DNA from: a virus
Virus record (IMG/VR): IMGVR_UViG_3300032053_012801
Length of the DNA stretch: 64,000 nt
Strand: one strand, 5' to 3'
How positions within the stretch are numbered: position 1 is the stretch's first letter; each line of letters begins with the position of its first letter. Shown here one piece after another: positions 1-64,000 of the stretch. The notes beneath the pieces were generated by a model. It searched no databases and was not told where the DNA came from. It saw only the letters and a program-made list of their open reading frames with translations. The translations under genes were made by a program, and so were the position numbers.

Positions 1-673
1 TTTCTTCTAACATCTTTGCAGTCGGATCTTTAAGTCGTTGAATCAACGATGCTGCTACTTCATCAATATAACCACTTCTCGGAGTACTTAACATGCCGTG
101 CGGAGCAGTACTATAATCACCAAGTTGATCAATACCAAACATTGTCAATAATTTTGCAATCTTGTTTCTTGGTAACGTATGGGCTACTACATAATCTACA
201 CTACTATGTGCACTAATTGTGTGTAATGCTAATTCAAATTCTTCTTCTGATGGTATTTCCTGTTGCCACCATGATTCATTTTCAACTCGTCTATTTTTAT
301 CTGTGGTCATTGCACCGCCAAAACAGAAAAACGTCTTACCTTCAATAGTATAGACGTGACCAGTCTTCAAATAAAATATGCTATCATTTACTACACCAAC
401 TGGTCCACCAAATTTTTCAACTACATCAAGTTTATCGAGTCGATTGTAATTTTCATGATTACCGCCTATGAACAATGTTGTAAACGATTTTTCTGTCGTT
501 AACCATCTTGTCCAGTAAATTTCGGTTTCATCTGGTTCATCTTCCCATAACAAACCGAAATCACCGCAAATTATGACAACATCATCTTTGGTGAGATTTT
601 TAGCAGGAAACGAATCTGAAGCTAGTTTATCAATATCGCGAGGGCAGTGGATGTCACCAGTTATGAATATCAT
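1..673 (-). CDS. Calcineurin-like metallophosphoesterase (partial; C-terminus runs off the window start)
   Basis: Minus-strand translation from ATG at 673-671 reads MIFITGDIHCP...GDFG...GGNHEN, the metallophosphatase motifs GDxH/GDxxD/GNHE. No stop before position 1. The start overlaps the upstream gene's stop as ATGA. Confidence 0.6.
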   Translation of the reverse strand, partial: MIFITGDIHCPRDIDKLASDSFPAKNLTKDDVVIICGDFGLLWEDEPDETEIYWTRWLTTEKSFTTLFIGGNHENYNRLDKLDVVEKFGGPVGVVNDSIFYLKTGHVYTIEGKTFFCFGGAMTTDKNRRVENESWWQQEIPSEEEFELALHTISAHSSVDYVVAHTLPRNKIAKLLTMFGIDQLGDYSTAPHGMLSTPRSGYIDEVAASLIQRLKDPTAKMLEE

Positions 674-1149
674 TTGTTGATGCTAGTGCAATAATACCAA
701 CATTCACTTTTATTTTGAAGTTGCATGGTAATTGTTATGGGCATTCGATTTACTGTCCAAAGTTTAGATATACTGTCAAAATTGTAAAACAGTATTTTGT
801 ATGTCTTAGTTGTACAGGTACTATTGCCCCATGAAATGTAATTAACAACAGCTAAAACTACATCTTCACTGCCGTTCCTATACTGTTTGCGATGAATAAT
901 CGTGTTGCACAAATATACTGCATCACCTTTTGTCAATGCTTTAGTTGTAGAATCTAAACAAAAGACAGGACTGATTTCTAATGGTATGAAAGTATATACA
1001 AGCCGTGACTGATTGAACTTGTTAAACTCTGCTTGCTGCATCTTGTAATCTTTATCAATCAAATCAAATAGAGGTTGATAAGATCCGTAACATGTAGCGC
1101 ACAGTGCTACATTTGTCAATAAGTAAATTAACATTATGAGCTTTTTCAT
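670..1149 (-). CDS. hypothetical secreted protein (N-terminal signal peptide)
   Basis: 159-aa ORF with a hydrophobic N-terminus MKKLIMLIYLLTNVALCA. Confidence 0.45.
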   Translation of the reverse strand: MKKLIMLIYLLTNVALCATCYGSYQPLFDLIDKDYKMQQAEFNKFNQSRLVYTFIPLEISPVFCLDSTTKALTKGDAVYLCNTIIHRKQYRNGSEDVVLAVVNYISWGNSTCTTKTYKILFYNFDSISKLWTVNRMPITITMQLQNKSECWYYCTSINK

Positions 1150-1385
1150 ATTGCTCTTCTGAAATATGATACTAGATTCTGAACAGTGTTTATTTTTTGA
1201 TGAGCATCTTCTGGTATAATCATGTTAAGCTCATCTTCAATAGCCACTATTACATCTACTAAATCTATTGTGTTAACTGATAAGTCTTCGAATTTCGTAT
1301 GTAGTTGTATTAATGACTCTTCAATGTCAAAATGGTCTGCTAAAATTCTAATAATCTTAGCTTCAAGCGCATTCATGTACTTCAT
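1146..1385 (-). CDS. acyl-carrier-protein-like small acidic protein
   Basis: 79 aa and acidic. The DLSVNTIDLVDVIVAIEDEL segment resembles the ACP phosphopantetheine-Ser helix. Confidence 0.35.
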   Translation of the reverse strand: MKYMNALEAKIIRILADHFDIEESLIQLHTKFEDLSVNTIDLVDVIVAIEDELNMIIPEDAHQKINTVQNLVSYFRRAI

Positions 1386-1560
1386 CCATTAGATTGTGTT
1401 GTAAAACTTTTGTCGTGCCATCAAGTGTATTAAACCAAAGTAGTAATCTGTCATTTTGCACAGTAAAACAGTCGTACAAAGACTTATGTTCTCCGCATGG
1501 TTTGACATCTTTAAATTTGTCTTTAGCAGTTTGAATCAATTTTTCTTTAATGTGTTCCAT
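1363..1560 (-). CDS. hypothetical protein
   Basis: 65-aa ORF sitting in an overlapping gene chain. Confidence 0.3.
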   Translation of the reverse strand: MEHIKEKLIQTAKDKFKDVKPCGEHKSLYDCFTVQNDRLLLWFNTLDGTTKVLQHNLMDEVHECA

Positions 1561-2173
1561 CGATTATCCTATTTGGCAACCATTTTGTTTTCCAGTGATC
1601 ATCAGTTTTGACATGGGCTTTTCGAACCCATTTTGCTATATTAATACTCATCTTATCAACTGGAAATTCATCTACGTTCCTCACAACATAGCCTTCAATT
1701 TCATCACCAAATGCAGACTTCGTTGGTACTTTGAACGTAGCATCAAACATTCCCTTGTGCAAAATCGGCACATATTTCAAGTCAAGATAATCACAAATTT
1801 CAAGCGTGTCATGAACAGATAGAAAAAACTCACCTTCTAAATCGATTGCTGCAAATACATAGAAAAATGTTGATAGCTTGTCATAGAAAATACTATGCTT
1901 AGCATAGACATTTTCTCCTACAATTTGAATGTATTCGGGTATTTTCCACGCTATTTGAGCATGAAGTGATTTGACCCATGACTGAGATGGATGATGCGCG
2001 GACTCTTCGCTTCTAGCATGACACCCGTGTTTTTTCATTGACGTACATTCGCCATCTAACTTCTCAGTATAAATTACGTTCTCACCTATCAAACACTGGT
2101 CATTCTCAAGTATCTCGTCGTCATCTGAGATACTTTCAGAGTTAGCGAGGTGCCTAGTTCTAGGATACTTCAT
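1547..2173 (-). CDS. ATP-dependent RNA ligase-like nucleotidyltransferase (Rnl family)
   Basis: Carries KLDGE (nucleotidyltransferase motif I KxDG) and EGYVVRN (motif IV-like), plus a basic C-terminus. The 208-aa size is typical of small Rnl/DRB0094-type ligases. Confidence 0.55.
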   Translation of the reverse strand: MKYPRTRHLANSESISDDDEILENDQCLIGENVIYTEKLDGECTSMKKHGCHARSEESAHHPSQSWVKSLHAQIAWKIPEYIQIVGENVYAKHSIFYDKLSTFFYVFAAIDLEGEFFLSVHDTLEICDYLDLKYVPILHKGMFDATFKVPTKSAFGDEIEGYVVRNVDEFPVDKMSINIAKWVRKAHVKTDDHWKTKWLPNRIIDGTH

Positions 2174-2177
2174 ATGC

Positions 2178-2414
2178 CTACCTCAATCTCAACATTCTAC
2201 AGATTCTAGACCACAAACTCAGTCTTGATTGCGTAGAGTTTTCGGCATTTCTACGCCATCTCCTTACAACATACCAGTAGTCTTTATATTGTCTATGACA
2301 ATTCTTATAGGGACCGAACTGTAATTTCTTACCATTCATTTCAACGATAAGCAAATAACCCTTCGCATGTATATAATCAGCAGTATCTAAGTTAATGTGC
2401 CGAATTCTACTCAA
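2178..2414 (-). CDS. hypothetical protein
   Basis: 78-aa ORF. Confidence 0.3.
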   Translation of the reverse strand: MSRIRHINLDTADYIHAKGYLLIVEMNGKKLQFGPYKNCHRQYKDYWYVVRRWRRNAENSTQSRLSLWSRICRMLRLR

Positions 2415-2742
2415 TTTCTTTTATCTCGACTTTCAAATGTTTCATCATCCATTCAGCTACTAAATGTCTATGGCAAAACTTTCCAGATTTTTCCCAACAC
2501 AAAATCACAGCATCTTCACCAAGCTCTTCAAAAACCTGCTTTGGATCTAACTCATCTAACACTTCTTTTTGATACTGCAATTTATAGAATTCTTCATCAC
2601 CATCTAGTTTGTACTTCTTGAAAAACCAATACTTAGGTGCCAGCTTTTTGTACTGACGACCAGTAAACCAATCGGGAGCTTTTCCAGCTATGGATACTGC
2701 TTGTGGATGCTTCGAAGACTTTGCATAGTATGATGTTTGCAT
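2407..2742 (-). CDS. DUF488-family protein
   Basis: The pattern ...KAPDWF...ILCWEKSGKFCHRHLVAEW resembles the DUF488 conserved C-terminus (CHRhLlA). Confidence 0.45.
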   Translation of the reverse strand: MQTSYYAKSSKHPQAVSIAGKAPDWFTGRQYKKLAPKYWFFKKYKLDGDEEFYKLQYQKEVLDELDPKQVFEELGEDAVILCWEKSGKFCHRHLVAEWMMKHLKVEIKEIE

Positions 2743-2744
2743 TG

Positions 2745-3314
2745 CTAGTAGCGGGCAAAAGCAACTAGTGAAGTAAACTTATCTATCTTTGTATCATAAA
2801 CACTACCATAAATCTCTGTTAACGGGAAAATACTCAAAACTTGTTTGAGCTCTTCATACTTATAATGCCATTTGTGAAAGCCTCTAAATTCTTCTTGAGA
2901 TTTTGGATGATACGGAAAGACATCACCATTAGGTGTGGTAATAACCAATTCTTTTCCTCTTGTACGAATACTATCTATCAAACTAATAGCTTCATCGTGT
3001 AAGAAATGTTCGATAGACTCGACCATCACCACAATATCACAATCCTTAATATATTCTTTGAGATAATCTCCATTTGTAAAACCTAAATTACTCTGACCGA
3101 ACGTTGACTTTGCCTCATCAATAGCTTCTTGACAAGGATCATAACCTCTAACGAATCTCTTAGTATGTTGGGCCAATAGATACGTTCCGTGACCTATGCC
3201 ACAACCAATTTCAAGGATAGACTTGTCTTTGCAAAACGGTAATATTGATTTGTATCTCCACTGCGAACTCTCAATTTCATGACCTATTGTCGGCCGCTCA
3301 CCTGTGAAATTCAT
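2745..3314 (-). CDS. class I SAM-dependent methyltransferase
   Basis: Motif I ILEIGCGIGHGT followed by acidic DIVVMVESIEH (motif II/III-like). Confidence 0.6.
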   Translation of the reverse strand: MNFTGERPTIGHEIESSQWRYKSILPFCKDKSILEIGCGIGHGTYLLAQHTKRFVRGYDPCQEAIDEAKSTFGQSNLGFTNGDYLKEYIKDCDIVVMVESIEHFLHDEAISLIDSIRTRGKELVITTPNGDVFPYHPKSQEEFRGFHKWHYKYEELKQVLSIFPLTEIYGSVYDTKIDKFTSLVAFARY

Positions 3315-3345
3315 TTCTTGACTCTTTTACGTTTACTTTTGTAAA

Positions 3346-3419
3346 TATCCCGGGCGAGAATTGAACTCACAACCCCGAAATTAGAAATTTCGTGCTCTAT
3401 CCAATTGAGCTACCGGGAC
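3346..3419 (-). tRNA. tRNA-Arg (anticodon TCT)
   Basis: The reverse complement folds as a cloverleaf: acceptor GTCCCGG/CCGGGAT, D-arm GCTC..GAGC, anticodon stem CGAAA/TTTCG with loop TTTCTAA, T-arm GTGAG-TTCAATT-CTCGC. Confidence 0.8.
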
Positions 3420-3425
3420 GTTAAT

Positions 3426-3956
3426 CTACTTGGCTGCTACTATACACGTAAACTTAGATTCAAGTTTCTTATTTGACTTTACAATTTTAGCTTCTGCTTG
3501 CGCTTTTAACTCTGGAGAAATCTCTCTTAACTTTACAACTACACTTTTCATATTACTATAAAAAAGATATTCGGCCACTTGCCCAAACATATTAATACCA
3601 AAAAACCACCAACAACCAATCACACCATAACCAACATCAAGCAATAATGTCAAAATTCGTGAGACTTTATACGTAAGGCTGTCAATTGCCTTTTGCGACT
3701 CAACATATTTCTTATACTCATCTTGCTTCTTTTGACTTTGCATGTCAGCTATATTAATGTTTTTCAACACTAATGACATTACAACGGCGCCAATAAACAG
3801 TACAAGTATGCAAACTACGTTCCACACAAAGTAAATCTTTATCAAATTGTCAATGTACCAAATCTTGAGACCCAAAAGCTTATGAGCATACACTATACCA
3901 ACCATACAATATGTTAATAGTAACCATATATATCGATTAATCCTAATCTTTATCAT
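3426..3956 (-). CDS. hypothetical integral membrane protein
   Basis: 176 aa with several hydrophobic segments. Confidence 0.45.
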   Translation of the reverse strand: MIKIRINRYIWLLLTYCMVGIVYAHKLLGLKIWYIDNLIKIYFVWNVVCILVLFIGAVVMSLVLKNINIADMQSQKKQDEYKKYVESQKAIDSLTYKVSRILTLLLDVGYGVIGCWWFFGINMFGQVAEYLFYSNMKSVVVKLREISPELKAQAEAKIVKSNKKLESKFTCIVAAK

Positions 3957-4342
3957 TCAGTGACCTTGAAGTTATTTACAACGCAATTAAGTCGTACAAA
4001 ACTACCAGGCTTTGCAGGCTTAAAAGTCTGAACTGCTCGACCTCTAGTAAACTCAATTTTTGAACCATTAGCCATCACATATTCTTCTTTGTCTTTGACA
4101 TCATCGTATTTAACAAATATACCCATCATCAAAAGTAATGTATAGAGATTCTTAGGAATTACTTGCGTGCTATCGTTAGGATCTGCCTCAAACTCAATTG
4201 CATCTTCAGTTATTGTCTCGTCATGTTCTATCATGAGTCGATGTATTATTGAAGCGACTGTATTTTTTGAATTAGTCTGACCAATATATTGCTTCAATGA
4301 TTCACTAATTGCAGACTCTATTTGCTGAGTAACTGTTTCCAT
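3953..4342 (-). CDS. hypothetical protein
   Basis: 129-aa ORF that overlaps its neighbours at both ends. Confidence 0.4.
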   Translation of the reverse strand: METVTQQIESAISESLKQYIGQTNSKNTVASIIHRLMIEHDETITEDAIEFEADPNDSTQVIPKNLYTLLLMMGIFVKYDDVKDKEEYVMANGSKIEFTRGRAVQTFKPAKPGSFVRLNCVVNNFKVTE

Positions 4343-4587
4343 TTGTCAACTGTCTCTCTTCTTGTTAATTGAATTGCACCATTGTTAATAGCATCTTCTC
4401 TTCTTCTTGGTGTCAAATCAAAATGTAATAATCCCAATCTACTTTTTTGCAACCATTGTTCTTTAAGACCAATTGATTTTGCAAATTGTAATAGTTCTTG
4501 AATATCATCAGACCACATGTGACAACTTTTGGTCGTATGACCTCTTATCACAAATCCATGAGTACATAATGGATCAATATATGTCAT
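4318..4587 (-). CDS. DUF4031-family protein
   Basis: The pattern HMWSD..ELLQFAKSIGLKEQWLQ...HFDLT...AINNGA matches the DUF4031 pattern (HLvaD..eLh.FA..iGl.r.W.Q...HYDl). Confidence 0.45.
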   Translation of the reverse strand: MTYIDPLCTHGFVIRGHTTKSCHMWSDDIQELLQFAKSIGLKEQWLQKSRLGLLHFDLTPRRREDAINNGAIQLTRRETVDKWKQLLSK

Positions 4588-4590
4588 AAT

Positions 4591-4666
4591 TGGAGATTAC
4601 AGGATTCGAACCTGTCTGATATGCTGATTGCAGGTCAGCCGACCACTCCAAGCAGTCCCAATCCCC
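4591..4666 (-). tRNA. tRNA, probably Ala (anticodon TGC); cloverleaf partly irregular
   Basis: Acceptor GGGGATT/AATCTCC with G-T at 3-70. T-arm ACAGG-TTCGAAT-CCTGT. Anticodon stem GCTGA/TCAGC with loop CCTGCAA. The D-arm is weak and the variable loop has 7 nt. Confidence 0.45.
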
Positions 4667-4784
4667 AAATAAAACGGCCTTGACTATTATATCCTCAATA
4701 ACTCTATCGATTTACATAGACATGTGAAGCGATCAGCTTAATACTTACTTTATAAAGTTCATAATATCTTAAAGGAGGTCCAAT

Positions 4785-5717
4785 ATGATAGACCAACAAA
4801 TATTAGAACTTTACAACAGTGGCAATGTCACGGTGACAGCTCTAAATCAACAATTTGGTAAATTAGTCGTTAATCATGCATTGAAAAATAAACGACGATC
4901 ACCGCAAGCTGCTCAAAAAATAGCTAGAAAACTCTTACCAGAAAGTTACAAACTAACAGATGAAACAAAACAGAAAATATCTCAAATCAGAAAAAAATAT
5001 ATAGCTGACCATCCTGAAAAGATTCCATATTTTAATAAACCCCCAAGAGACAGTTGGCCTGAAAAAATATTTGAAAATGCTTTACAGCGACATAATATAA
5101 CTGATTGGGTTAAGCATTATAGAATCTTTAAATATGAATACGATTTTGCTTTTCCTTTACTAAAAATTGATGTCGAAATAGACGGCAGCATGCACAAAGA
5201 AGATAAAGACAAAATACGAGACGACTGGTCAAAGTCGCAACAATGGACAGTCATCAGATTTAAGGCAAAACACGTTTTGCGTGATGTCGAATCATGCATA
5301 AGTTTGCTAAAAAAATATCTTGAAAGCAATTCGCTTGATATACAGAGTCAAATAAACACATCATTCTTAGCAACAAAAGGTCAAAATCAACGGAACAGCT
5401 TTTCTCAAAACAATCAACTTGAAGCTTCGTCTTATATACAAAATCAAATAAACGAATCATTTTTAATGACAAGAACTCAAGGAGAACGAAATAAAATACT
5501 AAATCAGCAAAAACAGCAAGAAAAGAAACAAGCACATCAAAAATTACAGCAAGATAAAATCGATAAAATACTACAATCAGGTATTGACTTTTCAAGTTTT
5601 GGTTGGGTAAAACAAGTAGCTCATATGACTAACACTCTGCCACAAAAAGTTAACAAATGGATGAAGAAAAACATGCCTGACTTTTATGAAAACAACTGTT
5701 TTAAGCGTGCGCGCTAA
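4785..5717 (+). CDS. DUF559/Vsr-like endonuclease-domain protein (freestanding homing-endonuclease-like) with Gln-rich C-terminus
   Basis: Carries ...KIDVEIDGSMHKEDKDKIRDDWSKSQQWTVIRFKA, the DUF559 'ExDGxxH...R' core. It is the only plus-strand gene in a minus-strand block. Confidence 0.5.
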   Translation: MIDQQILELYNSGNVTVTALNQQFGKLVVNHALKNKRRSPQAAQKIARKLLPESYKLTDETKQKISQIRKKYIADHPEKIPYFNKPPRDSWPEKIFENALQRHNITDWVKHYRIFKYEYDFAFPLLKIDVEIDGSMHKEDKDKIRDDWSKSQQWTVIRFKAKHVLRDVESCISLLKKYLESNSLDIQSQINTSFLATKGQNQRNSFSQNNQLEASSYIQNQINESFLMTRTQGERNKILNQQKQQEKKQAHQKLQQDKIDKILQSGIDFSSFGWVKQVAHMTNTLPQKVNKWMKKNMPDFYENNCFKRAR

Positions 5718-6424
5718 TCTTCTCTAACATTGACATGTTTTTCAACATAATCCCTATTCTTTGAGAATATCGGTATTTGCAAATCAACTACATTGTCAAC
5801 AATACAAAAACCTCGTTTTCTTACTACAGGATACTTGTCAAAATTGATGCCCTTCTGAAACAACATTTCTTGAATATCATTACATGACTTCTGAAACAAA
5901 TCTTTGTGCGAATAATTCTCACGACCGGCCATCTGAATTGCATTGCGTGTTGCGTCGATTTGCCTCCAGATGAAATAATTAGTCACTTCATCTTGAGGTA
6001 CAGAAAATACTCTACTATCAAAGCATACATTCTTACCATAGAGCCTTGAGAACACACTGCTAGCTAATGAAGCTGAAATCGATATCATCTTACAGACATC
6101 ATAGTCAAACCACGAATCAGTTGTTATCGTCTTATAATCAGTCAATAGAAAACTAATCTCATCCGACTGACAATAACAAAATTTGCAACCTTGTATATCT
6201 TTAGCTACTACTTTCGCTGTTTCAATCATTTGGTCAACAAATTCCATTGACCATCCCTTACCAAACCTCTTGCGAGTAATAGTGTGAAATGCTCGGCCAT
6301 CTATTCTCAAAATCACTGGTATCCTGTGAGGCAACGTCCAGTGAAAACATGACTCGTAGCGTTTCATACGATCGCCAATAGATAATCCGTCAGACTTGCT
6401 CATGGTCTTATTCCTACTGTACAA
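5714..6424 (-). CDS. Thg1-like protein (tRNA-His guanylyltransferase family / tRNA 5'-end repair)
   Basis: ILRIDGRAFHTITRK... and ...CQSDEISFLL match the Thg1 signatures (RxDGxxFHxF and SDExSF). Confidence 0.65.
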   Translation of the reverse strand: MYSRNKTMSKSDGLSIGDRMKRYESCFHWTLPHRIPVILRIDGRAFHTITRKRFGKGWSMEFVDQMIETAKVVAKDIQGCKFCYCQSDEISFLLTDYKTITTDSWFDYDVCKMISISASLASSVFSRLYGKNVCFDSRVFSVPQDEVTNYFIWRQIDATRNAIQMAGRENYSHKDLFQKSCNDIQEMLFQKGINFDKYPVVRKRGFCIVDNVVDLQIPIFSKNRDYVEKHVNVRED

Positions 6425-6588
6425 ATTTTCGTTCTTGAGTCTGATACTTTATCTCAAAAGATTTTCCTGGCCAATTATATGGTTGTGCGATTTTACGACC
6501 ACATACAGGTCGATATTCATATGCAATCACATATAGTTGCTGGTCTTTCAAGTATTTGAATATCGTCACAATTGAACCTTTCAGATAA

Positions 6589-6664
6589 TGGTGGGCGCGG
6601 CAAGAGTTGAACTTGCGACTTCGTCCTTATCAGAGACGCACTCTGACCACTGAGTTACGCGCCC
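6589..6664 (-). tRNA. tRNA-Ile (anticodon GAT), CCA encoded
   Basis: Reverse complement reads GGGCGCG-TA-ACTC..GAGT-G-CGTCT-CTGATAA-GGACG-AAGTC-GCAAG-TTCAACT-CTTGC-CGCGCCC-A-CCA. Confidence 0.85.
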
Positions 6665-7044
6665 TAATTTACTATGAACAAGAATTTTGCATTTTTGTCT
6701 TGCTTTGTTTTTTCTTCATCATACTTCATTTTCGTCGCTACACCAGATAGTTCAGAACCAATCATTGACACGGGATTGAAGATTGCATGATGAAAGCTGG
6801 CTGGCACTGAAACAATTGATGAATCTGTCCACAATGGTCGATGTTCAAACTCAATTCTTGGCATTGAAAATTCATCGTATCGTCTTGCCATTAATGGCGC
6901 ATTAATGCGATCTGACCAGTCATGAAGCGCTCGTAAAATATCGCTTTGCACATTTTGCGTTAATTCAGCTTGAAACTGTCCAGTATGAACTTGCCCAGGA
7001 AAAAATGCATCATTGTTTCTATTGACTATCATTTCTTCAGGCAT
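6664..7044 (-). CDS. hypothetical protein
   Basis: 126-aa ORF. Confidence 0.4.
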   Translation of the reverse strand: MPEEMIVNRNNDAFFPGQVHTGQFQAELTQNVQSDILRALHDWSDRINAPLMARRYDEFSMPRIEFEHRPLWTDSSIVSVPASFHHAIFNPVSMIGSELSGVATKMKYDEEKTKQDKNAKFLFIVN

Positions 7045-7924
7045 TTTTCAATCTTTCTAATATAGACTTTGCAGTTTCAAAGTCGCAATCTTTCTGTCTT
7101 TTAGCTTTACGTTCAGATTCAAACCTAATACTATTAATATCAATATACTGCATTACAATTGCATAAAATACATGACAACCACAAACTAGTACTAATTTGT
7201 TTGGATAGTCATGTAAAAAAACCTCATGTCTATTTTTGTCATTTGTTGTTAAAAAGTTCTTGATTTCAATATAAATATCATTTACATAAAAATCCGGTGT
7301 ATAATGTCGACCGTCACTAAGTTTGAACGTTTTTGGTTCGTATTGCCAATTTAATTTCTCATAATTCAATATACGCGCAAAATCAGCTTCCCATGATGAC
7401 TTAAATTTAATTGTTTGATGAACATCTTTTCTAACGCCGACTATACCATGCATTGCCTTATGTGAAGTCGGCTTACTGCAAATACTTAACCATTTTTCTC
7501 TATTTTGAGGCAAACAGTTTCTATAAGACATCGCACATGATCTATTACAACATTTTTGATTTTTTCTTTTAGACTTAAATAATGTTTTACAATTAGCGCA
7601 TTCATGATCAAACAATACTTTTTCTTTTTTTCTACCTTTACTTTTATTCTGTTCTTCAGTGAAAACATGTACGTTTGCACAGCCTCTACTACAAAAACGG
7701 TTATGCTTATCTCTATAAGAACCATTCCTCTTAATATATCTTTTTACTTCGAATGGTTTATTGCATCGTTCGCATAATCTAGTTATTTTAGTTACTTCAA
7801 CTATATCATTTGGCCGACTCTCATTTAATAATTTTTGATCACGTTTATGCACAAACGCAATATGTGCGCCAAGCTTTTGACCAGTATCAAAGTCTTTACC
7901 GCAAGTGACACATTGATGATTCAT
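7037..7924 (-). CDS. zinc-finger protein with C-terminal endonuclease-like domain (possible homing endonuclease)
   Basis: Multiple CxxC/C2H2-like pairs (CVTCGKDFDTGQKLGAHIAFVH). The C-terminal HYTPDFYVNDIYIEIKN resembles a small nuclease fold. Confidence 0.3.
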   Translation of the reverse strand: MNHQCVTCGKDFDTGQKLGAHIAFVHKRDQKLLNESRPNDIVEVTKITRLCERCNKPFEVKRYIKRNGSYRDKHNRFCSRGCANVHVFTEEQNKSKGRKKEKVLFDHECANCKTLFKSKRKNQKCCNRSCAMSYRNCLPQNREKWLSICSKPTSHKAMHGIVGVRKDVHQTIKFKSSWEADFARILNYEKLNWQYEPKTFKLSDGRHYTPDFYVNDIYIEIKNFLTTNDKNRHEVFLHDYPNKLVLVCGCHVFYAIVMQYIDINSIRFESERKAKRQKDCDFETAKSILERLKNA

Positions 7925-7993
7925 ATCTACCTCCTAAATTCTTATCGAACTATAAAGCTAATAGATATGATTGAACATCAACGACATTAAATA

Positions 7994-8066
7994 AGCCGGT
8001 GCAGAGACTCGAACTCTGAACAACAAAATTACAAATTTTGCCCTCTACCAATTGAGGTACGCCGGC
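7994..8066 (-). tRNA. tRNA-Thr (anticodon TGT)
   Basis: Reverse complement reads GCCGGCG-TA-CCTC..GAGG-G-CAAAA-TTTGTAA-TTTTG-TTGTT-CAGAG-TTCGAGT-CTCTG-CACCGGC-T. Confidence 0.85.
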
Positions 8067-8067
8067 A

Positions 8068-8679
8068 TTATTCTTGTAATACCACATTCCAGTAGATGTA
8101 ATCCACCCACGTTTCGTGTGGTATTTCACCTGCCAACCTGCTAACCAAATGTGCAGGAGCTGCTTTGTCAAGTTTTGGCGCAAAAGGCTGTCGAATCAAA
8201 GCTCTCTTGTAGTCAGAGATTGATTTGTGACCTTTTTGACCATTACAACGAATACAGCTAACTACGATATTTTCCCAGCAGCTTTTACCACCACGACTTC
8301 TCGGTATTACGTGGTCAAAAGTAAAACCTGAAAGTGATACTTTCTTACCACAATACATGCAACATCCGGCATCACGAATGTATACATTCTGTCGACTGAA
8401 TGGCAATACCTTAACATACTTCTTGGGTATGTATTCAGAATGTATACATCGAATAACTGACGGAATAGGCATTGAAATCCAGTTACTAGTAGATTTCGCA
8501 ACCAATTTGTCAGTGATAACAGTATTCGATGACCGAACTAAAGTATTTTCGTAGTTGGCCATAGCAACTGCCTTTTCAGAAGCTACTAATACAATAGCTC
8601 GCCTCGAACTAACCAGTGATACTGGAGTTGACCAGCTGTTTAATACTAATGTTTGTAAAGACGTCATCTTGTACCTCAA
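8068..8679 (-). CDS. HNH endonuclease
   Basis: CCMYCGKKVSLSGFTFDHVIPRSRGGKSCWENIVVSCIRCNGQKGHK is the HNH motif. The gene sits between tRNA-Thr and tRNA-Met. Confidence 0.7.
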   Translation of the reverse strand: MRYKMTSLQTLVLNSWSTPVSLVSSRRAIVLVASEKAVAMANYENTLVRSSNTVITDKLVAKSTSNWISMPIPSVIRCIHSEYIPKKYVKVLPFSRQNVYIRDAGCCMYCGKKVSLSGFTFDHVIPRSRGGKSCWENIVVSCIRCNGQKGHKSISDYKRALIRQPFAPKLDKAAPAHLVSRLAGEIPHETWVDYIYWNVVLQE

Positions 8680-8686
8680 TAGAAAG

Positions 8687-8760
8687 TGCTGCAGGGCAGA
8701 GTCGGACTGCCGATCTTTGCCTTATGAGGGCAACGTCTTAGCCAACTGGACTACTGCAGC
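8687..8760 (-). tRNA. tRNA with anticodon CAT (Met elongator or Ile2 type)
   Basis: Reverse complement reads GCTGCAG-TA-GTCC..AGAC-G-TTGCC-CTCATAA-GGCAA-AGATC-GGCAG-TCCGACT-CTGCC-CTGCAGC-A. There is no GGG/CCC in the anticodon stem, so it is not initiator-like. Confidence 0.75.
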
Positions 8761-8771
8761 GATTGTTCAAT

Positions 8772-8806
8772 AAAAAAGCCTCGTCGAAGTTAATCGGCGA
8801 GGCTTT
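8772..8806. terminator. bidirectional rho-independent terminator hairpin
   Basis: aaaaaa-GCCTCG-tcgaagttaat-CGAGGC-ttt: a GC stem flanked by an A-run and a T-run. Confidence 0.5.
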
Positions 8807-9045
8807 AACAAATTGAATTTGAAAAAGCCTCGCTATGGTGTTTGTCCCATTCTAATTGTCGCATCATGGGCGACTGCACATACATTACCTGTATTACTAC
8901 GGGTAATAGAAAATGACCATTTTGGTAGATACTTTGACATTGGATATTTGCCTTTTGTGTCCTTAAACAATAATCACGTTAAATATCGTAGTGTTTCCAC
9001 ACTTATACATTTAATCTGTAATTGTTGTTCTTATCAACAAATGAT

Positions 9046-9579
9046 TCAAAAGGGCAAATAGTAACCAAAAGCATCATCGCATGTTTGTTCCAGAGTGTCA
9101 TGTATCGGAACTTCTGGACAATCTTTCAAGAATCTATATACTATGTATCTACGACCTGAAAAGTCTTTGTGAATACCAAGAGCTATGTCTGTTTTGTTTT
9201 GCTCGTACTTATACTTCCATTCACTAAGTTCAAATCTAGTAGTTTGAGCAAATGCGCGCTTACAATCGTGCTCATCTTCATTTGCTAACCAAAACAAAAT
9301 TACGCCATTAGCAGCTGCTCGGTTCAACCAGAAGCATTCCCAATCTACTTGTTCATTATACTTCTTAGTCCTAAATTCAGTATCAATAGTTAATCTTCGC
9401 GGTGAAGCAATGTGAAAATTACTTTCACTTATTGAATAGTTAAAACTATTCAATAACCGTTTTGACAAGTAATCGATAGCTTGTGATTGCCAATCAAATG
9501 TGCCTTGAATTGGTCCTGCAAGAAATACTACAAAGTCATCTTTTGATATCCTTGGACGTTCAGGTGGTCGAATAATCAT
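9046..9579 (-). CDS. nucleoside 2-deoxyribosyltransferase-like protein
   Basis: N-terminal FVVFLAGPIQG resembles the NDT-family motif (Y/F-LAGP). Confidence 0.35.
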   Translation of the reverse strand: MIIRPPERPRISKDDFVVFLAGPIQGTFDWQSQAIDYLSKRLLNSFNYSISESNFHIASPRRLTIDTEFRTKKYNEQVDWECFWLNRAAANGVILFWLANEDEHDCKRAFAQTTRFELSEWKYKYEQNKTDIALGIHKDFSGRRYIVYRFLKDCPEVPIHDTLEQTCDDAFGYYLPF

Positions 9580-9878
9580 GACTTACTCCTCAATAGTATT
9601 GATTCAACTATATCTCGAGCTTCAACGAAACCATCTGCTCGACCATTATGATACTTTTCAGCAAAATCATTTCGATTAGCCATACTTTCTGCACTCAATT
9701 GCGCATTAACCAATTCGTCTGTTATTTTCAACGACACGTTTACTGGATCATACGATTGCAATATTGATCGAGCACTTTCCCATTCATTAGCATCTACAAC
9801 AACATGACCTTGCAACTGCGCCGCACATGTTTCTTCAATTTTCGGATGTCGATGCAAAAAAGATGTGTCCATAATCAT
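9576..9878 (-). CDS. hypothetical protein
   Basis: 100-aa ORF in an overlapping chain. Confidence 0.35.
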   Translation of the reverse strand: MIMDTSFLHRHPKIEETCAAQLQGHVVVDANEWESARSILQSYDPVNVSLKITDELVNAQLSAESMANRNDFAEKYHNGRADGFVEARDIVESILLRSKS

Positions 9879-10165
9879 TTTCCTTGCAGTTTAAGTCTTC
9901 GTTCTTGTTCATCGACAATGTGTCGCGTCAAAGACAAAAGCTCATAGTCAGATGACGCATTGACATCTGATAGTTTTACAGTATGTAATGGTTTCACAAC
10001 AGACTCATTTGTCAATACTTTATCTAACGCTTTATCATAGTCGATATGTACAACTTCACCTTCTTCAACTCGATCGTAATTCGCATTTAGTGTTGATAAG
10101 ATACTAGTTATAGCTTGCAAACAATGTTCAGGTCCATAATCATGACAAATTGTAATGCGAGGCAT
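9875..10165 (-). CDS. hypothetical protein
   Basis: 96-aa ORF in an overlapping chain. Confidence 0.35.
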   Translation of the reverse strand: MPRITICHDYGPEHCLQAITSILSTLNANYDRVEEGEVVHIDYDKALDKVLTNESVVKPLHTVKLSDVNASSDYELLSLTRHIVDEQERRLKLQGK

Positions 10166-10166
10166 T

Positions 10167-10400
10167 TCATCCTCTTCCTATAAGCGCTGAATCAATGACG
10201 TCTTTAATCATAAGTAAATCATCAGTAGTAAACAGTCCCAAACAAATCGTATGTCGAAGTGGATGTGCAGCTGTTGGATTTTTTGGAAATGAATGCTCAA
10301 ACACTGATAATTTCTCATGCTCTAGCAATGCGTTTTCAGATTCAAAAGTTAATGAACATGTATTACTAGTATGACTTGTAATCCAGCACTTCTTAATCAC
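10167..10400 (-). CDS. hypothetical protein
   Basis: 77-aa ORF. Confidence 0.3.
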   Translation of the reverse strand: MIKKCWITSHTSNTCSLTFESENALLEHEKLSVFEHSFPKNPTAAHPLRHTICLGLFTTDDLLMIKDVIDSALIGRG

Positions 10401-10686
10401 TTATTCCTCCACGAAAGCAAATTTTGACAACGCTTCAGCAACGTGCGCCGTGTTCAACAAACTTTTTCGCCACACTTTCGGCATATTATAATTCCAGGAT
10501 ATGCCTGCCTACACTCTATGGGATGGAAGCATGGCGTCACTTGCGGAGTTGCCTGTAGTTCGGCAGGCGACCCTATAGTTGCGGCGCGGTCCTGCTTCCA
10601 CAACAGCAAACACTCGGCCATGTTCATTATAGGTCCACGAATTGAATTCTTGCTTAGACACTAACTCGTTTTTAATCATTTCATCC

Positions 10687-11499
10687 TCAGTCTAAGAATG
10701 CTACAGACTTTCGAGCTTTTGCTTGTGCCTCAGTATTCAATACTACTTTATGCCATACATTTCCAAGATCAACTGTCGAATGCTCAATGTGCGTTATCTT
10801 GCCCTTTACACGCACAGCAGGATCTCGTTGCATTCTGCGCCACAAAACTTTCTTGGCATGACTATTGTCTTTTATGAACTGTTTGTATTCAGATTCCACT
10901 AAACCATTCGGTGCATAAGTAGAATTGACATATACACTTTGACCACCAAACCGGCTCAAAAATTGAGCATAGTGCATATTACGACCACCACCAGTCATTG
11001 GCTCATTCTTCAAAATAATGGACGACTTGTAGTCTGGATCAGGAATAAACATGAATTCACCTTGACGATGAATCTTTCGACCACTAGCTAACTTACGATG
11101 ACGTTTGTGCGCGTCCTTTGTTTTCAAACCTTCTCGTGCTTCTAACTCACGAAGTTCAACAGGCTTCAAAGCCTGTTTTGCTTGAATTACCGTTGACACT
11201 GACTCTTTTTCAGGAATAGCACATGTGAACCAATGACGTTCATCATGACCACATAAGAATTTTGCTTTGGGATTGTTAGGATCACGAGCTAACAGCAAAA
11301 GATGACGATCTTTTTTCTGAACATCTAGTGTCAATAAGTCAATTTCTTTTTTGACTTGAATATCAAAAAATTCGCCTTCTTCATCACGCCGTACATCAAT
11401 AGTAATCGGCGGCGGCACACGAAACCTGCTACTATTAGGCTGCGAAATCTTGACTCTAGCACCAATAGCGTTAAACTGCTTTTCAAGTACTGCGTTCAT
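10687..11499 (-). CDS. hypothetical protein
   Basis: 270-aa ORF with no motif I recognise. Confidence 0.4.
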   Translation of the reverse strand: MNAVLEKQFNAIGARVKISQPNSSRFRVPPPITIDVRRDEEGEFFDIQVKKEIDLLTLDVQKKDRHLLLLARDPNNPKAKFLCGHDERHWFTCAIPEKESVSTVIQAKQALKPVELRELEAREGLKTKDAHKRHRKLASGRKIHRQGEFMFIPDPDYKSSIILKNEPMTGGGRNMHYAQFLSRFGGQSVYVNSTYAPNGLVESEYKQFIKDNSHAKKVLWRRMQRDPAVRVKGKITHIEHSTVDLGNVWHKVVLNTEAQAKARKSVAFLD

Positions 11500-11729
11500 A
11501 AATCCTCAATCTTTAGAAGTTTCTTGGAATCATACATACTTATACTCCTTTTAACTGTTTCCCAAATTTCAAATACTAACTCTAACCGTTTGTCACGATC
11601 ATACTCAGTCATTCCTCTAAACCTATCACGATTCTTCTCCCACCATTCTTCAGGTGTCTTCGCAATAGGCTTACTAATATTAACAAGTGCCGCCATTTTA
11701 ATGAGAGTCATCTGATCTTTTGTCATCAT
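11496..11729 (-). CDS. hypothetical protein
   Basis: 77-aa ORF. Confidence 0.35.
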   Translation of the reverse strand: MMTKDQMTLIKMAALVNISKPIAKTPEEWWEKNRDRFRGMTEYDRDKRLELVFEIWETVKRSISMYDSKKLLKIEDL

Positions 11730-12070
11730 TACTCCTGTATCATGTCATTAATCTCGCAATTGACTTCAGCTTCATACAGCATGTCTTGAAATTTCTTGCT
11801 CTCTATTTTTCTAAAATGATCAAGAGAATACTTACATCGAGCCCAAACATACAAAACTAATGACAATATTGCAAACCCGCCAATAATCATTAATGAACTA
11901 CTTCGAATCGGCTGTTTTTGTACCATTGTAGAAAGTAAAGTAACCACACTACAAACTGGACAAATCAAAAACAAACTAGCTAAAGAATTACTCCACCTAT
12001 AATTAGCTACTGCTGAAAACTCAACAAGCACTTTAACAGCACCTTCTCTAATCAATATTTGTCTGTTCAT
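11729..12070 (-). CDS. hypothetical membrane protein
   Basis: 113 aa with two hydrophobic helices. Confidence 0.4.
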   Translation of the reverse strand: MNRQILIREGAVKVLVEFSAVANYRWSNSLASLFLICPVCSVVTLLSTMVQKQPIRSSSLMIIGGFAILSLVLYVWARCKYSLDHFRKIESKKFQDMLYEAEVNCEINDMIQE

Positions 12071-12654
12071 ATCTTACCTACCATTAAATCAAACTTTGTC
12101 AATCTGACTCTATTATTTCGCTTATACTTCAAATAACGATATCTCAAATATCTAATCATCCAAATCATTCGAATCCACTCAAAGAATGTCTGTTTACTAA
12201 GATCAACTTGAACACCCAGCGGTCTCTGATTCTGTATATGCTTATTTATCTTGTCAATGTTGATCAAATAATGAAAAATCTTGATCTTTATTGAACCAAT
12301 GTCTTCTATTATCTTATATCGTTTCACACCATGACTTTTCAACAAATCAATATAATTTTGCTTTGCTACTAACCATGATGACGAGTAATCTAATTGACCA
12401 TATTCAGTTCGAAACAAATCATACAATCTACTATTTCGTCGTTGTGGTGATGAAGTCAAAGATATAGGAGCGGTCGCACCCCATGACCAAATAGAACCAT
12501 CAGTTGCAATCGCAAGCTGTTGATACGGCGTAACAGTATTTGATGTATCTGCACTACTTGTATGATTCAAGTGACGACACGAACCATTTGTCTCTCCGCA
12601 AATACTACATTGTAGTGGTATGCCATTACGTATTTCTGAATATGTCGGCGGCAC
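12067..12654 (-). CDS. hypothetical Cys-rich protein
   Basis: 195-aa ORF carrying a CSICGETNGSCRHLNH metal-binding-like motif. Confidence 0.35.
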   Translation of the reverse strand: MPPTYSEIRNGIPLQCSICGETNGSCRHLNHTSSADTSNTVTPYQQLAIATDGSIWSWGATAPISLTSSPQRRNSRLYDLFRTEYGQLDYSSSWLVAKQNYIDLLKSHGVKRYKIIEDIGSIKIKIFHYLINIDKINKHIQNQRPLGVQVDLSKQTFFEWIRMIWMIRYLRYRYLKYKRNNRVRLTKFDLMVGKI

Positions 12655-13121
12655 TTACTTCAACCTCTTGGAAGACTCTCCCCATCCCTGAAAAAACTTA
12701 CTTGTACATACTAGCACCAAAATACCAATCATAGCTAATATGTTCAACGTAATAATCCATTTTTTGTTATCTTAAACCCAAATCGCTTACCGGCTCTTTG
12801 AGCTCTATATGCACCTCGTTCAATCACATCTTCATACTTTTTCTTCATCTATTTGCATCCATCCATAGCTTTTTCGTTGGTATCTAGTACCACACTTCTT
12901 ACAAGTGCGAATCTCATCTTGACAAGCATCTATCACTTCATCTCTAACTGCCGGATCAGGATCAGCTACCCAACCACACTTACAAGCGCACGTGTTTTTT
13001 CCTAACCACATGCTTCTTTCTCGATTCTAGTATCTCTTTTTCACCATACTGCAGTAATCAAGAGTAGCTTCAAAACCCTTAACTACCATTTCTTTCACTT
13101 TGTCATTATCCATACATTGTC

Positions 13122-13391
13122 CTACGTTATTTTTGACCAACATACTCGAGGAAGTCCACAAATACCAAAATCTTCACTAAAGAAAACAGATCTAACAGGG
13201 CTATTTACTCTTGAATCCCACATGATTTCGATAAGACCTACCGTACCCGCTTCAAATTGGTAAAACTGCTCTTCTAACATAATAATGTCACCATCTACAA
13301 TATCATCACTATACAACTTTCCCCACGCCTCACGTCTTTCTAGAGTGCTAAACTTCTGAGCTCTTTTTCTAGCTGCTTCACTTGAACTCAT
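13122..13391 (-). CDS. hypothetical protein
   Basis: 89-aa ORF. Confidence 0.35.
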   Translation of the reverse strand: MSSSEAARKRAQKFSTLERREAWGKLYSDDIVDGDIIMLEEQFYQFEAGTVGLIEIMWDSRVNSPVRSVFFSEDFGICGLPRVCWSKIT

Positions 13392-13406
13392 ATATTATCC
13401 TTACTT

Positions 13407-13490
13407 ATGCTGGAGAAGAGACTTGAACTCTTACGAGATTGCTCTCACTGGATTTTGAGTCCAGCGTGTATACCATTCCACCACTCCAGC
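13407..13490 (-). tRNA. tRNA-Leu (anticodon CAA), type II
   Basis: Acceptor GCTGGAG/CTCCAGC. Anticodon stem CTGGA/TCCAG with loop CTCAAAA. Long variable arm. T-loop TTCAAGT. Confidence 0.8.
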
Positions 13491-13976
13491 TCAATTTCTA
13501 TAATCTTCTTGATTTTTTGCAACAACGTTATTCTCAACATCCCAAAACACTTCTTTTTTAATCTCAACTTCATCGGGTTTCTTTGGCCACCATGTAACAC
13601 TATAATAAATCATAGTCTTTGACACGGGATCTGACATCATCTCGCAAACATTTTGCGAACTTGACGTCCCATCCAACGAAAACAAACCAGGCATAACCCT
13701 TCTTACTGGTAATCTAAGCGCATTCAACATTGTCGGACTTCCATCACTCATTCGTACATTTTGTGCATCGATAATCTGTTCTCTAGTATAATCACTAGTC
13801 TCAACCCATTTCTTCTTAAACTTCACAGGCACATTCTTTAACGCAGCTTCAATAACTTTCAAACACTCAGAACAATGATGAGGATCATTATACTCCGGCA
13901 TAAACCCATACGTACTTGGATGATACGTATACACGCAATTACAATGATCACACCTTTTAATTCTTGACGTTGTCAT
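13491..13976 (-). CDS. hypothetical zinc-ribbon protein
   Basis: 161-aa ORF with CDHCNC...HHCSEC at the N-terminus. Confidence 0.4.
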   Translation of the reverse strand: MTTSRIKRCDHCNCVYTYHPSTYGFMPEYNDPHHCSECLKVIEAALKNVPVKFKKKWVETSDYTREQIIDAQNVRMSDGSPTMLNALRLPVRRVMPGLFSLDGTSSSQNVCEMMSDPVSKTMIYYSVTWWPKKPDEVEIKKEVFWDVENNVVAKNQEDYRN

Positions 13977-14488
13977 AATAGTTTCAAATGCCCAGTAACT
14001 TCATCAATCTTCTCTGAATCATCAGGCCCAATAGCCAAACAAGTAATAGTCTTCACGCCCTTAAACTCAGTCAATCCACAATCCTCAATCAGCGCTACAG
14101 GCAAGCTCATGGATTCTGCCTTAGCCTTTATCTCTAACAGCTCAGCTTCTGAACTCACTTGCAAACAAATTTTAGTGAATATACCCTCCATCCACTCTCT
14201 CATTTGCCCAGTAACACTCATCATCGGCCTATCATCCAAATACTCAACCCTATCAAAAAACACTTTCATTGAAGCATGAGCGCCCTGAGCAATCATCTTG
14301 CCCTTCCTCATGTTCAAGTCAGTTCTCATGATAATTACTTGCTTGATCATAATATAGTCCTCTTCAATGCGTTCGTAAGTAGTAAATCTATGACCAAGTT
14401 CACATACACGACGTCGACGTAAACGATCACCTGATTCTCTAGAATCAATAACCTTGGTCTGTCTATGACACTGTGGACATGGTAGCAT
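13973..14488 (-). CDS. peptidyl-tRNA hydrolase PTH2-family domain preceded by an NrdR-like zinc ribbon
   Basis: The C-terminal ~125 aa read IIMRTDLNMRKGKMIAQGAHAS...LAIGP, which is PTH2-like. The N-terminal ~45 aa read CPQCHRQTKVIDSRE...RRRRVCELGHRFTTYE, which looks like a 4-Cys ribbon with an NrdR-like pattern. Confidence 0.5.
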   Translation of the reverse strand: MLPCPQCHRQTKVIDSRESGDRLRRRRVCELGHRFTTYERIEEDYIMIKQVIIMRTDLNMRKGKMIAQGAHASMKVFFDRVEYLDDRPMMSVTGQMREWMEGIFTKICLQVSSEAELLEIKAKAESMSLPVALIEDCGLTEFKGVKTITCLAIGPDDSEKIDEVTGHLKLL

Positions 14489-14669
14489 TAGATTTTATCA
14501 TCATAAGGTTCAAAATACGAATATCTTCGTTCTTAGTAATCCACTTAACAATATCATCTTCAGTACAACCAATCCCAGGATGAGAATTATCTATCAACCA
14601 ATTCAAATCTTCTTCAGTAAGCGCTCCAAACTGCTTCTCAACACCATTAACTATTGGATTACTTCTCAT
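14463..14669 (-). CDS. hypothetical protein (start trimmed to the internal Met)
   Basis: The track ORF 14463..14726 reads through tRNA exon 2. The internal ATG at 14669 has an AGGAG RBS 5 nt upstream. Confidence 0.35.
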   Translation of the reverse strand: MRSNPIVNGVEKQFGALTEEDLNWLIDNSHPGIGCTEDDIVKWITKNEDIRILNLMMIKSNATMSTVS

Positions 14670-14685
14670 AAGTCTCCTATAAAAA

Positions 14686-14989
14686 TGCCCGGGGCCGGAC
14701 TCGAACCGGCACGATCTTGCGACCAAGGGATTTTACTTGCTACTTCGTCTTTCGACGCCAGCTTTCGCTGTTTGTAGTCTGGACTTTGTCTTCACCATAG
14801 TGAGTTCACTTTAGGTGGATGCCGTTAAGTCTCTACACCTTCCAGTACTTTTCAGTACTAGCTTGGCTCGGCGTTGGGTCGAGTTTAACTCAGGCCGTTC
14901 ACCGAATTTGACATCTTACATCTATACCGTTTCCAGTATAGCGACCCATTTCTTCGAGTCCCTAGTGTCTACCGTTCCACCACCCGGGC
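14686..14989 (-). tRNA. tRNA-Leu (anticodon TAA) interrupted by a ~221-nt group I-like intron in the anticodon loop
   Basis: Exon 1 (14957-14989) reads GCCCGGG-TG-GTGG-AACGGTAGA-CACT-AGGGA-CT. Exon 2 (14686-14735) reads TAAAA-TCCCT-TGGTCGCAAGATCGT-GCCGG-TTCGAGT-CCGGC-CCCGGGC-A. Joined, they give anticodon loop CUUAAAA, as in cyanobacterial and plastid trnL-UAA. The intron (14736-14956) starts after a U that can pair with intron G (a short P1 with U.G), and it ends ...GUAGCAAG (terminal G). It contains AAGUCCAGACUACAAACAG, similar to the R/P7 element of the Anabaena trnL intron, plus two GAAA-tetraloop hairpins. Confidence 0.6.
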
Positions 14990-15004
14990 AATCATCTCAG
15001 CAGT

Positions 15005-15171
15005 TGAAGCAAGACTCGAACTTGCAATGTCAGATGCGTCTGTCTGCTCTGACCGTCAGTTATTGCCGTGAGACAGAGATAATGGTCTGGAATAATTCTC
15101 ATATCTTGCTCCATTATCTATCCTTCAATTGGCTTGACCTCGACGACGTCTACCAGTTTCGTCATTCAACT
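15005..15171 (-). other. split tRNA-like element, unresolved: Leu-like 5' half and canonical T-arm/acceptor 3' half separated by ~85 nt
   Basis: The 5' half reads AGTTGAA-TG-ACGA-AACTGGTAGA-CGTC (Leu-type D-loop). The 3' half reads GCAAG-TTCGAGT-CTTGC-TTCAACT-G, with a perfect 7-bp acceptor pairing between the two halves. No canonical anticodon arm can be placed. Confidence 0.3.
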
Positions 15172-15178
15172 GCATATT

Positions 15179-15255
15179 TGGTGGGCTCAGCTGGGATCGA
15201 ACCAGCGACTCCCTCGTTATGAGCGAGGCACTCTAACCAATTGAGTTATGAGCCC
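15179..15255 (-). tRNA. tRNA with anticodon CAT (second copy; Met/Ile2 type), CCA encoded
   Basis: Reverse complement reads GGGCTCA-TA-ACTC..GAGT-G-CCTCG-CTCATAA-CGAGG-GAGTC-GCTGG-TTCGATC-CCAGC-TGAGCCC-A-CCA. Confidence 0.8.
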
Positions 15256-15261
15256 GAAATT

Positions 15262-15483
15262 TCATTCAACATTAATAACTTGCATACTAGACGGAAACAA
15301 ACTAAGCGTGCCGTCACAGTTTCTCATTGCATTTTCATCTTTACTTCCGACAGATTGTCGTAACTTCGTAAAAACGTATTGACTTTTGCGAAAACCTCCG
15401 TGACCAGAATCATCACCATCTGTAGGAAATGAAATAAATGTAGCTCCTTCGTGCAGCTCCCCAAATGTCAAAGGAATACTCAT
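15262..15483 (-). CDS. hypothetical protein
   Basis: 73-aa ORF. Confidence 0.35.
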   Translation of the reverse strand: MSIPLTFGELHEGATFISFPTDGDDSGHGGFRKSQYVFTKLRQSVGSKDENAMRNCDGTLSLFPSSMQVINVE

Positions 15484-15809
15484 ATTTTTTTCAATGCCTC
15501 AGTAGCAATTTCTCTAAGATGATTTGGATCATTAGCAAGCGCAACAGCCATTCGACCATCAATTTGATAACCATCTTCTAATTCACGCTTTATCTTGTCA
15601 ATCGGTTGAATTACATCTTTCAATGCTTGAATTGTAATAGCTAACTTTTCTTTTTCTGTATTTTTAGATTTTTGAGCAACTTTGCCTAACCTCTCCCATG
15701 ACTGAACCATCTTGTCCATATACTTAACTTTGTCAGCAGTTTTAGCAAAACTTACCCACCAATATGATATCTGTTCCATAAACTGTTCAGCATTTCTACT
15801 CATTATCAT
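15480..15809 (-). CDS. hypothetical protein
   Basis: 109-aa ORF. Its RBS and start lie inside the ~67-bp direct repeat. Confidence 0.4.
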   Translation of the reverse strand: MIMSRNAEQFMEQISYWWVSFAKTADKVKYMDKMVQSWERLGKVAQKSKNTEKEKLAITIQALKDVIQPIDKIKRELEDGYQIDGRMAVALANDPNHLREIATEALKKI

Positions 15810-15811
15810 CC

Positions 15812-15878
15812 TCCAACTGAATCATATTGTCCCACTCTTTTATCAACCGATAAATCTTACACTCTTGTAGTGCTTTAC
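15812..15878. repeat. ~67-bp direct repeat, copy 1 (gene-junction module)
   Basis: ctccaactgaatcatattgtcccactcttttatcaaccgataaatcttacactcttgtagtgcttt is ~90% identical to 16222-16288. Confidence 0.6.
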
Positions 15879-16003
15879 CTCACGGATGCGACTGAATTGC
15901 ATGCTTTGCTTGATTTATCAAAACATGAAGAGCTTCTCTATCAATTTCTACCAACTGTTCTTTACTCTTAGCTAAAGCTTCTTCAGCTTTCTTAACAGCT
16001 TCA

Positions 16004-16216
16004 TCAGCCCACATCATTCACCTCCCTATAAAACTCACAAAGATTTTCATCTAATTTAGCTGGCTCCCAGCCTTGACCACATTCTAAATATTTGGGAAAT
16101 AAATTCTCTTTTGCAAATGTGATCACTGCTACATTTTCTGTAGCTTTTGCTGTCAAAAGAAGTTTTCTGAACTGCTCTTCATCATGTTCGTTGTGCAACG
16201 CAGCTATTATTGACAC
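16004..16216 (-). CDS. hypothetical protein
   Basis: 70-aa ORF. A GTG start lies just downstream of repeat copy 2. Confidence 0.35.
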   Translation of the reverse strand: MSIIAALHNEHDEEQFRKLLLTAKATENVAVITFAKENLFPKYLECGQGWEPAKLDENLCEFYREVNDVG

Positions 16217-16218
16217 AA

Positions 16219-16476
16219 TTACTCCAACTGGATCATATCATCCCACTCTTTTGTCAACCGATAAATCTTACACTCTTGTAGTGCTTTCGCGCATCGTCTC
16301 AATGACTCAACATGAGGTCCCTTCATGTCATTGATAAACGCTTTCTCAACCATCATCCTATATAAAGTAGGTGCTACAACTGTCAATAGATTTTCATATC
16401 CAAAAGCCTTAATTAGTTGCTTCTCTTTCTCACTATAATCTTTAGTTCGATCAACGTCACATTGATACTGCTTCAT
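16219..16476 (-). CDS. hypothetical protein (C-terminus encoded by repeat copy 2)
   Basis: 85-aa ORF. The C-terminal ...ALQECKIYRLTKEWDDMIQLE is encoded by the repeat. The same peptide is found out of frame at copy 1, which looks like a remnant. Confidence 0.4.
   Translation of the reverse strand: MKQYQCDVDRTKDYSEKEKQLIKAFGYENLLTVVAPTLYRMMVEKAFINDMKGPHVESLRRCAKALQECKIYRLTKEWDDMIQLE
16222..16288. repeat. ~67-bp direct repeat, copy 2
   Basis: ctccaactggatcatatcatcccactcttttgtcaaccgataaatcttacactcttgtagtgcttt. Confidence 0.6.
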
Positions 16477-16489
16477 TATTATTCCTTAA

Positions 16490-16570
16490 TGCAACGGAGA
16501 GGATTTGAACCTCCACGAATTTCTTCACTGGATTCTGAGTCCAGCGCGTCTCCCATTCCGCCACCGTCGC
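16490..16570 (-). tRNA. tRNA-Leu (anticodon CAG), type II
   Basis: Acceptor GCGACGG/CCGTTGC. Anticodon stem CTGGA/TCCAG with loop CTCAGAA. Long variable arm. T-loop TTCAAAT. Confidence 0.8.
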
Positions 16571-16759
16571 TCATTTTCTTCGTAGTAACGTATACACTTG
16601 AAAGCATAAATTTGCAGCGTTCACTGCGCAAACAATGCAGGGAATAAAAATCATCAAAGCAATTGAAAATGACGGAGGCTGTTCGCAAACTCTCAATATT
16701 CGCGTAGTAAAAAGCAACTGTGCTGCAGACAAAAGAACGAAGTAAAAATTGTTTTTCAT
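16571..16759 (-). CDS. hypothetical small membrane protein
   Basis: 62 aa, hydrophobic. It abuts the tRNA 5' end. Confidence 0.3.
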   Translation of the reverse strand: MKNNFYFVLLSAAQLLFTTRILRVCEQPPSFSIALMIFIPCIVCAVNAANLCFQVYTLLRRK

Positions 16760-16792
16760 AAGTCTATAGTCAATCTAAGTCTCAATGACTAA

Positions 16793-17401
16793 TCATGAAT
16801 CTCTCTCGACTGACATACTTCCGTCGTCACACAAATCCATCAAATTTTGAGCTCCTCCGTCACCAGTCCTTAACTGCGACTTTGCCTCAAATACTGCTTG
16901 ATCACCGATCAAACTATTGAGATCCCAAACTGAATTAAATCCAACTTTGAATACATGCTCCCAACACTTGTTCTCTTTTACTGTCGCAACTACACTCAAA
17001 CTATCTAAATCAACAGACTTAACAATCAATACAAGATCACCCGTGTGACCAATAATTTTTCCCGGCACTACATATTTACGCAACATACTTTTAACTTTAG
17101 CTCTATCTTGAGCCTGTCGAGCTCTAGCTACTTTCTTCTGCTCCATCATCTCAATAACTGACTCAACTTTGAAATTCGGATTCCATATAACTTTATCTTC
17201 ATTAGTTGAAATTACTGCACCACAATTCTTGAGACTCGATAATGTCATTCGTAATAGTTTCTGTATCTCATTATCTGATTCTTCATTTAGCAAATACTGA
17301 TATTGCTTGAATGAATTCTCAGGGAAGAATCCAAATATCCGACCAATCTTGTATAAAGCTGCTTCTATCGAATTCTCAGTCTTCAAAAACTCATTCAACA
17401 T
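16793..17401 (-). CDS. hypothetical protein
   Basis: 202-aa ORF. Confidence 0.45.
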   Translation of the reverse strand: MLNEFLKTENSIEAALYKIGRIFGFFPENSFKQYQYLLNEESDNEIQKLLRMTLSSLKNCGAVISTNEDKVIWNPNFKVESVIEMMEQKKVARARQAQDRAKVKSMLRKYVVPGKIIGHTGDLVLIVKSVDLDSLSVVATVKENKCWEHVFKVGFNSVWDLNSLIGDQAVFEAKSQLRTGDGGAQNLMDLCDDGSMSVERDS

Positions 17402-17690
17402 TTTTCACCTCCGGTAATCCAAAATCATGCCTTAAATGACTACAAAGCTCTCCCTCTTTAGTCTCTAAATTCAACCACTGTCCACATACAGTGCAACCTA
17501 TAGCATTCGGCTTCAAGTCGTGTTTCTCTATTTGCGAGAAAGCTTCTAATAGCTGTTTTTCAGGCGGTATTCGAAGCTGTTTATTAATGAGACATACTGA
17601 TGAATCACGTTCTACATTACATCCCTCAGGTTGTTCAAACCACGTACAATCCGGACACTTACCGTGACCAGCAGCTTGTTCGTGAGACAT
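17391..17690 (-). CDS. hypothetical Cys-rich (zinc-binding) protein
   Basis: 99 aa with CPDC...C..C pairs. A GAGGA RBS lies before the ATG. Confidence 0.4.
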   Translation of the reverse strand: MSHEQAAGHGKCPDCTWFEQPEGCNVERDSSVCLINKQLRIPPEKQLLEAFSQIEKHDLKPNAIGCTVCGQWLNLETKEGELCSHLRHDFGLPEVKNVE

Positions 17691-17875
17691 TTATTATCCT
17701 CTTCTTGTACAATTTGAGCCCGAGCATCATAATAATGTAATTCAAGACCACTACTTCTTGCTCGACATTCTTTACATTCAACAGTACGTGAAATATCAAC
17801 AGGTTCATTGGTACCAACAATACTGCTATCGCACAGCAATTCTTTTGTAACAGGATTTGCAAGATGAACTGTCAT
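17612..17875 (-). CDS. hypothetical protein (overlaps the downstream gene by ~79 nt)
   Basis: 87-aa ORF. The overlap makes the exact boundaries uncertain. Confidence 0.25.
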   Translation of the reverse strand: MTVHLANPVTKELLCDSSIVGTNEPVDISRTVECKECRARSSGLELHYYDARAQIVQEEDNKCLTNKLLVTVSVRIVRGLNNLRDVM

Positions 17876-18223
17876 TTTGGCATTTCGATTATAGCTTCAC
17901 CAAAAGTCATAATATCAATCATTGCTTGACTAATGGCCTTATCAAAATAATCTTTATGCTTGTTGAATGTATTTCGTATCACACGTTTTTGTCTTTTCGA
18001 CAGATTTTTTGGATACTTAAACCTGAAGTTCATTTGTATCTCCATCACACTTGGGTAACCGAACTAATTTCGGATAAAATGTCCTATGACTAAGAACATC
18101 ATTATACTTCACGCAAGTGTGTATGTTCTTATTGTTTGGAAATCTCTCTTGACCATTTTCTGGCGGGGAAATAAAGTCGCAATCTTCTTTACAAAAATGC
18201 ATGTCTTTGCCCCTGAACTAAAG

Positions 18224-18310
18224 TGGCGGAGAGTGTAGGATTCGAACCCACGGAGCTATTAACTCATCAAGGTTCAAGCTTGACGCCATAAACCACTCGG
18301 CCAACTCTCC
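18224..18310 (-). tRNA. tRNA-Ser (anticodon TGA), type II, CCA encoded
   Basis: Reverse complement reads GGAGAGT-TG-GCCG-AGTGGTTTA-TGGC-G-TCAAG-CTTGAAC-CTTGA-(long variable arm)-GTGGG-TTCGAAT-CCTAC-ACTCTCC-G-CCA. Confidence 0.85.
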
Positions 18311-18567
18311 AACGTTCTCGCTATTGCTTGAAGACATGATATACGCCCCACAAAACAGTCATCATAAATGCATAACCCATCATGTCTTTATCATTCTTAC
18401 TAATCGCAATTAGCGCACAAACAATCCAACTCAATATCACTATTGTCAATCCCGGATGCGCAAAAATGATATTCATATTAGTTAGTTTCAAAAAGTAGTA
18501 ATCGCCATATTTTTAGTAAGTCTCTGCTACGTCCCGTGACGACTATGACGGGAAACGATTACTACAG

Positions 18568-18951
18568 TTACTGTCGTTCAATCATGAAAAAATCTCTAAT
18601 ATCTAACAATCCTAATCCAGATGGATGCGGGTCATGTACTAATTTGCCTTCATAAAAAACTACTGAATGTCCTCGCTTAAATCCTCGAGGGCTCTTACCA
18701 TTTACTATATAGTAGCCATCTACTCCTTTACGATAACTGCCAACTTCCTCTTTTCTACCAGTACCAAAACACGTAAAACCTCGACTTATCAAAAAATCCC
18801 ACAATACCGGAAACCAATTTGATCCCATATCTTGCAATTTAGGTATCTCATCTAATCGCAACTCTAAAATCGACGCAATACAAGCCGGAAAACAATTACC
18901 ATGAATACCCTTTTCTTCATCACTAATAATTGTCTGGTATACCCTTATCAT
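18568..18951 (-). CDS. hypothetical protein
   Basis: 127-aa ORF. Confidence 0.4.
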   Translation of the reverse strand: MIRVYQTIISDEEKGIHGNCFPACIASILELRLDEIPKLQDMGSNWFPVLWDFLISRGFTCFGTGRKEEVGSYRKGVDGYYIVNGKSPRGFKRGHSVVFYEGKLVHDPHPSGLGLLDIRDFFMIERQ

Positions 18952-18967
18952 AGTTCCTCGAATAATA

Positions 18968-19229
18968 CTCTCGCTCGGACTTGAACCGAGATAGCGTTAG
19001 CAAAGTTCCTATTAGGAAACGCGATTCCTGCCGCACATAAACCCTCTGGGACTGTTACCAGATTCCCAGCAGCGTGTCAGTTCTGCCGCAACCTTGGAAC
19101 TTCCTTAACTTCGAGCCTAATCTTACGACTAGTAAAGTCTCATAAAGACTTACTCTAATTAAGTCTAACACTCCTTTTACAGTACCGGTTCGTTTTTACC
19201 GGTGCTTTACCGTTAAGCTACGAGAGTAA
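18968..19229 (-). other. split tRNA-like locus, unresolved: tRNA-like 5' module and canonical T-arm/acceptor 3' module ~185 nt apart
   Basis: The 5' module reads ACTCTCG-TA-GCTT-AACGGTA-AAGC-A-ACCGGT-(8-nt loop AAAAACGA)-ACCGGT. The 3' module reads CTCGG-TTCAAGT-CCGAG-CGAGAGT-A. The acceptor pairing between the modules is 7/7. The intervening ~185 nt contain a strong hairpin and an AAAGGAG motif. No tmRNA-type tag ORF is present. Confidence 0.3.
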
Positions 19230-19238
19230 AACTGATAA

Positions 19239-19311
19239 TAGCGGCACTACGAGTCGAACGTAGGTTGAAAGTTTATGAGACTTTCCAGACCACCGGGCCT
19301 AGCCTACCGCA
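19239..19311 (-). tRNA. tRNA with anticodon CAT (third copy), 1-72 mismatch
   Basis: D-stem CTAG/CTGG. Anticodon stem AAAGT/ACTTT with loop CTCATAA. T-arm CTACG-TTCGACT-CGTAG. Acceptor (T)GCGGTA/TGCCGC(T) with T.T at 1-72. Confidence 0.6.
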
Positions 19312-19323
19312 ATATTTACTATA

Positions 19324-19396
19324 TAGCCGGTGAGAGACTTGAACTCCCAATATCCTGTATGTAACACAGGCGCCTTACCAATTTGGCCAACCAGCT
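19324..19396 (-). tRNA. tRNA-Val (anticodon TAC)
   Basis: Acceptor AGCTGGT/ACCGGCT. Anticodon stem CCTGT/ACAGG with loop GTTACAT. T-arm GGGAG-TTCAAGT-CTCTC. Confidence 0.7.
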
Positions 19397-19559
19397 AAAT
19401 TTTCACTCCAATCGGTTCTTTATTATCGAACAACTTTTGTAACTTAACTACGCTCTCTACAGGAAGCTCAAAATCATCGACCAACTCTTTAGCAGCTTGT
19501 CTAGCAGCTAAATCATCAATCTGTTCCATCGGAATCTTGATAATGAGTTGGTACTTCAT
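19395..19559 (-). CDS. hypothetical small protein (start trimmed to the internal Met)
   Basis: The track ORF 19395..19697 reads through tRNA-Gly. The ATG at 19559 has an AGGAG RBS. It encodes MKYQLIIKIPMEQIDDLAARQAAKELVDDF... (54 aa). Confidence 0.35.
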   Translation of the reverse strand: MKYQLIIKIPMEQIDDLAARQAAKELVDDFELPVESVVKLQKLFDNKEPIGVKI

Positions 19560-19575
19560 CTTAATCTCCTGTAAA

Positions 19576-19652
19576 TGGTGCGGTAGCCGTGAGTTCAACA
19601 CGGGACCTCTGCCTTGGCAAGGCAACGTTCTAAGCAACTGAACTACTACCGC
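19576..19652 (-). tRNA. tRNA-Gly (anticodon GCC), CCA encoded
   Basis: Reverse complement reads GCGGTAG-TA-GTTC..GAAC-G-TTGCC-TTGCCAA-GGCAG-AGGTC-CCGTG-TTGAACT-CACGG-CTACCGC-A-CCA. Confidence 0.85.
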
Positions 19653-19701
19653 GTCTGATAAACAGAAAATCAAGCTTAGTGCATTACCATTAATCAACCT
19701 A

Positions 19702-19785
19702 TGGCGGTGAGTGAGAGATTTGAACTCCCATGCCCTAAAGCGCTCGAGTTCGGATCGAGTGGATTACCAATTATCCTAACTCACC
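19702..19785 (-). tRNA. tRNA-Ser (anticodon CGA), type II, CCA encoded; position 33 is C
   Basis: Reverse complement reads GGTGAGT-TA-GGAT..ATCC-A-CTCGA-TCCGAAC-TCGAG-(13-nt variable arm)-GGGAG-TTCAAAT-CTCTC-ACTCACC-G-CCA. Confidence 0.6.
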
Positions 19786-19803
19786 GTATATTGTCAAAAT
19801 AAA

Positions 19804-19886
19804 TGGACCGGGAAGGATTTGAACCTTCGTAGGCCGAAGCCGCTTGATTTACAGTCAAGTGCGATTGACCACTCTGCCACCGATCC
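19804..19886 (-). tRNA. tRNA-Tyr (anticodon GTA), type II
   Basis: Acceptor GGATCGG/CCGGTCC. Anticodon stem CTTGA/TCAAG with loop CTGTAAA. Variable arm GCGGCTTCGGCC. T-arm GAAGG-TTCAAAT-CCTTC. Confidence 0.8.
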
Positions 19887-19892
19887 AGTCTG

Positions 19893-20159
19893 CTACTTTC
19901 TTCTTGCTTTCCATTCGGGTATGGGTTCATGCACTTTGAGTTCTCCACTCCAGCATGATACCCAGGGCCAAGGATTCCACCGATTCTTGCAGTCGCAAAT
20001 GTTCCACGAGTCAAAGTATTTGCGATAGATCTTACCGTTTGGTATGTCTTTAGCTCTTCTGATCACGCGATTAGCTTCTCTCTTAGCAAATTTTTTGTAG
20101 CTCGAGCCATAGCCACAAACGAAGACTGGTTCGCGATAACTTCGAGACATGTTGTTCAC
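19893..20159 (-). CDS. hypothetical basic protein
   Basis: 88 aa, Lys/Arg-rich. It starts right after tRNA-Tyr. Confidence 0.4.
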   Translation of the reverse strand: MNNMSRSYREPVFVCGYGSSYKKFAKREANRVIRRAKDIPNGKIYRKYFDSWNICDCKNRWNPWPWVSCWSGELKVHEPIPEWKARRK

Positions 20160-20214
20160 TCCTTGTTAAGTGTTTTTACAACATGATAACCTCCTTTAGT
20201 TAAAGTTGAAAAAA

Positions 20215-20286
20215 TAGCCCGTACCAGAATTGAACTGGTGCTGCATGGTTGAAAACCATGTGTCCTAACCACTAGACGAACGGGCC
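20215..20286 (-). tRNA. tRNA-Glu (anticodon TTC)
   Basis: Reverse complement reads GGCCCGT-TC-GTCT-AGTGGTTAG-GACA-CATGG-TTTTCAA-CCATG-CAGC-ACCAG-TTCAATT-CTGGT-ACGGGCT-A. Confidence 0.75.
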
Positions 20287-20292
20287 GTTACT

Positions 20293-20370
20293 TGGTGCGG
20301 TAGGCGAGATTTCAACTCGCGATATTCTGCTTGGAAGGCAGACGCCTTAGAGCAACTGGGCTACTACCGC
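20293..20370 (-). tRNA. tRNA-Gly (anticodon TCC), CCA encoded
   Basis: Acceptor GCGGTAG/CTACCGC. Anticodon stem TCTGC/GCAGA with loop CTTCCAA. T-arm GCGAG-TTGAAAT-CTCGC. Confidence 0.8.
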
Positions 20371-20383
20371 AAAACTTAAAAAT

Positions 20384-20456
20384 CAGGCGTGGAGAGATTT
20401 GAACTCCCAAAGTGTCGGTTTTGGAGACCGGTGCTGTACCATTGAGCCACACGCCT
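20384..20456 (-). tRNA. tRNA-Trp (anticodon CCA)
   Basis: GCACCGGTCTCCAAAACCG matches the E. coli tRNA-Trp anticodon arm. Acceptor AGGCGTG/CACGCCT, discriminator G. Confidence 0.85.
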
Positions 20457-20543
20457 AGTTATCATACTTTTGCAAAAATCGTCTAACTTGTGTATGAGAT
20501 AGATGATCAATCTAATGCCATGCTGTTGTACTGCAGATATTAA

Positions 20544-20617
20544 CGGGAGCGACGGGGTATGATCCCGCAACTTTCGGATAGACGGTCCGATATTCTACCA
20601 TTTTGAATTACGCTCCC
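20544..20617 (-). tRNA. tRNA-Asp (anticodon GTC), atypical loops
   Basis: Reverse complement reads GGGAGCG-TA-ATTC..GAAT-A-TCGGA-CCGTCTA-TCCGA-AAGTT-GCGGG-ATCATAC-CCCGT-CGCTCCC-G. Discriminator G as in Asp. The T-loop and positions 33/37 are non-canonical. Confidence 0.6.
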
Positions 20618-20637
20618 AAATACAGTCAACTCCGAAA

Positions 20638-20720
20638 TGCGGATGACAGGACTTGAACCTGCACGAGATTGCTCCCGCTACCACCTCAAAGTAGTGTGTT
20701 TACCATTTCACCACATCCGC
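20638..20720 (-). tRNA. tRNA-Leu (anticodon GAG), type II
   Basis: Acceptor GCGGATG/CATCCGC. Anticodon stem CTACT/GGTAG with loop TTGAGGT. Variable arm CGGGAGCAATCTCGT. T-arm GCAGG-TTCAAGT-CCTGT. Confidence 0.75.
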
Positions 20721-20827
20721 AAGAAATTCTGACAGTTGATCATTCCTACGACCAGTCCTGCCGGCACACTGTCGAGTGCCTTGGGAACTGGTACCGTTTC
20801 CGGTTCTAAGTTTGATCTTGTATAATA

Positions 20828-20911
20828 TGCGAAGAGCGAGAGTTGAACTCGCAAGGAATTACTTCCGCTGGGTCCTAAGCCCAGTGCGTCTGCCAATTCC
20901 GCCATCCTCGC
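20828..20911 (-). tRNA. tRNA-Leu (anticodon TAG), type II
   Basis: Reverse complement reads GCGAGGA-TG-GCGG-AATTGGCAGA-CGC-A-CTGGG-CTTAGGA-CCCAG-(long variable arm)-GCGAG-TTCAACT-CTCGC-TCTTCGC-A. Confidence 0.8.
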
Positions 20912-20962
20912 GTAATTACGTTCTCAAATGTGCTTCATCATCAATATGTCAAAGAGCTTTAA

Positions 20963-21039
20963 CTGGTGAGCGCGGTCAGGTTCAAACTGACGATCTCTTG
21001 ATTAAGAATCAAGTGCATTAATCAACTTTGCTACGCGCC
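20963..21039 (-). tRNA. tRNA-Lys (anticodon CTT), CCA encoded
   Basis: Acceptor GGGCGCG/CGCGCTC. Anticodon stem CTTGA/TCAAG with loop TTCTTAA. T-arm GTCAG-TTTGAAC-CTGAC. Confidence 0.7.
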
Positions 21040-21053
21040 CTAATTCAATGTAA

Positions 21054-21127
21054 GTACCCGCAGTTGGATTTGAACCAACGGCTTAGTCATTAAAAGTGAC
21101 TTACTCTAGCCAACTGAGTTATGCGGG
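21054..21127 (-). tRNA. tRNA-Lys (anticodon TTT)
   Basis: Reverse complement reads GCCCGCA-TA-ACTC..GAGT-A-AGTCA-CTTTTAA-TGACT-AAGCC-GTTGG-TTCAAAT-CCAAC-TGCGGGT-A. Confidence 0.8.
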
Positions 21128-21182
21128 CATTTACTTATTTCAAAGATCACTAGTAATTGTCAATTGAATCATGCAACTAGCT

Positions 21183-21260
21183 TGGGGTGAATGATGGGCC
21201 TCGAACCCACAACCTTCGGAATCACGATCCGATGCTCTAGCCAATTGAGCTACATCCACC
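21183..21260 (-). tRNA. tRNA-His (anticodon GTG) with encoded G-1 and CCA
   Basis: Reverse complement reads G-GTGGATG-TA-GCTC..GAGC-A-TCGGA-TCGTGAT-TCCGA-AGGTT-GTGGG-TTCGAGG-CCCAT-CATTCAC-C-CCA. The extra 5' G pairs with C73. Confidence 0.85.
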
Positions 21261-21270
21261 ATAAATTCAG

Positions 21271-21360
21271 TGGCCCCGGCAGGATTTGAACCTGCGATGT
21301 GAGCCGTAAGCTCAGACAGATTAAAAATCTGTTACCCTCGATCCGCTAGGTGACGGAGCC
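21271..21360 (-). tRNA. type II tRNA (Ser-like D-loop, 5-bp variable-arm hairpin) carrying anticodon TTT; identity uncertain
   Basis: Reverse complement reads GGCTCCG-TC-ACCT-AGCGGATCGA-GGGT-A-ACAGA-TTTTTAA-TCTGT-C-TGAGC-TTACG-GCTCA-CATC-GCAGG-TTCAAAT-CCTGC-CGGGGCC-A. A long variable arm combined with a Lys anticodon is a non-canonical pairing. Confidence 0.5.
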
Positions 21361-21379
21361 CAAACGTTTGTCAGATTTG

Positions 21380-21544
21380 TCACTGTCCATTTGGACTCGC
21401 TCCTTTCAAGTTATCATTTTGCCAGACCAATTTTGTGATTGGTTTTGGTTTCCGGCCCCATTTTTGTTCTTGTTTTGCCATTTCAACAAAATCGTCAAAT
21501 GTGTCTTTAGGGAGGAAGCATTTTGAGACTTCAAATTTGTCCAT
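21380..21544 (-). CDS. hypothetical small protein (54 aa, below the ORF-track cutoff)
   Basis: An AGGGAGG RBS lies 6 nt before the ATG at 21544. It encodes MDKFEVSKCFLPKDTFDDFVEMAKQEQKWGRKPKPITKLVWQNDNLKGASPNGQ. Confidence 0.35.
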   Translation of the reverse strand: MDKFEVSKCFLPKDTFDDFVEMAKQEQKWGRKPKPITKLVWQNDNLKGASPNGQ

Positions 21545-21564
21545 GGCGAGCCTCCCTAAAATAG

Positions 21565-21606
21565 AAAAACCCCGTCGATCGATTTGACCGGCGGGGTTTT
21601 GTGTTT
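21565..21606. terminator. bidirectional rho-independent terminator
   Basis: aaaaa-CCCCGTCG-atcgatttgac-CGGCGGGG-ttttgtgttt. Confidence 0.55.
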
Positions 21607-21628
21607 AGCCTAAGTGTTTAGGATTAAC

Positions 21629-21829
21629 TCAAGCCCCGCCTGTCCACGATTTATCATAGCCTTCGTATCCAACTGATAGCCATGATAAATAGGACAACCC
21701 CAACACTGCGTGTCGCTTGACACGTTTTATAGGTGCAGTATGAAGTTGTAGGGTTTGCATTACACTCTCGTGTTTTTCAAAGTATTCAGGTTTTCTTGAA
21801 TATTCCTGAGAATATAAAACAATAATCAC
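21629..21829 (-). CDS. hypothetical protein
   Basis: 66-aa ORF. Confidence 0.3.
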   Translation of the reverse strand: MIIVLYSQEYSRKPEYFEKHESVMQTLQLHTAPIKRVKRHAVLGLSYLSWLSVGYEGYDKSWTGGA

Positions 21830-22363
21830 TTTAACAAGCGTAGATAAACCAAACTTACTAGTTTCATTAGCTCTTGAGGGACGTCTGTATTTCTTATCTT
21901 GACTGACTCACGAAACCATAGATGATATTTATTGATATAATGAAGAATTATTTTAGTATCAGTCGTGTCTAAAAGCCTACACGACTTCTACAAAAACGGG
22001 TCACTACCCAAATATCTACCTATAATAGAAAAATTCTCTAATGAGAACTTTTCAGAACGATACAAGCAAACATGCGAACAACAAGCGAAAGCTAACATTG
22101 ACTCGTTACTTTCTAACATAAGTGATAGAATCACTCCAGTGATTATTAACTCTTCACTAAATAATGTATTATAGTATTTCTGGTAAACTTTAGAGAGTTC
22201 TCGTATAGACTCTAGTTTGCTAGCGTTAGTATGTTTAGAAGTGAATTTATAAGTTAGTTGCATGAAATATATTATGCAAATTTCATCAATGACTTTATAG
22301 CTGGATGTTAAATGTAGCAGTTTGAAAGTAGCGCCTCATTACTGAAGCGCTACTTAATTGTGT

Positions 22364-22576
22364 TTACTTCTTTTTAGCTACTTCTTTGACTTTAGTAGTT
22401 TTGACAGTGTCAACCATTATCGTTGTTACAGTGTCTACTTTAGCAATTGCTGTTGTAGTTGCGGGCTTTGCCTCTGACTTTTTAGCACTGTTTGACAGCA
22501 TCAAACCGCCAGTAATAATTGCAGCTGCAATAATAGCAACTACCACAATACTAGACTTTTTACCGAGCTTCATCAT
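22364..22576 (-). CDS. small secreted Thr-rich protein (signal peptide)
   Basis: MMKLGKKSSIVVVAIIAAAIITGG followed by a Thr/Lys-rich tail. Paralogous to 22595..22819. Confidence 0.45.
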   Translation of the reverse strand: MMKLGKKSSIVVVAIIAAAIITGGLMLSNSAKKSEAKPATTTAIAKVDTVTTIMVDTVKTTKVKEVAKKK

Positions 22577-22594
22577 TATCTCCTTTTTGGGTGT

Positions 22595-22819
22595 TTACTT
22601 GGCCTTTTTGAGCGTGTCAACTTTTGTCGCTGTAGTGGTCGTCGTCGTGAGTATCTTGATAATTAGAGTCGTATCGCAAGTTACGACCTTTGTGGTTTCA
22701 GCGACAGCAACGACTTTCGCTGTTTCAACAGACTTGGACTCTTTTTTTGCAGTGACTTGTTGTGCTGCAACAGTTGCAAAAACAAAACAGACAGTAAACA
22801 GAATCAGCTTCTTCATCAA
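22595..22819 (-). CDS. small secreted Thr-rich protein (signal peptide), paralogue
   Basis: MMKKLILFTVCFVFATVAAQQ followed by a poly-Thr stretch. Confidence 0.45.
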   Translation of the reverse strand: MMKKLILFTVCFVFATVAAQQVTAKKESKSVETAKVVAVAETTKVVTCDTTLIIKILTTTTTTATKVDTLKKAK

Positions 22820-22830
22820 TCCCCCTATTG

Positions 22831-23895
22831 TTAGAGACTTATATAATCTGCGAATGCAGCCGACATGAACTGTTCTTTAACACCTTTATTCGTAAAGAAG
22901 TCTTTTAGGCCGGGTGTAGTTACTAAGTAGTTTTCTGCTACATCATATACTGCTGAATCATCATATTTGTCATCTGATTTGAGTTCACGAGCAATTTGTC
23001 TACCTAAGCGTCTTACTCGATCTTCAGTTAGAGGTCTATCTTTTCTGGGTGGTCGATTTATTTTTTCTTGTTTTCTTTGTTCCCAGGTTTTGTTTTCTTC
23101 ATCTGTAGCACCGATGAATAGTTCAATGCCGGAAGTTGTGTAGGGCATCGGGCGATTTGATGGTTTTACATATGTCGTGCCTTGACGTTCAAAATCATGA
23201 ACTACAACAGTTGAGCCGTCAATATTGCCCATGGCTATTCGCATATGTATGTATTCACCGCCAGATTTGCCAGTAATTACTTGTTCTTTGTCACCTTGAG
23301 ATATGTCAGCTATAACAGATTGTGGTTCATCACCAGATGATTCATCAAATACTGTTGTAAGTTTGAGTTTGCTTACTAAGTTGTCATAAAATTTAGATTC
23401 ATTTTTGACGTATTCGCCACCTTCACCTACAAATACGTATTTGACTGGTTCTTTTAGTTTTTGTAATTGTTGACGAGCGCTTCTACCGTAGTTCTTGAAA
23501 ATGGCATCATGTATTTCTTCATTGGGTCTAGATAGAGGTGGTAGTAGTTCTGCAAATTTTGTCTTTTTAGCACGATCGCGAACTTTCTTGAATGAATTGT
23601 AAGCTTCCATAGTTTCTGGAGTAGTATCAGTAAACGAATGAAAATCTCTAATATGAGCTAACGTCTTGTCTCTGTCAACAAATTTAGTGTGGCATAAGGG
23701 ACACATTTGTTGACCCTTGTCAGCTACTGGAGGAGTAGCAGTTATCCTCTTAGTAGTTTTTGGATGAGTTTGGATGTAATGTCGTTGTTCAAAGTAGCTA
23801 AGGTCGTCCCAATACGTTTTTGCAATTTTTTCAACAAATTCTTTGCTGATAGTGGCTAAATGTTTCATATTACCACTCATTTCCATGTGGGTCAT
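22831..23895 (-). CDS. MKHLA-module paralogue A with C2H2-like zinc finger (true start probably the 3rd Met, at 23868)
   Basis: After MTHMEMSGN the protein reads MKHLATISKEFVEKIAKTYWDDLSYFEQRHYIQTHPKTTKR. It also carries CPLCHTKFVDRDKTLAHIRDFH. Confidence 0.5.
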   Translation of the reverse strand: MTHMEMSGNMKHLATISKEFVEKIAKTYWDDLSYFEQRHYIQTHPKTTKRITATPPVADKGQQMCPLCHTKFVDRDKTLAHIRDFHSFTDTTPETMEAYNSFKKVRDRAKKTKFAELLPPLSRPNEEIHDAIFKNYGRSARQQLQKLKEPVKYVFVGEGGEYVKNESKFYDNLVSKLKLTTVFDESSGDEPQSVIADISQGDKEQVITGKSGGEYIHMRIAMGNIDGSTVVVHDFERQGTTYVKPSNRPMPYTTSGIELFIGATDEENKTWEQRKQEKINRPPRKDRPLTEDRVRRLGRQIARELKSDDKYDDSAVYDVAENYLVTTPGLKDFFTNKGVKEQFMSAAFADYISL

Positions 23896-24355
23896 TTTCT
23901 TTCATCCACGATTTATTGATAGACCTTACGATTTCTTTTAAGTCTTTGTAAGTTTTACCAACGTCACCGAGAGGAATATCACTTGAATAACCTTCTACAA
24001 TCGCAGTAAAGTTACCTTTATTTGTCAATCTGAACACTGTCTCAAAACCTTTTTTGTTTGTAACAGTAAAAACGTTATCCTCAAAATCTTCACGTACTTC
24101 GAACTTATCTTTTTCAAATTGACTCGATAAATTAGTAAGCTTTTTAAGGTCCTTTTTTCGTGCAGGATGTTCAGAATCAAATTTGCTAGCTAATTCTTCT
24201 TTAACTCGTTGTTGACCGGGCGTTGTGAATTTATGTATGCGTCTTTTAGACTTAGGATGTCGTTTCAAATAAGTCTTTTGATCTTCTAATGACCAATCTT
24301 CCCATTTGCGCGCTGACTTCAAAAACTCTGTCTGAATAATTGCTAGATGTTTCAT
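23870..24355 (-). CDS. MKHLA-module paralogue B
   Basis: MKHLAIIQTEFLKSARKWEDWSLEDQKTYLKRHPKSKRR..., with a GGAG RBS. Confidence 0.5.
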   Translation of the reverse strand: MKHLAIIQTEFLKSARKWEDWSLEDQKTYLKRHPKSKRRIHKFTTPGQQRVKEELASKFDSEHPARKKDLKKLTNLSSQFEKDKFEVREDFEDNVFTVTNKKGFETVFRLTNKGNFTAIVEGYSSDIPLGDVGKTYKDLKEIVRSINKSWMKENDPHGNEW

Positions 24356-24612
24356 TTACTTACTCCTAGTAATGTATCCATCGTTCGATTTGTTTTCATT
24401 TGCCGCATTTTCTCATTCTTACGAACCTTCTTATACTTTGGCTTTAGTCTATATTTTTTTCGTTTTGATGGTTTTGCATTTACGACTTTCTTTGATCCTG
24501 GATGATCCTCAAGATATTGTCGCTGTTGTTGCATATTCATCTTAAGCCATCGACGGCTATATTGCTTCGCCTGAATCAAAAACTCACACTGTATAGTAGC
24601 TAAATGTTTCAT
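24352..24612 (-). CDS. MKHLA-module paralogue C (short, basic)
   Basis: MKHLATIQCEFLIQAKQYSRRWLKMNMQQQRQYLEDHPGSKK... Confidence 0.45.
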   Translation of the reverse strand: MKHLATIQCEFLIQAKQYSRRWLKMNMQQQRQYLEDHPGSKKVVNAKPSKRKKYRLKPKYKKVRKNEKMRQMKTNRTMDTLLGVSK

Positions 24613-24614
24613 GA

Positions 24615-25031
24615 CTAACGACTCATAGACTTTGCTTGTTCTAAAGCTGCCCAGTACCCTTTATTACTTGATTGTAGTTTGCACAGTCTCTCAATGGCAC
24701 TGATAATCATGGCCTTATTGTCATTATTCAACATGCCTCTTCCGATCATAGCATAGCCGAAACCTTTCATCAAATCTTCACCTGTAGGCCCACTTTCATG
24801 TATTTCTAGAAGTTCCACATCAGTTGGGTCGCGATACTTAGTACCCTGAAAGAAACTTGGGTTCTTGTTAGTAGCTACCAAATCAAGATTTTCTTGTTTT
24901 CCTGCAACAGCAGTGTTATCCTTAAGTTCAAATGGTACGCCTTGCAACTTGACTAATGATCCTTTGTTTAGCATCAAGTCGTCTAAAGCGACTTTCAAAA
25001 ACTCCTTCTGAATTTTTGCAATATGTTTCAT
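24615..25031 (-). CDS. MKHLA-module paralogue D
   Basis: MKHIAKIQKEFLKVALDD..., with an AAGGA RBS. Confidence 0.45.
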   Translation of the reverse strand: MKHIAKIQKEFLKVALDDLMLNKGSLVKLQGVPFELKDNTAVAGKQENLDLVATNKNPSFFQGTKYRDPTDVELLEIHESGPTGEDLMKGFGYAMIGRGMLNNDNKAMIISAIERLCKLQSSNKGYWAALEQAKSMSR

Positions 25032-25034
25032 TAT

Positions 25035-25367
25035 TTATCCTTGCGGCATCTCTGTCTTGTTAATTAGTACAATATCTTTACTTACAAGATTTTCTTGTTC
25101 AAGTGTTACGCTTTGAAACCACGGAGCATCTAGTTTATACACTCGAGTTTTGCTATTATAAAAGACAGCCATACAATAGACAGTTTTTTCAGCACCGTAC
25201 TTTTCTTGATATTTGACTTTTAGAACTTTGTCAGACGTAGCTGAAGATTCAAGTTCCCAATCATTTTTTTCTACAGCAGTGTTTTGAGATATGATCTCTG
25301 GCACATTGTCAACGGGTTTGTTTTTTCTAGCACATATTTTAGCAATGAGTCGTTTGATAAAAAGCAT
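25035..25367 (-). CDS. hypothetical protein
   Basis: 110-aa ORF. Confidence 0.4.
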   Translation of the reverse strand: MLFIKRLIAKICARKNKPVDNVPEIISQNTAVEKNDWELESSATSDKVLKVKYQEKYGAEKTVYCMAVFYNSKTRVYKLDAPWFQSVTLEQENLVSKDIVLINKTEMPQG

Positions 25368-25421
25368 ATAGCCTCCAGTCTACTAATTGTGCTATTATAA
25401 AACAATTATTTTTCTTATGTT

Positions 25422-25802
25422 TTGATGGTGACTATAACTATGAAAGTTGACCCTTCTATTCCAGTGTTTAAGTTACCGTCACATGTCGTAGAAGGAATAG
25501 TGTTTTCAGAAAACGTCAAAAGCGATGTTATTATCAAGAAACAGTTTGCACAAAGACTGTCACGTAAGAAAAAGCAATTTGACTATCGTGAAATTGTCAG
25601 AAAGCGAGTGCAGATAATAAATGAAGATTTAGCAAACAAAGACATGAGGTATGAATTTGAAGTGAAAGATGATGACAATGATTTAGTGATAAGTTTGTTG
25701 GTCGACAAATTGACAATCTATAGCAGGAAAATTGATAGTAGCAATTTCGGAGAGATATTAGACAAGCTGTCAAATGGTTCGGGCTTTATATTTGATGACT
25801 AA
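25422..25802 (+). CDS. hypothetical protein (isolated plus-strand gene)
   Basis: 126-aa ORF convergent with its neighbours. Confidence 0.4.
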   Translation: MMVTITMKVDPSIPVFKLPSHVVEGIVFSENVKSDVIIKKQFAQRLSRKKKQFDYREIVRKRVQIINEDLANKDMRYEFEVKDDDNDLVISLLVDKLTIYSRKIDSSNFGEILDKLSNGSGFIFDD

Positions 25803-26012
25803 CTATTTACTTGACACGTCACCGAAATCCTCTGTAGCTGTTATCAACTCTGCAACGTATGCCGGCGTAACTGACACAGTACTTTCCACTTGACTTTTGT
25901 AGATGACTTTTTTATTCTTCCATATCTTTAATTCACCACCTTGCTCACTTTGCTGATAAGTCCATGCGTAAGGCAGTCCGTTTACAATTATATCACGGTG
26001 TTTTTTCTTCAT
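25803..26012 (-). CDS. hypothetical protein
   Basis: 69-aa ORF. Confidence 0.35.
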   Translation of the reverse strand: MKKKHRDIIVNGLPYAWTYQQSEQGGELKIWKNKKVIYKSQVESTVSVTPAYVAELITATEDFGDVSSK

Positions 26013-26017
26013 TTCTT

Positions 26018-26184
26018 CTCCTACTAATAATTTGGCGGAACTAATTTCAATTTCTGAAACTTCTTTTTGTTTTCTCTAATAAAAACACTACATACAACTT
26101 TAACTGGGTTAGAAAACACCTCTTTATTGCCGCACTTGACACGCCAATTGTAAATAGCACTTCTGCCTCTACCACCTCTTATAT
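26018..26184 (-). CDS. hypothetical small basic peptide (56 aa) directly downstream of the radical SAM gene
   Basis: A GGAGAG RBS lies ~7 nt before the ATG at 26184. It encodes MPSDIRGGRGRSAIYNWRVKCGNKEVFSNPVKVVCSVFIRENKKKFQKLKLVPPNY. Confidence 0.3.
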
Positions 26185-26194
26185 CTGATGGCAT

Positions 26195-27088
26195 TTATTT
26201 CTCTCCAACTGCTAGATTGAAATCACACTTGAAATCCATACAATACTTACTACAAATAGGATCATTTTTCGGTTCGTGTTTCTTATACCACTTCAATCGA
26301 TCTGTTTTAATGTCTCCTGACATTTCACCAATAGCATTACCCTTTTCTCTAGCATAAACTAAACAAGGATAATGTTTTGTACCTACTATAGAGATATCAC
26401 TCTTTGCAATCTCGCACTTGAAAGGTCTATCAATCCCTCGCATGTTTTTACCTTGTCTGAATCTTGTCACGCGATAATTCAAAATAGGATACTTTGAATA
26501 ATCGCAATCACTAAATACAGGCATGACTTCATCATGTGTTGAAATTGACAACTTTATGTCATGTACGCCAAGCCCAAGGACATACTGAATGATCTGTTCA
26601 ATTCTATCTCGATTGAGTGAGTCAATTACAATACCAACGTTGACATACGTCAATTTAGATAGCGCTTTGATGTTATCGATTACACGCTGAGGATTTTCAT
26701 AACCTCGATTAATCAGTATTTGAGTATCATAATCATCAAGTGATATCGAAAACATATCTACATGAAGACCTTTGTACAAATCTAATGATGCAGAACCATT
26801 TGTTGAAAGCCCTAACCTGATTTTGTGAGCCTTTATAAAACTGCATAAGTAGTACAAATAAATACTGGTTGTAGGTTCTCCGCCCGTCAATTGAATGTGG
26901 CGTAAAGAATTTCGTTCAGCGTAAATGAATTTGCGAACAGTTTCATAATCGATTTCTGATCTTAGTCTATTGCAATACTTACAATGAAAGTTGCATACTC
27001 CTGTTAAAGCAAGTTCACAGTACCAGAAACCATTTCCTGTATACTTTACTCGCTCTTCAGTGATCTCGCTAAATCCAGTATTCAACAT
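26195..27088 (-). CDS. radical SAM protein with C-terminal Cys cluster
   Basis: CNFHCKYC (CxxxCxxC), LTGGEPT and LSTNGS. The C-terminus adds Cys residues (CEIAK...C..YC..FKC), suggesting an auxiliary cluster. Confidence 0.65.
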   Translation of the reverse strand: MLNTGFSEITEERVKYTGNGFWYCELALTGVCNFHCKYCNRLRSEIDYETVRKFIYAERNSLRHIQLTGGEPTTSIYLYYLCSFIKAHKIRLGLSTNGSASLDLYKGLHVDMFSISLDDYDTQILINRGYENPQRVIDNIKALSKLTYVNVGIVIDSLNRDRIEQIIQYVLGLGVHDIKLSISTHDEVMPVFSDCDYSKYPILNYRVTRFRQGKNMRGIDRPFKCEIAKSDISIVGTKHYPCLVYAREKGNAIGEMSGDIKTDRLKWYKKHEPKNDPICSKYCMDFKCDFNLAVGEK

Positions 27089-27121
27089 ACTTGTGTTTTG
27101 ATGCGCAAAGTTTAGTTGATT

Positions 27122-27319
27122 TCATGTCATCTTCTGAAACTTTGAAATTGTGCCAGCCAGATCTTTCTTGACTTCTTCTATCTTTCCAAGAGCTGTAGCA
27201 GTACTTTGAAGAATTACAAAGTGTTTGCCGGCCATGTCTTTGTTGCCAGCATCAACTGCCGTTGTGAAATACTTGATGACTCTGGTCAAAGCACTTTTAC
27301 GCCGAGACTCCTTGCTCAT
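27122..27319 (-). CDS. hypothetical protein
   Basis: 65-aa ORF between RtcB and the radical SAM gene. Confidence 0.35.
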   Translation of the reverse strand: MSKESRRKSALTRVIKYFTTAVDAGNKDMAGKHFVILQSTATALGKIEEVKKDLAGTISKFQKMT

Positions 27320-27331
27320 TTTTTCCTCCAG

Positions 27332-28495
27332 TTATGCTTTTATGACAGCTAATGGTGAAAGTTCTACTACAATATCCACCAAATCTTTTTGATTGTCCAT
27401 AACAACACTTATGTCTTTGTAAGCACCGGCAGCTTCATCTAAGTCAGCTTTATTTCGAATGGCATGAATGATGCCTTGATCATCAAGTAGTTTCTTTTCG
27501 GCATCTAAATTCAATTCTCTTTGTGCTTGTTTCCGTCCCATTTTTCTACCAGCACCGTGCGAGCATGACATGAATGAATCTTCATTACCTTTGCCACGTA
27601 CTACATAGCTTTTTGTACCTTGAGAACCGGGTATCAATCCGATTTGATCTTTTCTGGCTGATGTCGCACCTTTTCTGTGAACAATGACATCTTCACCAAA
27701 ATGATGTTCCCAAGCTGCATAATTGTGATGAATGTTGATTGTTTCATCAAACGTAATTCCTGAAATATCAAAAGATTGTTTTATTGTGTCAATCATTCGA
27801 AATCTGTTCTCTTTTGCAAACTCAAGTGCAAACTTCATGACATCAAAGTATTCATGTGCTTCTTTTGTTTCCATTGGAAGAAACGAAAGGTCTTTGTCGG
27901 GTATACTCGAATACCATTTCTCGCATAGCCATTGTGCTTTCTTATGATATTCATTGGCTATTTTCAAGCCAAAATTCCGAGAACCAGAATGTAGCATGAC
28001 CCAAACAAAACCATCTGATCCCTTTTGAATCTCAATGAAGTGATTGCCACCTCCTAGCGTACCAAGCTGAGTCTGTGCTGTACTCAATTGCTGTTGAATA
28101 ATTGCTACATTAGGTGCTCGATCAAACCCTTCCCACGATATTTTCTCTTTGTGATGTTCGAATCCTACAGGGACTGCTTCACGAATCCTTCCCATTGTCT
28201 TTTTCAATTCATCTTTGTCAATTGATTGCAATGACGTCTTAACTGCACACATGCCGCAACCAATGTCAACACCAACAGCATTTGGAACTATGACGCCTTT
28301 GGTTGCCATAACGCCGCCAATTGGCATCCCGTAGCCAACGTGCCCGTCAGGAGACAAAGAAATATGACTAAATACAAAAGGTAATATTGCCAAATTCTCT
28401 ACTTGTTTAACCATTGCATCATCAGCATAATAGCTACTTTCGTTCATCCAGACTTTTACTGGCACACGAAATTGATCTTTTTTATATGAAAACAT
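27332..28495 (-). CDS. rtcB: RtcB-family RNA-splicing ligase (3'-phosphate/5'-OH RNA ligase)
   Basis: PDGHVGYG, DIGCGMC, GGGNHF, HNYAAWEHH, HRKGATSA and SHGAGR: the full set of RtcB metal- and GTP-binding motifs. Confidence 0.9.
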   Translation of the reverse strand: MFSYKKDQFRVPVKVWMNESSYYADDAMVKQVENLAILPFVFSHISLSPDGHVGYGMPIGGVMATKGVIVPNAVGVDIGCGMCAVKTSLQSIDKDELKKTMGRIREAVPVGFEHHKEKISWEGFDRAPNVAIIQQQLSTAQTQLGTLGGGNHFIEIQKGSDGFVWVMLHSGSRNFGLKIANEYHKKAQWLCEKWYSSIPDKDLSFLPMETKEAHEYFDVMKFALEFAKENRFRMIDTIKQSFDISGITFDETINIHHNYAAWEHHFGEDVIVHRKGATSARKDQIGLIPGSQGTKSYVVRGKGNEDSFMSCSHGAGRKMGRKQAQRELNLDAEKKLLDDQGIIHAIRNKADLDEAAGAYKDISVVMDNQKDLVDIVVELSPLAVIKA

Positions 28496-29368
28496 TCATT
28501 TCTCACTTTCTAAAAACATTATCATTTTGTCTGTCACACTTTTAATGTCATTTTTAATTTCATCTTCCCAAAAATACAGAAACTTATAACCCTTACTTTC
28601 TAAATAACGCGCTCTTTCTAAATCTTTTAGTCGTTTTACTTCATCATTTGATGAATTATGATATTTTGGATTCTTGTGCCAATAATCACCATAGCACTCT
28701 ATTATTAGCCTCTTATACACTAAAAAGTCAACATTGTATTTACCAATTTGAGTGTTCCTCTTATAGTCATCAACTTCTTTTAATCCAAGAAATAGCAAAA
28801 CTGAATTAATAGTTTCTTCTATTGAAGTTTTTGAATGTTTAGCTGTGCCCGCGCAAATCCAATTTATTAAAATCTGCCATCTTTTCTCATTACTGTAATT
28901 TTTCCAATTTTCAACATGTGACTGACTCATAAGTTGTAATGAGTCAGTTGAATGCGTCTTATTAAAGAAACTGTTATTTTCTCCCGAGCAATCATAATGA
29001 TTCTTCTTCATTTGCTCGCGAGCTTTTAACGAATGCTTTTTATTATAAAAATTGTTACGTTCTCCTAATTGAACGCATGACTTACACAATCCTGACGCTT
29101 TTGGGCCCGGCCTCCTCTTCAACTGCTTGCCACAATCTAGACAAAAGCTTTTTACTAATTTTCGTCCTATCCATCGTCCATTCTTTTCGTCTTTACAAGC
29201 ATAAGAATTTAGAACGTCATCATCAGCAATCTTAGTTACACCATGCTTTTTCTTGTACTCTCTAACACTCAATCCACAACATGACTGTAAATGTCTATAA
29301 ACTATTGCCCTAACCACTTTATTACATTCAAGACAAATCACGACTTGTTCCAACAAGAATAGAGTCAA
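28496..29368 (-). CDS. DUF559/Vsr-like endonuclease-domain protein with N-terminal zinc fingers (homing-endonuclease-like)
   Basis: Several Cx2C pairs, then ...IIECYGDYWHKNPKY...RYLESKGYKFLYFWEDEI (ExDGxxWH core). Confidence 0.5.
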   Translation of the reverse strand: MTLFLLEQVVICLECNKVVRAIVYRHLQSCCGLSVREYKKKHGVTKIADDDVLNSYACKDEKNGRWIGRKLVKSFCLDCGKQLKRRPGPKASGLCKSCVQLGERNNFYNKKHSLKAREQMKKNHYDCSGENNSFFNKTHSTDSLQLMSQSHVENWKNYSNEKRWQILINWICAGTAKHSKTSIEETINSVLLFLGLKEVDDYKRNTQIGKYNVDFLVYKRLIIECYGDYWHKNPKYHNSSNDEVKRLKDLERARYLESKGYKFLYFWEDEIKNDIKSVTDKMIMFLESEK

Positions 29369-29525
29369 GAATTGGTATTTGAATTCCTATAGTAACCTTA
29401 TCATATTCTACTGTAGCGATCTTACCTTTTCGAGTAATTTTTACCACTTTGTATCCGGGCAACGTTACTTTAGTAAGCAACGCTACAGCACCCTGATCAG
29501 GGTCTATATTGTAAACTGCTTTCAC
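29328..29525 (-). CDS. hypothetical protein
   Basis: 65-aa ORF overlapping the upstream gene's end. Confidence 0.25.
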   Translation of the reverse strand: MKAVYNIDPDQGAVALLTKVTLPGYKVVKITRKGKIATVEYDKVTIGIQIPILDSILVGTSRDLS

Positions 29526-29537
29526 GCCTTCATCTCC

Positions 29538-29972
29538 TTATACATTTTTGAGTCCAACTAGAGCAGGATCAGGAATTGGTATGTTAATTCCTATTGGCCG
29601 CCACAAATGTAAACAATGAGGATGTTGGTTTACATATAGACTTTTGGGAGGATGAAATTGAAAAACTGCATCTTCTTGATCCCAAAATAGATCTTTGACT
29701 TCACTCATTTCAATCCAATTTGGACATCGATTCTTCAATGACACTGAAACGTGCTCCCAACCATAACCGTCACTAGCTATAGCAAACACTGTCATGCAGT
29801 TTGTAGTTGGCACAAAAAATGCGCCATTGTTACCATCCGAGTCTTCGCTCGTATATGGATGATTTTGCTTTCGAAATCTATACAGATTTGGTACGTGAAA
29901 CATGCTTTGTCCAAGTATTGAAATTACAAGTCTTGTATAGAAAAAGAATAATATCGACGACTTCTTTGTCAT
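29538..29972 (-). CDS. hypothetical protein
   Basis: 144-aa ORF. Confidence 0.35.
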   Translation of the reverse strand: MTKKSSILFFFYTRLVISILGQSMFHVPNLYRFRKQNHPYTSEDSDGNNGAFFVPTTNCMTVFAIASDGYGWEHVSVSLKNRCPNWIEMSEVKDLFWDQEDAVFQFHPPKSLYVNQHPHCLHLWRPIGINIPIPDPALVGLKNV

Positions 29973-30549
29973 CTCCGTACTTTGTATACAGCATGCTTTT
30001 CAAATCCGGTTGTTCAATTTTATCAGATCCGTCTTTGATTTCTGTTTTTCTGTTGTTAAAAGCATCCACAAAATCACAAATAGATATGATTGTTGAAATT
30101 TCCAAAACTTTTTTGATAGTTGACGGTGACCAATTCTCAGGAAAAGCATTTCGATCTAAACCGTAACCTGCTTTGTAAAGATTATGATGCAAACCTGCAC
30201 AAAGAGCCGTGAACATGTGCAGCTTCTTGAGAGCCTTGTAGCCTGCTTGGGCATGAGTTTTTACATTATCGTATTCTACTGCATCTATGTTATGTCCGTC
30301 AAATAACTGAGCTGGCAGTAAAAGTTTGCCGGCATCATGTAGAAGACCTGCAAAAAAGGCAGCTTTTGCATCTTTTCGCAGTTTCTTTGCTGTTGCTTCT
30401 GCAAGCAGTGCTACTCTTTCCAAATGATCTTTTGTAGAAACATGATTCACATCACACATGGCCAGAATTAAACGAGCAGTGTGTGCAAGATCGCCTTTTG
30501 GATTGTACGCTCGAATTTTTGATTCGATTAGAGTAGATCGCTTCATCAA
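29878..30549 (-). CDS. HD-domain phosphohydrolase
   Basis: ...AGLLHDAGK... and HHN..YKAGYG: the HD motif. Confidence 0.55.
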   Translation of the reverse strand: MMKRSTLIESKIRAYNPKGDLAHTARLILAMCDVNHVSTKDHLERVALLAEATAKKLRKDAKAAFFAGLLHDAGKLLLPAQLFDGHNIDAVEYDNVKTHAQAGYKALKKLHMFTALCAGLHHNLYKAGYGLDRNAFPENWSPSTIKKVLEISTIISICDFVDAFNNRKTEIKDGSDKIEQPDLKSMLYTKYGDDKEVVDIILFLYKTCNFNTWTKHVSRTKSV

Positions 30550-31067
30550 AATTCCTTTGGATCAAAACTCAAACAATCTCTTTTAATACGATTTAGCTTT
30601 TTTGAGCAATAAGGAAATTCTATGTCATTAAATTCTTTGACCATAACAGCATTGTGACAATTTTGACATCGTTCTAATGACATCATTTGAAATCGTGTAT
30701 CACAATCTTCTGCTTCACGAAAAGCACGACAAGCATCAGGAAACAATTCAACTTTCAGTTCGCACTGAATATCAGTTCTGCCAATTTCTAAATCAATCAT
30801 TTCATAATGCTCACAGCTAGTACAACGGTCTATTGCAGCATTTCGACCGTCATGATCTACTGCATACATGAGATAGTCAGTCTTACCCTGGTCAGATTCT
30901 AGATATTGCTGCGCGTCTATACCAATGTCTTTTAGATGTTGGTACGACCTTTCAATAAACTTCCGTTCATTGTCAATAATCCAGTCAGGAGTCTCTGGCA
31001 TCTTAAGAAACTCATTCAGACGATGCACTCGACTAATTAGTTGTGCTTTTAGTTGTGCTGGCGTCAT
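30546..31067 (-). CDS. hypothetical Cys-rich protein
   Basis: 173-aa ORF. Confidence 0.4.
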   Translation of the reverse strand: MTPAQLKAQLISRVHRLNEFLKMPETPDWIIDNERKFIERSYQHLKDIGIDAQQYLESDQGKTDYLMYAVDHDGRNAAIDRCTSCEHYEMIDLEIGRTDIQCELKVELFPDACRAFREAEDCDTRFQMMSLERCQNCHNAVMVKEFNDIEFPYCSKKLNRIKRDCLSFDPKEF

Positions 31068-31239
31068 TATCTACACCTTTCAAAAATTCTGTATAACATC
31101 GCGCAGAACAGCATCTGTGATTTGCTGGTATGTCTCCGTATACACGCGTCGATTCTTTGACATTGAATGATTTACTGCAGACTCTACAGCTTATGTTTTT
31201 AGCCATAGTATAATAGTCAATTAGAATAGCTATGAAAAA

Positions 31240-31311
31240 TGCCTCGAGCCAGATTTGAACTGGCGATAACGGTTTTAGAGACCGTCACTTTGACCGCTAA
31301 GTTATCGAGGC
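31240..31311 (-). tRNA. suppressor tRNA (anticodon CTA, reads UAG amber)
   Basis: Reverse complement reads GCCTCGA-TA-ACTT-AGCGGTCA-AAGT-G-ACGGT-CTCTAAA-ACCGT-TATC-GCCAG-TTCAAAT-CTGGC-TCGAGGC-A. This is a clean class I cloverleaf with anticodon 5'-CUA-3' at positions 34-36. Confidence 0.75.
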
Positions 31312-31318
31312 ATTTCCA

Positions 31319-31702
31319 TCATGCAAGCGGTAGAGATTTGAAAATCTCACCAGTGTCATAACAAGCTACAGCTGTTGGTCTATTGTCTTGATCTGGTTCA
31401 ATAAATGTCGCAGACAATTTATTTTGCAAACACAAAAGACTTGACCAATGTTCGATTCCACTTGCAAAGCGGACACTCAAAAATATCAAATGCCCATTAT
31501 TCCACTGGCGAAATACCTCAGGATATCTCAATGCGAATTGCGCTAATGCATGAGTACCTTGCACACATCTGTATGTCTCGGCAAGATCACTACGCACAAG
31601 CACATACATCTTTGGCTTGTCCATGTTGGATCTCCCGGATAAATTGTTGAACAATGTCCATGTTCGGCTCATTACCTTCGCGAGGCTTTTCAATACGCTC
31701 AT
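31319..31702 (-). CDS. hypothetical protein
   Basis: 127-aa ORF. Confidence 0.4.
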   Translation of the reverse strand: MSVLKSLAKVMSRTWTLFNNLSGRSNMDKPKMYVLVRSDLAETYRCVQGTHALAQFALRYPEVFRQWNNGHLIFLSVRFASGIEHWSSLLCLQNKLSATFIEPDQDNRPTAVACYDTGEIFKSLPLA

Positions 31703-31883
31703 ACGGCGTTCCTCTCAGAATACAATACGCAATATGTTTGAGCCGAATATGACTTTTCATTATGTGCAATTGACATTGCTTTAATGCGCTTGCAGCATCA
31801 TGAGGTTTTGAAAGTTCGACTTTAGTCTGTCGAATCTCGAGGGCTTTAGTCTTGAGTTCATTCTTAAGAATTGTCAAATCCAT
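31590..31883 (-). CDS. hypothetical protein
   Basis: 97-aa ORF overlapping the downstream gene. Confidence 0.3.
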   Translation of the reverse strand: MDLTILKNELKTKALEIRQTKVELSKPHDAASALKQCQLHIMKSHIRLKHIAYCILRGTPYERIEKPREGNEPNMDIVQQFIREIQHGQAKDVCACA

Positions 31884-32023
31884 GATATACTCCTAGTTTA
31901 TTGTTGTTTGTTGACAGACAATTAACGTAGAAGTATATCAGGCGGTGCTCGTATGTGCACCTATGTGAAGCCGATAATCTACAACATAGCTACATCCTTA
32001 TTGAAAAACTTCATGATTCCATG

Positions 32024-32323
32024 CTAAGCAGGACAACCCTGTTGTTGTTCGATGACATCCGGTTCAGTCTTTGCTGCTTCTACGTGAGGTGCATCGATAA
32101 CTGTATTTACAGCAGCGACAAGTGCCTCTTCAACCGGTTTGAGCACTTCAACACAGTTTGATGCTGCCGGACTGCAACGCAGACACATTGAGTTCGCGCA
32201 CTTTTCTGTATGCTCGTGCTCAGCTGCATGATCGCATGCAATAATCATCTTGTCATTTTTGTTTTTACCGGCCGTAGCTGTCTTGAGAATTCCACATGTC
32301 TTCACGTTCTCACAGATAACCAT
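32024..32323 (-). CDS. hypothetical Cys-rich protein
   Basis: 99-aa ORF. Confidence 0.35.
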   Translation of the reverse strand: MVICENVKTCGILKTATAGKNKNDKMIIACDHAAEHEHTEKCANSMCLRCSPAASNCVEVLKPVEEALVAAVNTVIDAPHVEAAKTEPDVIEQQQGCPA

Positions 32324-32393
32324 TTCATTTTCTCCTTACATAGAATGATAGAAAATTCCAATATACGATTAATCATGCCAATTGTCAATGAAA

Positions 32394-32466
32394 AGCCGCC
32401 AAGAGGATTTGAACCTCCGACCTACTGCTTACGAAGCAGTTGCTCTACCAACTGAGCTATAGCGGC
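32394..32466 (-). tRNA. tRNA-Thr (anticodon CGT)
   Basis: Reverse complement reads GCCGCTA-TA-GCTC..GAGC-A-ACTGC-TTCGTAA-GCAGT-AGGTC-GGAGG-TTCAAAT-CCTCT-TGGCGGC-T. Confidence 0.8.
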
Positions 32467-32473
32467 ACTTATA

Positions 32474-32548
32474 TGGAGACGACAGGGAGATTTGAACTCC
32501 CGATAACAGTTTTGCAGACTGCTGCCTTACCAGCTTGGCTATGCCGTC
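32474..32548 (-). tRNA. tRNA-Cys (anticodon GCA), U73, CCA encoded
   Basis: Reverse complement reads GACGGCA-TA-GCCA..GGC-A-GCAGT-CTGCAAA-ACTGT-TATC-GGGAG-TTCAAAT-CTCCC-TGTCGTC-T-CCA. Confidence 0.85.
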
Positions 32549-32551
32549 ACA

Positions 32552-32941
32552 TTAATTGTGCAAAAACAATTTCACGAATTCCTTTGGTGGTACAATACCA
32601 TGTCGATGAGCACTTACATCAATTAACGTGACTGTATGTTGCTCGTCTACGTGGTGTCCTGCGAATGAGTTTGCACCGTAGAATTCAAAAAATGCCACGA
32701 CCTTCTCGTACCGCTGTGCCCTAAAAATCTTTGAGAGTTCGTCTCCATATTTATGTTTGACGAGTTCGTCTGCTTTACTGAGCCACGGCTGGTCAGTACC
32801 GAGCAGTCTTGTTCTACTACCGAATTTCCAGAAGCCTTTTTTTGGATGCCACTCCGCTCGAATATTCGAGCCATCAAGTTTGTCGAACGCATACGCTTGA
32901 ACCGATCGTATATCATGTGAAATTGACGGATACTGTTTCAT
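32552..32941 (-). CDS. RNA ligase-like nucleotidyltransferase N-terminal domain (second Rnl paralogue, short, possibly truncated)
   Basis: AFDKLDGSNIRAEWHPKKGFWKFGSR: KxDG motif I in the same context as ORF 1547..2173. At 129 aa it ends at the tRNA-Cys boundary. Confidence 0.4.
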   Translation of the reverse strand: MKQYPSISHDIRSVQAYAFDKLDGSNIRAEWHPKKGFWKFGSRTRLLGTDQPWLSKADELVKHKYGDELSKIFRAQRYEKVVAFFEFYGANSFAGHHVDEQHTVTLIDVSAHRHGIVPPKEFVKLFLHN

Positions 32942-33288
32942 CTGTGCATTCCGCCTTTCATTACTGTTTCTGCACAGCCTGCAACTATCATTGTAAAATA
33001 GTCAAATGATTCAAATGTTCTTTCTTTAAGATCATCAAGTTTACTCAAGATCTTTGTTACTTGATGTTTCTCTAATAGCAACGGTATCTTCTTGGACTTC
33101 ATTCCGCAATGCACATGCATCTGTAACATGTCATTCATTGACTGAAATGATATATTTACTGTTTCATTTTCTACAATGAAGTCCAATTTATCCTCATCTT
33201 CTATGTCAAACTTCCGACCGCAATTGCCACACTTATTACAATCAATTGTGTCATACACACAACCATCACTTTTATCGTCTATCCACAT
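32938..33288 (-). CDS. hypothetical Cys-rich protein (start trimmed; the track ORF N-terminus reads through tRNA-Ser)
   Basis: The internal Met at 33288 (MWIDDKSDGCVYDTIDCNKCGNCGRKF...) avoids overlap with the tRNA at 33309-33393. Confidence 0.35.
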   Translation of the reverse strand: MWIDDKSDGCVYDTIDCNKCGNCGRKFDIEDEDKLDFIVENETVNISFQSMNDMLQMHVHCGMKSKKIPLLLEKHQVTKILSKLDDLKERTFESFDYFTMIVAGCAETVMKGGMHR

Positions 33289-33308
33289 CAGATCCTCAAA
33301 GACTAGAA

Positions 33309-33393
33309 TGGCGGAGAGTGCCGGATTCGAACCGACAAGACCTTTCGGTCGGCAGTTTAGCAAACTGCTGAGATACCATTACTCCAACTCTCC
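33309..33393 (-). tRNA. tRNA-Ser (anticodon GCT), type II, CCA encoded
   Basis: Reverse complement reads GGAGAGT-TG-GAGT..TCTC-A-GCAGT-TTGCTAA-ACTGC-(variable arm GACC-GAAA-GGTC)-GTCGG-TTCGAAT-CCGGC-ACTCTCC-G-CCA. Confidence 0.85.
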
Positions 33394-33615
33394 GTAACGT
33401 TTTTCTTGCATTGTTTTCTCACCAAAATACTTTCTCGGATTGCCGCACCCGCTACATGAACAAGTCTTTGTAGTATTTCTTCGCATCTGTTCTGCTCTTG
33501 CAACCCATTCAGGATGCTCTAACTTCGTAAGATACGTGTAAAAGTTAGTTACGCGTTTCTTACTCTTCTTGACCCCAACAAGAAAGCGATCTCTCTTGCT
33601 AACCGGATGCGACAT
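33379..33615 (-). CDS. hypothetical basic protein with CSCSGCGNP motif
   Basis: 78-aa ORF. Its start region overlaps the tRNA-Ser 5' end by ~15 nt, so the true start may be internal. Confidence 0.3.
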   Translation of the reverse strand: MSHPVSKRDRFLVGVKKSKKRVTNFYTYLTKLEHPEWVARAEQMRRNTTKTCSCSGCGNPRKYFGEKTMQEKRYGELE

Positions 33616-33689
33616 GATGACTCCTTTGTTAGCGCCACTAAGTGCGCATTGGTTTGGACGTCATCATATCTCCTTTCAGTTAAAAAAAA

Positions 33690-33766
33690 TGGCTGGCCCG
33701 GTAAGGTTTGAACTTACGACCTAGCGGTTAACAGCCGCTCGCTGCTGCCAGCTGAGCTACGGGCCA
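33690..33766 (-). tRNA. tRNA-Asn (anticodon GTT), CCA encoded; D-arm irregular
   Basis: Acceptor TGGCCCG/CGGGCCA. Anticodon stem AGCGG/CCGCT with loop CTGTTAA. T-arm GTAAG-TTCAAAC-CTTAC, then G-CCA. The D-loop is unusually long. Confidence 0.6.
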
Positions 33767-33771
33767 ACAAA

Positions 33772-35013
33772 TCATGCAACTAATGGCTGACGAGAAGGCA
33801 CTCGAACCCCTAAGCGGTTGCCCGCACAGCATGTCATATATCTATTCACGAGCCGTCTAACTTGTGTATGTGAGACATTCCATTTATTACTAAGATTTTC
33901 GACTGTGCCACGCTTTGTAAAATCACTTTGTAAAATGTCTTTAGTTTGTTGTGCAGTTCTAGCTTGTTGCTCTAGCTTTTTTATTTGTTGCTTTTCAATT
34001 TTTAATTGATCACGATTTATTTCAAACTCTGTCAATAGTTGTAACCGTCTAGCTTGTGCTTTAGTGAAAGTATCTAGTCTTAATTCAAAGTTTTGTGAAT
34101 TATTCAAAATGTCTTTAATTTCATCATAAATTACTTCATGATTATGATGCACATCTTTCCATCTTATCCTTAAAACTTTAATGTCATGATTTTTCAAATA
34201 TTCATCTTTTCGTTTATCTCGTTCTCGTATTACATCATATTTTACATGTTGTTCACCATCAATCTCAATTACAAGTTTATGTTTTGGAAAATAAAAATCT
34301 GCTCTATAAATAGAAAATGGAAATTCTGTAAAAAAATCAACATTTTCTTTCAATCCTAACTTAACTAAAAATTCGTGAAATTTACTTTCAGCATATGATG
34401 GCTTCTTTCTTGTCCAACTATAAGCAATTCCATTTTGTCTAGCTTTTAATATTGATTGTCTAATCTTATCTTTTGTTGCTTTAGAAAGCTTAAATGTCTC
34501 TGGATGATTTTTATATCTAGCTTTAATAGAATCAGACAAAGATCGTCTTTTATGACTTAATGAAAAACTAATGACCCTTTTGTCATATCCTTTCGCTCTT
34601 ATATCCCTTGGTGATAAGCCTAGATTATATAACTTGATTATACTTTCACGAACTTCTTCACTTACACAAGTATGTTTATAAAGATTTACAACACTAATTG
34701 TTCTTTTACATTTTTCACACATCACTTTCTTAGCAAAATTACTATTGATATTATGATATTTTTTTCTATTAGGGTTTGTATGGGCAATTTTATTTGTCTC
34801 GCTATCACTTCGTAATATGTCTTTGACAACTGCATGAATTTCATTTCTTGTGAAACAATATTTTTTCTTGATATCTGAAATTAACAACTTATTTTTATAA
34901 TCTGATCTAATGAGTTCACATTCTTTTGGATGCTTAACATAAAGACAACTATTACGATGAATAGCATGCGCTCCTGCATTTTTGAATGATTTACCGCATT
35001 TACATATGTTCAT
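33772..35013 (-). CDS. DUF559/Vsr-like endonuclease-domain protein with zinc fingers and coiled-coil tail (homing-endonuclease-like)
   Basis: ...KLVIEIDGEQHVKYDVIRERDKRKDEYLKNHDIKVLRIRWKD... The C-terminal ~25 codons (..NRLGVRVPSRQPLVA) are GC-rich and look like translation of a tRNA-derived remnant. Confidence 0.5.
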   Translation of the reverse strand: MNICKCGKSFKNAGAHAIHRNSCLYVKHPKECELIRSDYKNKLLISDIKKKYCFTRNEIHAVVKDILRSDSETNKIAHTNPNRKKYHNINSNFAKKVMCEKCKRTISVVNLYKHTCVSEEVRESIIKLYNLGLSPRDIRAKGYDKRVISFSLSHKRRSLSDSIKARYKNHPETFKLSKATKDKIRQSILKARQNGIAYSWTRKKPSYAESKFHEFLVKLGLKENVDFFTEFPFSIYRADFYFPKHKLVIEIDGEQHVKYDVIRERDKRKDEYLKNHDIKVLRIRWKDVHHNHEVIYDEIKDILNNSQNFELRLDTFTKAQARRLQLLTEFEINRDQLKIEKQQIKKLEQQARTAQQTKDILQSDFTKRGTVENLSNKWNVSHTQVRRLVNRYMTCCAGNRLGVRVPSRQPLVA

Positions 35014-35084
35014 AATATACTCCTTGTTAGTACATTACGAACTATCAATACAAGATAAAGTCTAGAACTTGACCGCATGAAGAA

Positions 35085-35156
35085 TGGAGACTGACAGTAT
35101 CGAGCTGTCCTCTAGTGGGCTTCAACCACTCGCTAATCCATCTCAGCTAAGTCTCC
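35085..35156 (-). tRNA. tRNA-Phe (anticodon GAA), atypical T-loop
   Basis: Reverse complement reads GGAGACT-TA-GCT-GAGATGGATT-AGC-G-AGTGG-TTGAAGC-CCACT-AGAG-GACAG-CTCGATA-CTGTC-AGTCTCC-A. Confidence 0.55.
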
Positions 35157-35237
35157 GTTCATCCCAATAAAAAAAGTTTCAAACCTGCGCTGGACCGCTT
35201 CAGCTAAAGCAGCATACTTCATAAGTTTCGTCCCAAT

Positions 35238-35276
35238 AAAAAAGCTCCATTGACTTTCGCCAGTGGAGCTTTTTTA
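35238..35276. terminator. rho-independent terminator hairpin (bidirectional)
   Basis: aaaaaa-AGCTCCA-ttgactttcgcc-TGGAGCT-ttttt. It separates the minus-strand block from the plus-strand operon. Confidence 0.55.
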
Positions 35277-35385
35277 GTAGAAGATTTTGAGTTATCTATC
35301 TACACGAACTCCACCAGTTTGCTGTTGCTATTAAAGCAACAACTGTACGTGTTATTATTAAACGTACTGGTGGTAATTCGCATCT

Positions 35386-35420
35386 TCGTTCCTTTAGTGA
35401 AAATCGTTCTTGTGTATAAT
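35386..35420 (+). promoter_or_regulatory. candidate sigma70-like promoter (-10 TATAAT with upstream TGTG) for the plus-strand operon
   Basis: tttagtgaaaatcgttcttgTGTGTATAATat lies ~190 nt upstream of the ATG at 35614. An AAAGGA RBS precedes the ATG. Confidence 0.3.
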
Positions 35421-35613
35421 ATAATCAAATTATCAAAAGATGTACAATTATTTCCCAAGAACATTAATCACGCCTATAATCGTAGAAAAACCACATGTAA
35501 TTGATCATTGTTTTATTCTATCACTCTAAATATGAAGCCCTTCGCAATTTACTGTCAAATTTGAATCTGATCTAAACAATCATAGTAATCAACATTATTG
35601 AAAGGACAAATGT

Positions 35614-36294
35614 ATGGCAACTCCTGTTATTACTGGTCAAAGAGTTAGTCCGATTGTTTCAGGAAAAAACAAGACATTAGTAGTTCATTTGGTAGATCTA
35701 TTCACTGATGATCCTGATTTTCCTGATGGTAGTGGAAAAGATTGGGTGATTGAAGGTCAAGCTGGAGCTCATTATGCAGTGAATCAAGATTCAGGTATAG
35801 TAGAAGAATTTGACGTCATTCCTACAACTAGTTATGTTGGTTCATTATCCGTCGCTGTTAGAATTAGTAATGACGGTGGTTCAACATGGAGTGATTGGTT
35901 TGGTCTTAGTGTATCAGTTGTTGAGATGCCTGTTATTTCAAATCAGACTAGTTTTCCTAAGTTGTACATTGGTTCATATCTTACCATAGCTCTTAACAAT
36001 TTGATTGTTACTACTAGTAAGATATATCCTCAACAATTCACACTATTAGCTTCTACTGGTATAGGATACTCGATAATTTCATCAACCAGTACATCAGTGA
36101 AGATTTTAATTGAAGGTAGTTTGTCAACTACTTCACGATCAATACCTGTACGAGTGAATGATGGATCAATTTGGAGTGATGCTTACAATTATATCGTTAA
36201 TGTTGTTGCAAAACCTGCAACTGGCAGACCTGCAGCAATGGGAGTTAGTATAACTGCACCGTCACCGTTTGAGCAGCCTTTTAGAAGAGTGTAA
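35614..36294 (+). CDS. Ser/Thr-rich protein, first gene of the plus-strand operon (candidate glycosylation substrate or surface protein)
   Basis: 226 aa, about 30% Ser/Thr, with repeated S/T-x-S/T runs (ISSTSTSVKILIEGSLSTTSRS). No enzymatic motif. Confidence 0.45.
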   Translation: MATPVITGQRVSPIVSGKNKTLVVHLVDLFTDDPDFPDGSGKDWVIEGQAGAHYAVNQDSGIVEEFDVIPTTSYVGSLSVAVRISNDGGSTWSDWFGLSVSVVEMPVISNQTSFPKLYIGSYLTIALNNLIVTTSKIYPQQFTLLASTGIGYSIISSTSTSVKILIEGSLSTTSRSIPVRVNDGSIWSDAYNYIVNVVAKPATGRPAAMGVSITAPSPFEQPFRRV

Positions 36295-36361
36295 CTAATT
36301 CATAAATTTGAAAAAGCTGATGACATAGAATATGTTATCAGCTTTTTTTTTGATCTCTTAG

Positions 36362-37414
36362 ATGAAAATTATGATACCGAAAAAAGTACTAATTGGTAAT
36401 GATCCTTGGAGTACTGATTTACTAGATTTCATTAAATCTGGTCCTCATTATTTGACCGCGCAGCAATGGCAAGAAAATATTGACATACCTTTAGAATCTA
36501 CTTTCTATTACAAATGGTTAATGTCAATGTTTATAGCTGACAATGTTGTGTGGGGCGGAATATTGAAAAATGAAGATGACATTGTGAAGCAATGTGCTAG
36601 ATATAGAGCTATGTATTTGATAGCTCCTAAGTGGCAAGAGGAATATAGCATATTGCAAACTGATACGAATTCTGCGCACTATTATGGATATAGACCTGTG
36701 AAAGTTCGCTGTAATGGCGCCATTGACATTTGGGATGGCATGCATAGAATAAGCTTATTGACTTTCAAGCGGTTGCCTATAGAAGTTACAATATGTGAGC
36801 GATTACCGGGATGGGCTGAACTATACAAAGAAATTGAAGATTTGTATCCTAACAAAATGCTATATCAGCCGATACCGCATCCTGACTTTAGTGACTGGGC
36901 CACAGCAATTGACGGTAACAAAGAGCAAATTATCTGCGACTTCTTCAAACAAAACAAGATTGACAGCGTATTAGATTTGGGTACTTGTCACGGTTTCACT
37001 CTTTACAAACTAAAAGATCTGATTAAGCATGGTATAGGCATTGAATCTGACAAAATTAGATTTCAAATAGCAAGTATACTGCTAAACAAAATAGGGTTTT
37101 CTTGTCATAATACAAATGCAATAGACTACATTGAGACTAGTGAAAGTGCAGATTGCACATTGTGTCTAGCAATACTGCATCATATATCGAGATTATGTCC
37201 TATAGAAGTGTTTGAAAAATTCTTGCAAACAGTAGCACAAAAGACTAAGTTTATAATCTATACATTACCAAATCCGAATGAAGATCAGTTCTCATGGATG
37301 TATGAATCTAAAAGAGACAATTTTGACGAGTACATATTGCAATTGACAGGCTTCAAAACTAGAGAAGTAATAGTTAGTTCTAGAGAAATTAGAATATTAG
37401 AAAAGAACCTATAA
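36362..37414 (+). CDS. ParB/Srx-like N-terminal domain fused to class I SAM-dependent methyltransferase
   Basis: IWDGMHRISLL (ParB-like DGxHR) in the N-terminal half. VLDLGTCHGFTL (MTase motif I) in the C-terminal half. Confidence 0.45.
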   Translation: MKIMIPKKVLIGNDPWSTDLLDFIKSGPHYLTAQQWQENIDIPLESTFYYKWLMSMFIADNVVWGGILKNEDDIVKQCARYRAMYLIAPKWQEEYSILQTDTNSAHYYGYRPVKVRCNGAIDIWDGMHRISLLTFKRLPIEVTICERLPGWAELYKEIEDLYPNKMLYQPIPHPDFSDWATAIDGNKEQIICDFFKQNKIDSVLDLGTCHGFTLYKLKDLIKHGIGIESDKIRFQIASILLNKIGFSCHNTNAIDYIETSESADCTLCLAILHHISRLCPIEVFEKFLQTVAQKTKFIIYTLPNPNEDQFSWMYESKRDNFDEYILQLTGFKTREVIVSSREIRILEKNL

Positions 37415-38226
37415 TGTACGGCGTAACATACGATCAAGAAAATAGCACATTAAGTCTTGACAAACATGATTGTGGTTTGTTATCTAATGCTAGCGTGACA
37501 TTTAAGAGTCTACTATCGATACACAAAAATGCGTCAAGACTTGTGAAAATATTATGGCCATATACGTCAGCTTGGAACAAGCCTGACAGATTGAGTCGAA
37601 ATGTTTATGATCTATATTTTACGACAGTTAACAGTGATATTAAGACAGGACAAGACATTTATTTTAATGCAATGATTGGTGATTGTAATAAGTTTGATTT
37701 TAGTGTACTAAAACCAATTAGAGATACATATTTCAATTTGTCTAGTGAAGTAATAGTTAAACAAGAATCATTTATTCAAAAGTACAGTATAGATTTTGAT
37801 CACACTATTGCAATTCTTTATAGAGGTACTGATAAAATTCTTGAAGTGCCAAGAGTGCATCCAAAGTATTATTTGAAACCAATCAGTCCGATTAAGGACA
37901 TTTCAAATTATAGGGTACTTATACAGACAGATCAACAACAGGCATTAGACTATTTCAAACACGAGTTACCTAATTCGTTTCACATTGAAGAAATGCCGTT
38001 GACAAAAACAGATCAAGTGATGCATAATTTACAACGTGATACAAAAATGAGTAATTACGATTTGGGTGTCAATTATTTGGCTGCGATTGCTATTTTGAGT
38101 AAGTGTAAGTATGTAGTTTATGATACTAACAATGCAGGCTTATGGATATGTATTTTACGAGGTGACATTAATAACACGTGTCAAATACATGCAAGCGTTA
38201 ACACAATGAATAGATTTGAGTACTAA
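37414..38226 (+). CDS. hypothetical protein (operon member, translationally coupled)
   Basis: 270-aa ORF with ATGA start/stop overlap with the upstream gene. Confidence 0.4.
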   Translation: MYGVTYDQENSTLSLDKHDCGLLSNASVTFKSLLSIHKNASRLVKILWPYTSAWNKPDRLSRNVYDLYFTTVNSDIKTGQDIYFNAMIGDCNKFDFSVLKPIRDTYFNLSSEVIVKQESFIQKYSIDFDHTIAILYRGTDKILEVPRVHPKYYLKPISPIKDISNYRVLIQTDQQQALDYFKHELPNSFHIEEMPLTKTDQVMHNLQRDTKMSNYDLGVNYLAAIAILSKCKYVVYDTNNAGLWICILRGDINNTCQIHASVNTMNRFEY

Positions 38227-38928
38227 ATGTGTAAAGAGCTGTACTTAGATTTGCTGAAGCGATCGTTGCTTGACATAATATATGAAGAAGAGACGACTCA
38301 TACAACTAATGGTACGTATTGGCCTAAGCGAGCGTTCACTATGATAGGCCGTAAACGACTTGACAATATACAACATTGTGTCGAAAGTGTTATAGCAAAT
38401 GATGTGCAAGGTGATCTAATTGAAACCGGTGTGTGGCGTGGTGGTGCTGTAATTTTTATGCAAGGTATTTTGAAAGCATACAATATTACAGATCGAAAAG
38501 TGTTTGTAGCTGATTCTTTTCAAGGTTTGCCTGCGCCTAATACAGAAAAGTATCCAATTGACAAGAATAGTACTATGCATACCATTGACTATTTAAGAGT
38601 TGATGTTGATCAAGTAAAGCATAATTTTGAAAAGTATGCATTACTAGACACTAATGTAGTATTTCTAAAGGGTTGGTTCAAAGATACTCTTACAAATAGT
38701 ATGATAGATAAAATTGCTGTATTGAGATTAGATGGTGACTTATATGAGTCAACTTGGGATTCATTAACTGCGTTATATCATAAAGTCCAGAAAAATGGGT
38801 TCGTTATTATTGATGATTATAACTGGGTAAATTGCAGAACAGCTGTTGAAGATTTTAGAAAACTACATAATATTCACGATCCGATCGTCATTATTGACGC
38901 TTGGGGAGCATACTGGAAAAAATCATGA
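38227..38928 (+). CDS. TylF/MycF-family (macrocin-O-methyltransferase-like) sugar O-methyltransferase
   Basis: LIETGVWRGGAVIFM...LRLDGDLYEST is the diagnostic TylF/MycF pattern. Confidence 0.6.
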   Translation: MCKELYLDLLKRSLLDIIYEEETTHTTNGTYWPKRAFTMIGRKRLDNIQHCVESVIANDVQGDLIETGVWRGGAVIFMQGILKAYNITDRKVFVADSFQGLPAPNTEKYPIDKNSTMHTIDYLRVDVDQVKHNFEKYALLDTNVVFLKGWFKDTLTNSMIDKIAVLRLDGDLYESTWDSLTALYHKVQKNGFVIIDDYNWVNCRTAVEDFRKLHNIHDPIVIIDAWGAYWKKS

Positions 38929-39503
38929 ATAGAACAGACATCATCAATTTCTACACAAGCAAAAAACAAAATTGTCGTTATCTTGAAATAGGCATTGGAA
39001 ATGCATCTGCCAATTTCAACAAAATTAGTGCTGCAGTAAAAGATGCAGTTGATCCTGTAAATCCCTGTAATCATCTTATGAGTTCTGATGCATTTTTCTC
39101 AAGTAATACTAGTCAATACGATATCATTTTTATAGACGGCGATCACAAAGCAGCTCAAGTGATCAAAGACATTTCAAATTCACTAAAATGTTTGAGTACT
39201 GACGGAATTATACTTTTACATGATTGTAATCCTGAATTAGAAGTTCATCAAACAGAGAACATTACTGTGTCTCATTGGAACGGATCAGTTTGGAAAGCAA
39301 TATTGTTTTATAGAATGTTTGATCCTAATTTGTCAATCTGTACTATTGATGTAGATGAAGGCATTGGAATTATAAAGCCAGGACAGCAAGAATTATTTGA
39401 ATGTGCTGAAACAATGTTTGATTTTGCTTTTCTTTGTAAGTATAGAAAGCAAATACTCAATTTACTAACTGTGCAAGAGTGGCAATTGATGGAGCAACGA
39501 TGA
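38901..39503 (+). CDS. class I SAM-dependent methyltransferase (CmcI/O-MTase-like)
   Basis: YLEIGIGNASANF (motif I) and IIFIDGDHK (motif II-like). Confidence 0.5.
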   Translation: MGSILEKIMNRTDIINFYTSKKQNCRYLEIGIGNASANFNKISAAVKDAVDPVNPCNHLMSSDAFFSSNTSQYDIIFIDGDHKAAQVIKDISNSLKCLSTDGIILLHDCNPELEVHQTENITVSHWNGSVWKAILFYRMFDPNLSICTIDVDEGIGIIKPGQQELFECAETMFDFAFLCKYRKQILNLLTVQEWQLMEQR

Positions 39504-40438
39504 TCTATACTATGTCTTATTGGCATTGGTATAAGTACTGTAGTATTGAAGTCAAAAATATTACAGCAGATGTTGAACCAAGTAAAGATGATTGGTTTGT
39601 AGTATTTCAACCTTATGATGCTGCTCGCAGAGAACTAGTATCAGCAGTCATTGACAGATTTGACTATTCAAAACGAGTATTGATTCATTACGAGGGTCGT
39701 TATCGTCAGCCTCATGGATTTAGACTAAGATATCAGCAAAAGTTTGGAAGAATCTATACTTATAATTCGACTGATGTTGATGGTGACACTGTTAAATATA
39801 TGCCGATACCGATGTGGATTACTGAAGATGAATGTTGTCCAGTCAATAACCGATCAAAATTCATTGGTACTGTTATAACCAACTATTTTCGTGATGGTGA
39901 GCCAAGAAACACTATAATTCGCAAGTTCAAAGATTTGGGTATGGATGTTTATGGAAGTTCAGATAAACCAGTACCATTAGAAATTAAGAAAGATTCTAGT
40001 GATGCTTGCGACAAAAACTTACCGCGATATTCTGCTAAAGTGAAACTGCTATCAGACTATACGTTTGCTTTTGCTATAGAAAGTCAATTAGATTTGGGTC
40101 ACTTGACTGAAAAACCGTTCGATTTGATAGCAGCTGGTTGTATACCTGTTTATTTAGGGCCAAAAGATGCGTCAACATTTATTCCTAAAGAGTGCTACGT
40201 TGATTACAGAGATTTCTGGTCTGAAGCTGATCTAATGAAATATCTTAAAAGCATGTCGCGACAAAAAATTCAAGAGTATCAGCAATCAATTGCAAAACAT
40301 CAAAAAGTCTTAGTTGGTATGAGAACTTTTGAGTCATGCATGAGATTTCTATGTAAAGACTTAGGATTTGACTGTCAGTCACATTATCACGATCAATTAT
40401 TAGAACTGTCAAATATACTTGCAACAAGGACAAAATAA
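39479..40438 (+). CDS. GT10-like glycosyltransferase (alpha-1,3-fucosyltransferase-like)
   Basis: FAFAIESQLDLGHLTEKPFDLIAAGCIPVYLGP resembles the GT10 AFENS...TEK...G.VPVV motif block. Confidence 0.45.
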   Translation: MAIDGATMIYTMSYWHWYKYCSIEVKNITADVEPSKDDWFVVFQPYDAARRELVSAVIDRFDYSKRVLIHYEGRYRQPHGFRLRYQQKFGRIYTYNSTDVDGDTVKYMPIPMWITEDECCPVNNRSKFIGTVITNYFRDGEPRNTIIRKFKDLGMDVYGSSDKPVPLEIKKDSSDACDKNLPRYSAKVKLLSDYTFAFAIESQLDLGHLTEKPFDLIAAGCIPVYLGPKDASTFIPKECYVDYRDFWSEADLMKYLKSMSRQKIQEYQQSIAKHQKVLVGMRTFESCMRFLCKDLGFDCQSHYHDQLLELSNILATRTK

Positions 40439-40968
40439 TGAAGTTACATTTAGGTTGCGGCAAACGATATATCCCTGGCTATACGCACATTGATGTTATA
40501 GAATACCCTCATATTGATATAGTGAATAGTGTTGATCGTCTACCAATGATTGAAGATGAATCATGTGATGTAGTTTATAGTTGTCATGTATTAGAGCACT
40601 TTCACAAAAAAGTCATTATAGATGTTCTTCATGAATGGTTAAGAGTGCTAAAAGTAAATGGTACATTGAGAATATCTGTGCCAGATATGCAAAGTCTACT
40701 TAAAGTATATGAGAAAACAGATGATATTTCATTAATACTAGGCCCTATATTTGGTAGGTGCAATTACTTGTACAATTTTCACTATACAGGATTTGACTTT
40801 AAGTCTTTGAAACATGTACTTGAATTAGCAGGTGCAAAAGATATTAGACGTTATGATTGGAGACTAACAGAGCATGCAGATGTTGATGACTACAGTCAAG
40901 CATATATTCCACAAGATAAAATAAATGGAACTCTTATTAGCTTAAATGTAGAAGCGACAAAAGTATGA
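40438..40968 (+). CDS. class I SAM-dependent methyltransferase (Methyltransf_11-like)
   Basis: HLGCGKRYIPGYTHID...SCHVLEHF. Confidence 0.5.
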   Translation: MKLHLGCGKRYIPGYTHIDVIEYPHIDIVNSVDRLPMIEDESCDVVYSCHVLEHFHKKVIIDVLHEWLRVLKVNGTLRISVPDMQSLLKVYEKTDDISLILGPIFGRCNYLYNFHYTGFDFKSLKHVLELAGAKDIRRYDWRLTEHADVDDYSQAYIPQDKINGTLISLNVEATKV

Positions 40969-43900
40969 GCGTGTTTTTATCTGACTTAACAGTTTTTGTC
41001 ATAAGTAGCGGTCATAATCCTTGCTATGACGCATGCTTGCAGTCATTAAACTCTCAAACAGTTTCATTCAAAGTCGAGATTATCAAAAACGTTCATCCAA
41101 TGTCAAGAGCTTTTCAGTGCATGATAGATTCTTGCAAGACTCGATACTATATTGAAATTGATGAAGATATGGTCATGAATGCAAACGGTATTGAAACCTT
41201 ACACAAGTATGCTGTTGAATCTGCACCAATGACAGCTATGATTGCTTGTAAGTTGATTGATGTACATTTGAATTTTGAAATTTATGGTGTCAAGATTTAC
41301 AAGCACGACATACTTAAGAGATATCCATACGACTTGTCCTCAATGTCGTGCGAAGTTGAACAAATGGATAGAATGAAAAATGACAAATATGAAATTACAT
41401 TAATGACTAATGTAGTTGGCCAGCATGCACCATATTGGTCTAATGAAGGAATATTTGATAGATATCGTAATTTACTTGACAAATTCAAACAGTTCAAATA
41501 TATCTGGATGAGTGACCTACCTGTAAAGTTATGGTCAATGTTGAAAGCTGAACCAACTGAACAGAATTTATATGCTTTACTTGGTGCATATACAAGTCTG
41601 ATTACAGACGCTGTTCAAGTTGGTGAGAAAGACTTTAGAAACAGAAATACATCGTTTGAAACAATGAGAAGTTTTATGAATCCACCTGTTAGTGCAAACC
41701 TGTATCTAACATCAAAATGTAATTTCAACTGCAGATTTTGCTATCGTAATTCGCAATCAATTGAACAGTCGATTGACATGACACTAAAAAATGTCAGTGA
41801 TCTGTTAATCAAACATCCATCAATTAGAGGCGTTTGTTGTGCTGGCTACGGAGAACCTTTTTTATGTGATAGTCTTTTTGACATCATATCATTTCTAAAA
41901 TCAAGAAACAAAGTTGTTGGACTAATAACAAACGGATCACTAATAGTTGAAAAAATCAATAGCCTATTAGCAAACAGACCAGACTATATATCTATAAGCT
42001 TAAACGCGTCAAATGCAAAGATGCATAATGAAATAAACAAATCATTGATATTTAATACTGTCTTACAAGGAATAGGACTCTGCGTAAGTAATGGTTTACC
42101 CACGTATTGTTCCTACGTATGCACAAAAAGTAATCTACGATATATTCCTGAATTTTTGACGTTAGTGAACTCTTTAGGTGTAAAGACTGTGCACTTATTA
42201 AATCTGTTACCGCACTTAGCAAGCGATTATAATGACGAGTCGTTTTGGCAAGAAGTGTTAACATATGATGACAAGCATAAAATTGATGCATTACAAGATC
42301 TGCCCGAAGCTAATTTGATTAAGGTATTTCCGACATTAATAAACCGTAATGAAGTTCGTTGCAATTGTCAAATACCTTGGACTACAATAGGAATAAACGG
42401 CAATGGTAGTGTAACATTTTGCGGATCAGTTTATGCACCAAATAGAGCTAATGGATCACTTAAGAATTTTGAAAATGTTTGGTTAAATGATAGTGCTAGA
42501 AAACTAAGAGACAGTTTATGTGACGTTAATAAGATGACAGACACATGCAAAATGTGTTTCAGAAATTGGGATGAATATAAGCCACTAACAAAACAAATAG
42601 TAACACAGTCTAAACCAGTTCCTAAAAAGCTTAGAATTTGCAAAATAATTGACCAATTTGGTTGGGCATACTATTTTGTAGCAAAAGAACAACAACTGTA
42701 TTCTTCGCATGATATCACATACAAACGATTAATCGATGTCACTGACATAGATGCAGACATAGTGTACATTCATGCACCAAATATTGATCATGCTAAAATC
42801 AACAGTCTAGTTTCAGTATTAAAACAAAAAGGCATCAAAGTTATTGGTGGTTATGGTGGAGAATCAAAACTAAAATATGACACTGACCCAGATCTTATAG
42901 TGTCAATATCTATGAGACATCTGGACTGTTTGAACAACATGTATCCTAATAAGTCTGTAGCGTTTCTACCAGAATCAATTGATACCAACTTCTTTACTGC
43001 AGCCGTGAAAGATGACAATAACTTTATAGTTGGTTGGGCCGGTTGTTTGCGTGATGTAAAGCGACCACATTTACTAAATAAACTAAAATTCAATGTTATT
43101 AAGAAAAGTGACTGGGGCAAGCAGTTTTTCTCTGATGGTAGATCATTAAATGACATGAAGTTATTTTATCACTCAATTGATGTACTAGTATTGACAAGTA
43201 TTAGCGAGTGTATGCCAAGAGTAGTATTAGAGGCCATGTCTTGTGGATTGCCTGTAGTTTCAACAAGGGTTGGTTGTATAGGAATGTTGTTAGATAAAGA
43301 ATGGATCGTAAGTACATTGCCTGAAGAAAATGTTATTTCAGAAATGAACAATCGATTGTCATTACTTAGTAATAGTAAGTCACTGCGACAAGAAGTAGGT
43401 AAGAGAAATAGACAGTATATTTTGAAGTTTTTTAGTTGGGCCGCTAATCAAAGTTTATGGGATAAAGCGTTTGAATTAATTATGCAAAACAAATTCAAAG
43501 ACATAAAAAATCTTGGCGATGAATTCATACAGTCATTACCAAATTCAAATGAATTAACATTCGACAACTTAGAAGTACAAACTGAGCAAACTACTTTTTC
43601 AGAATTAATTCAATGTGAACTAGCAAAACCAGTAACTAAACCGCAAATACAAATTGAACATGAACCGTTGAAATTGCAACCCATATCTAACATAGCAAAA
43701 ATCGAATGTGTTCCTGACATAGCAAAAGTTGAATGTGCTGATGACATAGCAAAAGTCGAATGCGCTCCTGTGATATCTAGATTAGTAAAACCATTATTCA
43801 TATCTTACTACACAAAAAATACAGGCTATGAAAACGAATATAAGAAGTTGGAAGCTTCATTAAGGCGATTCAATTTAGATTATGAAATTGTCGGTATTAA

Positions 43901-44351
43901 TTCACAAGGAAGTTGGTTCAATAACTGTTTCTATCGTACAACATTTGTCAAAGACATGCTAAATAAGCATAACCGACCTGTAGTATGGGTAGATTGTGAT
44001 GCCATAATACAGCAAGATCCGCAACTTCTATCTACATTAAATGAGTTTGATTTCGCATTTCATCCAAGAATTAAATCAAATGGTAGTACTGAACTTCTTG
44101 GTGGCACTATGTATTTCAACTGTACTATCGGTGCACTAAAATTGTTAGCTAAATGGACTGAATTAGTAAATGCAGATAGAACGAAATACAGACTCGATCA
44201 ATCTTATTTGCATGAGGCAGTCAGCACATTACATTCATTGAAAGTATTTCATTTGCCATCCACTTATTGCCAAATATTTGACTTAATGAAAGATGCTGGC
44301 AAACCTGTTATAGAGCATTTTCAAGCATCAAGAAAATACAAAAATGAATAG
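40965..44351 (+). CDS. 1128-aa multidomain enzyme: GT2-like N-terminal domain + radical SAM/SPASM core + GT4-like domain + 9-aa tandem-repeat linker + C-terminal nucleotide-sugar-transferase-like domain
   Basis: The N-terminus reads FVISSGHNPCYDACLQSLNSQT (GT-A/GT2-like). Around 250-330 it reads YLTSKCNFNCRFCYRN (CxxxCxxC), GYGEPF and ITNGS. Around 465-540 it reads C.C...C(x5)C...C..C (SPASM-like twin-cluster Cys). Around 740-790 it reads VLEAMSCGLPVVSTRVGC (GT4 E-x7-E region). Around 905-930 it reads IAKIECVPDIAKVECADDIAKVECAP. The C-terminus reads VWVDCDAII (DxD-like). Confidence 0.6.
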   Translation: MSVFLSDLTVFVISSGHNPCYDACLQSLNSQTVSFKVEIIKNVHPMSRAFQCMIDSCKTRYYIEIDEDMVMNANGIETLHKYAVESAPMTAMIACKLIDVHLNFEIYGVKIYKHDILKRYPYDLSSMSCEVEQMDRMKNDKYEITLMTNVVGQHAPYWSNEGIFDRYRNLLDKFKQFKYIWMSDLPVKLWSMLKAEPTEQNLYALLGAYTSLITDAVQVGEKDFRNRNTSFETMRSFMNPPVSANLYLTSKCNFNCRFCYRNSQSIEQSIDMTLKNVSDLLIKHPSIRGVCCAGYGEPFLCDSLFDIISFLKSRNKVVGLITNGSLIVEKINSLLANRPDYISISLNASNAKMHNEINKSLIFNTVLQGIGLCVSNGLPTYCSYVCTKSNLRYIPEFLTLVNSLGVKTVHLLNLLPHLASDYNDESFWQEVLTYDDKHKIDALQDLPEANLIKVFPTLINRNEVRCNCQIPWTTIGINGNGSVTFCGSVYAPNRANGSLKNFENVWLNDSARKLRDSLCDVNKMTDTCKMCFRNWDEYKPLTKQIVTQSKPVPKKLRICKIIDQFGWAYYFVAKEQQLYSSHDITYKRLIDVTDIDADIVYIHAPNIDHAKINSLVSVLKQKGIKVIGGYGGESKLKYDTDPDLIVSISMRHLDCLNNMYPNKSVAFLPESIDTNFFTAAVKDDNNFIVGWAGCLRDVKRPHLLNKLKFNVIKKSDWGKQFFSDGRSLNDMKLFYHSIDVLVLTSISECMPRVVLEAMSCGLPVVSTRVGCIGMLLDKEWIVSTLPEENVISEMNNRLSLLSNSKSLRQEVGKRNRQYILKFFSWAANQSLWDKAFELIMQNKFKDIKNLGDEFIQSLPNSNELTFDNLEVQTEQTTFSELIQCELAKPVTKPQIQIEHEPLKLQPISNIAKIECVPDIAKVECADDIAKVECAPVISRLVKPLFISYYTKNTGYENEYKKLEASLRRFNLDYEIVGINSQGSWFNNCFYRTTFVKDMLNKHNRPVVWVDCDAIIQQDPQLLSTLNEFDFAFHPRIKSNGSTELLGGTMYFNCTIGALKLLAKWTELVNADRTKYRLDQSYLHEAVSTLHSLKVFHLPSTYCQIFDLMKDAGKPVIEHFQASRKYKNE
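43691..43771 (+). repeat. 3 x 27-bp in-frame tandem repeat inside the 1128-aa ORF (encodes the DIAKVEC(A/V)P linker)
   Basis: catagcaaaaatcgaatgtgttcctga / catagcaaaagttgaatgtgctgatga / catagcaaaagtcgaatgcgctcctgt. Confidence 0.7.
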
Positions 44352-44976
44352 ATTAGTAATCATCGGCGGCGGATCAAGCATAAAAGGATTTGACTTAGCT
44401 AAGCTCAATCATGAGTTCACATTTGGTTTGAATTTCGTTTGCCACTATTACGATCCCACAGCACTAATCTGGATTGATCGAGATTTCTACTCTAAACATC
44501 AGCAAGTAATAAACAACCTCAAATGCGTTAAAATCACAAGAGACAGTCGTGATGTGCCAGCAGACGTATTCAAGCTATTATCAGCAAAAGAATATCATGG
44601 ACTAGACGGGTTGTCAAAAGGACTGTATCATCCGTATTTAGTTGGACTATTCTCATTATCGCTAGGTATAGCTTTGAAATTCAAAGAGATTTATCTGCTT
44701 GGATTTGATGGACGATTTGTTAATGATAAGAGTCACTTTCATGACATTGTACATCGCGGTACACAAGATGAAATGGTCTATATACGAGGCAATGCTAGAT
44801 TTGATGTCTATAAAGATTGTCCATCTAAAATCTACAATGTTTCACTAGATTCAGCGATTCATGCTTTCCCAAAGATTTCATACGAACAATTTTGTAAGAT
44901 AATTGATAACAATGAGATATACACTAGTCAAGAGGCAAAAAAATGGTTAGCGTCAAATCTTCGACAACAGACCTGA
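44344..44976 (+). CDS. DUF115/Maf-like protein (possible glycosyl- or nonulosonate-transferase accessory), last gene of the operon
   Basis: N-terminal MNRLVIIGGGSSIKGFDLAKL is a nucleotide-binding-like G-rich loop, as in the DUF115/MptE-like fold. The assignment is weak. Confidence 0.3.
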   Translation: MNRLVIIGGGSSIKGFDLAKLNHEFTFGLNFVCHYYDPTALIWIDRDFYSKHQQVINNLKCVKITRDSRDVPADVFKLLSAKEYHGLDGLSKGLYHPYLVGLFSLSLGIALKFKEIYLLGFDGRFVNDKSHFHDIVHRGTQDEMVYIRGNARFDVYKDCPSKIYNVSLDSAIHAFPKISYEQFCKIIDNNEIYTSQEAKKWLASNLRQQT

Positions 44977-45220
44977 CTATTATTTTTGCTATCGCTTACT
45001 AAAAACACTATTCACTCAACAAAGGACGTTTTTATGTAGCGCGCACATCTAATTGAATATAGTAGATTATAAAACTTTGAATTTAGGATTTATTAAAAAA
45101 ATGGCGCGCAAGGGTCGCTGTAATTAGCCCCTACACTTTTGCTTTCATTTTGAAAAATTGATCGCGCGCAATCGGTTCGGTAGCACCGACCAATTATTTA
45201 GAAATTAGACGTATTGAAAA

Positions 45221-45275
45221 GAACAGGGCCGGCGAGATTCCATCTCAAGTGGATTTTTGCCGGCCCTTTCTTTGT
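45221..45275. terminator. bidirectional rho-independent terminator between the convergent plus operon and the minus block
   Basis: aaagaac-AGGGCCGGC-gagattccatctcaagtggatttttgcc-GGCCCT-ttctttg. Confidence 0.5.
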
Positions 45276-45980
45276 CTAGTGAATTGCGTTCTTGTATACT
45301 GCTGGAAGATTGTCTTCGAGGCCACACTTATTACATGACATATTAAGTGTGTTTTGTAGCAGCTCATCGAATGAAGAATCAACAGTGCCGATCTTATAAC
45401 AAAATCTAGATTCACCAGTAACGACATTGCCATGAACATCAATTGATGGTGAACAAATTTTACCCTTTGTTCTCAAAAGCATTACTGCCTTTTGAAAGTC
45501 TCTCAGCGTTTTGCAAAAGCTTCTGAAGTTAAAACATAGTGGCGATGTGCGACCTGCAATCTCACTCAAATTTCTTGCTCGTCCAATGGGACTAAGAAGG
45601 TTGATTTTATCAGCAAATAGTACTCGAGGATGATCGATAGGTTCTACTTTCAGTGGATAATATTTTGGATCATTATAGACTTGAATAAGGACATTTGATG
45701 CTAGAATCATTTCTCGAGTCTTAAGATCAGACCAAAATAGTCCATTACTTAGAAGAACGGCATTCCAGTCTTTCAATTCATTCAAAAACTGTTGAATCTG
45801 CGGATGATCAGTCGGTTCACCGCCGCTTACCAGTATAATACGTTGACCAGAATATACACGCTCAATGAAATCAAGTGCTTTCTTGAAAGTTTCAAGAGAC
45901 ATGTGTTCGCCAACAGATTTTGCATCTTCCATGCAATGACTGCAGCCCATTTGGCATTGAGTTGTAATCTTCACTAGCAT
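45276..45980 (-). CDS. radical SAM protein (small, single-cluster; organic-radical-activase/QueE-like size)
   Basis: CQMGCSHC (CxxxCxxC) and ILVSGGEPT. 234 aa. Confidence 0.55.
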   Translation of the reverse strand: MLVKITTQCQMGCSHCMEDAKSVGEHMSLETFKKALDFIERVYSGQRIILVSGGEPTDHPQIQQFLNELKDWNAVLLSNGLFWSDLKTREMILASNVLIQVYNDPKYYPLKVEPIDHPRVLFADKINLLSPIGRARNLSEIAGRTSPLCFNFRSFCKTLRDFQKAVMLLRTKGKICSPSIDVHGNVVTGESRFCYKIGTVDSSFDELLQNTLNMSCNKCGLEDNLPAVYKNAIH

Positions 45981-46189
45981 TTTTTCACTCGATCACAGAA
46001 ATTCAAAAACTTTCTGAGAATATCTACACTTTGTTGACGCTTATTGTTTTCGTAATAAGATAGCAATGGTTCTGATTCATTGATAGCCTTTGCAACATCA
46101 GCCAATGTCAAACCCAATGATTGACGAATAGTCTTGATTTGCTGACCGATATTACCACGAATGTCAATCTGAACTGTCATACTTGCCAA
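45974..46189 (-). CDS. XRE-family helix-turn-helix protein
   Basis: IKTIRQSLGLTLADVAKAINESEPLLSYYEN: HTH_3-like. Confidence 0.5.
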   Translation of the reverse strand: MASMTVQIDIRGNIGQQIKTIRQSLGLTLADVAKAINESEPLLSYYENNKRQQSVDILRKFLNFCDRVKKC

Positions 46190-46779
46190 TCAAAACTAGA
46201 TGCGGGCGAATGATAAGTGATCTTTGGTCCTAACTTTATGACTTGACCAATATTCATTTTTGTCAAAATTAATGAATGAGTCGCAACTATGATTTGACAA
46301 TGTTTTGACTGTTCAATTAACACGTCACGAAGTTTCACTTGATTCCATGGCGAAATGCCGCTCTCCGGTTCATCAAGTAAAGACAAATGATTGTTGTCTT
46401 TTGGAATCTTCTTGATCATGTCTGTACAGATCATCAAACATTCACCGTGAGACATGAACAACATGTGAGCATCAAAAACTGTTTCTACTCTTGATCTTAC
46501 TCTTGGATTCATTTTTTCAGAATCAAAGTAGTAGCTTTGTAATTTCTCTTTTGCATTTGGATCTGAAAGATCTGTCTTAAATTGCAGGACATCATCACTT
46601 AATTTATTGCCTCCTAACGCCCGTAAAATAGTAGATTTGCCACTACCATTTTCACCAACTAAAAAGTTGATTCGACTGTCAAACTTGATGCATTTGCCAA
46701 TAAGTGATTCTACACGAGTACACGTTGTTATTGTAATACTATCTAGATGCATAATTGTTCTCCTGCCCGGCAATTCCAT
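46177..46779 (-). CDS. ABC-like ATPase (standalone Walker A/B nucleotide-binding protein)
   Basis: GENGSGKST (Walker A), LLDEPE (Walker B) and IVATHS (H-loop). Confidence 0.55.
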   Translation of the reverse strand: MELPGRRTIMHLDSITITTCTRVESLIGKCIKFDSRINFLVGENGSGKSTILRALGGNKLSDDVLQFKTDLSDPNAKEKLQSYYFDSEKMNPRVRSRVETVFDAHMLFMSHGECLMICTDMIKKIPKDNNHLSLLDEPESGISPWNQVKLRDVLIEQSKHCQIIVATHSLILTKMNIGQVIKLGPKITYHSPASSFDWQV

Positions 46780-47162
46780 ACCGCAACAGCCTCACGCACC
46801 GTTTTCCTTTGAATAACGAAATGACATACGACGCAACCAACGCCCGGTTTTGAATCATATGATGGACCAAGATCAAGGTGCGACCCCGAATAAATCTCTG
46901 CCGGATTCCCGCAAAACGGACAGCACAAAATATCGCTGGACAATTGTTTCTTTGAAATCGCGTCGCTATTAACATTCAAAACTTCATCAATAGTAACCGT
47001 AAATCCAATAGTACGTTCAATCTGTCGCAATCTCTTGATCAACTTCCTGCGAGGACATTCATCAACGCATTCACCGACACATGAGATCACTGGCGTGTCT
47101 TTGAGTTCTTTCGCTAACGCAATGATCTCGTTCTTTTCGTTTTGTGACAACTTATTCAGCAT
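46743..47162 (-). CDS. protein with C-terminal Lar-family restriction-alleviation-like zinc ribbon
   Basis: CCPFCGNPAEIY...GCVVCHFV...REAVAVWNCRAG parallels the Lar pattern (CPFCG...C..C...eAi.aWNrR). Confidence 0.45.
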   Translation of the reverse strand: MLNKLSQNEKNEIIALAKELKDTPVISCVGECVDECPRRKLIKRLRQIERTIGFTVTIDEVLNVNSDAISKKQLSSDILCCPFCGNPAEIYSGSHLDLGPSYDSKPGVGCVVCHFVIQRKTVREAVAVWNCRAGEQLCI

Positions 47163-47421
47163 CTACAGTATCCTGTGCTGTCTTTTTCTTTTGTGTCTTT
47201 TTGAATGGTGACACGTTTTTTGATTTCTGAGGAAGTGTATGTGGAACCACATTGTTACGCTTTGCACATGCTACGCACAAATCGTAACGAGTAGGATACT
47301 TAAAAAACTTCACACCTTCCTCATCTTCACGAAAAGGACCGGCTTGACATGATCCACACCAAGTGTTCTGTTTGGTTTTACCGTTTTCTTTGTAGAAATA
47401 TTTTCGAACTGGCATTGCCAC
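47152..47421 (-). CDS. hypothetical Cys-rich basic protein
   Basis: 89-aa ORF. Confidence 0.35.
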   Translation of the reverse strand: MAMPVRKYFYKENGKTKQNTWCGSCQAGPFREDEEGVKFFKYPTRYDLCVACAKRNNVVPHTLPQKSKNVSPFKKTQKKKTAQDTVDAE

Positions 47422-48006
47422 CTACTTTCTTAAGTTTCCTATTGTGTCAGCTGCCTTGTTGTTAGTTCGAGGCAACCATTTCACACGTACATTTTGACAA
47501 GTATTTACCATTGATTGGTTGTCATTGTAAACTGTCAGCAATGGATGCATTGATAAGCCAAGAACGACAGCTTCATATTCAGCAGCTGTATTGTTAGCAG
47601 CTTGAATTATTCGTGACTTAGCATCAATGTTATTGCCATCAACCAATATAGCTGCAATTTTTGCTTGACCATTTTTGAAACCAGCATCTGTGAATATAGC
47701 TGATCCAATTGTAGTAGCCCTTTTTTCACACTGGTTCATAAACTTGGCTACATCAAGCATCTCTTGCATTTTTTCAATACTAGTTTTGACTTGTGATCTA
47801 ACATTGTTCACAATGAAATTAAGATCGACATCTTCATGCGTTTTACGATCGCCTGCTGCCTTAAACTTGACATATCCTATCTTGCTAACCCAAATGTCGT
47901 GATAGCCTTTTGTTGCGTCTACTATTTGAATATGATATTGTGATCTAACAATAACGCGGTCACCAAAGACTTCTGCCAATTTGCAAACTAGTTTTGCTGC
48001 GTCCAT
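47422..48006 (-). CDS. RNase H-like domain protein
   Basis: The C-terminal half reads AIFTDAGF...NNTAAEYEAVVLGL...YNDNQSMV...NNKAADTIGN, the RNase HI carboxylate and helix pattern (D..E..D..D). Confidence 0.5.
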   Translation of the reverse strand: MDAAKLVCKLAEVFGDRVIVRSQYHIQIVDATKGYHDIWVSKIGYVKFKAAGDRKTHEDVDLNFIVNNVRSQVKTSIEKMQEMLDVAKFMNQCEKRATTIGSAIFTDAGFKNGQAKIAAILVDGNNIDAKSRIIQAANNTAAEYEAVVLGLSMHPLLTVYNDNQSMVNTCQNVRVKWLPRTNNKAADTIGNLRK

Positions 48007-48248
48007 TATTTGTTAATCTCTGTGAATATTTCACCGATAATTGCTGACAATCCGCAGTCTCTATCAACTACTATTGATCCTTTTTTATGTAACGGTTGAC
48101 GTTCATCAATGATGCCCACTGACGGCTCGTAATACTCATAATCATATTTTCGAAAGTTACCATTTGTACCACATGACAAATGACCTTTGTTTTGTGCGTG
48201 TAATATGCCGACAATACATCCATTGATGCGAATTTCTGCAGTAAACAT
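48006..48248 (-). CDS. hypothetical protein
   Basis: 80-aa ORF. Confidence 0.3.
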   Translation of the reverse strand: MFTAEIRINGCIVGILHAQNKGHLSCGTNGNFRKYDYEYYEPSVGIIDERQPLHKKGSIVVDRDCGLSAIIGEIFTEINK

Positions 48249-48258
48249 CTTGTGTGCC

Positions 48259-48645
48259 CTACAGTATTATTTCAGCATATCGAATCAACGCGTTAAAAAT
48301 CTCACTGTGACCTCCAGAATGACCATCTTCGACTGCCTGTGCCATAGCCTTGTCAGCTTTAGGATGACCCTTGAGACCTACAAATTCAATTGCGTCATCA
48401 CGAAATTTGTCAGGATTATCGTCATAAAATCCGGCAGATATGCGCTCCCAAATGTCAGATGAATTGTACTTTCGTTGTCTTTCTTTTTCGACACATACCG
48501 GACAAAAATCTTTTGATGACTCATTCCACCGACCAAGCATTGAATGCATTTGCCAACCTTGATCTTTTGCCTTGTCAATTTTGTCCACGACAATGCTAGC
48601 ACCGCACTTGCAACTGATCGTGTACACTTTGCTTTCTCGAATCAT
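48259..48645 (-). CDS. hypothetical zinc-ribbon protein
   Basis: 128-aa ORF with CKCG...CPVC. Confidence 0.35.
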   Translation of the reverse strand: MIRESKVYTISCKCGASIVVDKIDKAKDQGWQMHSMLGRWNESSKDFCPVCVEKERQRKYNSSDIWERISAGFYDDNPDKFRDDAIEFVGLKGHPKADKAMAQAVEDGHSGGHSEIFNALIRYAEIIL

Positions 48646-48962
48646 GTCATCCTCCTTATATCATCTCGCCATGGACAAGCTGAACTCCAAGTACAAACTG
48701 AATCAATCAGATATCTACAAGAATCTTTACACGTGCAGCACGGAGCTCGTTTTGTTATACCTTTGATTATAGTTAATCCTGTCTTTTGCCATAGATCTCG
48801 AGGGTCGATTGCTTTTTGTTTGCGAACTTGAAATGTAGACTGAGCATGTTCAATAGCTTTTTTAACTTGTTGTGAAGTCATACAGAAATACGTCGCACAG
48901 TACACCATCAAATCTTGACGACTAGTCCAATAGTATACTGTTTTTCGATTATCATTTATCAT
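48642..48962 (-). CDS. hypothetical Cys-rich protein
   Basis: 106-aa ORF. Confidence 0.35.
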   Translation of the reverse strand: MINDNRKTVYYWTSRQDLMVYCATYFCMTSQQVKKAIEHAQSTFQVRKQKAIDPRDLWQKTGLTIIKGITKRAPCCTCKDSCRYLIDSVCTWSSACPWRDDIRRMT

Positions 48963-50635
48963 TATGCCTCCAGTAAATCATTCTTTGTCAACCACGCTCT
49001 ACGACCAATCCACAATCCAAATGTCTTAGAATACTGAATCTGACTTTTTTCATGAGCATCTGACCCAATAGCAATTTTGATGCCCATATCCTTACATCTT
49101 CGTATGACATCTTCATCAGCATCTAGTCTATCTGGTTGACAATTAAACTCTATGGCGACGTTATGATTCCTGCACTCTTGCAGAATTGCTTCAACATTCA
49201 TGACATGACCAGGTCGTTGATTTATGAGTCGACCTGTTAGATGACCTATGATGTGGACTTTACCAGTGCGAATTGCTTTGCAATACATTTCTGTGACATC
49301 TTGCTTTGTATGAACGTGAATTGATGCAATTACAATGTCAAGTTGGTCGAGAATTTCATCTGAGTAATCGAGTGAACCATCAGATTTAATGTTAACTTCA
49401 CTCCCCATTAATATCTTAATGGTTGGATATTTCATCCTCAAGACTTCTATCTCGCCAATCTTCCGTTTAATATCGACTGCCAGTACTTTCGTAGAAATTA
49501 CTTGTGAATGATCTGTTATTGCTATGCCCTTTAGCCCTTGCCTTATCGCAGCTTGCACCATTTCTTCAATCGTTGATTTGCCGTCAGACCATGTTGAATG
49601 AGTATGAAAATCACACTCAATATCATCGGCCTTCAATAAATTCACTGCTGGTTGATCAATGCGATACTTTCCAAACTGAGAGACATCATCACGATGTTCT
49701 GGTGGTATGAAATTGAATCCAAGGGAATTGTAGATGCTAGTCTCAGTACCATCATCAAGACGGTCACCAGTTCGTTCGTCACCGAATCGTCTGTAAAGAC
49801 CGTACTGTGATAGAATTAATCCCTTTGATTTTGCAATTCTACGAAGCTCTTCATTATGATCTGCAGAACCTGTAAGATGCATAACACCAGACTCAAAAGT
49901 GTCTGCTTCAAAGATGTAGCAATCGATGCGAATACCCTTGACCCAAACTGATGCTTTTTTCTTACCAATATCTATAACTTTATCAACTATTGGTAAGGTT
50001 GCAAATCGCTGTAAAAAATCGCTATCGCTCGATACAACTGCAAAATCAATATCACCAATGGTTGACTTTGACCGTCTGAAAGAACCACAAAATTCAATCC
50101 TGTCACAAAACTCTCTCAGTTCACTATGAATTTGTACTATTAATTCCAAAGCTTCATCAAGACGAATTCTACCACGAGTTGTCTCAAGATATTCTATGCC
50201 TTGTTTGATGTTTTCGATCGTTTTGTCTTTGAAAACCTGTGCAAGTTTGCCATTCTCAATAGCAACTTTCAACTCAGCAATCATAGATATCCCGAGTGTC
50301 TCGTAGATTTTCAATGCCTTTTTCTCGCCAATTCCTTCAATTCTAAGCAACTCTTCGACTTTCTGAGAAGCGTTCAAGCACGCCTGATTATCTACGATAA
50401 ATTGAACTTTGCCAGTAGAGAGGAATTCTAGTATACTGTTCGCAATCTTAGGACCAATACCTTTGGTGGTCAAAAGATCCAATTCTGAGACCGGCGTAGG
50501 TAGGTTAGAAATGAATTTAGCAGCTTTTCTATAGGCACCGATTGAAAACTTGTTATCATTCTGGTGCTGCTTTATTTCAGCAATGTCGTAGAGAATCTTT
50601 GCAACGTCTTGGTTTATCATATTAGTAGTAATCAT
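48962..50635 (-). CDS. polX: family X DNA polymerase (Pol beta-like) with C-terminal PHP phosphoesterase domain
   Basis: N-terminal HhH motif (KGIGPKIANSILE) and nucleotidyltransferase GSFRR...DIDF. The C-terminal PHP domain reads DFHTHSTWSDG...HVH...IIGH. Confidence 0.8.
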   Translation of the reverse strand: MITTNMINQDVAKILYDIAEIKQHQNDNKFSIGAYRKAAKFISNLPTPVSELDLLTTKGIGPKIANSILEFLSTGKVQFIVDNQACLNASQKVEELLRIEGIGEKKALKIYETLGISMIAELKVAIENGKLAQVFKDKTIENIKQGIEYLETTRGRIRLDEALELIVQIHSELREFCDRIEFCGSFRRSKSTIGDIDFAVVSSDSDFLQRFATLPIVDKVIDIGKKKASVWVKGIRIDCYIFEADTFESGVMHLTGSADHNEELRRIAKSKGLILSQYGLYRRFGDERTGDRLDDGTETSIYNSLGFNFIPPEHRDDVSQFGKYRIDQPAVNLLKADDIECDFHTHSTWSDGKSTIEEMVQAAIRQGLKGIAITDHSQVISTKVLAVDIKRKIGEIEVLRMKYPTIKILMGSEVNIKSDGSLDYSDEILDQLDIVIASIHVHTKQDVTEMYCKAIRTGKVHIIGHLTGRLINQRPGHVMNVEAILQECRNHNVAIEFNCQPDRLDADEDVIRRCKDMGIKIAIGSDAHEKSQIQYSKTFGLWIGRRAWLTKNDLLEA

Positions 50636-50673
50636 GTCAAATTGCGTAGAAATAACAGAGAGTTAACTAATTT

Positions 50674-50844
50674 CTAAAAAAACAGCGAACGTTCAAAGCT
50701 TGGCTTTTGTTGTTGCTCATTAGCAGTAAGCCTAGAATATTTTCGAATATCAAGTATGAGCAGTAATTTCACTCGCTTTATCAACCGTTTAACAGTGCTT
50801 CTGGACATGCTAAATTCTCTACAGATTTCACGAACAGTTATCAT
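50674..50844 (-). CDS. small helix-turn-helix protein (56 aa, below the track cutoff)
   Basis: MITVREICREFSMSRSTVKRLIKRVKLL... is HTH-like. It sits immediately upstream of polX. Confidence 0.3.
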   Translation of the reverse strand: MITVREICREFSMSRSTVKRLIKRVKLLLILDIRKYSRLTANEQQQKPSFERSLFF

Positions 50845-51262
50845 GCTTCGCAAAAATAGTCTATGCGTTTATCGTTGACAATTGTCGATGCAGCATGTGA
50901 CATACTATTGTGAGCTGAACATCAGTCTCATTGTCGCCAAACGATGTTTTGCCATTTTACTGCTTCTATTTAGCGACGTCGAGTCATAGAAATTTACAAA
51001 TAGTAATTTTATTTTCATTTGTAAACTTTGACATGTTTTCATCGCTGAGTCTGCGTTCAAGTACAATTGTAGAATTTGTTGTAAATTTAATGTCAAATTG
51101 ACGCGTATAATACGTTGTCTTTCGCTGCCAGAGTCAATAAGGAGATTAGTTAAAGACAGAGTCATAGAGATTTATAGCGTGACAAAGCGCTATAATTCGT
51201 CCTCGATTTCGGCCAGGATCAGTAGCTTTGAAACCGATTCAGATTCAATAATCGCTTCTCGA

Positions 51263-51300
51263 ACAGGAAAAAGGGCCGGAGTGTTTCTACTACCAGCCCT
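51263..51300 (-). terminator. candidate rho-independent terminator for the flotillin/NfeD unit
   Basis: On the minus strand: AGGGC-(19-nt loop)-GCCCT followed by TTTTTCC. Confidence 0.35.
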
Positions 51301-51317
51301 TCCCTTCTCTCAACTAC

Positions 51318-51500
51318 TTATTCGCGATCGATAGACTTGATTATTTCTTCAAGATATTTGTCATTGCCTGTTCTTTGTGCTGATTCTACTTTGTACTTAA
51401 TATCTTGAATGAAACTTTCTAACCGTTCTATCGCGACTGTTGCACCAGTAGGCCAAGACATCCATGCACTTTTACCTACTTCATCTTGTACTGTCTTCAT
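51318..51500 (-). CDS. hypothetical small protein
   Basis: 60-aa ORF directly downstream of the flotillin gene. Confidence 0.3.
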   Translation of the reverse strand: MKTVQDEVGKSAWMSWPTGATVAIERLESFIQDIKYKVESAQRTGNDKYLEEIIKSIDRE

Positions 51501-51501
51501 A

Positions 51502-52911
51502 TTAGCCCTTAACTTCAGTTGTTTCAGTTGTAATTGCCGGTTTCTCAGGAGTCTTTCCCAAATACTCTGGCAACTTCATTCCTGCCATATTGAACAAGTC
51601 TTGCAATGGAGGAACTGATCCAAGCATACCTGACAAGAAATTGGCAGTCGTTGGTTTGCCATTGCCTGAACCATTACCCATACCGTCCCAAACAGTAACC
51701 TTATCGATCTTAATACCCTTAATAGCCTCAACCTGAGTCTTGACTATTTCAGGCAACTTATCGATAATCATCAACATTGCTGCTTGCTGAGTCTGCTGTG
51801 GATTGTTACCGGCAGCTGCAACAATCTCTTTCAATCCCTCAGCCTGCTTGATCAACATCTCCTTAAGTCCTCTTGCCTGAGCTTCAAGGTTAGCATATGT
51901 GGCATCTGCTTGACCTCTAGCTTCAAGTCGCAGTTTCTCAGCCTGAGCACTAGCCGCAATCTCAATCTTCTTTTTGTCAATCTCAGCTTTGACAACATCA
52001 TTGGCAGTCTGTGTAGCTCTTTCTCTGTCTGCACGAGTCGCTTCAGCAATTTGTTCAGCAGCATAGGCTTCTTGCAAAGCTTTTGCTGTTGCAACCTTTT
52101 CTGATGCTATAGCTGCTCGTTCAGCTTCAGCTTTCTTCTGTCGCATATCTGATGTTGAATTTGCAATTGTCACCTGAGCTGCATTTTCACCTTCAACAGC
52201 TGTAGCATTTGCACCTGCAACTTGCACTCTCTTATCTCTATCAGCATTTGCCTGACCAATTGCTCCATCACGATCTTTCTCAGCTACATCTTTCTTAGCC
52301 TTGTTAAGTGCTTCTGCAGCAGCTTTCTGCCCAAGAGACTTGATGTAACCAGATTCATCTTGAATGTCAGTAATATTGACATTGATCAATCGCAGACCGA
52401 TCTTCTCAAGTTCAACTTCAACATTCTTGTAAATGTTCTCAAGGAACTTGTCTCTATCAGCATTAATTTCTTCGATGTCCATTGTTGCTACTGACAAACG
52501 AAGTTGGCCAAAGATAATTTCCCTAGCTATACCCTGAATCTCTTTGGATTGTAAACCCAAAAGTCGTTCAGCAGCAGCCGTCATAATCTCAGGCTTTGTT
52601 GAAATACCAACTGTGAAATTTGAAGGCACATCGACTCGAATATTCTGTTTGCTCAATGCATTTTGCAATGGTACTTCAATTTGCATTGGAGTAAGACCCA
52701 AATATGCATAGTCTTGAATGATAGGCCATACAAAAGCCGCACCACCATGAATGCACTTTGAAGTACTACCCTTTGCCACTTTTCCATACACAATCAATAT
52801 CTTGTCTGACGGACACTTCTTATACCTCGTAAGAACCGAGATAAAAAGCACGAACAAGATAATGACGCCAGCTGCTGCAGCAATCAACAGATACATACTA
52901 GCCCCTTTCAA
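51502..52911 (-). CDS. flotillin-like SPFH/band-7 domain protein
   Basis: N-terminal TM helix, then an SPFH core, then a long Ala/Glu/Lys/Gln-rich coiled coil (AEAERAAIASEKVATAKALQEAYAAEQIAEATRADRERA...) typical of FloT/YqiK. Confidence 0.75.
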   Translation of the reverse strand: MKGASMYLLIAAAAGVIILFVLFISVLTRYKKCPSDKILIVYGKVAKGSTSKCIHGGAAFVWPIIQDYAYLGLTPMQIEVPLQNALSKQNIRVDVPSNFTVGISTKPEIMTAAAERLLGLQSKEIQGIAREIIFGQLRLSVATMDIEEINADRDKFLENIYKNVEVELEKIGLRLINVNITDIQDESGYIKSLGQKAAAEALNKAKKDVAEKDRDGAIGQANADRDKRVQVAGANATAVEGENAAQVTIANSTSDMRQKKAEAERAAIASEKVATAKALQEAYAAEQIAEATRADRERATQTANDVVKAEIDKKKIEIAASAQAEKLRLEARGQADATYANLEAQARGLKEMLIKQAEGLKEIVAAAGNNPQQTQQAAMLMIIDKLPEIVKTQVEAIKGIKIDKVTVWDGMGNGSGNGKPTTANFLSGMLGSVPPLQDLFNMAGMKLPEYLGKTPEKPAITTETTEVKG

Positions 52912-53479
52912 CGATTAAAGTATTGTTTTGGACATCTACTACTTTTACTGGTGACCCTGACGGAATTGCCGTAAGATCTTTACTCATGGCATCAAATTCT
53001 CTTACTTGACTTTGAATCATGACATTCACTTTTCCAGTACCTGACATATTAGCAGGAATTTTCAAATAAACACTAGCTGTTCGACCAATCGTATTTTTGA
53101 TATCTACATTACCACTACTAACTAACTTTGTCATTCCATAGAAAAAACCAGCAACTACCACAGCAAATACACTACCGACTATAATCGATACAACTACAAC
53201 CAAAACAGGATTGTTCAATGCACCTTTTGCATGAATTAGTGCTATGCCACTCCAACCAAGCATTGTGAAAAACGCAACTAGCGATCTAATACTTAGCAAT
53301 TGAAAATGAGCTTGCATGTCACCATGACCACTTGACACATCGTGATGAAAGTCAATAGAATCATGCGACATACCAGCAAATGTCAAGATTGCTTGAATAA
53401 GCAATGCTGTGCTTGCTATAACTGCAATGAACCAATAGACGTGTTCAATTGCTGACATACCTACCCACCACTCGTTCAT
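52898..53479 (-). CDS. NfeD-like membrane protein (flotillin partner)
   Basis: Three or four TM helices, then a C-terminal soluble beta domain (...GTGKVNVMIQSQVREFDAMS...PVKVVDVQNNTLIVERG). It overlaps the flotillin start. Confidence 0.65.
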   Translation of the reverse strand: MNEWWVGMSAIEHVYWFIAVIASTALLIQAILTFAGMSHDSIDFHHDVSSGHGDMQAHFQLLSIRSLVAFFTMLGWSGIALIHAKGALNNPVLVVVVSIIVGSVFAVVVAGFFYGMTKLVSSGNVDIKNTIGRTASVYLKIPANMSGTGKVNVMIQSQVREFDAMSKDLTAIPSGSPVKVVDVQNNTLIVERG

Positions 53480-53713
53480 GTAGCCCTCCTTATAAATTGT
53501 TTAGCTTGTCCTCAATATAATACACGTAATCAGTGAACTGTTTTGTTCGTTTCATATCTTTTACTCTATACAATGGTATGTCTATATGCACATGTTCGAC
53601 AATTTGACCAGGATTTGCACTCATGATCCAAATATCGTCACCCAATAGCTACTTCCATAAACTTCAAAATAATTTCTTCATCAGTTGCCATATTGACAAC
53701 TAATCACACTAAA

Positions 53714-53947
53714 TTACAATGAAATATCAAACTTTGTCTTATCGTTTTCTAAAGTAATTACTCTTGCCCTAAGCTCTTGTATTTCTGAAACTGTATCTTG
53801 AAGTAACTGAAGTAGAAAATGTTCATTAGCACTCAAATGATGTTCATCTGATTTCAACAAACGAATTTGATCGATACTATATAGCACTCTATGATCATTC
53901 TTAGGCACAATCACCTCCAGTAGCAATATGCACAGCGATGAATGCAC
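53714..53947 (-). CDS. hypothetical protein
   Basis: 77-aa ORF. Confidence 0.3.
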   Translation of the reverse strand: MHSSLCILLLEVIVPKNDHRVLYSIDQIRLLKSDEHHLSANEHFLLQLLQDTVSEIQELRARVITLENDKTKFDISL

Positions 53948-54648
53948 TGAGACTTACTGTTCAACAACTCTTTTTTATTACCAAGACATGCGCAACAAGG
54001 TCTTTGCTTTGAGAACTTGTCAATAGGTTGTATACCAAGCAGTTCGCAGTCTTTAGCTGAAATACATCCTGTACATTCAAAATCTGGTTCACCACATACT
54101 TCCGGTTGACCAAGTCTTTCCCATGCCTTTTTTCTTAACTTTAACGGTGCATGAAATGTCGTCCACGGCAATTCAACATCAATATCTTTGAACCTCTTTT
54201 TGACATGATCATACTGATCAATAAATGACACTCTCACTCGAGTCTTAAATCGCTTCTGAGCCCTACACAATATGTCATGCGCCGTGTCAATACCCGCATC
54301 TGTAGGCACCACTGGGTCAATGCGCAACACTATTCTTTGCGGACCTAACAATTTACAAAGTTCTTCAAATCCTAGTAACGCAACGTCAACGTCAGGCACA
54401 TTTGGCTCAATTACTGATCTGGCAAAACCAGTAATTGTCGTATGTACTATGATATTTGGAAATCTGGGATAGACTTCTTCGCGTTTGCCATCTTCAATGA
54501 TAACTTTGATATGATCGAATAGGCTAAGAGGATCTTTCGTAATCAAAATAGCAGGATTACCGTCAATAACCCATTGGCACCATTGACAGTTAATAGCAGG
54601 ATCACCACGTTCTGTAATACCTATTTGATCATTCACCAACAAACTCAA
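53911..54648 (-). CDS. hypothetical Cys-rich protein
   Basis: 245-aa ORF with CQWCQW and a C-terminal CIHRCAYCYW cluster. Confidence 0.4.
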   Translation of the reverse strand: MSLLVNDQIGITERGDPAINCQWCQWVIDGNPAILITKDPLSLFDHIKVIIEDGKREEVYPRFPNIIVHTTITGFARSVIEPNVPDVDVALLGFEELCKLLGPQRIVLRIDPVVPTDAGIDTAHDILCRAQKRFKTRVRVSFIDQYDHVKKRFKDIDVELPWTTFHAPLKLRKKAWERLGQPEVCGEPDFECTGCISAKDCELLGIQPIDKFSKQRPCCACLGNKKELLNSKSQCIHRCAYCYWR

Positions 54649-54786
54649 CTATGCTTTTTGTAAAATTTATCTCTCATTCTCATCATTTGCTTACGTATAA
54701 TAACGCCTTGCTGATATTCACTATTGTTGTCATACACATCACCATCCATGTGATCAATAGCTTCATCCCACACAACCATTCTATCA

Positions 54787-55032
54787 TCAATTTGTTCTTG
54801 TGTCAGCTTTTTCATCAATACTCCTGCCCGTATGAGTCAAAAACATTTTCAATTCTTTCTTCAATCTTTCATCTGACGTTTCAGTATGAACATTTTCTGT
54901 TTTCTGATCTTCACTATTTATTGATGCCATCCATATCTCGCAAAAAGTATCCCAATTCAATTCACTACCAAGTCTACCACTATTCTTTTGCCACCACATC
55001 TTTGCAGTAGAAGTATACGCTTGATTATTCAT
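54787..55032 (-). CDS. hypothetical protein
   Basis: 81-aa ORF. Confidence 0.3.
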   Translation of the reverse strand: MNNQAYTSTAKMWWQKNSGRLGSELNWDTFCEIWMASINSEDQKTENVHTETSDERLKKELKMFLTHTGRSIDEKADTRTN

Positions 55033-55436
55033 CTGTACCGTCCCTCTCTAATACTTTGCACAGTAATCACTGTCGCTAGTTGATCACATTCAGCTTTAGT
55101 AAAGGCACCTCTACTAGTTTTCAGTAAGTACGATGACACGTTTGTATAATCTTGTTCAAGACTTATTCCGTGACCACAAGCCATTTGCGCTTCTTTATCG
55201 CTGTTAGTAAATAGTAATATTTTGTAAGCAATAGTACCATCATGTATAATTGTAGGATCATCGCCACTGAACAATGAATAGAACTTGTTTCCTTCTTTCA
55301 ATCCTTGCAAAACTACTAATGAATACTTTTTTGCAAGTGCTTTCAAACCACCAGTAAGCACGAATCGTTTGGCTTCTGCCACTGACTTACAGATTCCGAT
55401 ATCACACAAGTTTTTTGTCAAGTAATTTTCTGTCAT
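55029..55436 (-). CDS. hypothetical protein
   Basis: 135-aa ORF. Confidence 0.4.
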   Translation of the reverse strand: MTENYLTKNLCDIGICKSVAEAKRFVLTGGLKALAKKYSLVVLQGLKEGNKFYSLFSGDDPTIIHDGTIAYKILLFTNSDKEAQMACGHGISLEQDYTNVSSYLLKTSRGAFTKAECDQLATVITVQSIREGRYR

Positions 55437-56332
55437 ACTCTTTTGAATTCGAAGTGACGTTTGAAATGACTCAAATCAGTAACAGTTCGTAGAAATTTCA
55501 AATAGTCTTTTGCTTCAGCTAAGTCAACCCTTGTTGAACCTTGATATGAAATATATCGAATCTCAACTGCACCTTTAGAGGCTGAAGCGCCGCATGCAAA
55601 CAAAGGCGCTCGATCTTCTTCATAAAGTTTCACTAACCGTTGCAACCTTTTCAATTCTGCAGTAATTGCGTCTGAAACTTCTAACGCAGTCATATCATCA
55701 ATTGGCTTCTCTATTCTTTGTTTCAATTCATACACTTCTTTAACAGGCTTTATATCAGATGCTGGTAACAGCTTATTTGATTGCTGCAGTAAAGGAGCGA
55801 CATCTACATTTTGAACACCGCGTTCAGTGAGAAACATTGCCAGTTGACTCTTTGCACATTCCTGCATTGTCTTTATTTCTTCGGATGCCTGTTGTACGAT
55901 GAAAGCTGAATTTGATTCAAAGTGCTCTTCAATGACTTTAGCATTGTGAAGTAACTGTTCAAGCGTTTTCTTTCCAGCTTTTCCATCATTGAGAGCTTCG
56001 TAAATATCTTTTCTTAAGTCCTTTATCCTATTACTAAGCGATTCATGAACTTCACCCATTCTGTCAACCATTCGATCTTGAACAGATTCAGGCTTTTTCA
56101 CGGCTTCAACTACCAAGTTACCTTCACGATCACGATATCGTTCTAATGTGACAGTTACAGAACTTGTATCAGTAAGTATTCGAACAAACTGATCATAAGA
56201 CATTGCCATTCGACACAATGTCTTTTTGTCAGGATCTTCAATCTCTAAACACAAATAGTGATGCTGCGCTTGCAAACAATCATTCAAATATGTGCCTGAT
56301 GAAGACACTGAAGAAAGTCTAGCGTGAGACAT
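55433..56332 (-). CDS. hypothetical protein
   Basis: 299-aa ORF. Confidence 0.45.
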   Translation of the reverse strand: MSHARLSSVSSSGTYLNDCLQAQHHYLCLEIEDPDKKTLCRMAMSYDQFVRILTDTSSVTVTLERYRDREGNLVVEAVKKPESVQDRMVDRMGEVHESLSNRIKDLRKDIYEALNDGKAGKKTLEQLLHNAKVIEEHFESNSAFIVQQASEEIKTMQECAKSQLAMFLTERGVQNVDVAPLLQQSNKLLPASDIKPVKEVYELKQRIEKPIDDMTALEVSDAITAELKRLQRLVKLYEEDRAPLFACGASASKGAVEIRYISYQGSTRVDLAEAKDYLKFLRTVTDLSHFKRHFEFKRV

Positions 56333-56561
56333 ATTTATCCTTTAGTGATCGAACAGTTACTGACTTAACATTAAACATCGGGTCTTCAGGTCTAAAACCA
56401 CCACACCATGACAACAGAGCAAGTCGAATATACTCTGCAATTTCTGCAATTGTTGCTTCAGGCGCATCTACACTGACTTGAAATTTGCGCTTAGTCTGCT
56501 TCAAAATATTCTGTTGCATGTATTTTCCTATTGGGACTTCCTCAATATTCCCAAACAACAT
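56319..56561 (-). CDS. hypothetical protein
   Basis: 80-aa ORF. Confidence 0.3.
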   Translation of the reverse strand: MLFGNIEEVPIGKYMQQNILKQTKRKFQVSVDAPEATIAEIAEYIRLALLSWCGGFRPEDPMFNVKSVTVRSLKDKYVSR

Positions 56562-56923
56562 AAAGATGCATTTCGCCTAATATCTCTCAATTCCCTAGTT
56601 CGATACTCGGTCCAGAATCTACTTTCAAGATTTCTGAATGAAATTCTATACTTTTTCACAATTGATAACAGACTTTGATATACATTCGTTTCCATCTCTG
56701 GATCTATGTGTTTTAGCTCAGATTCAAATGCCTCGACAGTTGAATAATTCCAAGCTTTATGATTAAATTCAATCCACGTTTTTCTCGTTTTTCTATTGTA
56801 GTAGTATCCGTCTCTGTTCAATACGGGAGATATCTCGCAAAGATCCGAAGACGCTTCATCAAGCTCATCAAGAGAATGATAAACCCATGTGGGAACAGAA
56901 AGAACTTTCAAATAGTTTTTCAC
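56528..56923 (-). CDS. hypothetical protein
   Basis: 131-aa ORF. Confidence 0.35.
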   Translation of the reverse strand: MKNYLKVLSVPTWVYHSLDELDEASSDLCEISPVLNRDGYYYNRKTRKTWIEFNHKAWNYSTVEAFESELKHIDPEMETNVYQSLLSIVKKYRISFRNLESRFWTEYRTRELRDIRRNASLCCLGILRKSQ

Positions 56924-56932
56924 GGTAAAGAT

Positions 56933-58093
56933 TTAATCTTCTCTTAATTTATTGAAATTGTCACTGCACGTTGCCATGTTTGCTTCGAAATATTCTGTTG
57001 GATATCTTTCATTGTGCTTTGTACACCAATCATAAACTGAGTTTTGTTGCGCCTGTGTTGCCTTTAATTTATCTCCAGTAAAATATGAATTCTGACCGAA
57101 TCCTCCAACCTTGATCCAACCAAGATCTTCAAGTATGCATTCTGATCTGTTGTTTATGTATCCTGTGTCATCTTCCCAGTCAACATTGCTCAATGTGATT
57201 CTTACAATTCTCTCAGCCATATAAATATGACCTGCATATTCGCATCCGTAAAACTGTCCTTCTGGACTAAACCAACCAAACTTTGACGTCAATTGAGAAT
57301 CTATTATTGGTCGCTCTAATTCTATTCGCTTTTCTTGTGTTTCTTTGTCTTCATTTCGCTCTGAGACTACAATGTCTTCTTCATCATACTTCTTTCGAAA
57401 AGCTATAGGCAAATCTTCAGTAGTATAACGGAACAAATGACCATCTTCTTGAAGATTCCGGCAAGCATTTACTGCTTGTTGCGGCGTCTTCTCGACGTCC
57501 ATCCAGACTGGCGGCGCAGCTATTTTCTCAAACAATACGCAATGCATCTCTCGATCAGGACATTTGAGACAAAATATCCTGTCTTTATCTTTATCTTTAC
57601 AATAGAATCTTGCCCTACTGTCGCTAACCTCTTGATCAGCATTTAGATTTCTTCTTTGATCAAAATTGACAGTTGAGAAATTGTCTTTGTAATATGAAAT
57701 GTCATGAAATCCATAAGACGTCACATAAGAATATGGCACAAACCATTTCTGACCAATTCTTACATAATGGCCATACATTTCGTCAAGTCTTTGCATGTAC
57801 TTGACATCTGCTTTTTTAGTCAGTCCTATACCTACATTTGAATCACCAGTAAACTCTGTTGTGCCTGAAAGCACTGCTACAATTGTATTGAAATCTATGC
57901 CAACAAGAGACTTGTTCAAAAATCTAACGGCATTTTCCCATTCATTCTCAACAACCAGACTTCTAGCATGATCAGTCATGAACTCACCAGTGATAGTGAA
58001 ACAAACGCTCTGTATTTTTGTTTTTGTACTCATAATGTGATCATTGAAAAAAAAAGACAATTGCACTTTGTGTGTACGCCTACGGGAATTCAA
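56933..58093 (-). CDS. hypothetical protein
   Basis: 386-aa ORF. Confidence 0.45.
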   Translation of the reverse strand: MNSRRRTHKVQLSFFFNDHIMSTKTKIQSVCFTITGEFMTDHARSLVVENEWENAVRFLNKSLVGIDFNTIVAVLSGTTEFTGDSNVGIGLTKKADVKYMQRLDEMYGHYVRIGQKWFVPYSYVTSYGFHDISYYKDNFSTVNFDQRRNLNADQEVSDSRARFYCKDKDKDRIFCLKCPDREMHCVLFEKIAAPPVWMDVEKTPQQAVNACRNLQEDGHLFRYTTEDLPIAFRKKYDEEDIVVSERNEDKETQEKRIELERPIIDSQLTSKFGWFSPEGQFYGCEYAGHIYMAERIVRITLSNVDWEDDTGYINNRSECILEDLGWIKVGGFGQNSYFTGDKLKATQAQQNSVYDWCTKHNERYPTEYFEANMATCSDNFNKLRED

Positions 58094-58211
58094 TCCCGGG
58101 TACTCCCTGCTAAGGGCTATACTGCTATTCGTACAACGAGGACAATCCGTACCCTCCTTCGAGTACCGGCTCTAAGCCTCGATTCCGAAAGTGCAATCGT
58201 CAAAGTTGTGG

Positions 58212-59027
58212 TCACTTTGTCCTCTTCAAAACAAGCTTGACATGTGTGCGATCTTGTAAGTCCACATTGAAATCTTTCATCACTTGTTGACGAATGAACG
58301 GTAGCGTATAGTGTTCAATGTAAGTGGGTTCCCAGTTTTCGGGAATAAGATTGAACAGATTTTCTAATGACAATGGTAAGTAATTCTCTCGAAATTCACG
58401 ATCCCAACTATCAACGTACCGATATGTCAATAGAAAATGTACCAGTGACCAATTTTCATTGAGATTTCCCCAGTGCGCTTCCCACTGTGCAAGCAAATCT
58501 TTATCATAACGCATTCTTATCTTTGCAACACTTAATGAATCACTTGGTCGACTTGTAGTCATTGACACGCACATATCGCGAATTGCTATGTAGTCATAGT
58601 CATTTGAAAAAACTGCAGCCCAAAATTCTTTGACTGTGTCTGGTCCATACTCATACACTTCATGAATAAGACTCATAAGACTCAAACAAATTTTCTTGTC
58701 AGCAGCTCGATATTCATGGACCACTTTTTGAAGCGCAACGACGTCAGAAACGAACCCGATCTGATCTATACCTCTACATGAAAGTCTTGCTGCAGCAATC
58801 ATCTCTTTAGAATTATCAAACCCAACATATTGATTGTCGGGCAATATGCCATGAGCTAGCTTGATCATCGCACCATCTGCACAACCATAATCAACAAACA
58901 CTGAAGCATCTTCAGTTTTGTCAAGAAAAAACAACTTGTCAATTAGCGCTTTTTGCATCTCAGAATTGTAATGCGCAAGATTGACGACTGCTGCAGATTT
59001 TACCGTACTTATATCTTTGTAGTTCAT
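58212..59027 (-). CDS. class I SAM-dependent methyltransferase
   Basis: VFVDYGCADGAM (motif I) and acidic YVGFDNSKEM (motif II). Confidence 0.55.
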   Translation of the reverse strand: MNYKDISTVKSAAVVNLAHYNSEMQKALIDKLFFLDKTEDASVFVDYGCADGAMIKLAHGILPDNQYVGFDNSKEMIAAARLSCRGIDQIGFVSDVVALQKVVHEYRAADKKICLSLMSLIHEVYEYGPDTVKEFWAAVFSNDYDYIAIRDMCVSMTTSRPSDSLSVAKIRMRYDKDLLAQWEAHWGNLNENWSLVHFLLTYRYVDSWDREFRENYLPLSLENLFNLIPENWEPTYIEHYTLPFIRQQVMKDFNVDLQDRTHVKLVLKRTK

Positions 59028-59389
59028 ATTCTCTGAAAACTGATATTTCTAGTCGTAAGCACTTCGTTTGCCAGCCTTTGCAACTCGACTAGTACTTCTG
59101 TATGTGAGCGACCAACGCAGTCACCGATCATTGCAACATGGTCAACAAACGACTCGTAAAGATCATCTTCTTTACCATGAGCAATCTCAAAGTCACCCGT
59201 GTTAGCATAGTGCGCTATTTCAGACACAGTTTTGCGAATGCCTTCAATCGACATTGAGTCAACTATGCTATTAGCTTTTCGTATGCGATCAATAGCATTC
59301 AAAATGCCCTTCATGTCATTGGCTCTTGCAAAGTTCTCAAGCGTCTGTAACTCACTCGTAAGTTGACTTGTCTTGATATCATTCATCAC
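59024..59389 (-). CDS. hypothetical protein
   Basis: 121-aa ORF. Confidence 0.35.
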   Translation of the reverse strand: MMNDIKTSQLTSELQTLENFARANDMKGILNAIDRIRKANSIVDSMSIEGIRKTVSEIAHYANTGDFEIAHGKEDDLYESFVDHVAMIGDCVGRSHTEVLVELQRLANEVLTTRNISFQRI

Positions 59390-59439
59390 TTGCTCCCAAT
59401 TTTAAGATATGACGTTCCAACTATGACACATCACCAAAC

Positions 59440-59631
59440 TTATCCTGTCACAACAATTCCATTAGGTTGAGGCTCAACCCCTGCAAGAATGCGATGTGCT
59501 TTCAATACATCTAACTGATTCTCTCCATCTAGAATTGTATGAATGGCCCATGACTCTCTTCCGGCAGGCGATCTCTTGAAAGTCTGTGAAAAAGTCGCTG
59601 CAGCGTCTAAGTACCGTTCCTTGTCTGCCAT
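59440..59631 (-). CDS. hypothetical protein
   Basis: 63-aa ORF. Confidence 0.3.
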   Translation of the reverse strand: MADKERYLDAAATFSQTFKRSPAGRESWAIHTILDGENQLDVLKAHRILAGVEPQPNGIVVTG

Positions 59632-59647
59632 AAACTCCTCCTTTGTA

Positions 59648-61600
59648 TCACTCCATCATTTTCCAAAAGTCAGCTTCAGGTATCACGCTAATACCCATCG
59701 CACTCGCTTTTGAAAGTTTGTTACTATTTGGTCGACATGCGAGTAAGTAATTCAACTCTTTACCCACTCGCTTAATCTCTCCACCATTCGCTTGAACCAG
59801 CTCATACCATTCTTCTCGCTTGTATGCTTTCTGCGTTGCCGGATTAATCTTTGTCAATGGTCCAGTCACTTGGAATGACTTACCTTGCAGTTTCGTAGAT
59901 TGTAATGTAATAGCTGTAGGTTTCTTAATGGTAATTCCACAACCCATCAACTTCTCAATCAATGGTCGTCGTTGTTCCAATCCTTCAACAACATCCTTTG
60001 CTCTTGAAGGACCAATACCAGAAATCTTAGCCAAATCAGTCTCTGTAACTTCTTCCATCAATGCGTACAAATCATACTCGTCAGTGATCAATTCAGCCAT
60101 TGTCTCACCGAGAGCAGGAATTGCAAGTGCACATAGAAGAGTAACGACATCCATTTCTTTGCATTTTTCAAACCCTTCAACGATTTTCTTCGCTGATTTG
60201 TCTCCTGACCTATCAAGACTTGCAACTTTTTGCATTGACAAAGTGTAGAAATCTGCAGGATCCTTCACCAAGTCTTTTTCATACAACTGTCGAATTGTAC
60301 TTTCTCCTATATCAGTCAAACTCATTCGCTTCTTCAAAACATCGACCCAGTGACGAAGCTTTCTGAACTCTTTACCAACGCAATTGTCACTTTCACATAC
60401 CAAATATGCACCATCAGGATCTTTCACCAACGGTCCTTTACATGAAGGACAAACTGTCGGAGCTGTGATTTTCTTTCCGGCAGACTTGATGACTTGCACG
60501 ACCTTTGGAATGATCTCTCCTGCTTTGATCACCAAAACAGTATCACCAATGCCAACACCAAGTCGATTGATTTCATCGATGTTACACAATAGAGCGGCTT
60601 TCACCATCGAACCATCAATATTCACAGGATCCAAAACTGCATTTGGTGAAACAACACCGGTTCTACCAACTTCCCAAATACAGTCAAGCAAAGTAGTAGC
60701 TACTCCTCGAGGATCAAACTTGAAAGCCACTTGACCTTTGGGATCACCATTGGAATGAATACCGAGCTCTTTTGACGTAGTGATGTTGTTGAGCTTAATC
60801 ACCAAACCATCAATGTTATACTTCAACTTTGCTCGATCTGAATCCATATACTGTTGACGAACATTGATGACTTCGGCCGGAGTAACCAACTTGTAATTGG
60901 TCGTTACCAATCCCAACGTGTTAGACAAGTAATCAAGCTTTTCAGTTTCAAACGAAAACGAAACATCAGGTGAAACTATGTCATAGAGAATCACGCAAAC
61001 GTATTCAATGTACTTGCCATCAAATCGTTTGAGAATTCCATTTGCAGCATTTCGAGGATTTGAGAATGACACTCCGGGCAGACTGTTGAGTTTTTCGAAG
61101 TCAGCATTGAGGATGATTGCTTCACCACGAAGACTTGCAGTAATCTTCTCCGGTATTGTCTGTTTGACAAACTTCATCAACTTTGCATTAACAGTAACAT
61201 CATCACCAACTTTACCATCTCCTCGCGTTATACCTTGCACAAGTTGGCCATTGACATAGTTCAATGCTAACGATGCACCGTCAAACTTGTCTTCAAGAAC
61301 CAATGTCTTTCCTTGAATTCCGCTTGACTGAATCCACTTGTTGAATTCAGGAATGGTCATTGCATTTGCAAGCGATGCCATTGAGATCGAATGTTCGGCT
61401 TTTTGCCAACCATTCTCAGAATCCGGCGGTGCGCCGGTCTTCTTCAACTCAGGATTTTCAGGATCAAGCTGCTTCAACAGTTCAAGAATTGCATCATAGA
61501 CTTGATCTGAAATTCGAGGTTCTTTGTTGTAGTACAGATACCGATGAAGCCTAATTTCTGAAGCAAGTCGTTCAACTTCAGCTTTGACATTTTTCTTCAT
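59648..61600 (-). CDS. ligA: NAD+-dependent DNA ligase
   Basis: Adenylation motif EDKFDGASLALNY (KxDG). OB-fold and zinc-finger Cys (CPSCKGPL...CESDNC). HhH repeats and a C-terminal BRCT-like domain. 650 aa. Confidence 0.85.
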   Translation of the reverse strand: MKKNVKAEVERLASEIRLHRYLYYNKEPRISDQVYDAILELLKQLDPENPELKKTGAPPDSENGWQKAEHSISMASLANAMTIPEFNKWIQSSGIQGKTLVLEDKFDGASLALNYVNGQLVQGITRGDGKVGDDVTVNAKLMKFVKQTIPEKITASLRGEAIILNADFEKLNSLPGVSFSNPRNAANGILKRFDGKYIEYVCVILYDIVSPDVSFSFETEKLDYLSNTLGLVTTNYKLVTPAEVINVRQQYMDSDRAKLKYNIDGLVIKLNNITTSKELGIHSNGDPKGQVAFKFDPRGVATTLLDCIWEVGRTGVVSPNAVLDPVNIDGSMVKAALLCNIDEINRLGVGIGDTVLVIKAGEIIPKVVQVIKSAGKKITAPTVCPSCKGPLVKDPDGAYLVCESDNCVGKEFRKLRHWVDVLKKRMSLTDIGESTIRQLYEKDLVKDPADFYTLSMQKVASLDRSGDKSAKKIVEGFEKCKEMDVVTLLCALAIPALGETMAELITDEYDLYALMEEVTETDLAKISGIGPSRAKDVVEGLEQRRPLIEKLMGCGITIKKPTAITLQSTKLQGKSFQVTGPLTKINPATQKAYKREEWYELVQANGGEIKRVGKELNYLLACRPNSNKLSKASAMGISVIPEADFWKMME

Positions 61601-61715
61601 GTTTCTCCTTGGTTAGTCCTTATAGTATAGTCATATTGTAAAGCGTAGATTTACTAGAAACAACAAGAGAAAAGCTGTAGAAATCAATAATCTACAGCTT
61701 TTTCTATAGGCCGAT

Positions 61716-62135
61716 CTACTTTTTCTTTGACTTTTTAATGCCATAGAAAGCTATGATTAGCGTAGAGACTGCACCAATTAGACCTACTAAAGCTTCGATA
61801 ATCTTGATGACAATGTCAAGATTGTTTCGATGAGAATCAGATTGAGCTTGCAAGTTCTCCATTATAGTAGTCATCTTACTTATTGAAGCTTGTACATTGG
61901 CCATATCTTTGTCATATTCATGAACCGTAATATACTGATTTACAGTCGGCAATGGCGGTAACGGTGGTAATACATTAAACAATTGCGCCGGCGGAGTCAA
62001 TTCAACATGTTTGAACCCAAACTGTTCTGACGCAAGTGTTTTTGATCTAGCACTTCTAGCCAGTAATGAATCTAATGGCGTCAATTGCGCGCTGACAATA
62101 GAGCTACATACTAGTATAGACAGTAACATCTTCAT
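61716..62135 (-). CDS. hypothetical exported/membrane-anchored protein
   Basis: Signal peptide MKMLLSILVCSSIVSA and a C-terminal TM helix. Confidence 0.4.
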   Translation of the reverse strand: MKMLLSILVCSSIVSAQLTPLDSLLARSARSKTLASEQFGFKHVELTPPAQLFNVLPPLPPLPTVNQYITVHEYDKDMANVQASISKMTTIMENLQAQSDSHRNNLDIVIKIIEALVGLIGAVSTLIIAFYGIKKSKKK

Positions 62136-62926
62136 GCATTGTCCTCCTCTAGTATTTTTTTAGCAAGAAGCTTACCGTTTTCATTAATGTTATGAGGGCA
62201 ATCAGTCCATGAACACCATTTACAATTATCACTTACTACTTTCTCAAAACAATCTGCTTCTATTGCATCGAACATCTTGTCAACTTTTTTCATCACAGCG
62301 TAATAATCTTCATCTGTAACTTTCACATCAACTATTCTATTCTCTTTCTTTGACGGATGCACAAACCTCACGCAATCTTCAATCATATCAAATTGCTTAG
62401 CAAGAGCCCAACTGTAAAGTATCGCCTGCAATCTATACTTCTCTGCACTGTGTTTGCCTGTTTTCCAATCCAAAATGTAGATCTTACCATTTACTTCAAT
62501 AAGTAAATCCATGTACCCGTGAACATTAATCAAAAACCTACTATTACTATACGGTTGCTTAAATTCAAGCTCTGACCCTATAGACTCATGCATCCAATCG
62601 TTCTCTTTTGCCATAGCGACCCAGTTTTTTATCAGCGTAAAACCTGAGCCTCTTGCATATTTCAATTCTATTTTTTCAGCCTTTTGCACTTTGACTTCAA
62701 TATCAAAAAATTTCTCCCAATTTTTGAACAGATCATATACTCTAAACGTTTTTTGTTCGTAAAATGACTCTAGTAATTTATGAAATGCTTGACCAAGCAC
62801 TAATGGAGCACTTGGCACTTTAAGAGTCGGGCGCTTAAGCACTTTATCTTGCTTAAACGCCCAAGGACACGTGCAAAAGTAATTTATTGTGGATGCTGAT
62901 AAATTGAAATCAAGCTTTTTCAACAT
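62132..62926 (-). CDS. PD-(D/E)XK nuclease, Cas4/RecB-like with Fe-S Cys cluster
   Basis: N-terminal C(TCPWAF) plus C-terminal CKWCSWTDCPH (3-4 Cys). Core D..ELE..K-like catalytic residues (GYMDLLIEVNGKIYILDWKTGK). Confidence 0.6.
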   Translation of the reverse strand: MLKKLDFNLSASTINYFCTCPWAFKQDKVLKRPTLKVPSAPLVLGQAFHKLLESFYEQKTFRVYDLFKNWEKFFDIEVKVQKAEKIELKYARGSGFTLIKNWVAMAKENDWMHESIGSELEFKQPYSNSRFLINVHGYMDLLIEVNGKIYILDWKTGKHSAEKYRLQAILYSWALAKQFDMIEDCVRFVHPSKKENRIVDVKVTDEDYYAVMKKVDKMFDAIEADCFEKVVSDNCKWCSWTDCPHNINENGKLLAKKILEEDNA

Positions 62927-64000
62927 TCTTCCTTACTGAATCAGACAACCACTTTGTAGCCTTTTCATGCTTAACAGCTGTTTCACTCGCACGATAATTT
63001 GTATCCTTCTTCAAATTCTCAAGAACAGCTTCAATCTCCTTATCACTCTTGTTCAGAGTCTTAGCTCTATTAACAACAAAAGCTTCAACTTCTTCTTTAG
63101 ATGCAGTAAAGTTATTGATCATACTAACATGATCTAAAAATATCTTTACTTCAAGAGTCTTTTCAACTCGAGGTCTCTTTTGAGCATAAAATACGTCTTT
63201 ACCATTCTTATTCTTCTTCAAAAACTCATCTTCAGTCGTTCCCATACGATACAACAGTTGATGCCATTCGTTAGCAAGTTCCCATTCAATCATAGCTGTA
63301 GGTATCGGCTCAATCTTGGCCTTCAATACACACTGTGTCAAAATGTCAGACTCATAATTCTCTTCATCAATTTTAGCATGATCTACAATAAGTTTGTCAC
63401 GAATAGCTTGTCGAAATCCATCCATGGTCTTATCATCATCACTTGCAAGCTGCTCAATTGTCTTAATCTGTTTTGAACCGATTTTTGTAATCTTCACAGT
63501 GAATTCAGCGTTCTTACCTTGTAACTCTTTTGCATGATAATCATCAGGAAACTTAGTTATGACCTTACCTTCTTCATTCAACTTGAACTTGACCATTTGC
63601 TCTTCAAAACCACTAATGAATTTTGTCTCACCAACAACAAATCTAAAATTCTTAGCAGTTCCACCAGAAAACGATTTACCATCTACTTGACCTGAAAAAT
63701 CTATGATCAAAGTGTCACCATTTTTGATCACATAATTTGAATCAGTAATATTCTCAAACAAAGCTTTTGAATTTTGTATTGTCTTAATCTGATCATCAAC
63801 CATTTGTTCTGATACTACTGTGACATTTTTCACTGCACTAACTTCATTAATGTCAAACCGTTCAACTGCCGGTTTCAAATACACTGTAGCCTGAATTGTC
63901 AATGGCACATTATCCTCAAATGGACCAACGACTTCAAAATCAGATGCTTCAACAACTTCAAGCTTCAATTGTTCAAGAGCTCTTTTGTACAGCACATCAA
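62910..64000 (-). CDS. tig: trigger-factor-like protein (ribosome-associated chaperone with PPIase-domain homologue), N-terminus outside the window
   Basis: IDFSGQVDGKSFSGGTAKNFRFVVGETKFISGFEEQMVKFK and FPDDYHAKELQGKNAEFTVKITKI align with E. coli Tig [41 protein letters not shown] and [24 protein letters not shown]. The track ORF begins at 63995, but the homology implies more N-terminal sequence upstream. Confidence 0.7.
   Translation of the reverse strand, partial: DVLYKRALEQLKLEVVEASDFEVVGPFEDNVPLTIQATVYLKPAVERFDINEVSAVKNVTVVSEQMVDDQIKTIQNSKALFENITDSNYVIKNGDTLIIDFSGQVDGKSFSGGTAKNFRFVVGETKFISGFEEQMVKFKLNEEGKVITKFPDDYHAKELQGKNAEFTVKITKIGSKQIKTIEQLASDDDKTMDGFRQAIRDKLIVDHAKIDEENYESDILTQCVLKAKIEPIPTAMIEWELANEWHQLLYRMGTTEDEFLKKNKNGKDVFYAQKRPRVEKTLEVKIFLDHVSMINNFTASKEEVEAFVVNRAKTLNKSDKEIEAVLENLKKDTNYRASETAVKHEKATKWLSDSVRKNVEKA

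What the first reader, a model, noticed from the sequence alone, without database searches (positions are those of the whole stretch)
18968..19229. Third split tRNA-like locus with ~185-nt insertion after an anticodon-like arm bearing an 8-nt loop
The 5' module has acceptor ACUCUCG, D-arm GCUU-AACGGUA-AAGC and an ACCGGU/ACCGGU stem with an 8-nt loop (AAAAACGA). The 3' module has T-arm CUCGG-UUCAAGU-CCGAG and acceptor CGAGAGU-A. The acceptor halves pair 7/7.

The ~185-nt interior has a long near-perfect hairpin (AGUAAAGUCU...AGACUUACU) and an AAAGGAG motif. The overall shape is tmRNA-like, with the tRNA halves at the two ends. However, no reading frame ends in a degradation-tag-like ...AA stop, and a genuine D-arm is present, so tmRNA is unlikely.

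The remaining candidates are an intron-bearing tRNA with insertion in the variable region, a tRNA-derived regulatory RNA, or a decayed gene.
Basis: seen in the sequence. Interest (0 to 1): 0.55.

Follow-up and report, generated by a model that had tools for sequence, protein, structure and literature searches.

The report
tRNA-framed structured RNA in phage
A gene in the tRNA cluster of an uncultured large phage encodes a 262-base RNA with the ends and elbow of a tRNA, but with a roughly 190-base insertion (a folded domain closed by its own stem) where the short variable arm should be; the domain is conserved in a distant relative and matches no known RNA family.

Summary
Window 18966-19227 (minus strand) encodes a tRNA-shaped RNA. 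It has a 7/7 acceptor stem, a canonical D-arm and T-arm, and an anticodon-like hairpin with an aberrant 8-nt loop (AAAAACGA, no U33). An insertion of about 190 nt sits at the variable-arm position.

The insertion is not junk. Its core (closing helix S1, helix S3, a GUAA-capped hairpin Pa, hairpin H4 and long invariant joining strands) and the T-arm recur at about 80% identity in an unrelated metagenomic phage contig (L260). Twelve base pairs there are changed on both sides and still pair.

It matches no Rfam family. It is not a tmRNA, a group I or II intron, a known ribozyme or a standard tRNA. Only three lineages carry it for certain.

In the relatives it lies directly downstream of a zinc-finger/DUF559 homing endonuclease. 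That endonuclease family always sits beside tRNA-Met genes.

Best reading (inferred): a stable, tRNA-scaffolded non-coding RNA that is processed like a tRNA. The main rival is a new kind of variable-loop intron that travels with the endonuclease. A decayed gene is unlikely. Function is untested.

The parts
18966..19227 (-). The whole tRNA-framed RNA gene: 262 nt to discriminator A73, with no encoded CCA.
   Evidence: Sequence. A custom split-tRNA finder recovers exactly these limits. The gene is identical in 7 metagenome contigs and 261/263 identical in the sister phage.
19221..19227 (-). Acceptor stem, 5' strand ACUCUCG.
   Evidence: Pairs 7/7 with 18967-18973.
18966..18973 (-). Acceptor stem, 3' strand CGAGAGU, plus discriminator A.
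19204..19218 (-). D-arm GCUU-AACGGUA-AAGC, carrying A14, G18 and G19.
   Evidence: Accepted by ARAGORN after in-silico deletion of the insertion.
19184..19203 (-). Anticodon-arm-like hairpin ACCGGU/ACCGGU. Its 8-nt loop AAAAACGA (19190-19197) has no U33.
   Evidence: ARAGORN reads it as a four-base anticodon AAAC.
19173..19183 (-). Single-stranded linker ACUGUAAAAGG. It ends in GG, as do the equivalent stretches in L260 and L259.
19165..19172 (-). Helix S1, 5' strand AGUGUUAG. S1 closes the insertion.
   Evidence: Pairs with 18993-19000. In L260 the helix is GACAAUAA/UUAUUGUU, with 4 pairs changed on both sides.
18993..19000 (-). Helix S1, 3' strand CUAACGCU. It is followed by AU and then the T-stem.
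19104..19163 (-). Variable arm S2. It is a 7-bp stem (CUUAAUU/AGUUAAG) carrying a small three-way junction. One hairpin is AAGUCUU-UAU-GAGACUU and the other is CUAGUC-GUAA-GAUUAG.
   Evidence: From the MFE fold only. In L260 it is replaced by a simple hairpin, CAUUUU-AUAUUAAG-AAAAUG.
19002..19103 (-). Conserved core, the S3 domain. It comprises helix S3 (19096-19103 with 19002-19009), hairpin Pa with a GUAA loop (19046-19069), hairpin H4 (19014-19029) and invariant joining strands, including two copies of UGCGGCAG (19083-19090 and 19028-19035).
   Evidence: 79.5% identical to L260 over 127 nt, E = 3e-27. S3 has 2 compensatory pairs and Pa has 3. RNAalifold recovers S3, Pa and H4 independently. 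UGCGGCAG occurs only twice in the 64-kb window, both times here.
18974..18990 (-). T-arm CUCGG-UUCAAGU-CCGAG.
   Evidence: It is an orphan T-arm in the motif scan. In L260 it is GUGAG-UUCGAUU-CUCAC, with 3 of 5 pairs changed on both sides.

Best explanation
The locus is one gene for a stable, tRNA-scaffolded non-coding RNA that belongs to a small, previously undescribed family.

Shown:
- The RNA has a complete tRNA frame: acceptor stem, D-arm and T-arm, with all the elbow-forming nucleotides.
- In place of the variable arm it carries an insertion of about 190 nt: a three-way-junction domain of about 180 nt (S1 to S1) behind an 11-nt single-stranded linker.
- The closing helix S1, helix S3, the GUAA hairpin Pa and the T-arm are kept by compensatory changes in a distant phage lineage.
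- Several long unpaired strands are invariant between the lineages.

Inferred:
- The RNA is transcribed with the minus-strand tRNA array.
- RNase P and a 3' tRNA-processing nuclease cut it out because it looks like a tRNA.
- It receives CCA, since none is encoded.
- It persists as a 262-nt molecule.
- The tRNA frame provides processing, stability and access to tRNA-binding proteins. The conserved core provides the specific activity, which is either binding or catalysis.
- It probably does not decode. The anticodon-like loop has 8 nt and no U33, and the bulky arm would probably not fit in the ribosome (not tested).
- In a phage that carries 30 tRNAs, RtcB, an Rnl-type RNA ligase, a Thg1-like enzyme and PTH2, the most plausible role is as a tRNA mimic or adaptor. 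It would act on host or phage tRNA-handling proteins, for example tRNA-targeting defence nucleases or repair enzymes. That last step is speculation.
For: Anatomy.

The tRNA frame is accepted by ARAGORN once the insertion is removed.

No Rfam family reaches E <= 10 on the locus or on the L260 copy.

Covariation: across C, the sister-phage copy and L260, 35 pairs are 99% paired and 12 are changed on both sides (S1 4, S3 2, Pa 3, T-stem 3). No shuffle of 500 reached this, and slid controls gave 0-3. RNAalifold finds S3, Pa and H4 on its own.

What the two lineages share is the T-arm, S1 and the core. L260 has no D-arm and no anticodon-like arm, yet its T-arm keeps perfect pairing and a canonical T-loop.

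The anticodon-like loop is the same aberrant AAAAACGA in both phages that have it.

S1 leaves the frame as a class II variable arm does, with two or three bases (AU here, UAC in L260) before the T-stem.

The same phages carry several tRNAs with unusual long variable arms.

The tRNA-handling enzymes are shown.
Against: No expression data exist, so the size of the mature RNA is unknown.

Only two independent lineages, plus one near-identical copy, give covariation. The S1 register in L260 was chosen by eye.

The 99% identity with the sister phage does not prove selection. The broken tRNA-Met fragments beside the element are also 100% identical, which points to a recent recombination block.

L260 may be a 5'-truncated relic made by the endonuclease gene rather than a working short form.

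In L259 a tRNA 5' half with a normal CAU anticodon loop is followed by sequence that resembles the start of the insertion. That fits an intron in a real tRNA better than a non-decoding RNA.

The neighbouring tRNA-Leu carries a genuine intron.
Confidence: 0.42

Rival explanations
1. A new kind of intron in the variable loop of a phage tRNA. The insertion would be removed from the transcript either by its own catalysis or by a nuclease followed by the phage's RtcB or Rnl ligase. It would spread together with the free-standing zinc-finger/DUF559 homing endonuclease found just upstream in relatives. This is collaborative homing: the insertion interrupts the endonuclease's target in the tRNA gene and so protects its carrier.
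For: - The endonuclease gene abuts the element in L257, L260 and probably L259. Its reading frame ends inside the first 10-15 nt of the tRNA frame.
- The endonuclease family always lies beside tRNA-Met genes.
- The invariant unpaired strands and the variable peripheral arm S2 look like a ribozyme core with a dispensable periphery.
- U44 before the insertion and G233 near its end would leave a 5-nt variable loop, UCUAU.
- A group I intron sits in the tRNA-Leu(UAA) gene 4 kb away.
- RtcB and an RNA ligase are encoded.
- Collaborative homing is documented for phage introns (PMC3984707, PMC2790892).
Against: - No group I or II, bulge-helix-bulge or self-cleaving ribozyme signature is present. There is no P7 (R/S) element.
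- The core of about 100 nt is smaller than any group I intron I know of (from memory; Azoarcus, about 205 nt, is among the smallest).
- No splicing endonuclease was found among about 64 window ORFs screened.
- The spliced product would still have a non-canonical 8-nt anticodon loop.
- The window copy has no endonuclease next to it.
- The U...G junction is expected by chance about half the time.
- The T-arm co-evolves with the core, as in a single long-lived gene.
Confidence: 0.28
2. A cis element of the homing-endonuclease cassette. The tRNA-like structure and core would form the 3' end of the endonuclease mRNA. They could set its 3' end, limit its expression through RNase P cleavage just before the stop codon, or simply be carried along by co-conversion. 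The window copy would then be what remains after the endonuclease gene was lost.
For: The endonuclease frame runs into the element in L257, L259 and L260. The block shared at about 100% between the window and the sister phage includes the endonuclease insertion point.
Against: In the window and in 7 population contigs the element stands without any endonuclease, directly after an intact tRNA-Met. Six other members of the endonuclease family have no such element. A complete tRNA frame is not needed for a 3' UTR element.
Confidence: 0.12
3. A decayed tRNA gene. Under this reading, a tRNA was hit by an insertion during endonuclease-driven recombination, then lost its anticodon loop, and now has no function.
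For: The array is full of tRNA fragments and chimeras next to endonuclease genes. The anticodon loop is aberrant. L260 lacks the 5' arms. The near-identity with the sister phage is explained by recent exchange.
Against: Twelve compensatory pair changes and long invariant unpaired stretches at about 20% overall divergence are not expected of neutral decay. The fold is far more stable than shuffles. All elbow nucleotides of the frame are intact.
Confidence: 0.08
4. A divergent phage tmRNA, or another ribosome-entering tRNA. One version would be a frameshifting tRNA that reads a four-base codon with its 8-nt loop.
For: The tRNA halves are at both ends with a large body between them. An SD-like AAGGAG is present. 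ARAGORN reads a four-base anticodon AAAC once the insertion is removed.
Against: - ARAGORN makes no tmRNA call and no Rfam tmRNA family matches.
- The 3:70 pair is U-A, not G-U.
- The only frame open in both lineages changes amino acids freely and ends in RVS.
- A four-base-decoding role would require removal of the insertion.
Confidence: 0.03

Closest known systems
tmRNA (SsrA)
   Same: The tRNA-like acceptor and T-arm are formed by the two ends of the molecule. A large structured body is attached through one connecting helix between the D region and the T-arm. It would be processed like a tRNA. The L260 form, with an acceptor and T-arm but no D-stem, resembles the tmRNA tRNA-like domain even more closely.
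   Different: The window RNA has a full D-arm and an anticodon-like arm. It has no G3-U70 alanine identity pair, no resume codon or degradation-tag frame, and no series of pseudoknots. Neither ARAGORN nor Rfam calls it a tmRNA.
Class II tRNAs (Leu, Ser, Tyr, Sec) with a long variable arm
   Same: An extra helix leaves the core between the anticodon stem and the T-stem, with two bases before the T-stem. The same phages carry tRNAs with unusual long variable arms and Lys, Ile or Met anticodons.
   Different: The arm is about 180 nt with two sub-domains, whereas the long variable arm of a class II tRNA is only a short hairpin (from memory, roughly 10-25 nt). An 11-nt unpaired linker precedes it. 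The anticodon loop has 8 nt and lacks U33.
Bacterial tRNA genes with group I introns (for example tRNA-Leu(UAA); Azoarcus tRNA-Ile)
   Same: It is a tRNA gene interrupted by a structured RNA of about 200 nt with GNRA loops. A genuine example lies 4 kb away in the same array. It is linked to homing endonucleases.
   Different: Those introns sit in the anticodon loop and carry the P3-P9 core, and Rfam finds them. Here the insertion is in the variable region and has no P7. It gives no RF00028 hit even at E <= 10, and its ends pair with each other.
Archaeal bulge-helix-bulge tRNA introns at non-canonical positions
   Same: Those introns can lie in the variable region, and the exons are sealed by RtcB, which this phage encodes.
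   Different: No bulge-helix-bulge motif can be drawn at the junctions. No splicing endonuclease was detected. The genomic context is bacterial phage (NAD-dependent ligase, SD-type sites).
Other tRNA-like small RNAs: bacterial YrlA (Y RNA) and the stable RNAs C and D of the phage T4 tRNA cluster (from my own knowledge)
   Same: These are non-decoding RNAs that mimic tRNA, are made or processed with tRNAs, and in the case of YrlA are linked to RtcB operons.
   Different: In YrlA the topology is reversed, with the ends in the Ro-binding stem. No Ro60 gene was found here. There is no sequence or Rfam similarity to any of them.

Membership tests
tmRNA | Detected by tmRNA-specific models (ARAGORN; the Rfam tmRNA families). 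| tested here: not met
   ARAGORN finds 30 tRNAs and no tmRNA. Rfam at E <= 10 on 273 nt gives no tmRNA hit.
tmRNA | A G3-U70 pair in the acceptor stem, which gives alanine identity. | tested here: not met
   The 3:70 pair is U-A in the window copy and C-G in L260.
tmRNA | A short conserved tag reading frame that ends in a stop codon. | tested here: not met
   The one frame open in both lineages is 25-30 codons long, lies in paired regions, and changes amino acids at the compensatory sites.
Group I intron | A conserved core (P3-P8 with a P7 guanosine-binding site) that RF00028 can recognise. | tested here: not met
   No RF00028 hit at E <= 10. The same model finds the tRNA-Leu intron at 14756-14966 with 53.6 bits. 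No R/S-like elements are visible by eye.
Group I intron | A 5' exon ending in U that forms a U-G pair in P1 with a guide sequence near the intron's 5' end, and a terminal G on the intron. | tested here: inconclusive
   U44 and G233 could serve, and a U70-G119 wobble exists in S2. No guide sequence lies near the 5' end, and such U...G combinations are expected by chance.
Group I intron | Self-splicing in vitro with guanosine and Mg2+. | not testable with these tools
   This needs an in vitro splicing assay.
Canonical tRNA (RF00005) | A cloverleaf of 70-95 nt that tRNA models can detect. | tested here: not met
   Rfam and ARAGORN do not call it as it stands. It is called only after in-silico removal of the insertion.
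Canonical tRNA (RF00005) | A 7-nt anticodon loop with U33 and a purine at position 37. | tested here: not met
   The loop is AAAAACGA: 8 nt with A at the position of U33.
Canonical tRNA (RF00005) | The acceptor/T-arm stack and the elbow nucleotides (U8, A14, G18, G19, T-loop UUCRANY, the 15-48 pair). | tested here: met
   All are present: U8, A14, G18G19, UUCAAGU, and A15/U48.
Archaeal-type BHB intron | A bulge-helix-bulge motif at the exon-intron junctions and a splicing endonuclease (EndA). | tested here: not met
   No 3-4-3 motif can be drawn around S1. No tRNA_int_endo domain was found in about 64 ORFs screened. The rest of the phage genome was not available.
Known self-cleaving ribozymes (hammerhead, twister, pistol, hatchet, HDV and others) | A match to the family covariance model. 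| tested here: not met
   No hit at E <= 10 in either lineage.
RNase P RNA (specificity-domain relic) | Similarity beyond a single hairpin to bacterial RNase P RNA. | tested here: not met
   A 13-nt identity, CUGGUAACAGUCC, exists with E. coli rnpB. The local alignment score of 26 is below the maximum for shuffles (30). Only 10 nt are shared in L260, and there is no Rfam hit.

The most novel reading that the evidence does not exclude
The insertion is the first example of a new class of self-excising or self-splicing RNA. It would reside in the variable loop of phage tRNA genes and have a catalytic core of about 100 nt unrelated to group I or II introns. It would spread by collaborative homing with a free-standing zinc-finger/DUF559 endonuclease that targets tRNA genes. 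The exons might be sealed by the phage's own RtcB or Rnl ligase.
Probability: 0.18. Interest if true: 0.9.

Novelty: new variant of a known kind. Interest (0 to 1): 0.62.

Why it matters
Phage tRNA clusters are usually read as simple codon-supply or anti-defence devices. This locus shows a conserved, structured RNA domain of unknown family built into a tRNA frame, in a genome that is rich in tRNA repair enzymes and homing endonucleases.

If the RNA is stable, it joins the few natural RNAs, such as tmRNA, that use a tRNA frame to carry another function. It may then point to a new way for phages to interfere with host tRNA-binding proteins.

If it is removed from the transcript, it would be a new intron type and a new insertion position for bacteria and phages.

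In either case standard tRNA and Rfam annotation cannot see it. The covariance model built here gives a handle for finding more copies.

Tried and rejected
Hypotheses tested and rejected:
- **tmRNA:** no detector call, no G3-U70 pair and no tag frame.
- **Group I or II intron and known ribozymes:** Rfam finds nothing at E <= 10 in two lineages. My manual attempt to map P1-P9 failed, because nothing follows S3 that could form P8 or P7.
- **BHB intron:** no motif and no endonuclease.
- **RNase P specificity-domain relic:** the 13-mer match is a chance GNRA hairpin.
- **Protein-coding insertion:** there is no ORF, and the substitutions are compensatory in RNA, not synonymous.
- **MITE:** the only terminal inverted repeat is the 8-bp S1, and there is no target-site duplication.
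- **Similarity among the three split loci A, B and C:** none.
- **Parent isotype of the frame:** none is clear. The best match is 69% to a Vibrio phage tRNA-Ile.

Searches that led nowhere:
- GenBank phages by blastn.
- E. coli genomes.
- Five of the IMG/VR pattern scans returned only the sister phage; one of these (88) also gave a chance hit. A seventh returned nothing.
- A scan for the repeated UGCGGCAG motif returned 120 chance hits.
- The single metagenome scan, with a D-loop...T-loop pattern, was swamped by adjacent tRNA pairs and found nothing useful.
- Two GTDB genome scans found nothing.
- Relatives reached through the downstream 127-aa protein (59-74% identity) have ordinary tRNAs at that place.
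- The 202-aa neighbour has only two clusters among 5.8 billion proteins.
- Model R1 found no further copy in about 1.7 Mb of held sequence.

The productive route was the endonuclease gene next to the sister-phage copy.

Full report
**Context**

The window comes from a large uncultured phage. ARAGORN finds 30 tRNA genes, all on the minus strand between 3.3 and 35 kb, including a suppressor tRNA(CUA).

The surrounding genes include the following:
- RtcB
- an Rnl-type RNA ligase
- a Thg1-like enzyme
- PTH2 fused to an NrdR-type zinc ribbon
- an NAD-dependent DNA ligase
- PolX
- several homing-endonuclease-like ORFs (DUF559, HNH, NUMOD3)

A scan for T-arm motifs shows three 'orphan' T-arms on the minus strand that no tRNA call covers.
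- **Locus A** (14686-14989) is a tRNA-Leu(UAA) with a group I intron that Rfam recognises.
- **Locus B** (15001-15171) is a tRNA-like RNA with an insertion of about 90 nt.
- **Locus C** is the subject of this finding.

**The observation**

On the minus strand, 19227 to 18966 reads as follows:
- acceptor ACUCUCG
- U8 and A9
- D-arm GCUU-AACGGUA-AAGC
- A26
- hairpin CCGGU-AAAAACGA-ACCGG, extendable to 6 bp by A26-U44
- an 11-nt linker
- about 180 nt of structured sequence
- AU
- T-arm CUCGG-UUCAAGU-CCGAG
- acceptor CGAGAGU
- discriminator A

Neither ARAGORN nor Rfam calls anything here. A permissive Rfam search on 273 nt also gave nothing, apart from a meaningless 16.9-bit match to a thermometer family.

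When the insertion is deleted in silico, ARAGORN calls a tRNA with an 8-nt anticodon loop and a four-base anticodon AAAC. It does so in 30 of 32 junction variants, and this is the commonest result among 12,460 single deletions. The tRNA frame is therefore real, but its anticodon loop is not a normal decoding loop.

**Anatomy of the insertion**

The minimum-energy fold is -90 kcal/mol, with z = -4.3 against dinucleotide shuffles. It closes the insertion with an 8-bp helix, S1 (56-63 with 228-235 in RNA numbering). From S1 spring two arms.

- **S2 (65-124)** is a 7-bp stem that carries a small three-way junction. One of its hairpins is capped by GUAA.
- **S3 (125-226)** is an 8-bp stem that encloses long joining strands, a second GUAA-capped hairpin (Pa) and a hairpin H4.

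The octamer UGCGGCAG occurs twice in the core and nowhere else in the 64-kb window.

Against 115 same-length windows of the same strand (mean z = -0.46, sd 1.3), the insertion (z = -3.4 to -4.3) lies in the lowest few per cent; three windows were as low.

**Relatives, first round**

The element is 100% identical in seven metagenome contigs of the same phage population, which differ from the window by 0.3-0.7% overall. This carries no information about selection.

A sister phage (IMG/VR UViG_3300035659_001474; loci L001, L257 and L258) has it at 261/263 identity. Orthologous tRNAs of the two phages are 68-97% identical, and the flanking DNA is 78-86% identical.

This is not proof of selection. 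In the sister phage the neighbouring tRNA-Met is broken by a 1-kb insertion, and the two dead fragments are also 100% identical to the window. The whole 350-bp block is therefore a recent recombination tract.

More distant relatives were reached through the downstream 127-aa protein. They have ordinary tRNA-Ile and tRNA-Ser genes at that position.

Pattern scans of IMG/VR, one metagenome scan and two genome scans added nothing.

**Relatives, second round**

The 1-kb insertion in the sister phage encodes a zinc-finger protein with a DUF559/Vsr-like nuclease motif. The gene is interrupted by one in-frame TAG, after which the frame continues into the first 15 nt of the element.

Its homologue P0125 (46% identity) lies on a 2.6-kb contig, L260 (identical to L261). 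Directly after its stop codon comes a diverged copy of the element. That copy is 79.5% identical over 127 nt, E = 3e-27, and covers S3, Pa, H4, the 3' strand of S1 and the T-arm.

The differences are concentrated in helices and are compensatory.
- S3 changes from GAAGUUCC/GGAACUUU to GAAGAUUC/GAAUCUUU.
- Pa changes from CUGGGA/UCCCAG to CCAAGA/GCUUGG.
- S1 changes from AGUGUUAG/CUAACGCU to GACAAUAA/UUAUUGUU.
- The T-stem changes from CUCGG/CCGAG to GUGAG/CUCAC.

On an ungapped alignment of S2-deleted constructs, 35 pairs are 99% paired and 12 are changed on both sides. None of 500 column shuffles reaches this, and sliding the partners by 1-3 columns gives 0-3 such pairs.

On the core alone, 5 compensatory pairs are found. 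RNAalifold predicts S3, Pa and H4 without guidance.

The irregular lower part of the long hairpin in the single-sequence fold is not supported, because two of its pairs break. That region is instead almost invariant. The invariant strands are:
- CAAGGUUGCGGnAGAACUGAnACGCUGC
- GAAUCUGGUAACAG
- GAGGGUUnAUGUGCGGCAGGAAUCGCGUUUCCUAAU

A possible 5-bp pseudoknot (UGCGG with the H4 loop UCGCG) cannot be tested because it never varies.

S2 is replaced in L260 by a plain 6-bp hairpin, so it is a variable peripheral arm.

One caveat applies. I placed the 5' strand of S1 in L260 by complementarity, so its four compensatory pairs are less independent than the other eight.

**The frame in the relatives**

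L260 has its own T-arm with a canonical T-loop and the acceptor 3' strand CAGAGAC-A. On the 5' side there is only GUCUGCG-UAG-UGG before S1. That gives 5 of 7 acceptor pairs, no D-arm and no anticodon-like arm, and the UAG is the endonuclease's stop codon.

This could be a truncation caused by the endonuclease gene. It could also be a short form that resembles a tmRNA tRNA-like domain. I cannot tell which.

In L259 (endonuclease 51% identical) the stop codon is again U8-A9-G10 of a downstream tRNA. That tRNA has a regular D-arm and a regular CUCAUAA anticodon loop. It is followed by 52 nt without a T-arm that resemble the linker, S1 and S2 start of locus C; 11 of 500 shuffles score as well. 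The contig then ends. This is suggestive only.

The endonuclease family as a whole is always found at tRNA-Met genes. It often leaves tRNA fragments and chimeras behind, and six of its members have no C-like element.

**What it is not**

- **tmRNA:** no detector call, U3-A70, and no conserved tag.
- **Group I or II intron or known ribozyme:** no model hit in either lineage, no P7, and the ends pair with each other.
- **BHB intron:** no motif, and no splicing endonuclease among about 64 screened ORFs.
- **RNase P relic:** the 13-nt identity to E. coli rnpB is a GNRA hairpin and is not significant.
- **Coding sequence:** the substitutions are compensatory in RNA and change amino acids.

**What it most likely is**

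The secure conclusion (about 0.85) is that this is a genuine RNA gene under selection. It combines a tRNA frame with a conserved structured domain at the variable-arm position, and it belongs to no described family.

How it works is inferred. I favour a stable tRNA-scaffolded RNA (0.42), for these reasons:
- The parts shared by the two lineages are the T-arm, S1 and the core, not a decodable anticodon.
- The anticodon-like loop is aberrant wherever it is present.
- S1 leaves the frame exactly as a class II variable arm does.
- These phages show a tendency to elaborate variable arms.

On this reading the frame gives RNase P and 3'-end processing, CCA addition, stability and access to tRNA-binding proteins. 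The invariant core binds a partner or catalyses a reaction.

The main rival (0.28) is a new variable-loop intron that moves with the adjacent endonuclease, as in collaborative homing (PMC3984707, PMC2790892). The endonuclease linkage, the ribozyme-like conservation pattern, the neighbouring genuine intron, the L259 hint and the encoded ligases all fit this reading. No known catalytic signature or splicing enzyme supports it.

Two lesser rivals remain: a cis element of the endonuclease cassette (0.12) and a decayed gene (0.08).

**Novelty**

As far as the searches here go, no matching family or description was found: nothing in Rfam 15, and nothing in five full-text searches. I rate it a new variant of a known kind (tRNA-like or tRNA-framed non-coding RNAs). 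There is an 18% chance that it is something categorically new, namely a new intron or ribozyme class.

Noticed in passing
window 14686-14989 (-); intron 14756-14966; also L001 1254-1566 and L130 19931-20299: A tRNA-Leu(UAA) gene carries an IC3-like group I intron (Rfam 53.6 bits), apparently inserted after U33. It is conserved in the sister phage and in a more distant relative. A 2014 review (PMC3984707) states that all phage introns then known were in protein-coding genes, so introns in phage tRNA genes deserve a note.
   Followed up: partly
window 15001-15171 (-): Locus B is a second tRNA-like gene that no detector finds. It has a 9-bp acceptor helix (GCAGUUGAA/UUCAACUGC), a D-arm, a T-arm, a long variable-arm-like hairpin and about 90 nt in place of the anticodon loop. 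It has no Rfam hit, its fold z-score is only -1.4, it is unrelated in sequence to locus C, and it is absent from the sister phage.
   Followed up: partly
window 21270-21360 (-); L257 3285-3375 and 8891-8977; L260 389-476; L259 1005-1093; L262 1193-1277; L130 8324-8411: These tRNAs have long, class II-like variable arms but anticodons for Lys (UUU here; CUU in the 96.7%-identical sister copy), Ile (UAU) and Met/Ile2 (CAU). As far as I know, in bacteria only Leu, Ser, Tyr and Sec tRNAs have such arms. They might be charged by a class II-arm-recognising synthetase, or they might escape host nucleases.
   Followed up: no
window 31239-31312 (-); L130 2060-2134; L257 8372-8374: A suppressor tRNA(CUA) is encoded. 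In the sister phage the endonuclease gene has a single in-frame TAG after which homology continues. This may be TAG read-through or recoding, although related endonuclease genes end in TAG.
   Followed up: no
L257 6618-8609; L259 1128-1961; L260 512-1471; L262, L265, L266, L268-L271: A family of free-standing zinc-finger plus DUF559/Vsr-like endonuclease genes is always found at tRNA-Met(CAU) genes. The reading frames end inside the tRNA: at U8-A9-G10 in L259 and L260, in the D-loop in L257, and in the anticodon loop in L271. They leave tRNA fragments and a chimeric Met/Val tRNA (L257 7524-7606).
   Followed up: partly
window 1547-2173, 5714-6424, 13973-14488, 27332-28495, 29878-30549, 62910-63995: A dense tRNA and translation toolkit is present: an Rnl-type RNA ligase, a Thg1-like guanylyltransferase, PTH2 fused to an NrdR-type zinc ribbon, RtcB, an HD-domain protein and a trigger-factor homologue.
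   Followed up: no
window 19398-19575 (-): The gap between tRNA-Val and tRNA-Gly holds a small gene of about 54 codons with an SD and an AUG. Its RNA folds unusually well (z = -4.6). It is conserved at 81% in the sister phage.
   Followed up: no
L130 8229-8323: Between two tRNA-Met genes of a related phage lies a 95-nt GC-rich stretch that looks structured (UGAUGUGCG...CGCACAUCA). I did not examine it.
   Followed up: no
L133 15011-16123: A TnpB/Cas12f-like gene sits inside the tRNA array of a related phage.
   Followed up: no

What the first reader, a model, noticed from the sequence alone, without database searches (positions are those of the whole stretch)
31240..31311. Apparent amber-suppressor tRNA (anticodon CUA)
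This is a well-formed class I cloverleaf with every stem Watson-Crick paired. Positions 34-36 are 5'-CUA-3' in a canonical 7-nt loop, with U33 and A37. That anticodon decodes UAG.

TAG is used as a normal stop in this window, for example at gene 24615-25031. The tRNA could therefore promote read-through of host or phage TAG stops, support stop-codon-recoded late genes elsewhere in the genome, or act against hosts that use UAG stops. Its amino-acid identity is not obvious from the sequence (A73, G1-C72, D-loop AGCGGUCA).
Basis: seen in the sequence. Interest (0 to 1): 0.7.

Follow-up and report, generated by a model that had tools for sequence, protein, structure and literature searches.

The report
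Conserved phage amber-suppressor tRNA
This is a genuine tRNA gene that reads the UAG stop codon; a lineage of very large phages keeps it next to a small tRNA-processing enzyme gene, yet the parts of these phages we could read still use UAG as an ordinary stop.

Summary
A canonical 72-nt class I tRNA with anticodon CUA lies at 31240-31311 on the minus strand (ARAGORN; Rfam tRNA model 69.3 bits, E 5e-13).

It is not a sequencing error or a chance fold. Eight further lineages carry a tRNA(CUA) at the same position. Across these nine distinct sequences U33-C34-U35-A36 never varies, and 21 of 22 stem pairs show compensatory changes.

In 9 of 12 lineages examined, the tRNA lies directly after a conserved ~101-aa gene. 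The gap is 6-8 nt in eight lineages and about 33 nt in one. I show that this gene has the peptidyl-tRNA hydrolase 2 (PTH2) fold. It is preceded by a conserved ~97-aa ORF.

The window is a tRNA and translation island of an uncultured huge phage. It holds 30 tRNAs plus RtcB, an RNA ligase, a Thg1-like protein, a second PTH2 and a trigger-factor-like protein.

I found no sign of TAG recoding:
- TAG ends about 27% of window ORFs.
- Orthologues swap TAG with TAA or TGA at the same protein end.
- Giant baseplate and tail genes are intact in the standard code on a related contig that carries the same tRNA.

The amino acid it carries is unresolved. The acceptor stem is Phe-like, the body resembles Phe, Trp and Cys tRNAs, and it is least like Gln.

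Verdict: a real, selected amber-suppressor tRNA and a new member of a known kind. It has an undescribed PTH2 linkage and an unknown target.

The parts
31240..31311 (-). tRNA gene with anticodon 5'-CUA-3' (reads UAG). It is 72 nt, class I, has a 4-nt variable loop and no encoded CCA.
   Evidence: ARAGORN; Rfam RF00005, 69.3 bits; sequence read; covariation across nine lineages.
31319..31624 (-). Conserved ~101-aa ORF with the peptidyl-tRNA hydrolase 2 (PTH2/Bit1) fold. Its TGA stop lies 7 nt before the 5' end of the tRNA. The mechanical ORF runs to 31702, but homologues start at the internal Met (MDKPKMYVL...).
   Evidence: 46 homologues of ~96-104 aa. Pfam PF01981 scores above its cut-off for member P0036 and is a consistent sub-threshold hit for five others, with no hit for the window protein itself. 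A profile search hits a PDB peptidyl-tRNA hydrolase at E 2.9e-4. The AlphaFold2 model has pLDDT 96.5. The top 15 Foldseek hits include the annotated Pth2/Bit1 structures (S. solfataricus Pth2, human Bit1, A. fulgidus AF2095); the rest are structural-genomics entries that I know to be Pth2-family but which the tool output does not name as such. TM-scores are 0.62-0.83 over the 15, and 0.74-0.83 for the top 12.
31590..31883 (-). Conserved ~97-aa ORF of unknown function. It overlaps the start of the PTH2-like ORF and is the first gene of the conserved three-part module.
   Evidence: Orthologues of 96-99 aa sit in the same position in L001, L150, L151, L152, L156, L159 and L161; identity is 40-49% between lineages and 95% to the nearest relative. 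No Pfam hit.
31932..31959 (-). Sigma-70-like promoter candidate (TGCACA-16-TATACT with an upstream TG) just upstream of the 97-aa ORF. It could drive the transcript of 97-aa ORF, PTH2-like ORF and tRNA.
   Evidence: Consensus scan only. No terminator-like site lies between it and the tRNA.
32360..32388 (-). Near-consensus sigma-70-like promoter candidate (TTGACA-17-TATATT, 11 of 12) further upstream, just after tRNA-Thr(CGU).
   Evidence: Consensus scan only.

Best explanation
This is a functional amber-suppressor tRNA kept by selection in a lineage of uncultured huge phages that otherwise use the standard code.

**Shown**
- It is a canonical tRNA whose CUA anticodon and CUCUAAA-type loop never vary, while all four stems change by compensatory substitutions.
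- It is the last element of a conserved module: a 97-aa ORF, then a PTH2-fold ORF, then the tRNA(CUA) 6-8 nt later in eight lineages (about 33 nt in one).
- The module lies inside a tRNA, tRNA-repair and translation island.

**Inferred**
- The tRNA is transcribed as the 3' end of the mRNA of the two small ORFs, from a sigma-70-like promoter. It is then cut out by host RNase P and 3' processing.
- It receives CCA after transcription, because none is encoded.
- A host synthetase charges it; which amino acid is unresolved. The A36-A37-A38 loop suits i6A37-type modification, as in efficient UNN-reading tRNAs.
- It then competes with release factor 1 at UAG.

**Likely consequence**
- No in-frame TAG exists in any gene we could read, and TAG ends about a quarter of the phage's own ORFs.
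- Genome-wide recoding is therefore unlikely.
- More likely it gives partial read-through of UAG. That would mean short C-terminal extensions (median 14 codons here) on some phage and host proteins, or decoding or rescue of a few TAG codons in unseen genes.
- The linked PTH2-like esterase would plausibly recycle peptidyl-tRNA released during such events. That last step is speculation.
For: **The tRNA is real**
-.

**Conservation and selection**
- Syntenic tRNA(CUA) genes are at L001:10391-10465, L149:412-485, L150:10297-10370, L152:10314-10387, L156:10317-10390, L159:10322-10397, L161 and L162:10314-10387, and L164:7759-7831.
- The neighbouring protein is only 41-94% identical across these lineages.
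- Alignment A7 shows 21 of 22 pairs with compensatory changes, U33-C34-U35-A36 invariant, and 0 of 500 shuffles as good.

**Module**
- The gap between the ORF stop and the tRNA is 6-8 nt in the window, L001, L149, L150, L152, L156, L159 and L161/L162, and about 33 nt in L164.
- The PTH2 fold is supported, and the conserved 97-aa ORF.
- Downstream genes differ between lineages, so only the three-part module is conserved.

**Standard code**
- 28 of 103 window ORFs of at least 60 aa end in TAG, or 33 of 112 at 50 aa or more.
- Orthologues exchange TAG with TAA or TGA at the same C-terminus. The DNA ligase ends in TGA in the window, TAG in L017 and TAA in L018.
- The 1185-aa and 2157-aa structural ORFs end in TAG in contig 1 and in TAA in L144.
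- Contig 1 (IMGVR_UViG_3300035659_001474, which is JGI Ga0373628_0000101) carries the suppressor. Its ORFs of 1193+, 1889, 494, 1181 (baseplate J/wedge) and 2156 aa are intact in the standard code.
- Open-frame coverage under the standard code is 0.70-0.99 in all loci, and generally rises no more when TAG is made sense than when TGA or TAA is.

**Context**
- Sigma-70-like promoter candidates lie upstream and no terminator-like site is found.
- The surrounding island holds 30 tRNAs, RtcB, an HD protein, an RNA ligase, a Thg1-like protein, a second PTH2 and a trigger-factor-like protein.
Against: - No target for the suppressor was found, so the functional part is inference.
- There is no excess of back-up stops after TAG and no bias in the base after TAG, as one might expect if read-through were frequent and costly.
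- Expression, processing, charging and decoding were not tested.
- Capsid, portal, terminase and lysis genes of this lineage were never reached, so limited recoding is not excluded.
- The adjacency with PTH2 could be inherited synteny or shared transcription without functional coupling. It is absent in 3 of 12 lineages (L151, L163, L165).
Confidence: 0.5

Rival explanations
1. The tRNA is the decoding component of partial stop-codon recoding (a code-15-like scheme). In-frame TAG codons would sit in late genes, especially lysis, capsid or terminase genes, outside the window. The early-expressed suppressor would license their translation and so time the late programme.
For: This is the established role of phage tRNA(CUA) in crAss-like, Lak and other recoded phages. 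In those phages the replication genes stay in the standard code, and the suppressor is encoded in standard-code regions (bioRxiv 10.1101/2021.08.26.457843, read; PMC13037316). The anticodon is deeply conserved. A distant relative of the PTH2-like gene, on a 410-kb rumen scaffold (L165), has an in-frame TAG inside that gene and almost only TAA stops, so recoding may exist in the wider group.
Against: TAG is a common, interchangeable stop in this lineage, whereas recoded phages and their close relatives are depleted in the recoded stop. About 24 kb of baseplate and tail genes on the contig that carries the same tRNA have no in-frame TAG, and two of them end in TAG. No RF2 or aminoacyl-tRNA synthetase gene was found among the window ORFs scanned.
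Confidence: 0.25
2. The suppressor is aimed at the host or at competing phages. By reading through UAG it would perturb termination of host or rival genes, or it would serve as insurance against amber mutations in a large AT-rich genome, with no dedicated target codons.
For: No dedicated target was found. The tRNA lies in an early-type island with other takeover and translation genes. The mutational-insurance idea is discussed for standard-code phages that acquire suppressors.
Against: The phage's own genes use TAG heavily, so it would suffer the same read-through. The host is unknown. The idea cannot be tested here, and it does not explain the tight linkage to the PTH2-like gene.
Confidence: 0.15
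3. The tRNA-shaped RNA does not decode UAG. It could be a decoy or substrate for host anticodon nucleases or for the phage tRNA-repair enzymes, an mRNA 3'-end processing signal for the PTH2-like transcript, or a tRNA whose C34 is modified so that it reads another codon.
For: RtcB, an RNA ligase, an HD protein and a Thg1-like protein are nearby. The tRNA lies 6-8 nt after the ORF stop in eight lineages (about 33 nt in the ninth), so RNase P cleavage would define the mRNA 3' end.
Against: A processing signal or decoy would not need an invariant CUA anticodon in a standard 7-nt loop with U33 and, in eight of nine sequences, A37-A38. All elements needed for EF-Tu and ribosome use are kept. No TilS-like gene was seen. 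In L163 a different tRNA (Ala) follows the homologous ORF, so the processing role, if any, is not specific to CUA.
Confidence: 0.07
4. The finding is an artefact, a decaying pseudogene, or a one-base sequencing error in a sense tRNA.
Against: Independent assemblies from JGI, ENA, Logan and GTDB sources all have CUA at the same position. Covariation is strong.
Confidence: 0.01

Closest known systems
Phage-encoded suppressor tRNA(CUA) of stop-codon-recoded phages (crAss-like, Lak, other gut and jumbo phages; Borges et al., bioRxiv 10.1101/2021.08.26.457843; PMC9523058; PMC13037316)
   Same: It is a phage-borne tRNA with anticodon CUA, encoded among standard-code early genes in a large, tRNA-rich, low-GC phage genome. 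Host synthetases are presumed to charge it.
   Different: Here TAG is a frequent and interchangeable stop (27-29% of window ORFs). No in-frame TAG occurs in the window, nor in about 100 kb of its closest relatives plus about 70-80 kb around the module in more distant ones; the close-relative sequence includes baseplate and tail genes. No RF2 or synthetase gene is nearby. The tRNA is not Gln-like, whereas those systems are read as TAG to Gln. The tight linkage to a PTH2-fold gene did not come up in the papers I read or in one literature search.
Standard-code phages that have acquired a suppressor tRNA (the Agate-clade example in Borges et al., proposed as a step before code change)
   Same: A suppressor tRNA is present without detectable recoding.
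   Different: That example is a TGA suppressor in a genome where the matching stop is nearly lost (4 of 146 genes), and it looks recent. Here the suppressor is ancient within its lineage (neighbouring protein down to 41% identity), and its stop codon is not depleted in the window.
Classical bacterial amber suppressors (E. coli supE Gln, supF Tyr, su7/supU Trp-derived, and the engineered tRNA-Phe(CUA) of Normanly et al. 1986), cited from my own knowledge
   Same: It has a CUA anticodon in a loop with U33, A37 and A38. The anticodon arm ACGGU-CUCUAAA-ACCGU is almost that of a Trp tRNA with C35U: the window's own tRNA-Trp reads CGGUCUCCAAAACCG. The acceptor stem plus A73 is the one typical of bacterial tRNA-Phe.
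   Different: It is not a one-step mutant of any sense tRNA seen in the window or its relatives. It is a stable, conserved gene rather than a laboratory or sporadic mutant. It lacks the supE features (U1-A72, G73, G2-C71, G3-C70) and the long variable arm of bacterial Tyr, Leu and Ser tRNAs.
tRNA-Pyl (the label ARAGORN prints)
   Same: Only the CUA anticodon.
   Different: It has a canonical D-loop with G18-G19, a TΨC-type loop, a 5-bp anticodon stem and a 4-nt variable loop. No pyl genes were found among the ORFs scanned. It is not a Pyl tRNA.

Membership tests
tRNA (Rfam RF00005), class I cloverleaf | Covariance-model score above the gathering threshold over the full model | tested here: met
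   69.3 bits against 29, model positions 1-71 of 71.
tRNA (Rfam RF00005), class I cloverleaf | 7/4/5/5-bp stems and conserved core bases (U8, A14, G18-G19, U33, G53-U54-U55-C56, A58, C61) | tested here: met
   Read directly from the sequence and from the ARAGORN drawing.
tRNA (Rfam RF00005), class I cloverleaf | Structure kept by compensatory substitutions in homologues | tested here: met
   21 of 22 pairs have double changes; 96% of cells are paired against 68% in shuffles and 34-45% in slid controls.
Amber-suppressor tRNA | Anticodon 5'-CUA-3' at positions 34-36 of a 7-nt loop with U33 and a purine at 37 | tested here: met
   The loop is CUCUAAA in the window. U33-C34-U35-A36 is invariant in nine lineages.
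Amber-suppressor tRNA | Is aminoacylated and inserts an amino acid at UAG in vivo | not testable with these tools
   Needs a reporter assay, tRNA-seq or mass spectrometry.
Stop-codon-recoded (code-15-like) phage system | In-frame TAG codons in real genes, with better gene models when TAG is sense | tested here: not met
   None found in the window. Two mechanical candidates appeared. One (47152-48006) was rejected because the two ORFs lie in different frames in the relative L148. The other (plus-strand 8240-8773) overlaps a minus-strand HNH gene and tRNA-Met. None found in relatives, including the tail module of contig 1. The rest of the genome was not seen.
Stop-codon-recoded (code-15-like) phage system | The recoded codon is depleted or absent as a terminator | tested here: not met
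   TAG ends 28 of 103 window ORFs and 10-30% in relatives that carry the module. It is swapped with TAA or TGA in orthologues.
Stop-codon-recoded (code-15-like) phage system | Accessory code-change genes (RF2, a cognate synthetase) near the suppressor | tested here: not met
   No such Pfam or PHROG hits among about 60 window ORFs scanned.
supE-type tRNA-Gln(CUA) | Gln tRNA body: U1-A72 (or a weak 1-72 pair), G73, G2-C71, G3-C70. These are E. coli GlnRS identity rules, from my own knowledge. | tested here: not met
   The window tRNA has G1-C72, C2-G71, C3-G70 and A73. Gln is among the least similar isotypes in nearest-neighbour comparisons, and the Gln tRNAs of related phages look different.
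tRNA-Pyl | Atypical fold: 3-nt variable loop, 6-bp anticodon stem, short D-loop without G18-G19, with pylS and pylBCD genes nearby. From my own knowledge. | tested here: not met
   The cloverleaf is canonical. No pyl genes were found among the scanned ORFs.
PTH2 (PF01981) peptidyl-tRNA hydrolase, for the adjacent ORF 31319-31624 | Sequence match to the family model | tested here: inconclusive
   The window protein has no Pfam hit. Homologue P0036 scores 29.5 bits (cut-off 23), and five others give consistent sub-threshold hits from profile position 1-2. The family profile hits a PDB peptidyl-tRNA hydrolase at E 2.9e-4. hhalign against the window's other PTH2 is weak.
PTH2 (PF01981) peptidyl-tRNA hydrolase, for the adjacent ORF 31319-31624 | PTH2/Bit1 fold | tested here: met
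   The AlphaFold2 model has pLDDT 96.5 and pTM 0.88. The Foldseek PDB top 15 include the annotated Pth2/Bit1 structures (1xty S. solfataricus Pth2, 1q7s human Bit1, 3erj/1rzw A. fulgidus AF2095). The others (2zv3, 1wn2, 1rlk, 2gax) are structural-genomics entries that I take to be Pth2-family from my own knowledge. TM-scores are 0.62-0.83 with probability 1.00, and the next hits have probability at most 0.11.
PTH2 (PF01981) peptidyl-tRNA hydrolase, for the adjacent ORF 31319-31624 | Esterase activity on peptidyl-tRNA | not testable with these tools
   Invariant K5, D78 and T84 lie where I recall PTH2 catalytic residues to be. That mapping rests on my own knowledge, not on a test.

The most novel reading that the evidence does not exclude
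The 97-aa ORF, the PTH2-fold ORF and the tRNA(CUA) form a dedicated, conserved cassette. Standard-code huge phages would use it to loosen UAG termination on purpose. The suppressor would carry a non-Gln, possibly Phe-type, amino acid. The linked hydrolase and small protein would handle or regulate the resulting peptidyl- or aminoacyl-tRNA. That would be a read-through control system distinct from genome-wide recoding.
Probability: 0.15. Interest if true: 0.7.

Novelty: new member of a known kind. Interest (0 to 1): 0.42.

Why it matters
Phage suppressor tRNAs are usually read as a mark of stop-codon recoding, and annotation pipelines switch genetic code on that basis. This lineage has kept an amber suppressor over long divergence while continuing to use TAG as a common stop. 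That has two consequences:
- A tRNA(CUA) alone is a poor predictor of code 15.
- There must be another selective reason to keep one.

The conserved adjacency to a PTH2-fold enzyme gives a concrete two- or three-gene cassette. It could be cloned and tested with an amber reporter, with and without the neighbouring genes. If its body turns out to be orthogonal or to carry an unusual amino acid, it would add to natural suppressor tRNAs of interest for genetic-code expansion.

Tried and rejected
1. **In-frame TAG candidates in the window.**
   - The pair 47422-48006 (RNase H-like, ends in TAG) plus the in-frame ORF 47152-47421 was rejected. The RNase H-like domain is complete before the TAG, and in the relative L148 the two ORFs lie in different frames.
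   - The plus-strand stretch 8240-8773 lies opposite a minus-strand HNH gene and tRNA-Met.

2. **Read-through extensions after all 28 TAG-ending ORFs.** They are short and look non-coding. There is no excess of back-up stops.

3. **Homology screen for TAG aligned to sense codons across 23 loci.**
   - Almost all hits come from non-coding frames of conserved DNA.
   - The one credible case is in the distant scaffold L165, not in this lineage.

4. **Isotype assignment.**
   - The acceptor stem GCCUCGA/UCGAGGC with A73 belongs to tRNA-Phe in 119 of 127 metagenome matches. That search was selected on the acceptor stem itself.
   - Interior-only and whole-molecule nearest-neighbour tests give Phe, Cys, Trp, Thr and Lys within a few percent of one another. 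One apparent 0.8 match was a pattern-selected Phe that slipped through my filter.
   - BLAST against GenBank phages points to Trp and Cys tRNAs.
   - No firm call is possible.

5. **Searches for the tRNA itself.** Exact-pattern searches in IMG/VR found only one relative.

6. **Finding the source genome.**
   - Exact-protein look-ups found nothing.
   - The nearest GenBank phages are only about 30% identical at protein level: Bacillus phage G and huge uncultured phages.

7. **Walking along related contigs toward capsid, terminase and lysis genes.**
   - One homologue search returned nothing.

8. **HDV-like or theta ribozyme next to the tRNA.** No Rfam match.

Full report
**1. The observation**

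ARAGORN finds 30 tRNA genes in the window, all on the minus strand. One of them, at 31239-31312, has anticodon CTA. Rfam's tRNA model matches 31240-31311 (-) at 69.3 bits, against a gathering score of 29, with E 4.9e-13 over the full model. That ties for the second-best tRNA score in the window.

The minus strand reads GCCUCGA-UA-ACUU-AGCGGUCA-AAGU-G-ACGGU-CUCUAAA-ACCGU-UAUC-GCCAG-UUCAAAU-CUGGC-UCGAGGC-A.
- Every stem is Watson-Crick.
- CCA is not encoded.
- The 'Pyl' label is only the name ARAGORN gives to any CTA anticodon. The molecule has none of the atypical features of tRNA-Pyl.

**2. What the window is**

There is no nucleotide-level match in GenBank phages. At protein level the best matches are about 30% identical, to huge phages such as Bacillus phage G and uncultured 485-735 kb phages. 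GC content is about 37%.

The window is a tRNA and translation island (all genes below are on the minus strand):

| Gene | Coordinates |
|---|---|
| RNA ligase | 1547-2173 |
| Thg1-like protein | 5714-6424 |
| PTH2 with a zinc ribbon | 13973-14488 |
| Group I intron | 14756-14966 |
| RtcB | 27332-28495 |
| HD-domain protein | 29878-30549 |
| Trigger-factor-like protein | 62910-63995 |
| NAD-dependent DNA ligase | 59648-61600 |
| Pol X/PHP protein | 48962-50635 |

Several homing endonucleases lie between the tRNA genes.

**3. Conservation**

The ORF just upstream of the tRNA led to IMG/VR contig IMGVR_UViG_3300035659_001474 (128 kb, 'contig 1'). It has the same gene order (Phe, Ser, Cys, Thr, ORF, tRNA-CUA). 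The flanks and acceptor stem are identical, and the anticodon is still CUA, although the D, anticodon and T arms are largely different (68% identity).

A search of the large protein collection with the upstream ORF gave 46 homologues of about 96-104 aa. I looked up their contigs.

| Locus | Source or protein | Gap from ORF stop to tRNA(CUA) |
|---|---|---|
| window | this window | 7 nt |
| L001 | contig 1 | 6-8 nt |
| L149 | P0001, 94% identical | 6-8 nt |
| L150 | P0004, 64% | 6-8 nt |
| L152-L155 | P0018, 56% | 6-8 nt |
| L161, L162 | P0009, 59% | 6-8 nt |
| L156-L158 | P0034, 47%, includes a 373-kb contig | 6-8 nt |
| L159, L160 | P0042, 46% | 6-8 nt |
| L164 | rumen contig binned in a Bacillota MAG, 41% | about 33 nt |

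The tRNA is absent after the homologue in L151, L163 (where an Ala tRNA follows instead) and L165. So 9 of 12 lineages have the pair.

Nine distinct suppressor sequences were aligned (A7).
- 21 of 22 pairs carry compensatory double substitutions.
- 96% of cells are paired, against 68% in shuffles (0 of 500 shuffles reach this) and 34-45% when partners are slid.
- U33-C34-U35-A36 is invariant.

This excludes a sequencing error and shows selection on both the fold and the anticodon.

**4. The linked genes**

The upstream ORF most likely starts at the internal Met, giving 31319-31624 and 101 aa.
- Pfam PTH2 (PF01981) scores above its cut-off for one family member and gives consistent sub-threshold hits for five more. 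The window protein itself has no hit.
- A profile of the family finds a PDB peptidyl-tRNA hydrolase at E 2.9e-4.
- An AlphaFold2 model built on the 41-sequence alignment has pLDDT 96.5.
- Its best 15 Foldseek matches in the PDB include the annotated Pth2/Bit1 structures (S. solfataricus Pth2, human Bit1, A. fulgidus AF2095). The remainder are structural-genomics entries that I know to be Pth2-family but which the tool output does not name. TM-scores are 0.62-0.83 (0.74-0.83 for the top 12) with probability 1.00, and there is a sharp drop afterwards.

A second ORF of about 97 aa (31590-31883), with no recognisable family, overlaps the start of the PTH2-like ORF. It is conserved in the same place in seven relatives.

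Genes downstream of the tRNA differ between lineages. The conserved unit is therefore the 97-aa ORF, the PTH2-fold ORF and the tRNA(CUA).

Sigma-70-like promoter candidates lie at 31959-31932 and 32388-32360 on the minus strand, and no terminator-like site precedes the tRNA. These are consensus matches only. They fit co-transcription, with the tRNA cut from the 3' end of the mRNA.

**5. Is TAG recoded?**

*Within the window*
- A greedy non-overlapping ORF set ends in TAG in 33 of 112 cases (ORFs of at least 50 aa) or 28 of 103 (at least 60 aa).
- Making TAG sense raises open-frame coverage less than making TGA or TAA sense does.
- Only two mechanical in-frame-TAG candidates exist. The only one on the coding strand is 47422-48006 followed by 47152-47421. 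It is a coincidence: the RNase H-like domain is complete before the TAG, and the two ORFs lie in different frames in contig 1.

*Across relatives*
- Orthologues swap stop codons at the same protein end. The DNA ligase ends in TGA in the window, TAG in L017 and TAA in L018; several other pairs behave the same way.
- Walking along contig 1 reached a structural block with ORFs of 1193+, 1889 (Ig-like repeats), 494, 1181 (baseplate J/wedge; phrog_6, E 1e-23; named baseplate J/gp47 by sources), 2156 and 962 aa.
- All are intact in the standard code. Two of them end in TAG where their orthologues end in TAA.
- Contig 1 carries the suppressor, so its tail and baseplate module is not recoded.
- Loci around the module in the more distant relatives also use TAG as a stop, in 10-21% of ORFs.
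- There is no excess of back-up stops after TAG and no bias in the following base.
- Extensions after TAG look non-coding.

*Limit*
- Capsid, portal, terminase and lysis genes were not reached.

**6. Amino-acid identity**

- The acceptor stem plus A73 is the one found in bacterial tRNA-Phe(GAA) in 119 of 127 metagenome matches to that stem. That search selected on the stem itself.
- The window's anticodon arm equals that of its own tRNA-Trp apart from C35U. Its variable loop and T arm resemble its own tRNA-Cys.
- The body of the contig 1 copy resembles phage tRNA-Trp genes, with the D arm GUUC-AAUUGG-GAAC and the variable loop GUGUU.
- Some copies resemble the lineage's own tRNA-Phe, including an unusual A53-U61 pair.
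- Nearest-neighbour scoring ranks Phe first on average, but only by a few percent over Lys, Thr, Cys and Trp. Gln is near the bottom.
- C2-G71 is invariant, and G1-C72, C3-G70 and A73 are each present in 8 of 9 sequences.

By E. coli identity rules (my own knowledge), it lacks the features of Gln, bacterial Trp (G73), and the class II Tyr, Leu and Ser tRNAs. I leave the identity unresolved. It is not a simple supE-type Gln suppressor.

**7. Comparison with what is known**

Phage suppressor tRNAs, including CUA in jumbo phages, are well described as agents of TAG-to-Gln recoding of late genes. In those phages the recoded stop is depleted, and RF2 or synthetase genes sometimes accompany the tRNA. 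Occasional standard-code phages that have acquired a suppressor are also reported (bioRxiv 10.1101/2021.08.26.457843; PMC13037316; PMC9523058 and PMC10879173, listed).

This tRNA belongs to that kind. It differs in four ways:
- Its lineage keeps TAG as a common stop.
- No recoded gene was found, even among tail genes.
- The tRNA is not Gln-like.
- It is tightly and anciently linked to a PTH2-fold gene. That link did not appear in the papers read or in one literature search on it.

**8. Verdict**

This is a new member of a known kind, with a side finding worth following up: the conserved module of 97-aa ORF, PTH2-like ORF and tRNA(CUA) in phages that appear to use the standard code. Its target and its amino acid remain unknown. 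Interest is moderate.

Noticed in passing
window 21270-21360 (-): A 91-nt tRNA with a long, stem-forming variable arm (class II shape, as in bacterial Leu, Ser and Tyr tRNAs) but with anticodon UUU (Lys). Rfam scores it at 52.8 bits. If it is charged according to its body rather than its anticodon, it would misread AAA/AAG codons.
   Followed up: no
window 1547-2173, 5714-6424, 13973-14488, 27332-28495, 29878-30549, 62910-63995 (all -): A dense set of tRNA and translation genes surrounds the 30 tRNAs: an RNA ligase, a Thg1-like 3'-5' nucleotidyltransferase, a second PTH2 fused to an NrdR-type zinc ribbon, RtcB, an HD phosphohydrolase and a trigger-factor-like chaperone. Relatives have a trigger-factor homologue about 86 aa longer at the N-terminus, so the real start probably lies beyond the window end.
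   Followed up: partly
L165:9953-10303 (ONIZ01000001.1, 410-kb scaffold labelled 'uncultured Firmicutes bacterium RUG343'): The PTH2-like homologue on this rumen scaffold has one in-frame TAG, aligned to Lys in L164. The locus uses TAA for 23 of 26 stops and carries 13 tRNAs and a tmRNA. It may be a TAG-recoded huge phage binned as a bacterium, and a distant relative of the module described here.
   Followed up: partly
window 32394-35156 versus L001:7889-9156: The syntenic tRNA genes of the window and contig 1 are only 61-86% identical (Phe 61%, Ser 64%, Cys 80%, Thr 86%). Neighbouring proteins are mostly about 70-99% identical. The Phe tRNAs even have different acceptor stems. tRNA genes in this lineage seem to be replaced or to diverge much faster than their surroundings.
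   Followed up: partly
window 14756-14966 (-): A group I intron match (Rfam RF00028, 53.6 bits) lies between the PTH2 gene and tRNA-Met(CAU) at 15179-15255. I did not determine which gene it interrupts.
   Followed up: no
window 4785-5717 (+), 8068-8679 (-), 28496-29368 (-), 33772-35013 (-): Homing-endonuclease-type genes (DUF559/Vsr-like with NUMOD3, and HNH) are scattered between the tRNA genes. Several have no counterpart at the same place in contig 1, which suggests mobile insertions in the tRNA island.
   Followed up: no
window 35614-44976 (+): This is the only plus-strand block. It holds a TylF-like O-methyltransferase, other methyltransferases, a GT10-type glycosyltransferase and a 1128-aa radical-SAM/glycosyltransferase fusion. 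Most of its ORFs are 82-99% identical to contig 1. It looks like a sugar- or glycan-modification cassette.
   Followed up: no
window 47152-48006 (-): An RNase H-like ORF (194 aa) ends in TAG and is followed immediately, in the same frame, by an 89-aa CxxC...CxxC ORF. It looked like a read-through fusion, but the two ORFs lie in different frames in contig 1.
   Followed up: yes
proteins P0055 and P0075; L164 and L165: Contigs of this huge-phage group are deposited inside MAGs labelled Nitrosarchaeum, Nanoarchaeia, Bacillota and Firmicutes. These are probably binning errors and should not be read as host assignments.
   Followed up: no
L150:13671-14915, L161:11325-12533, L162:7816-8988, L018:8401-9459: IS605 OrfB/TnpB-type (Cas12f-like) transposase genes are inserted at different places close to the suppressor module in several relatives.
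   Followed up: no
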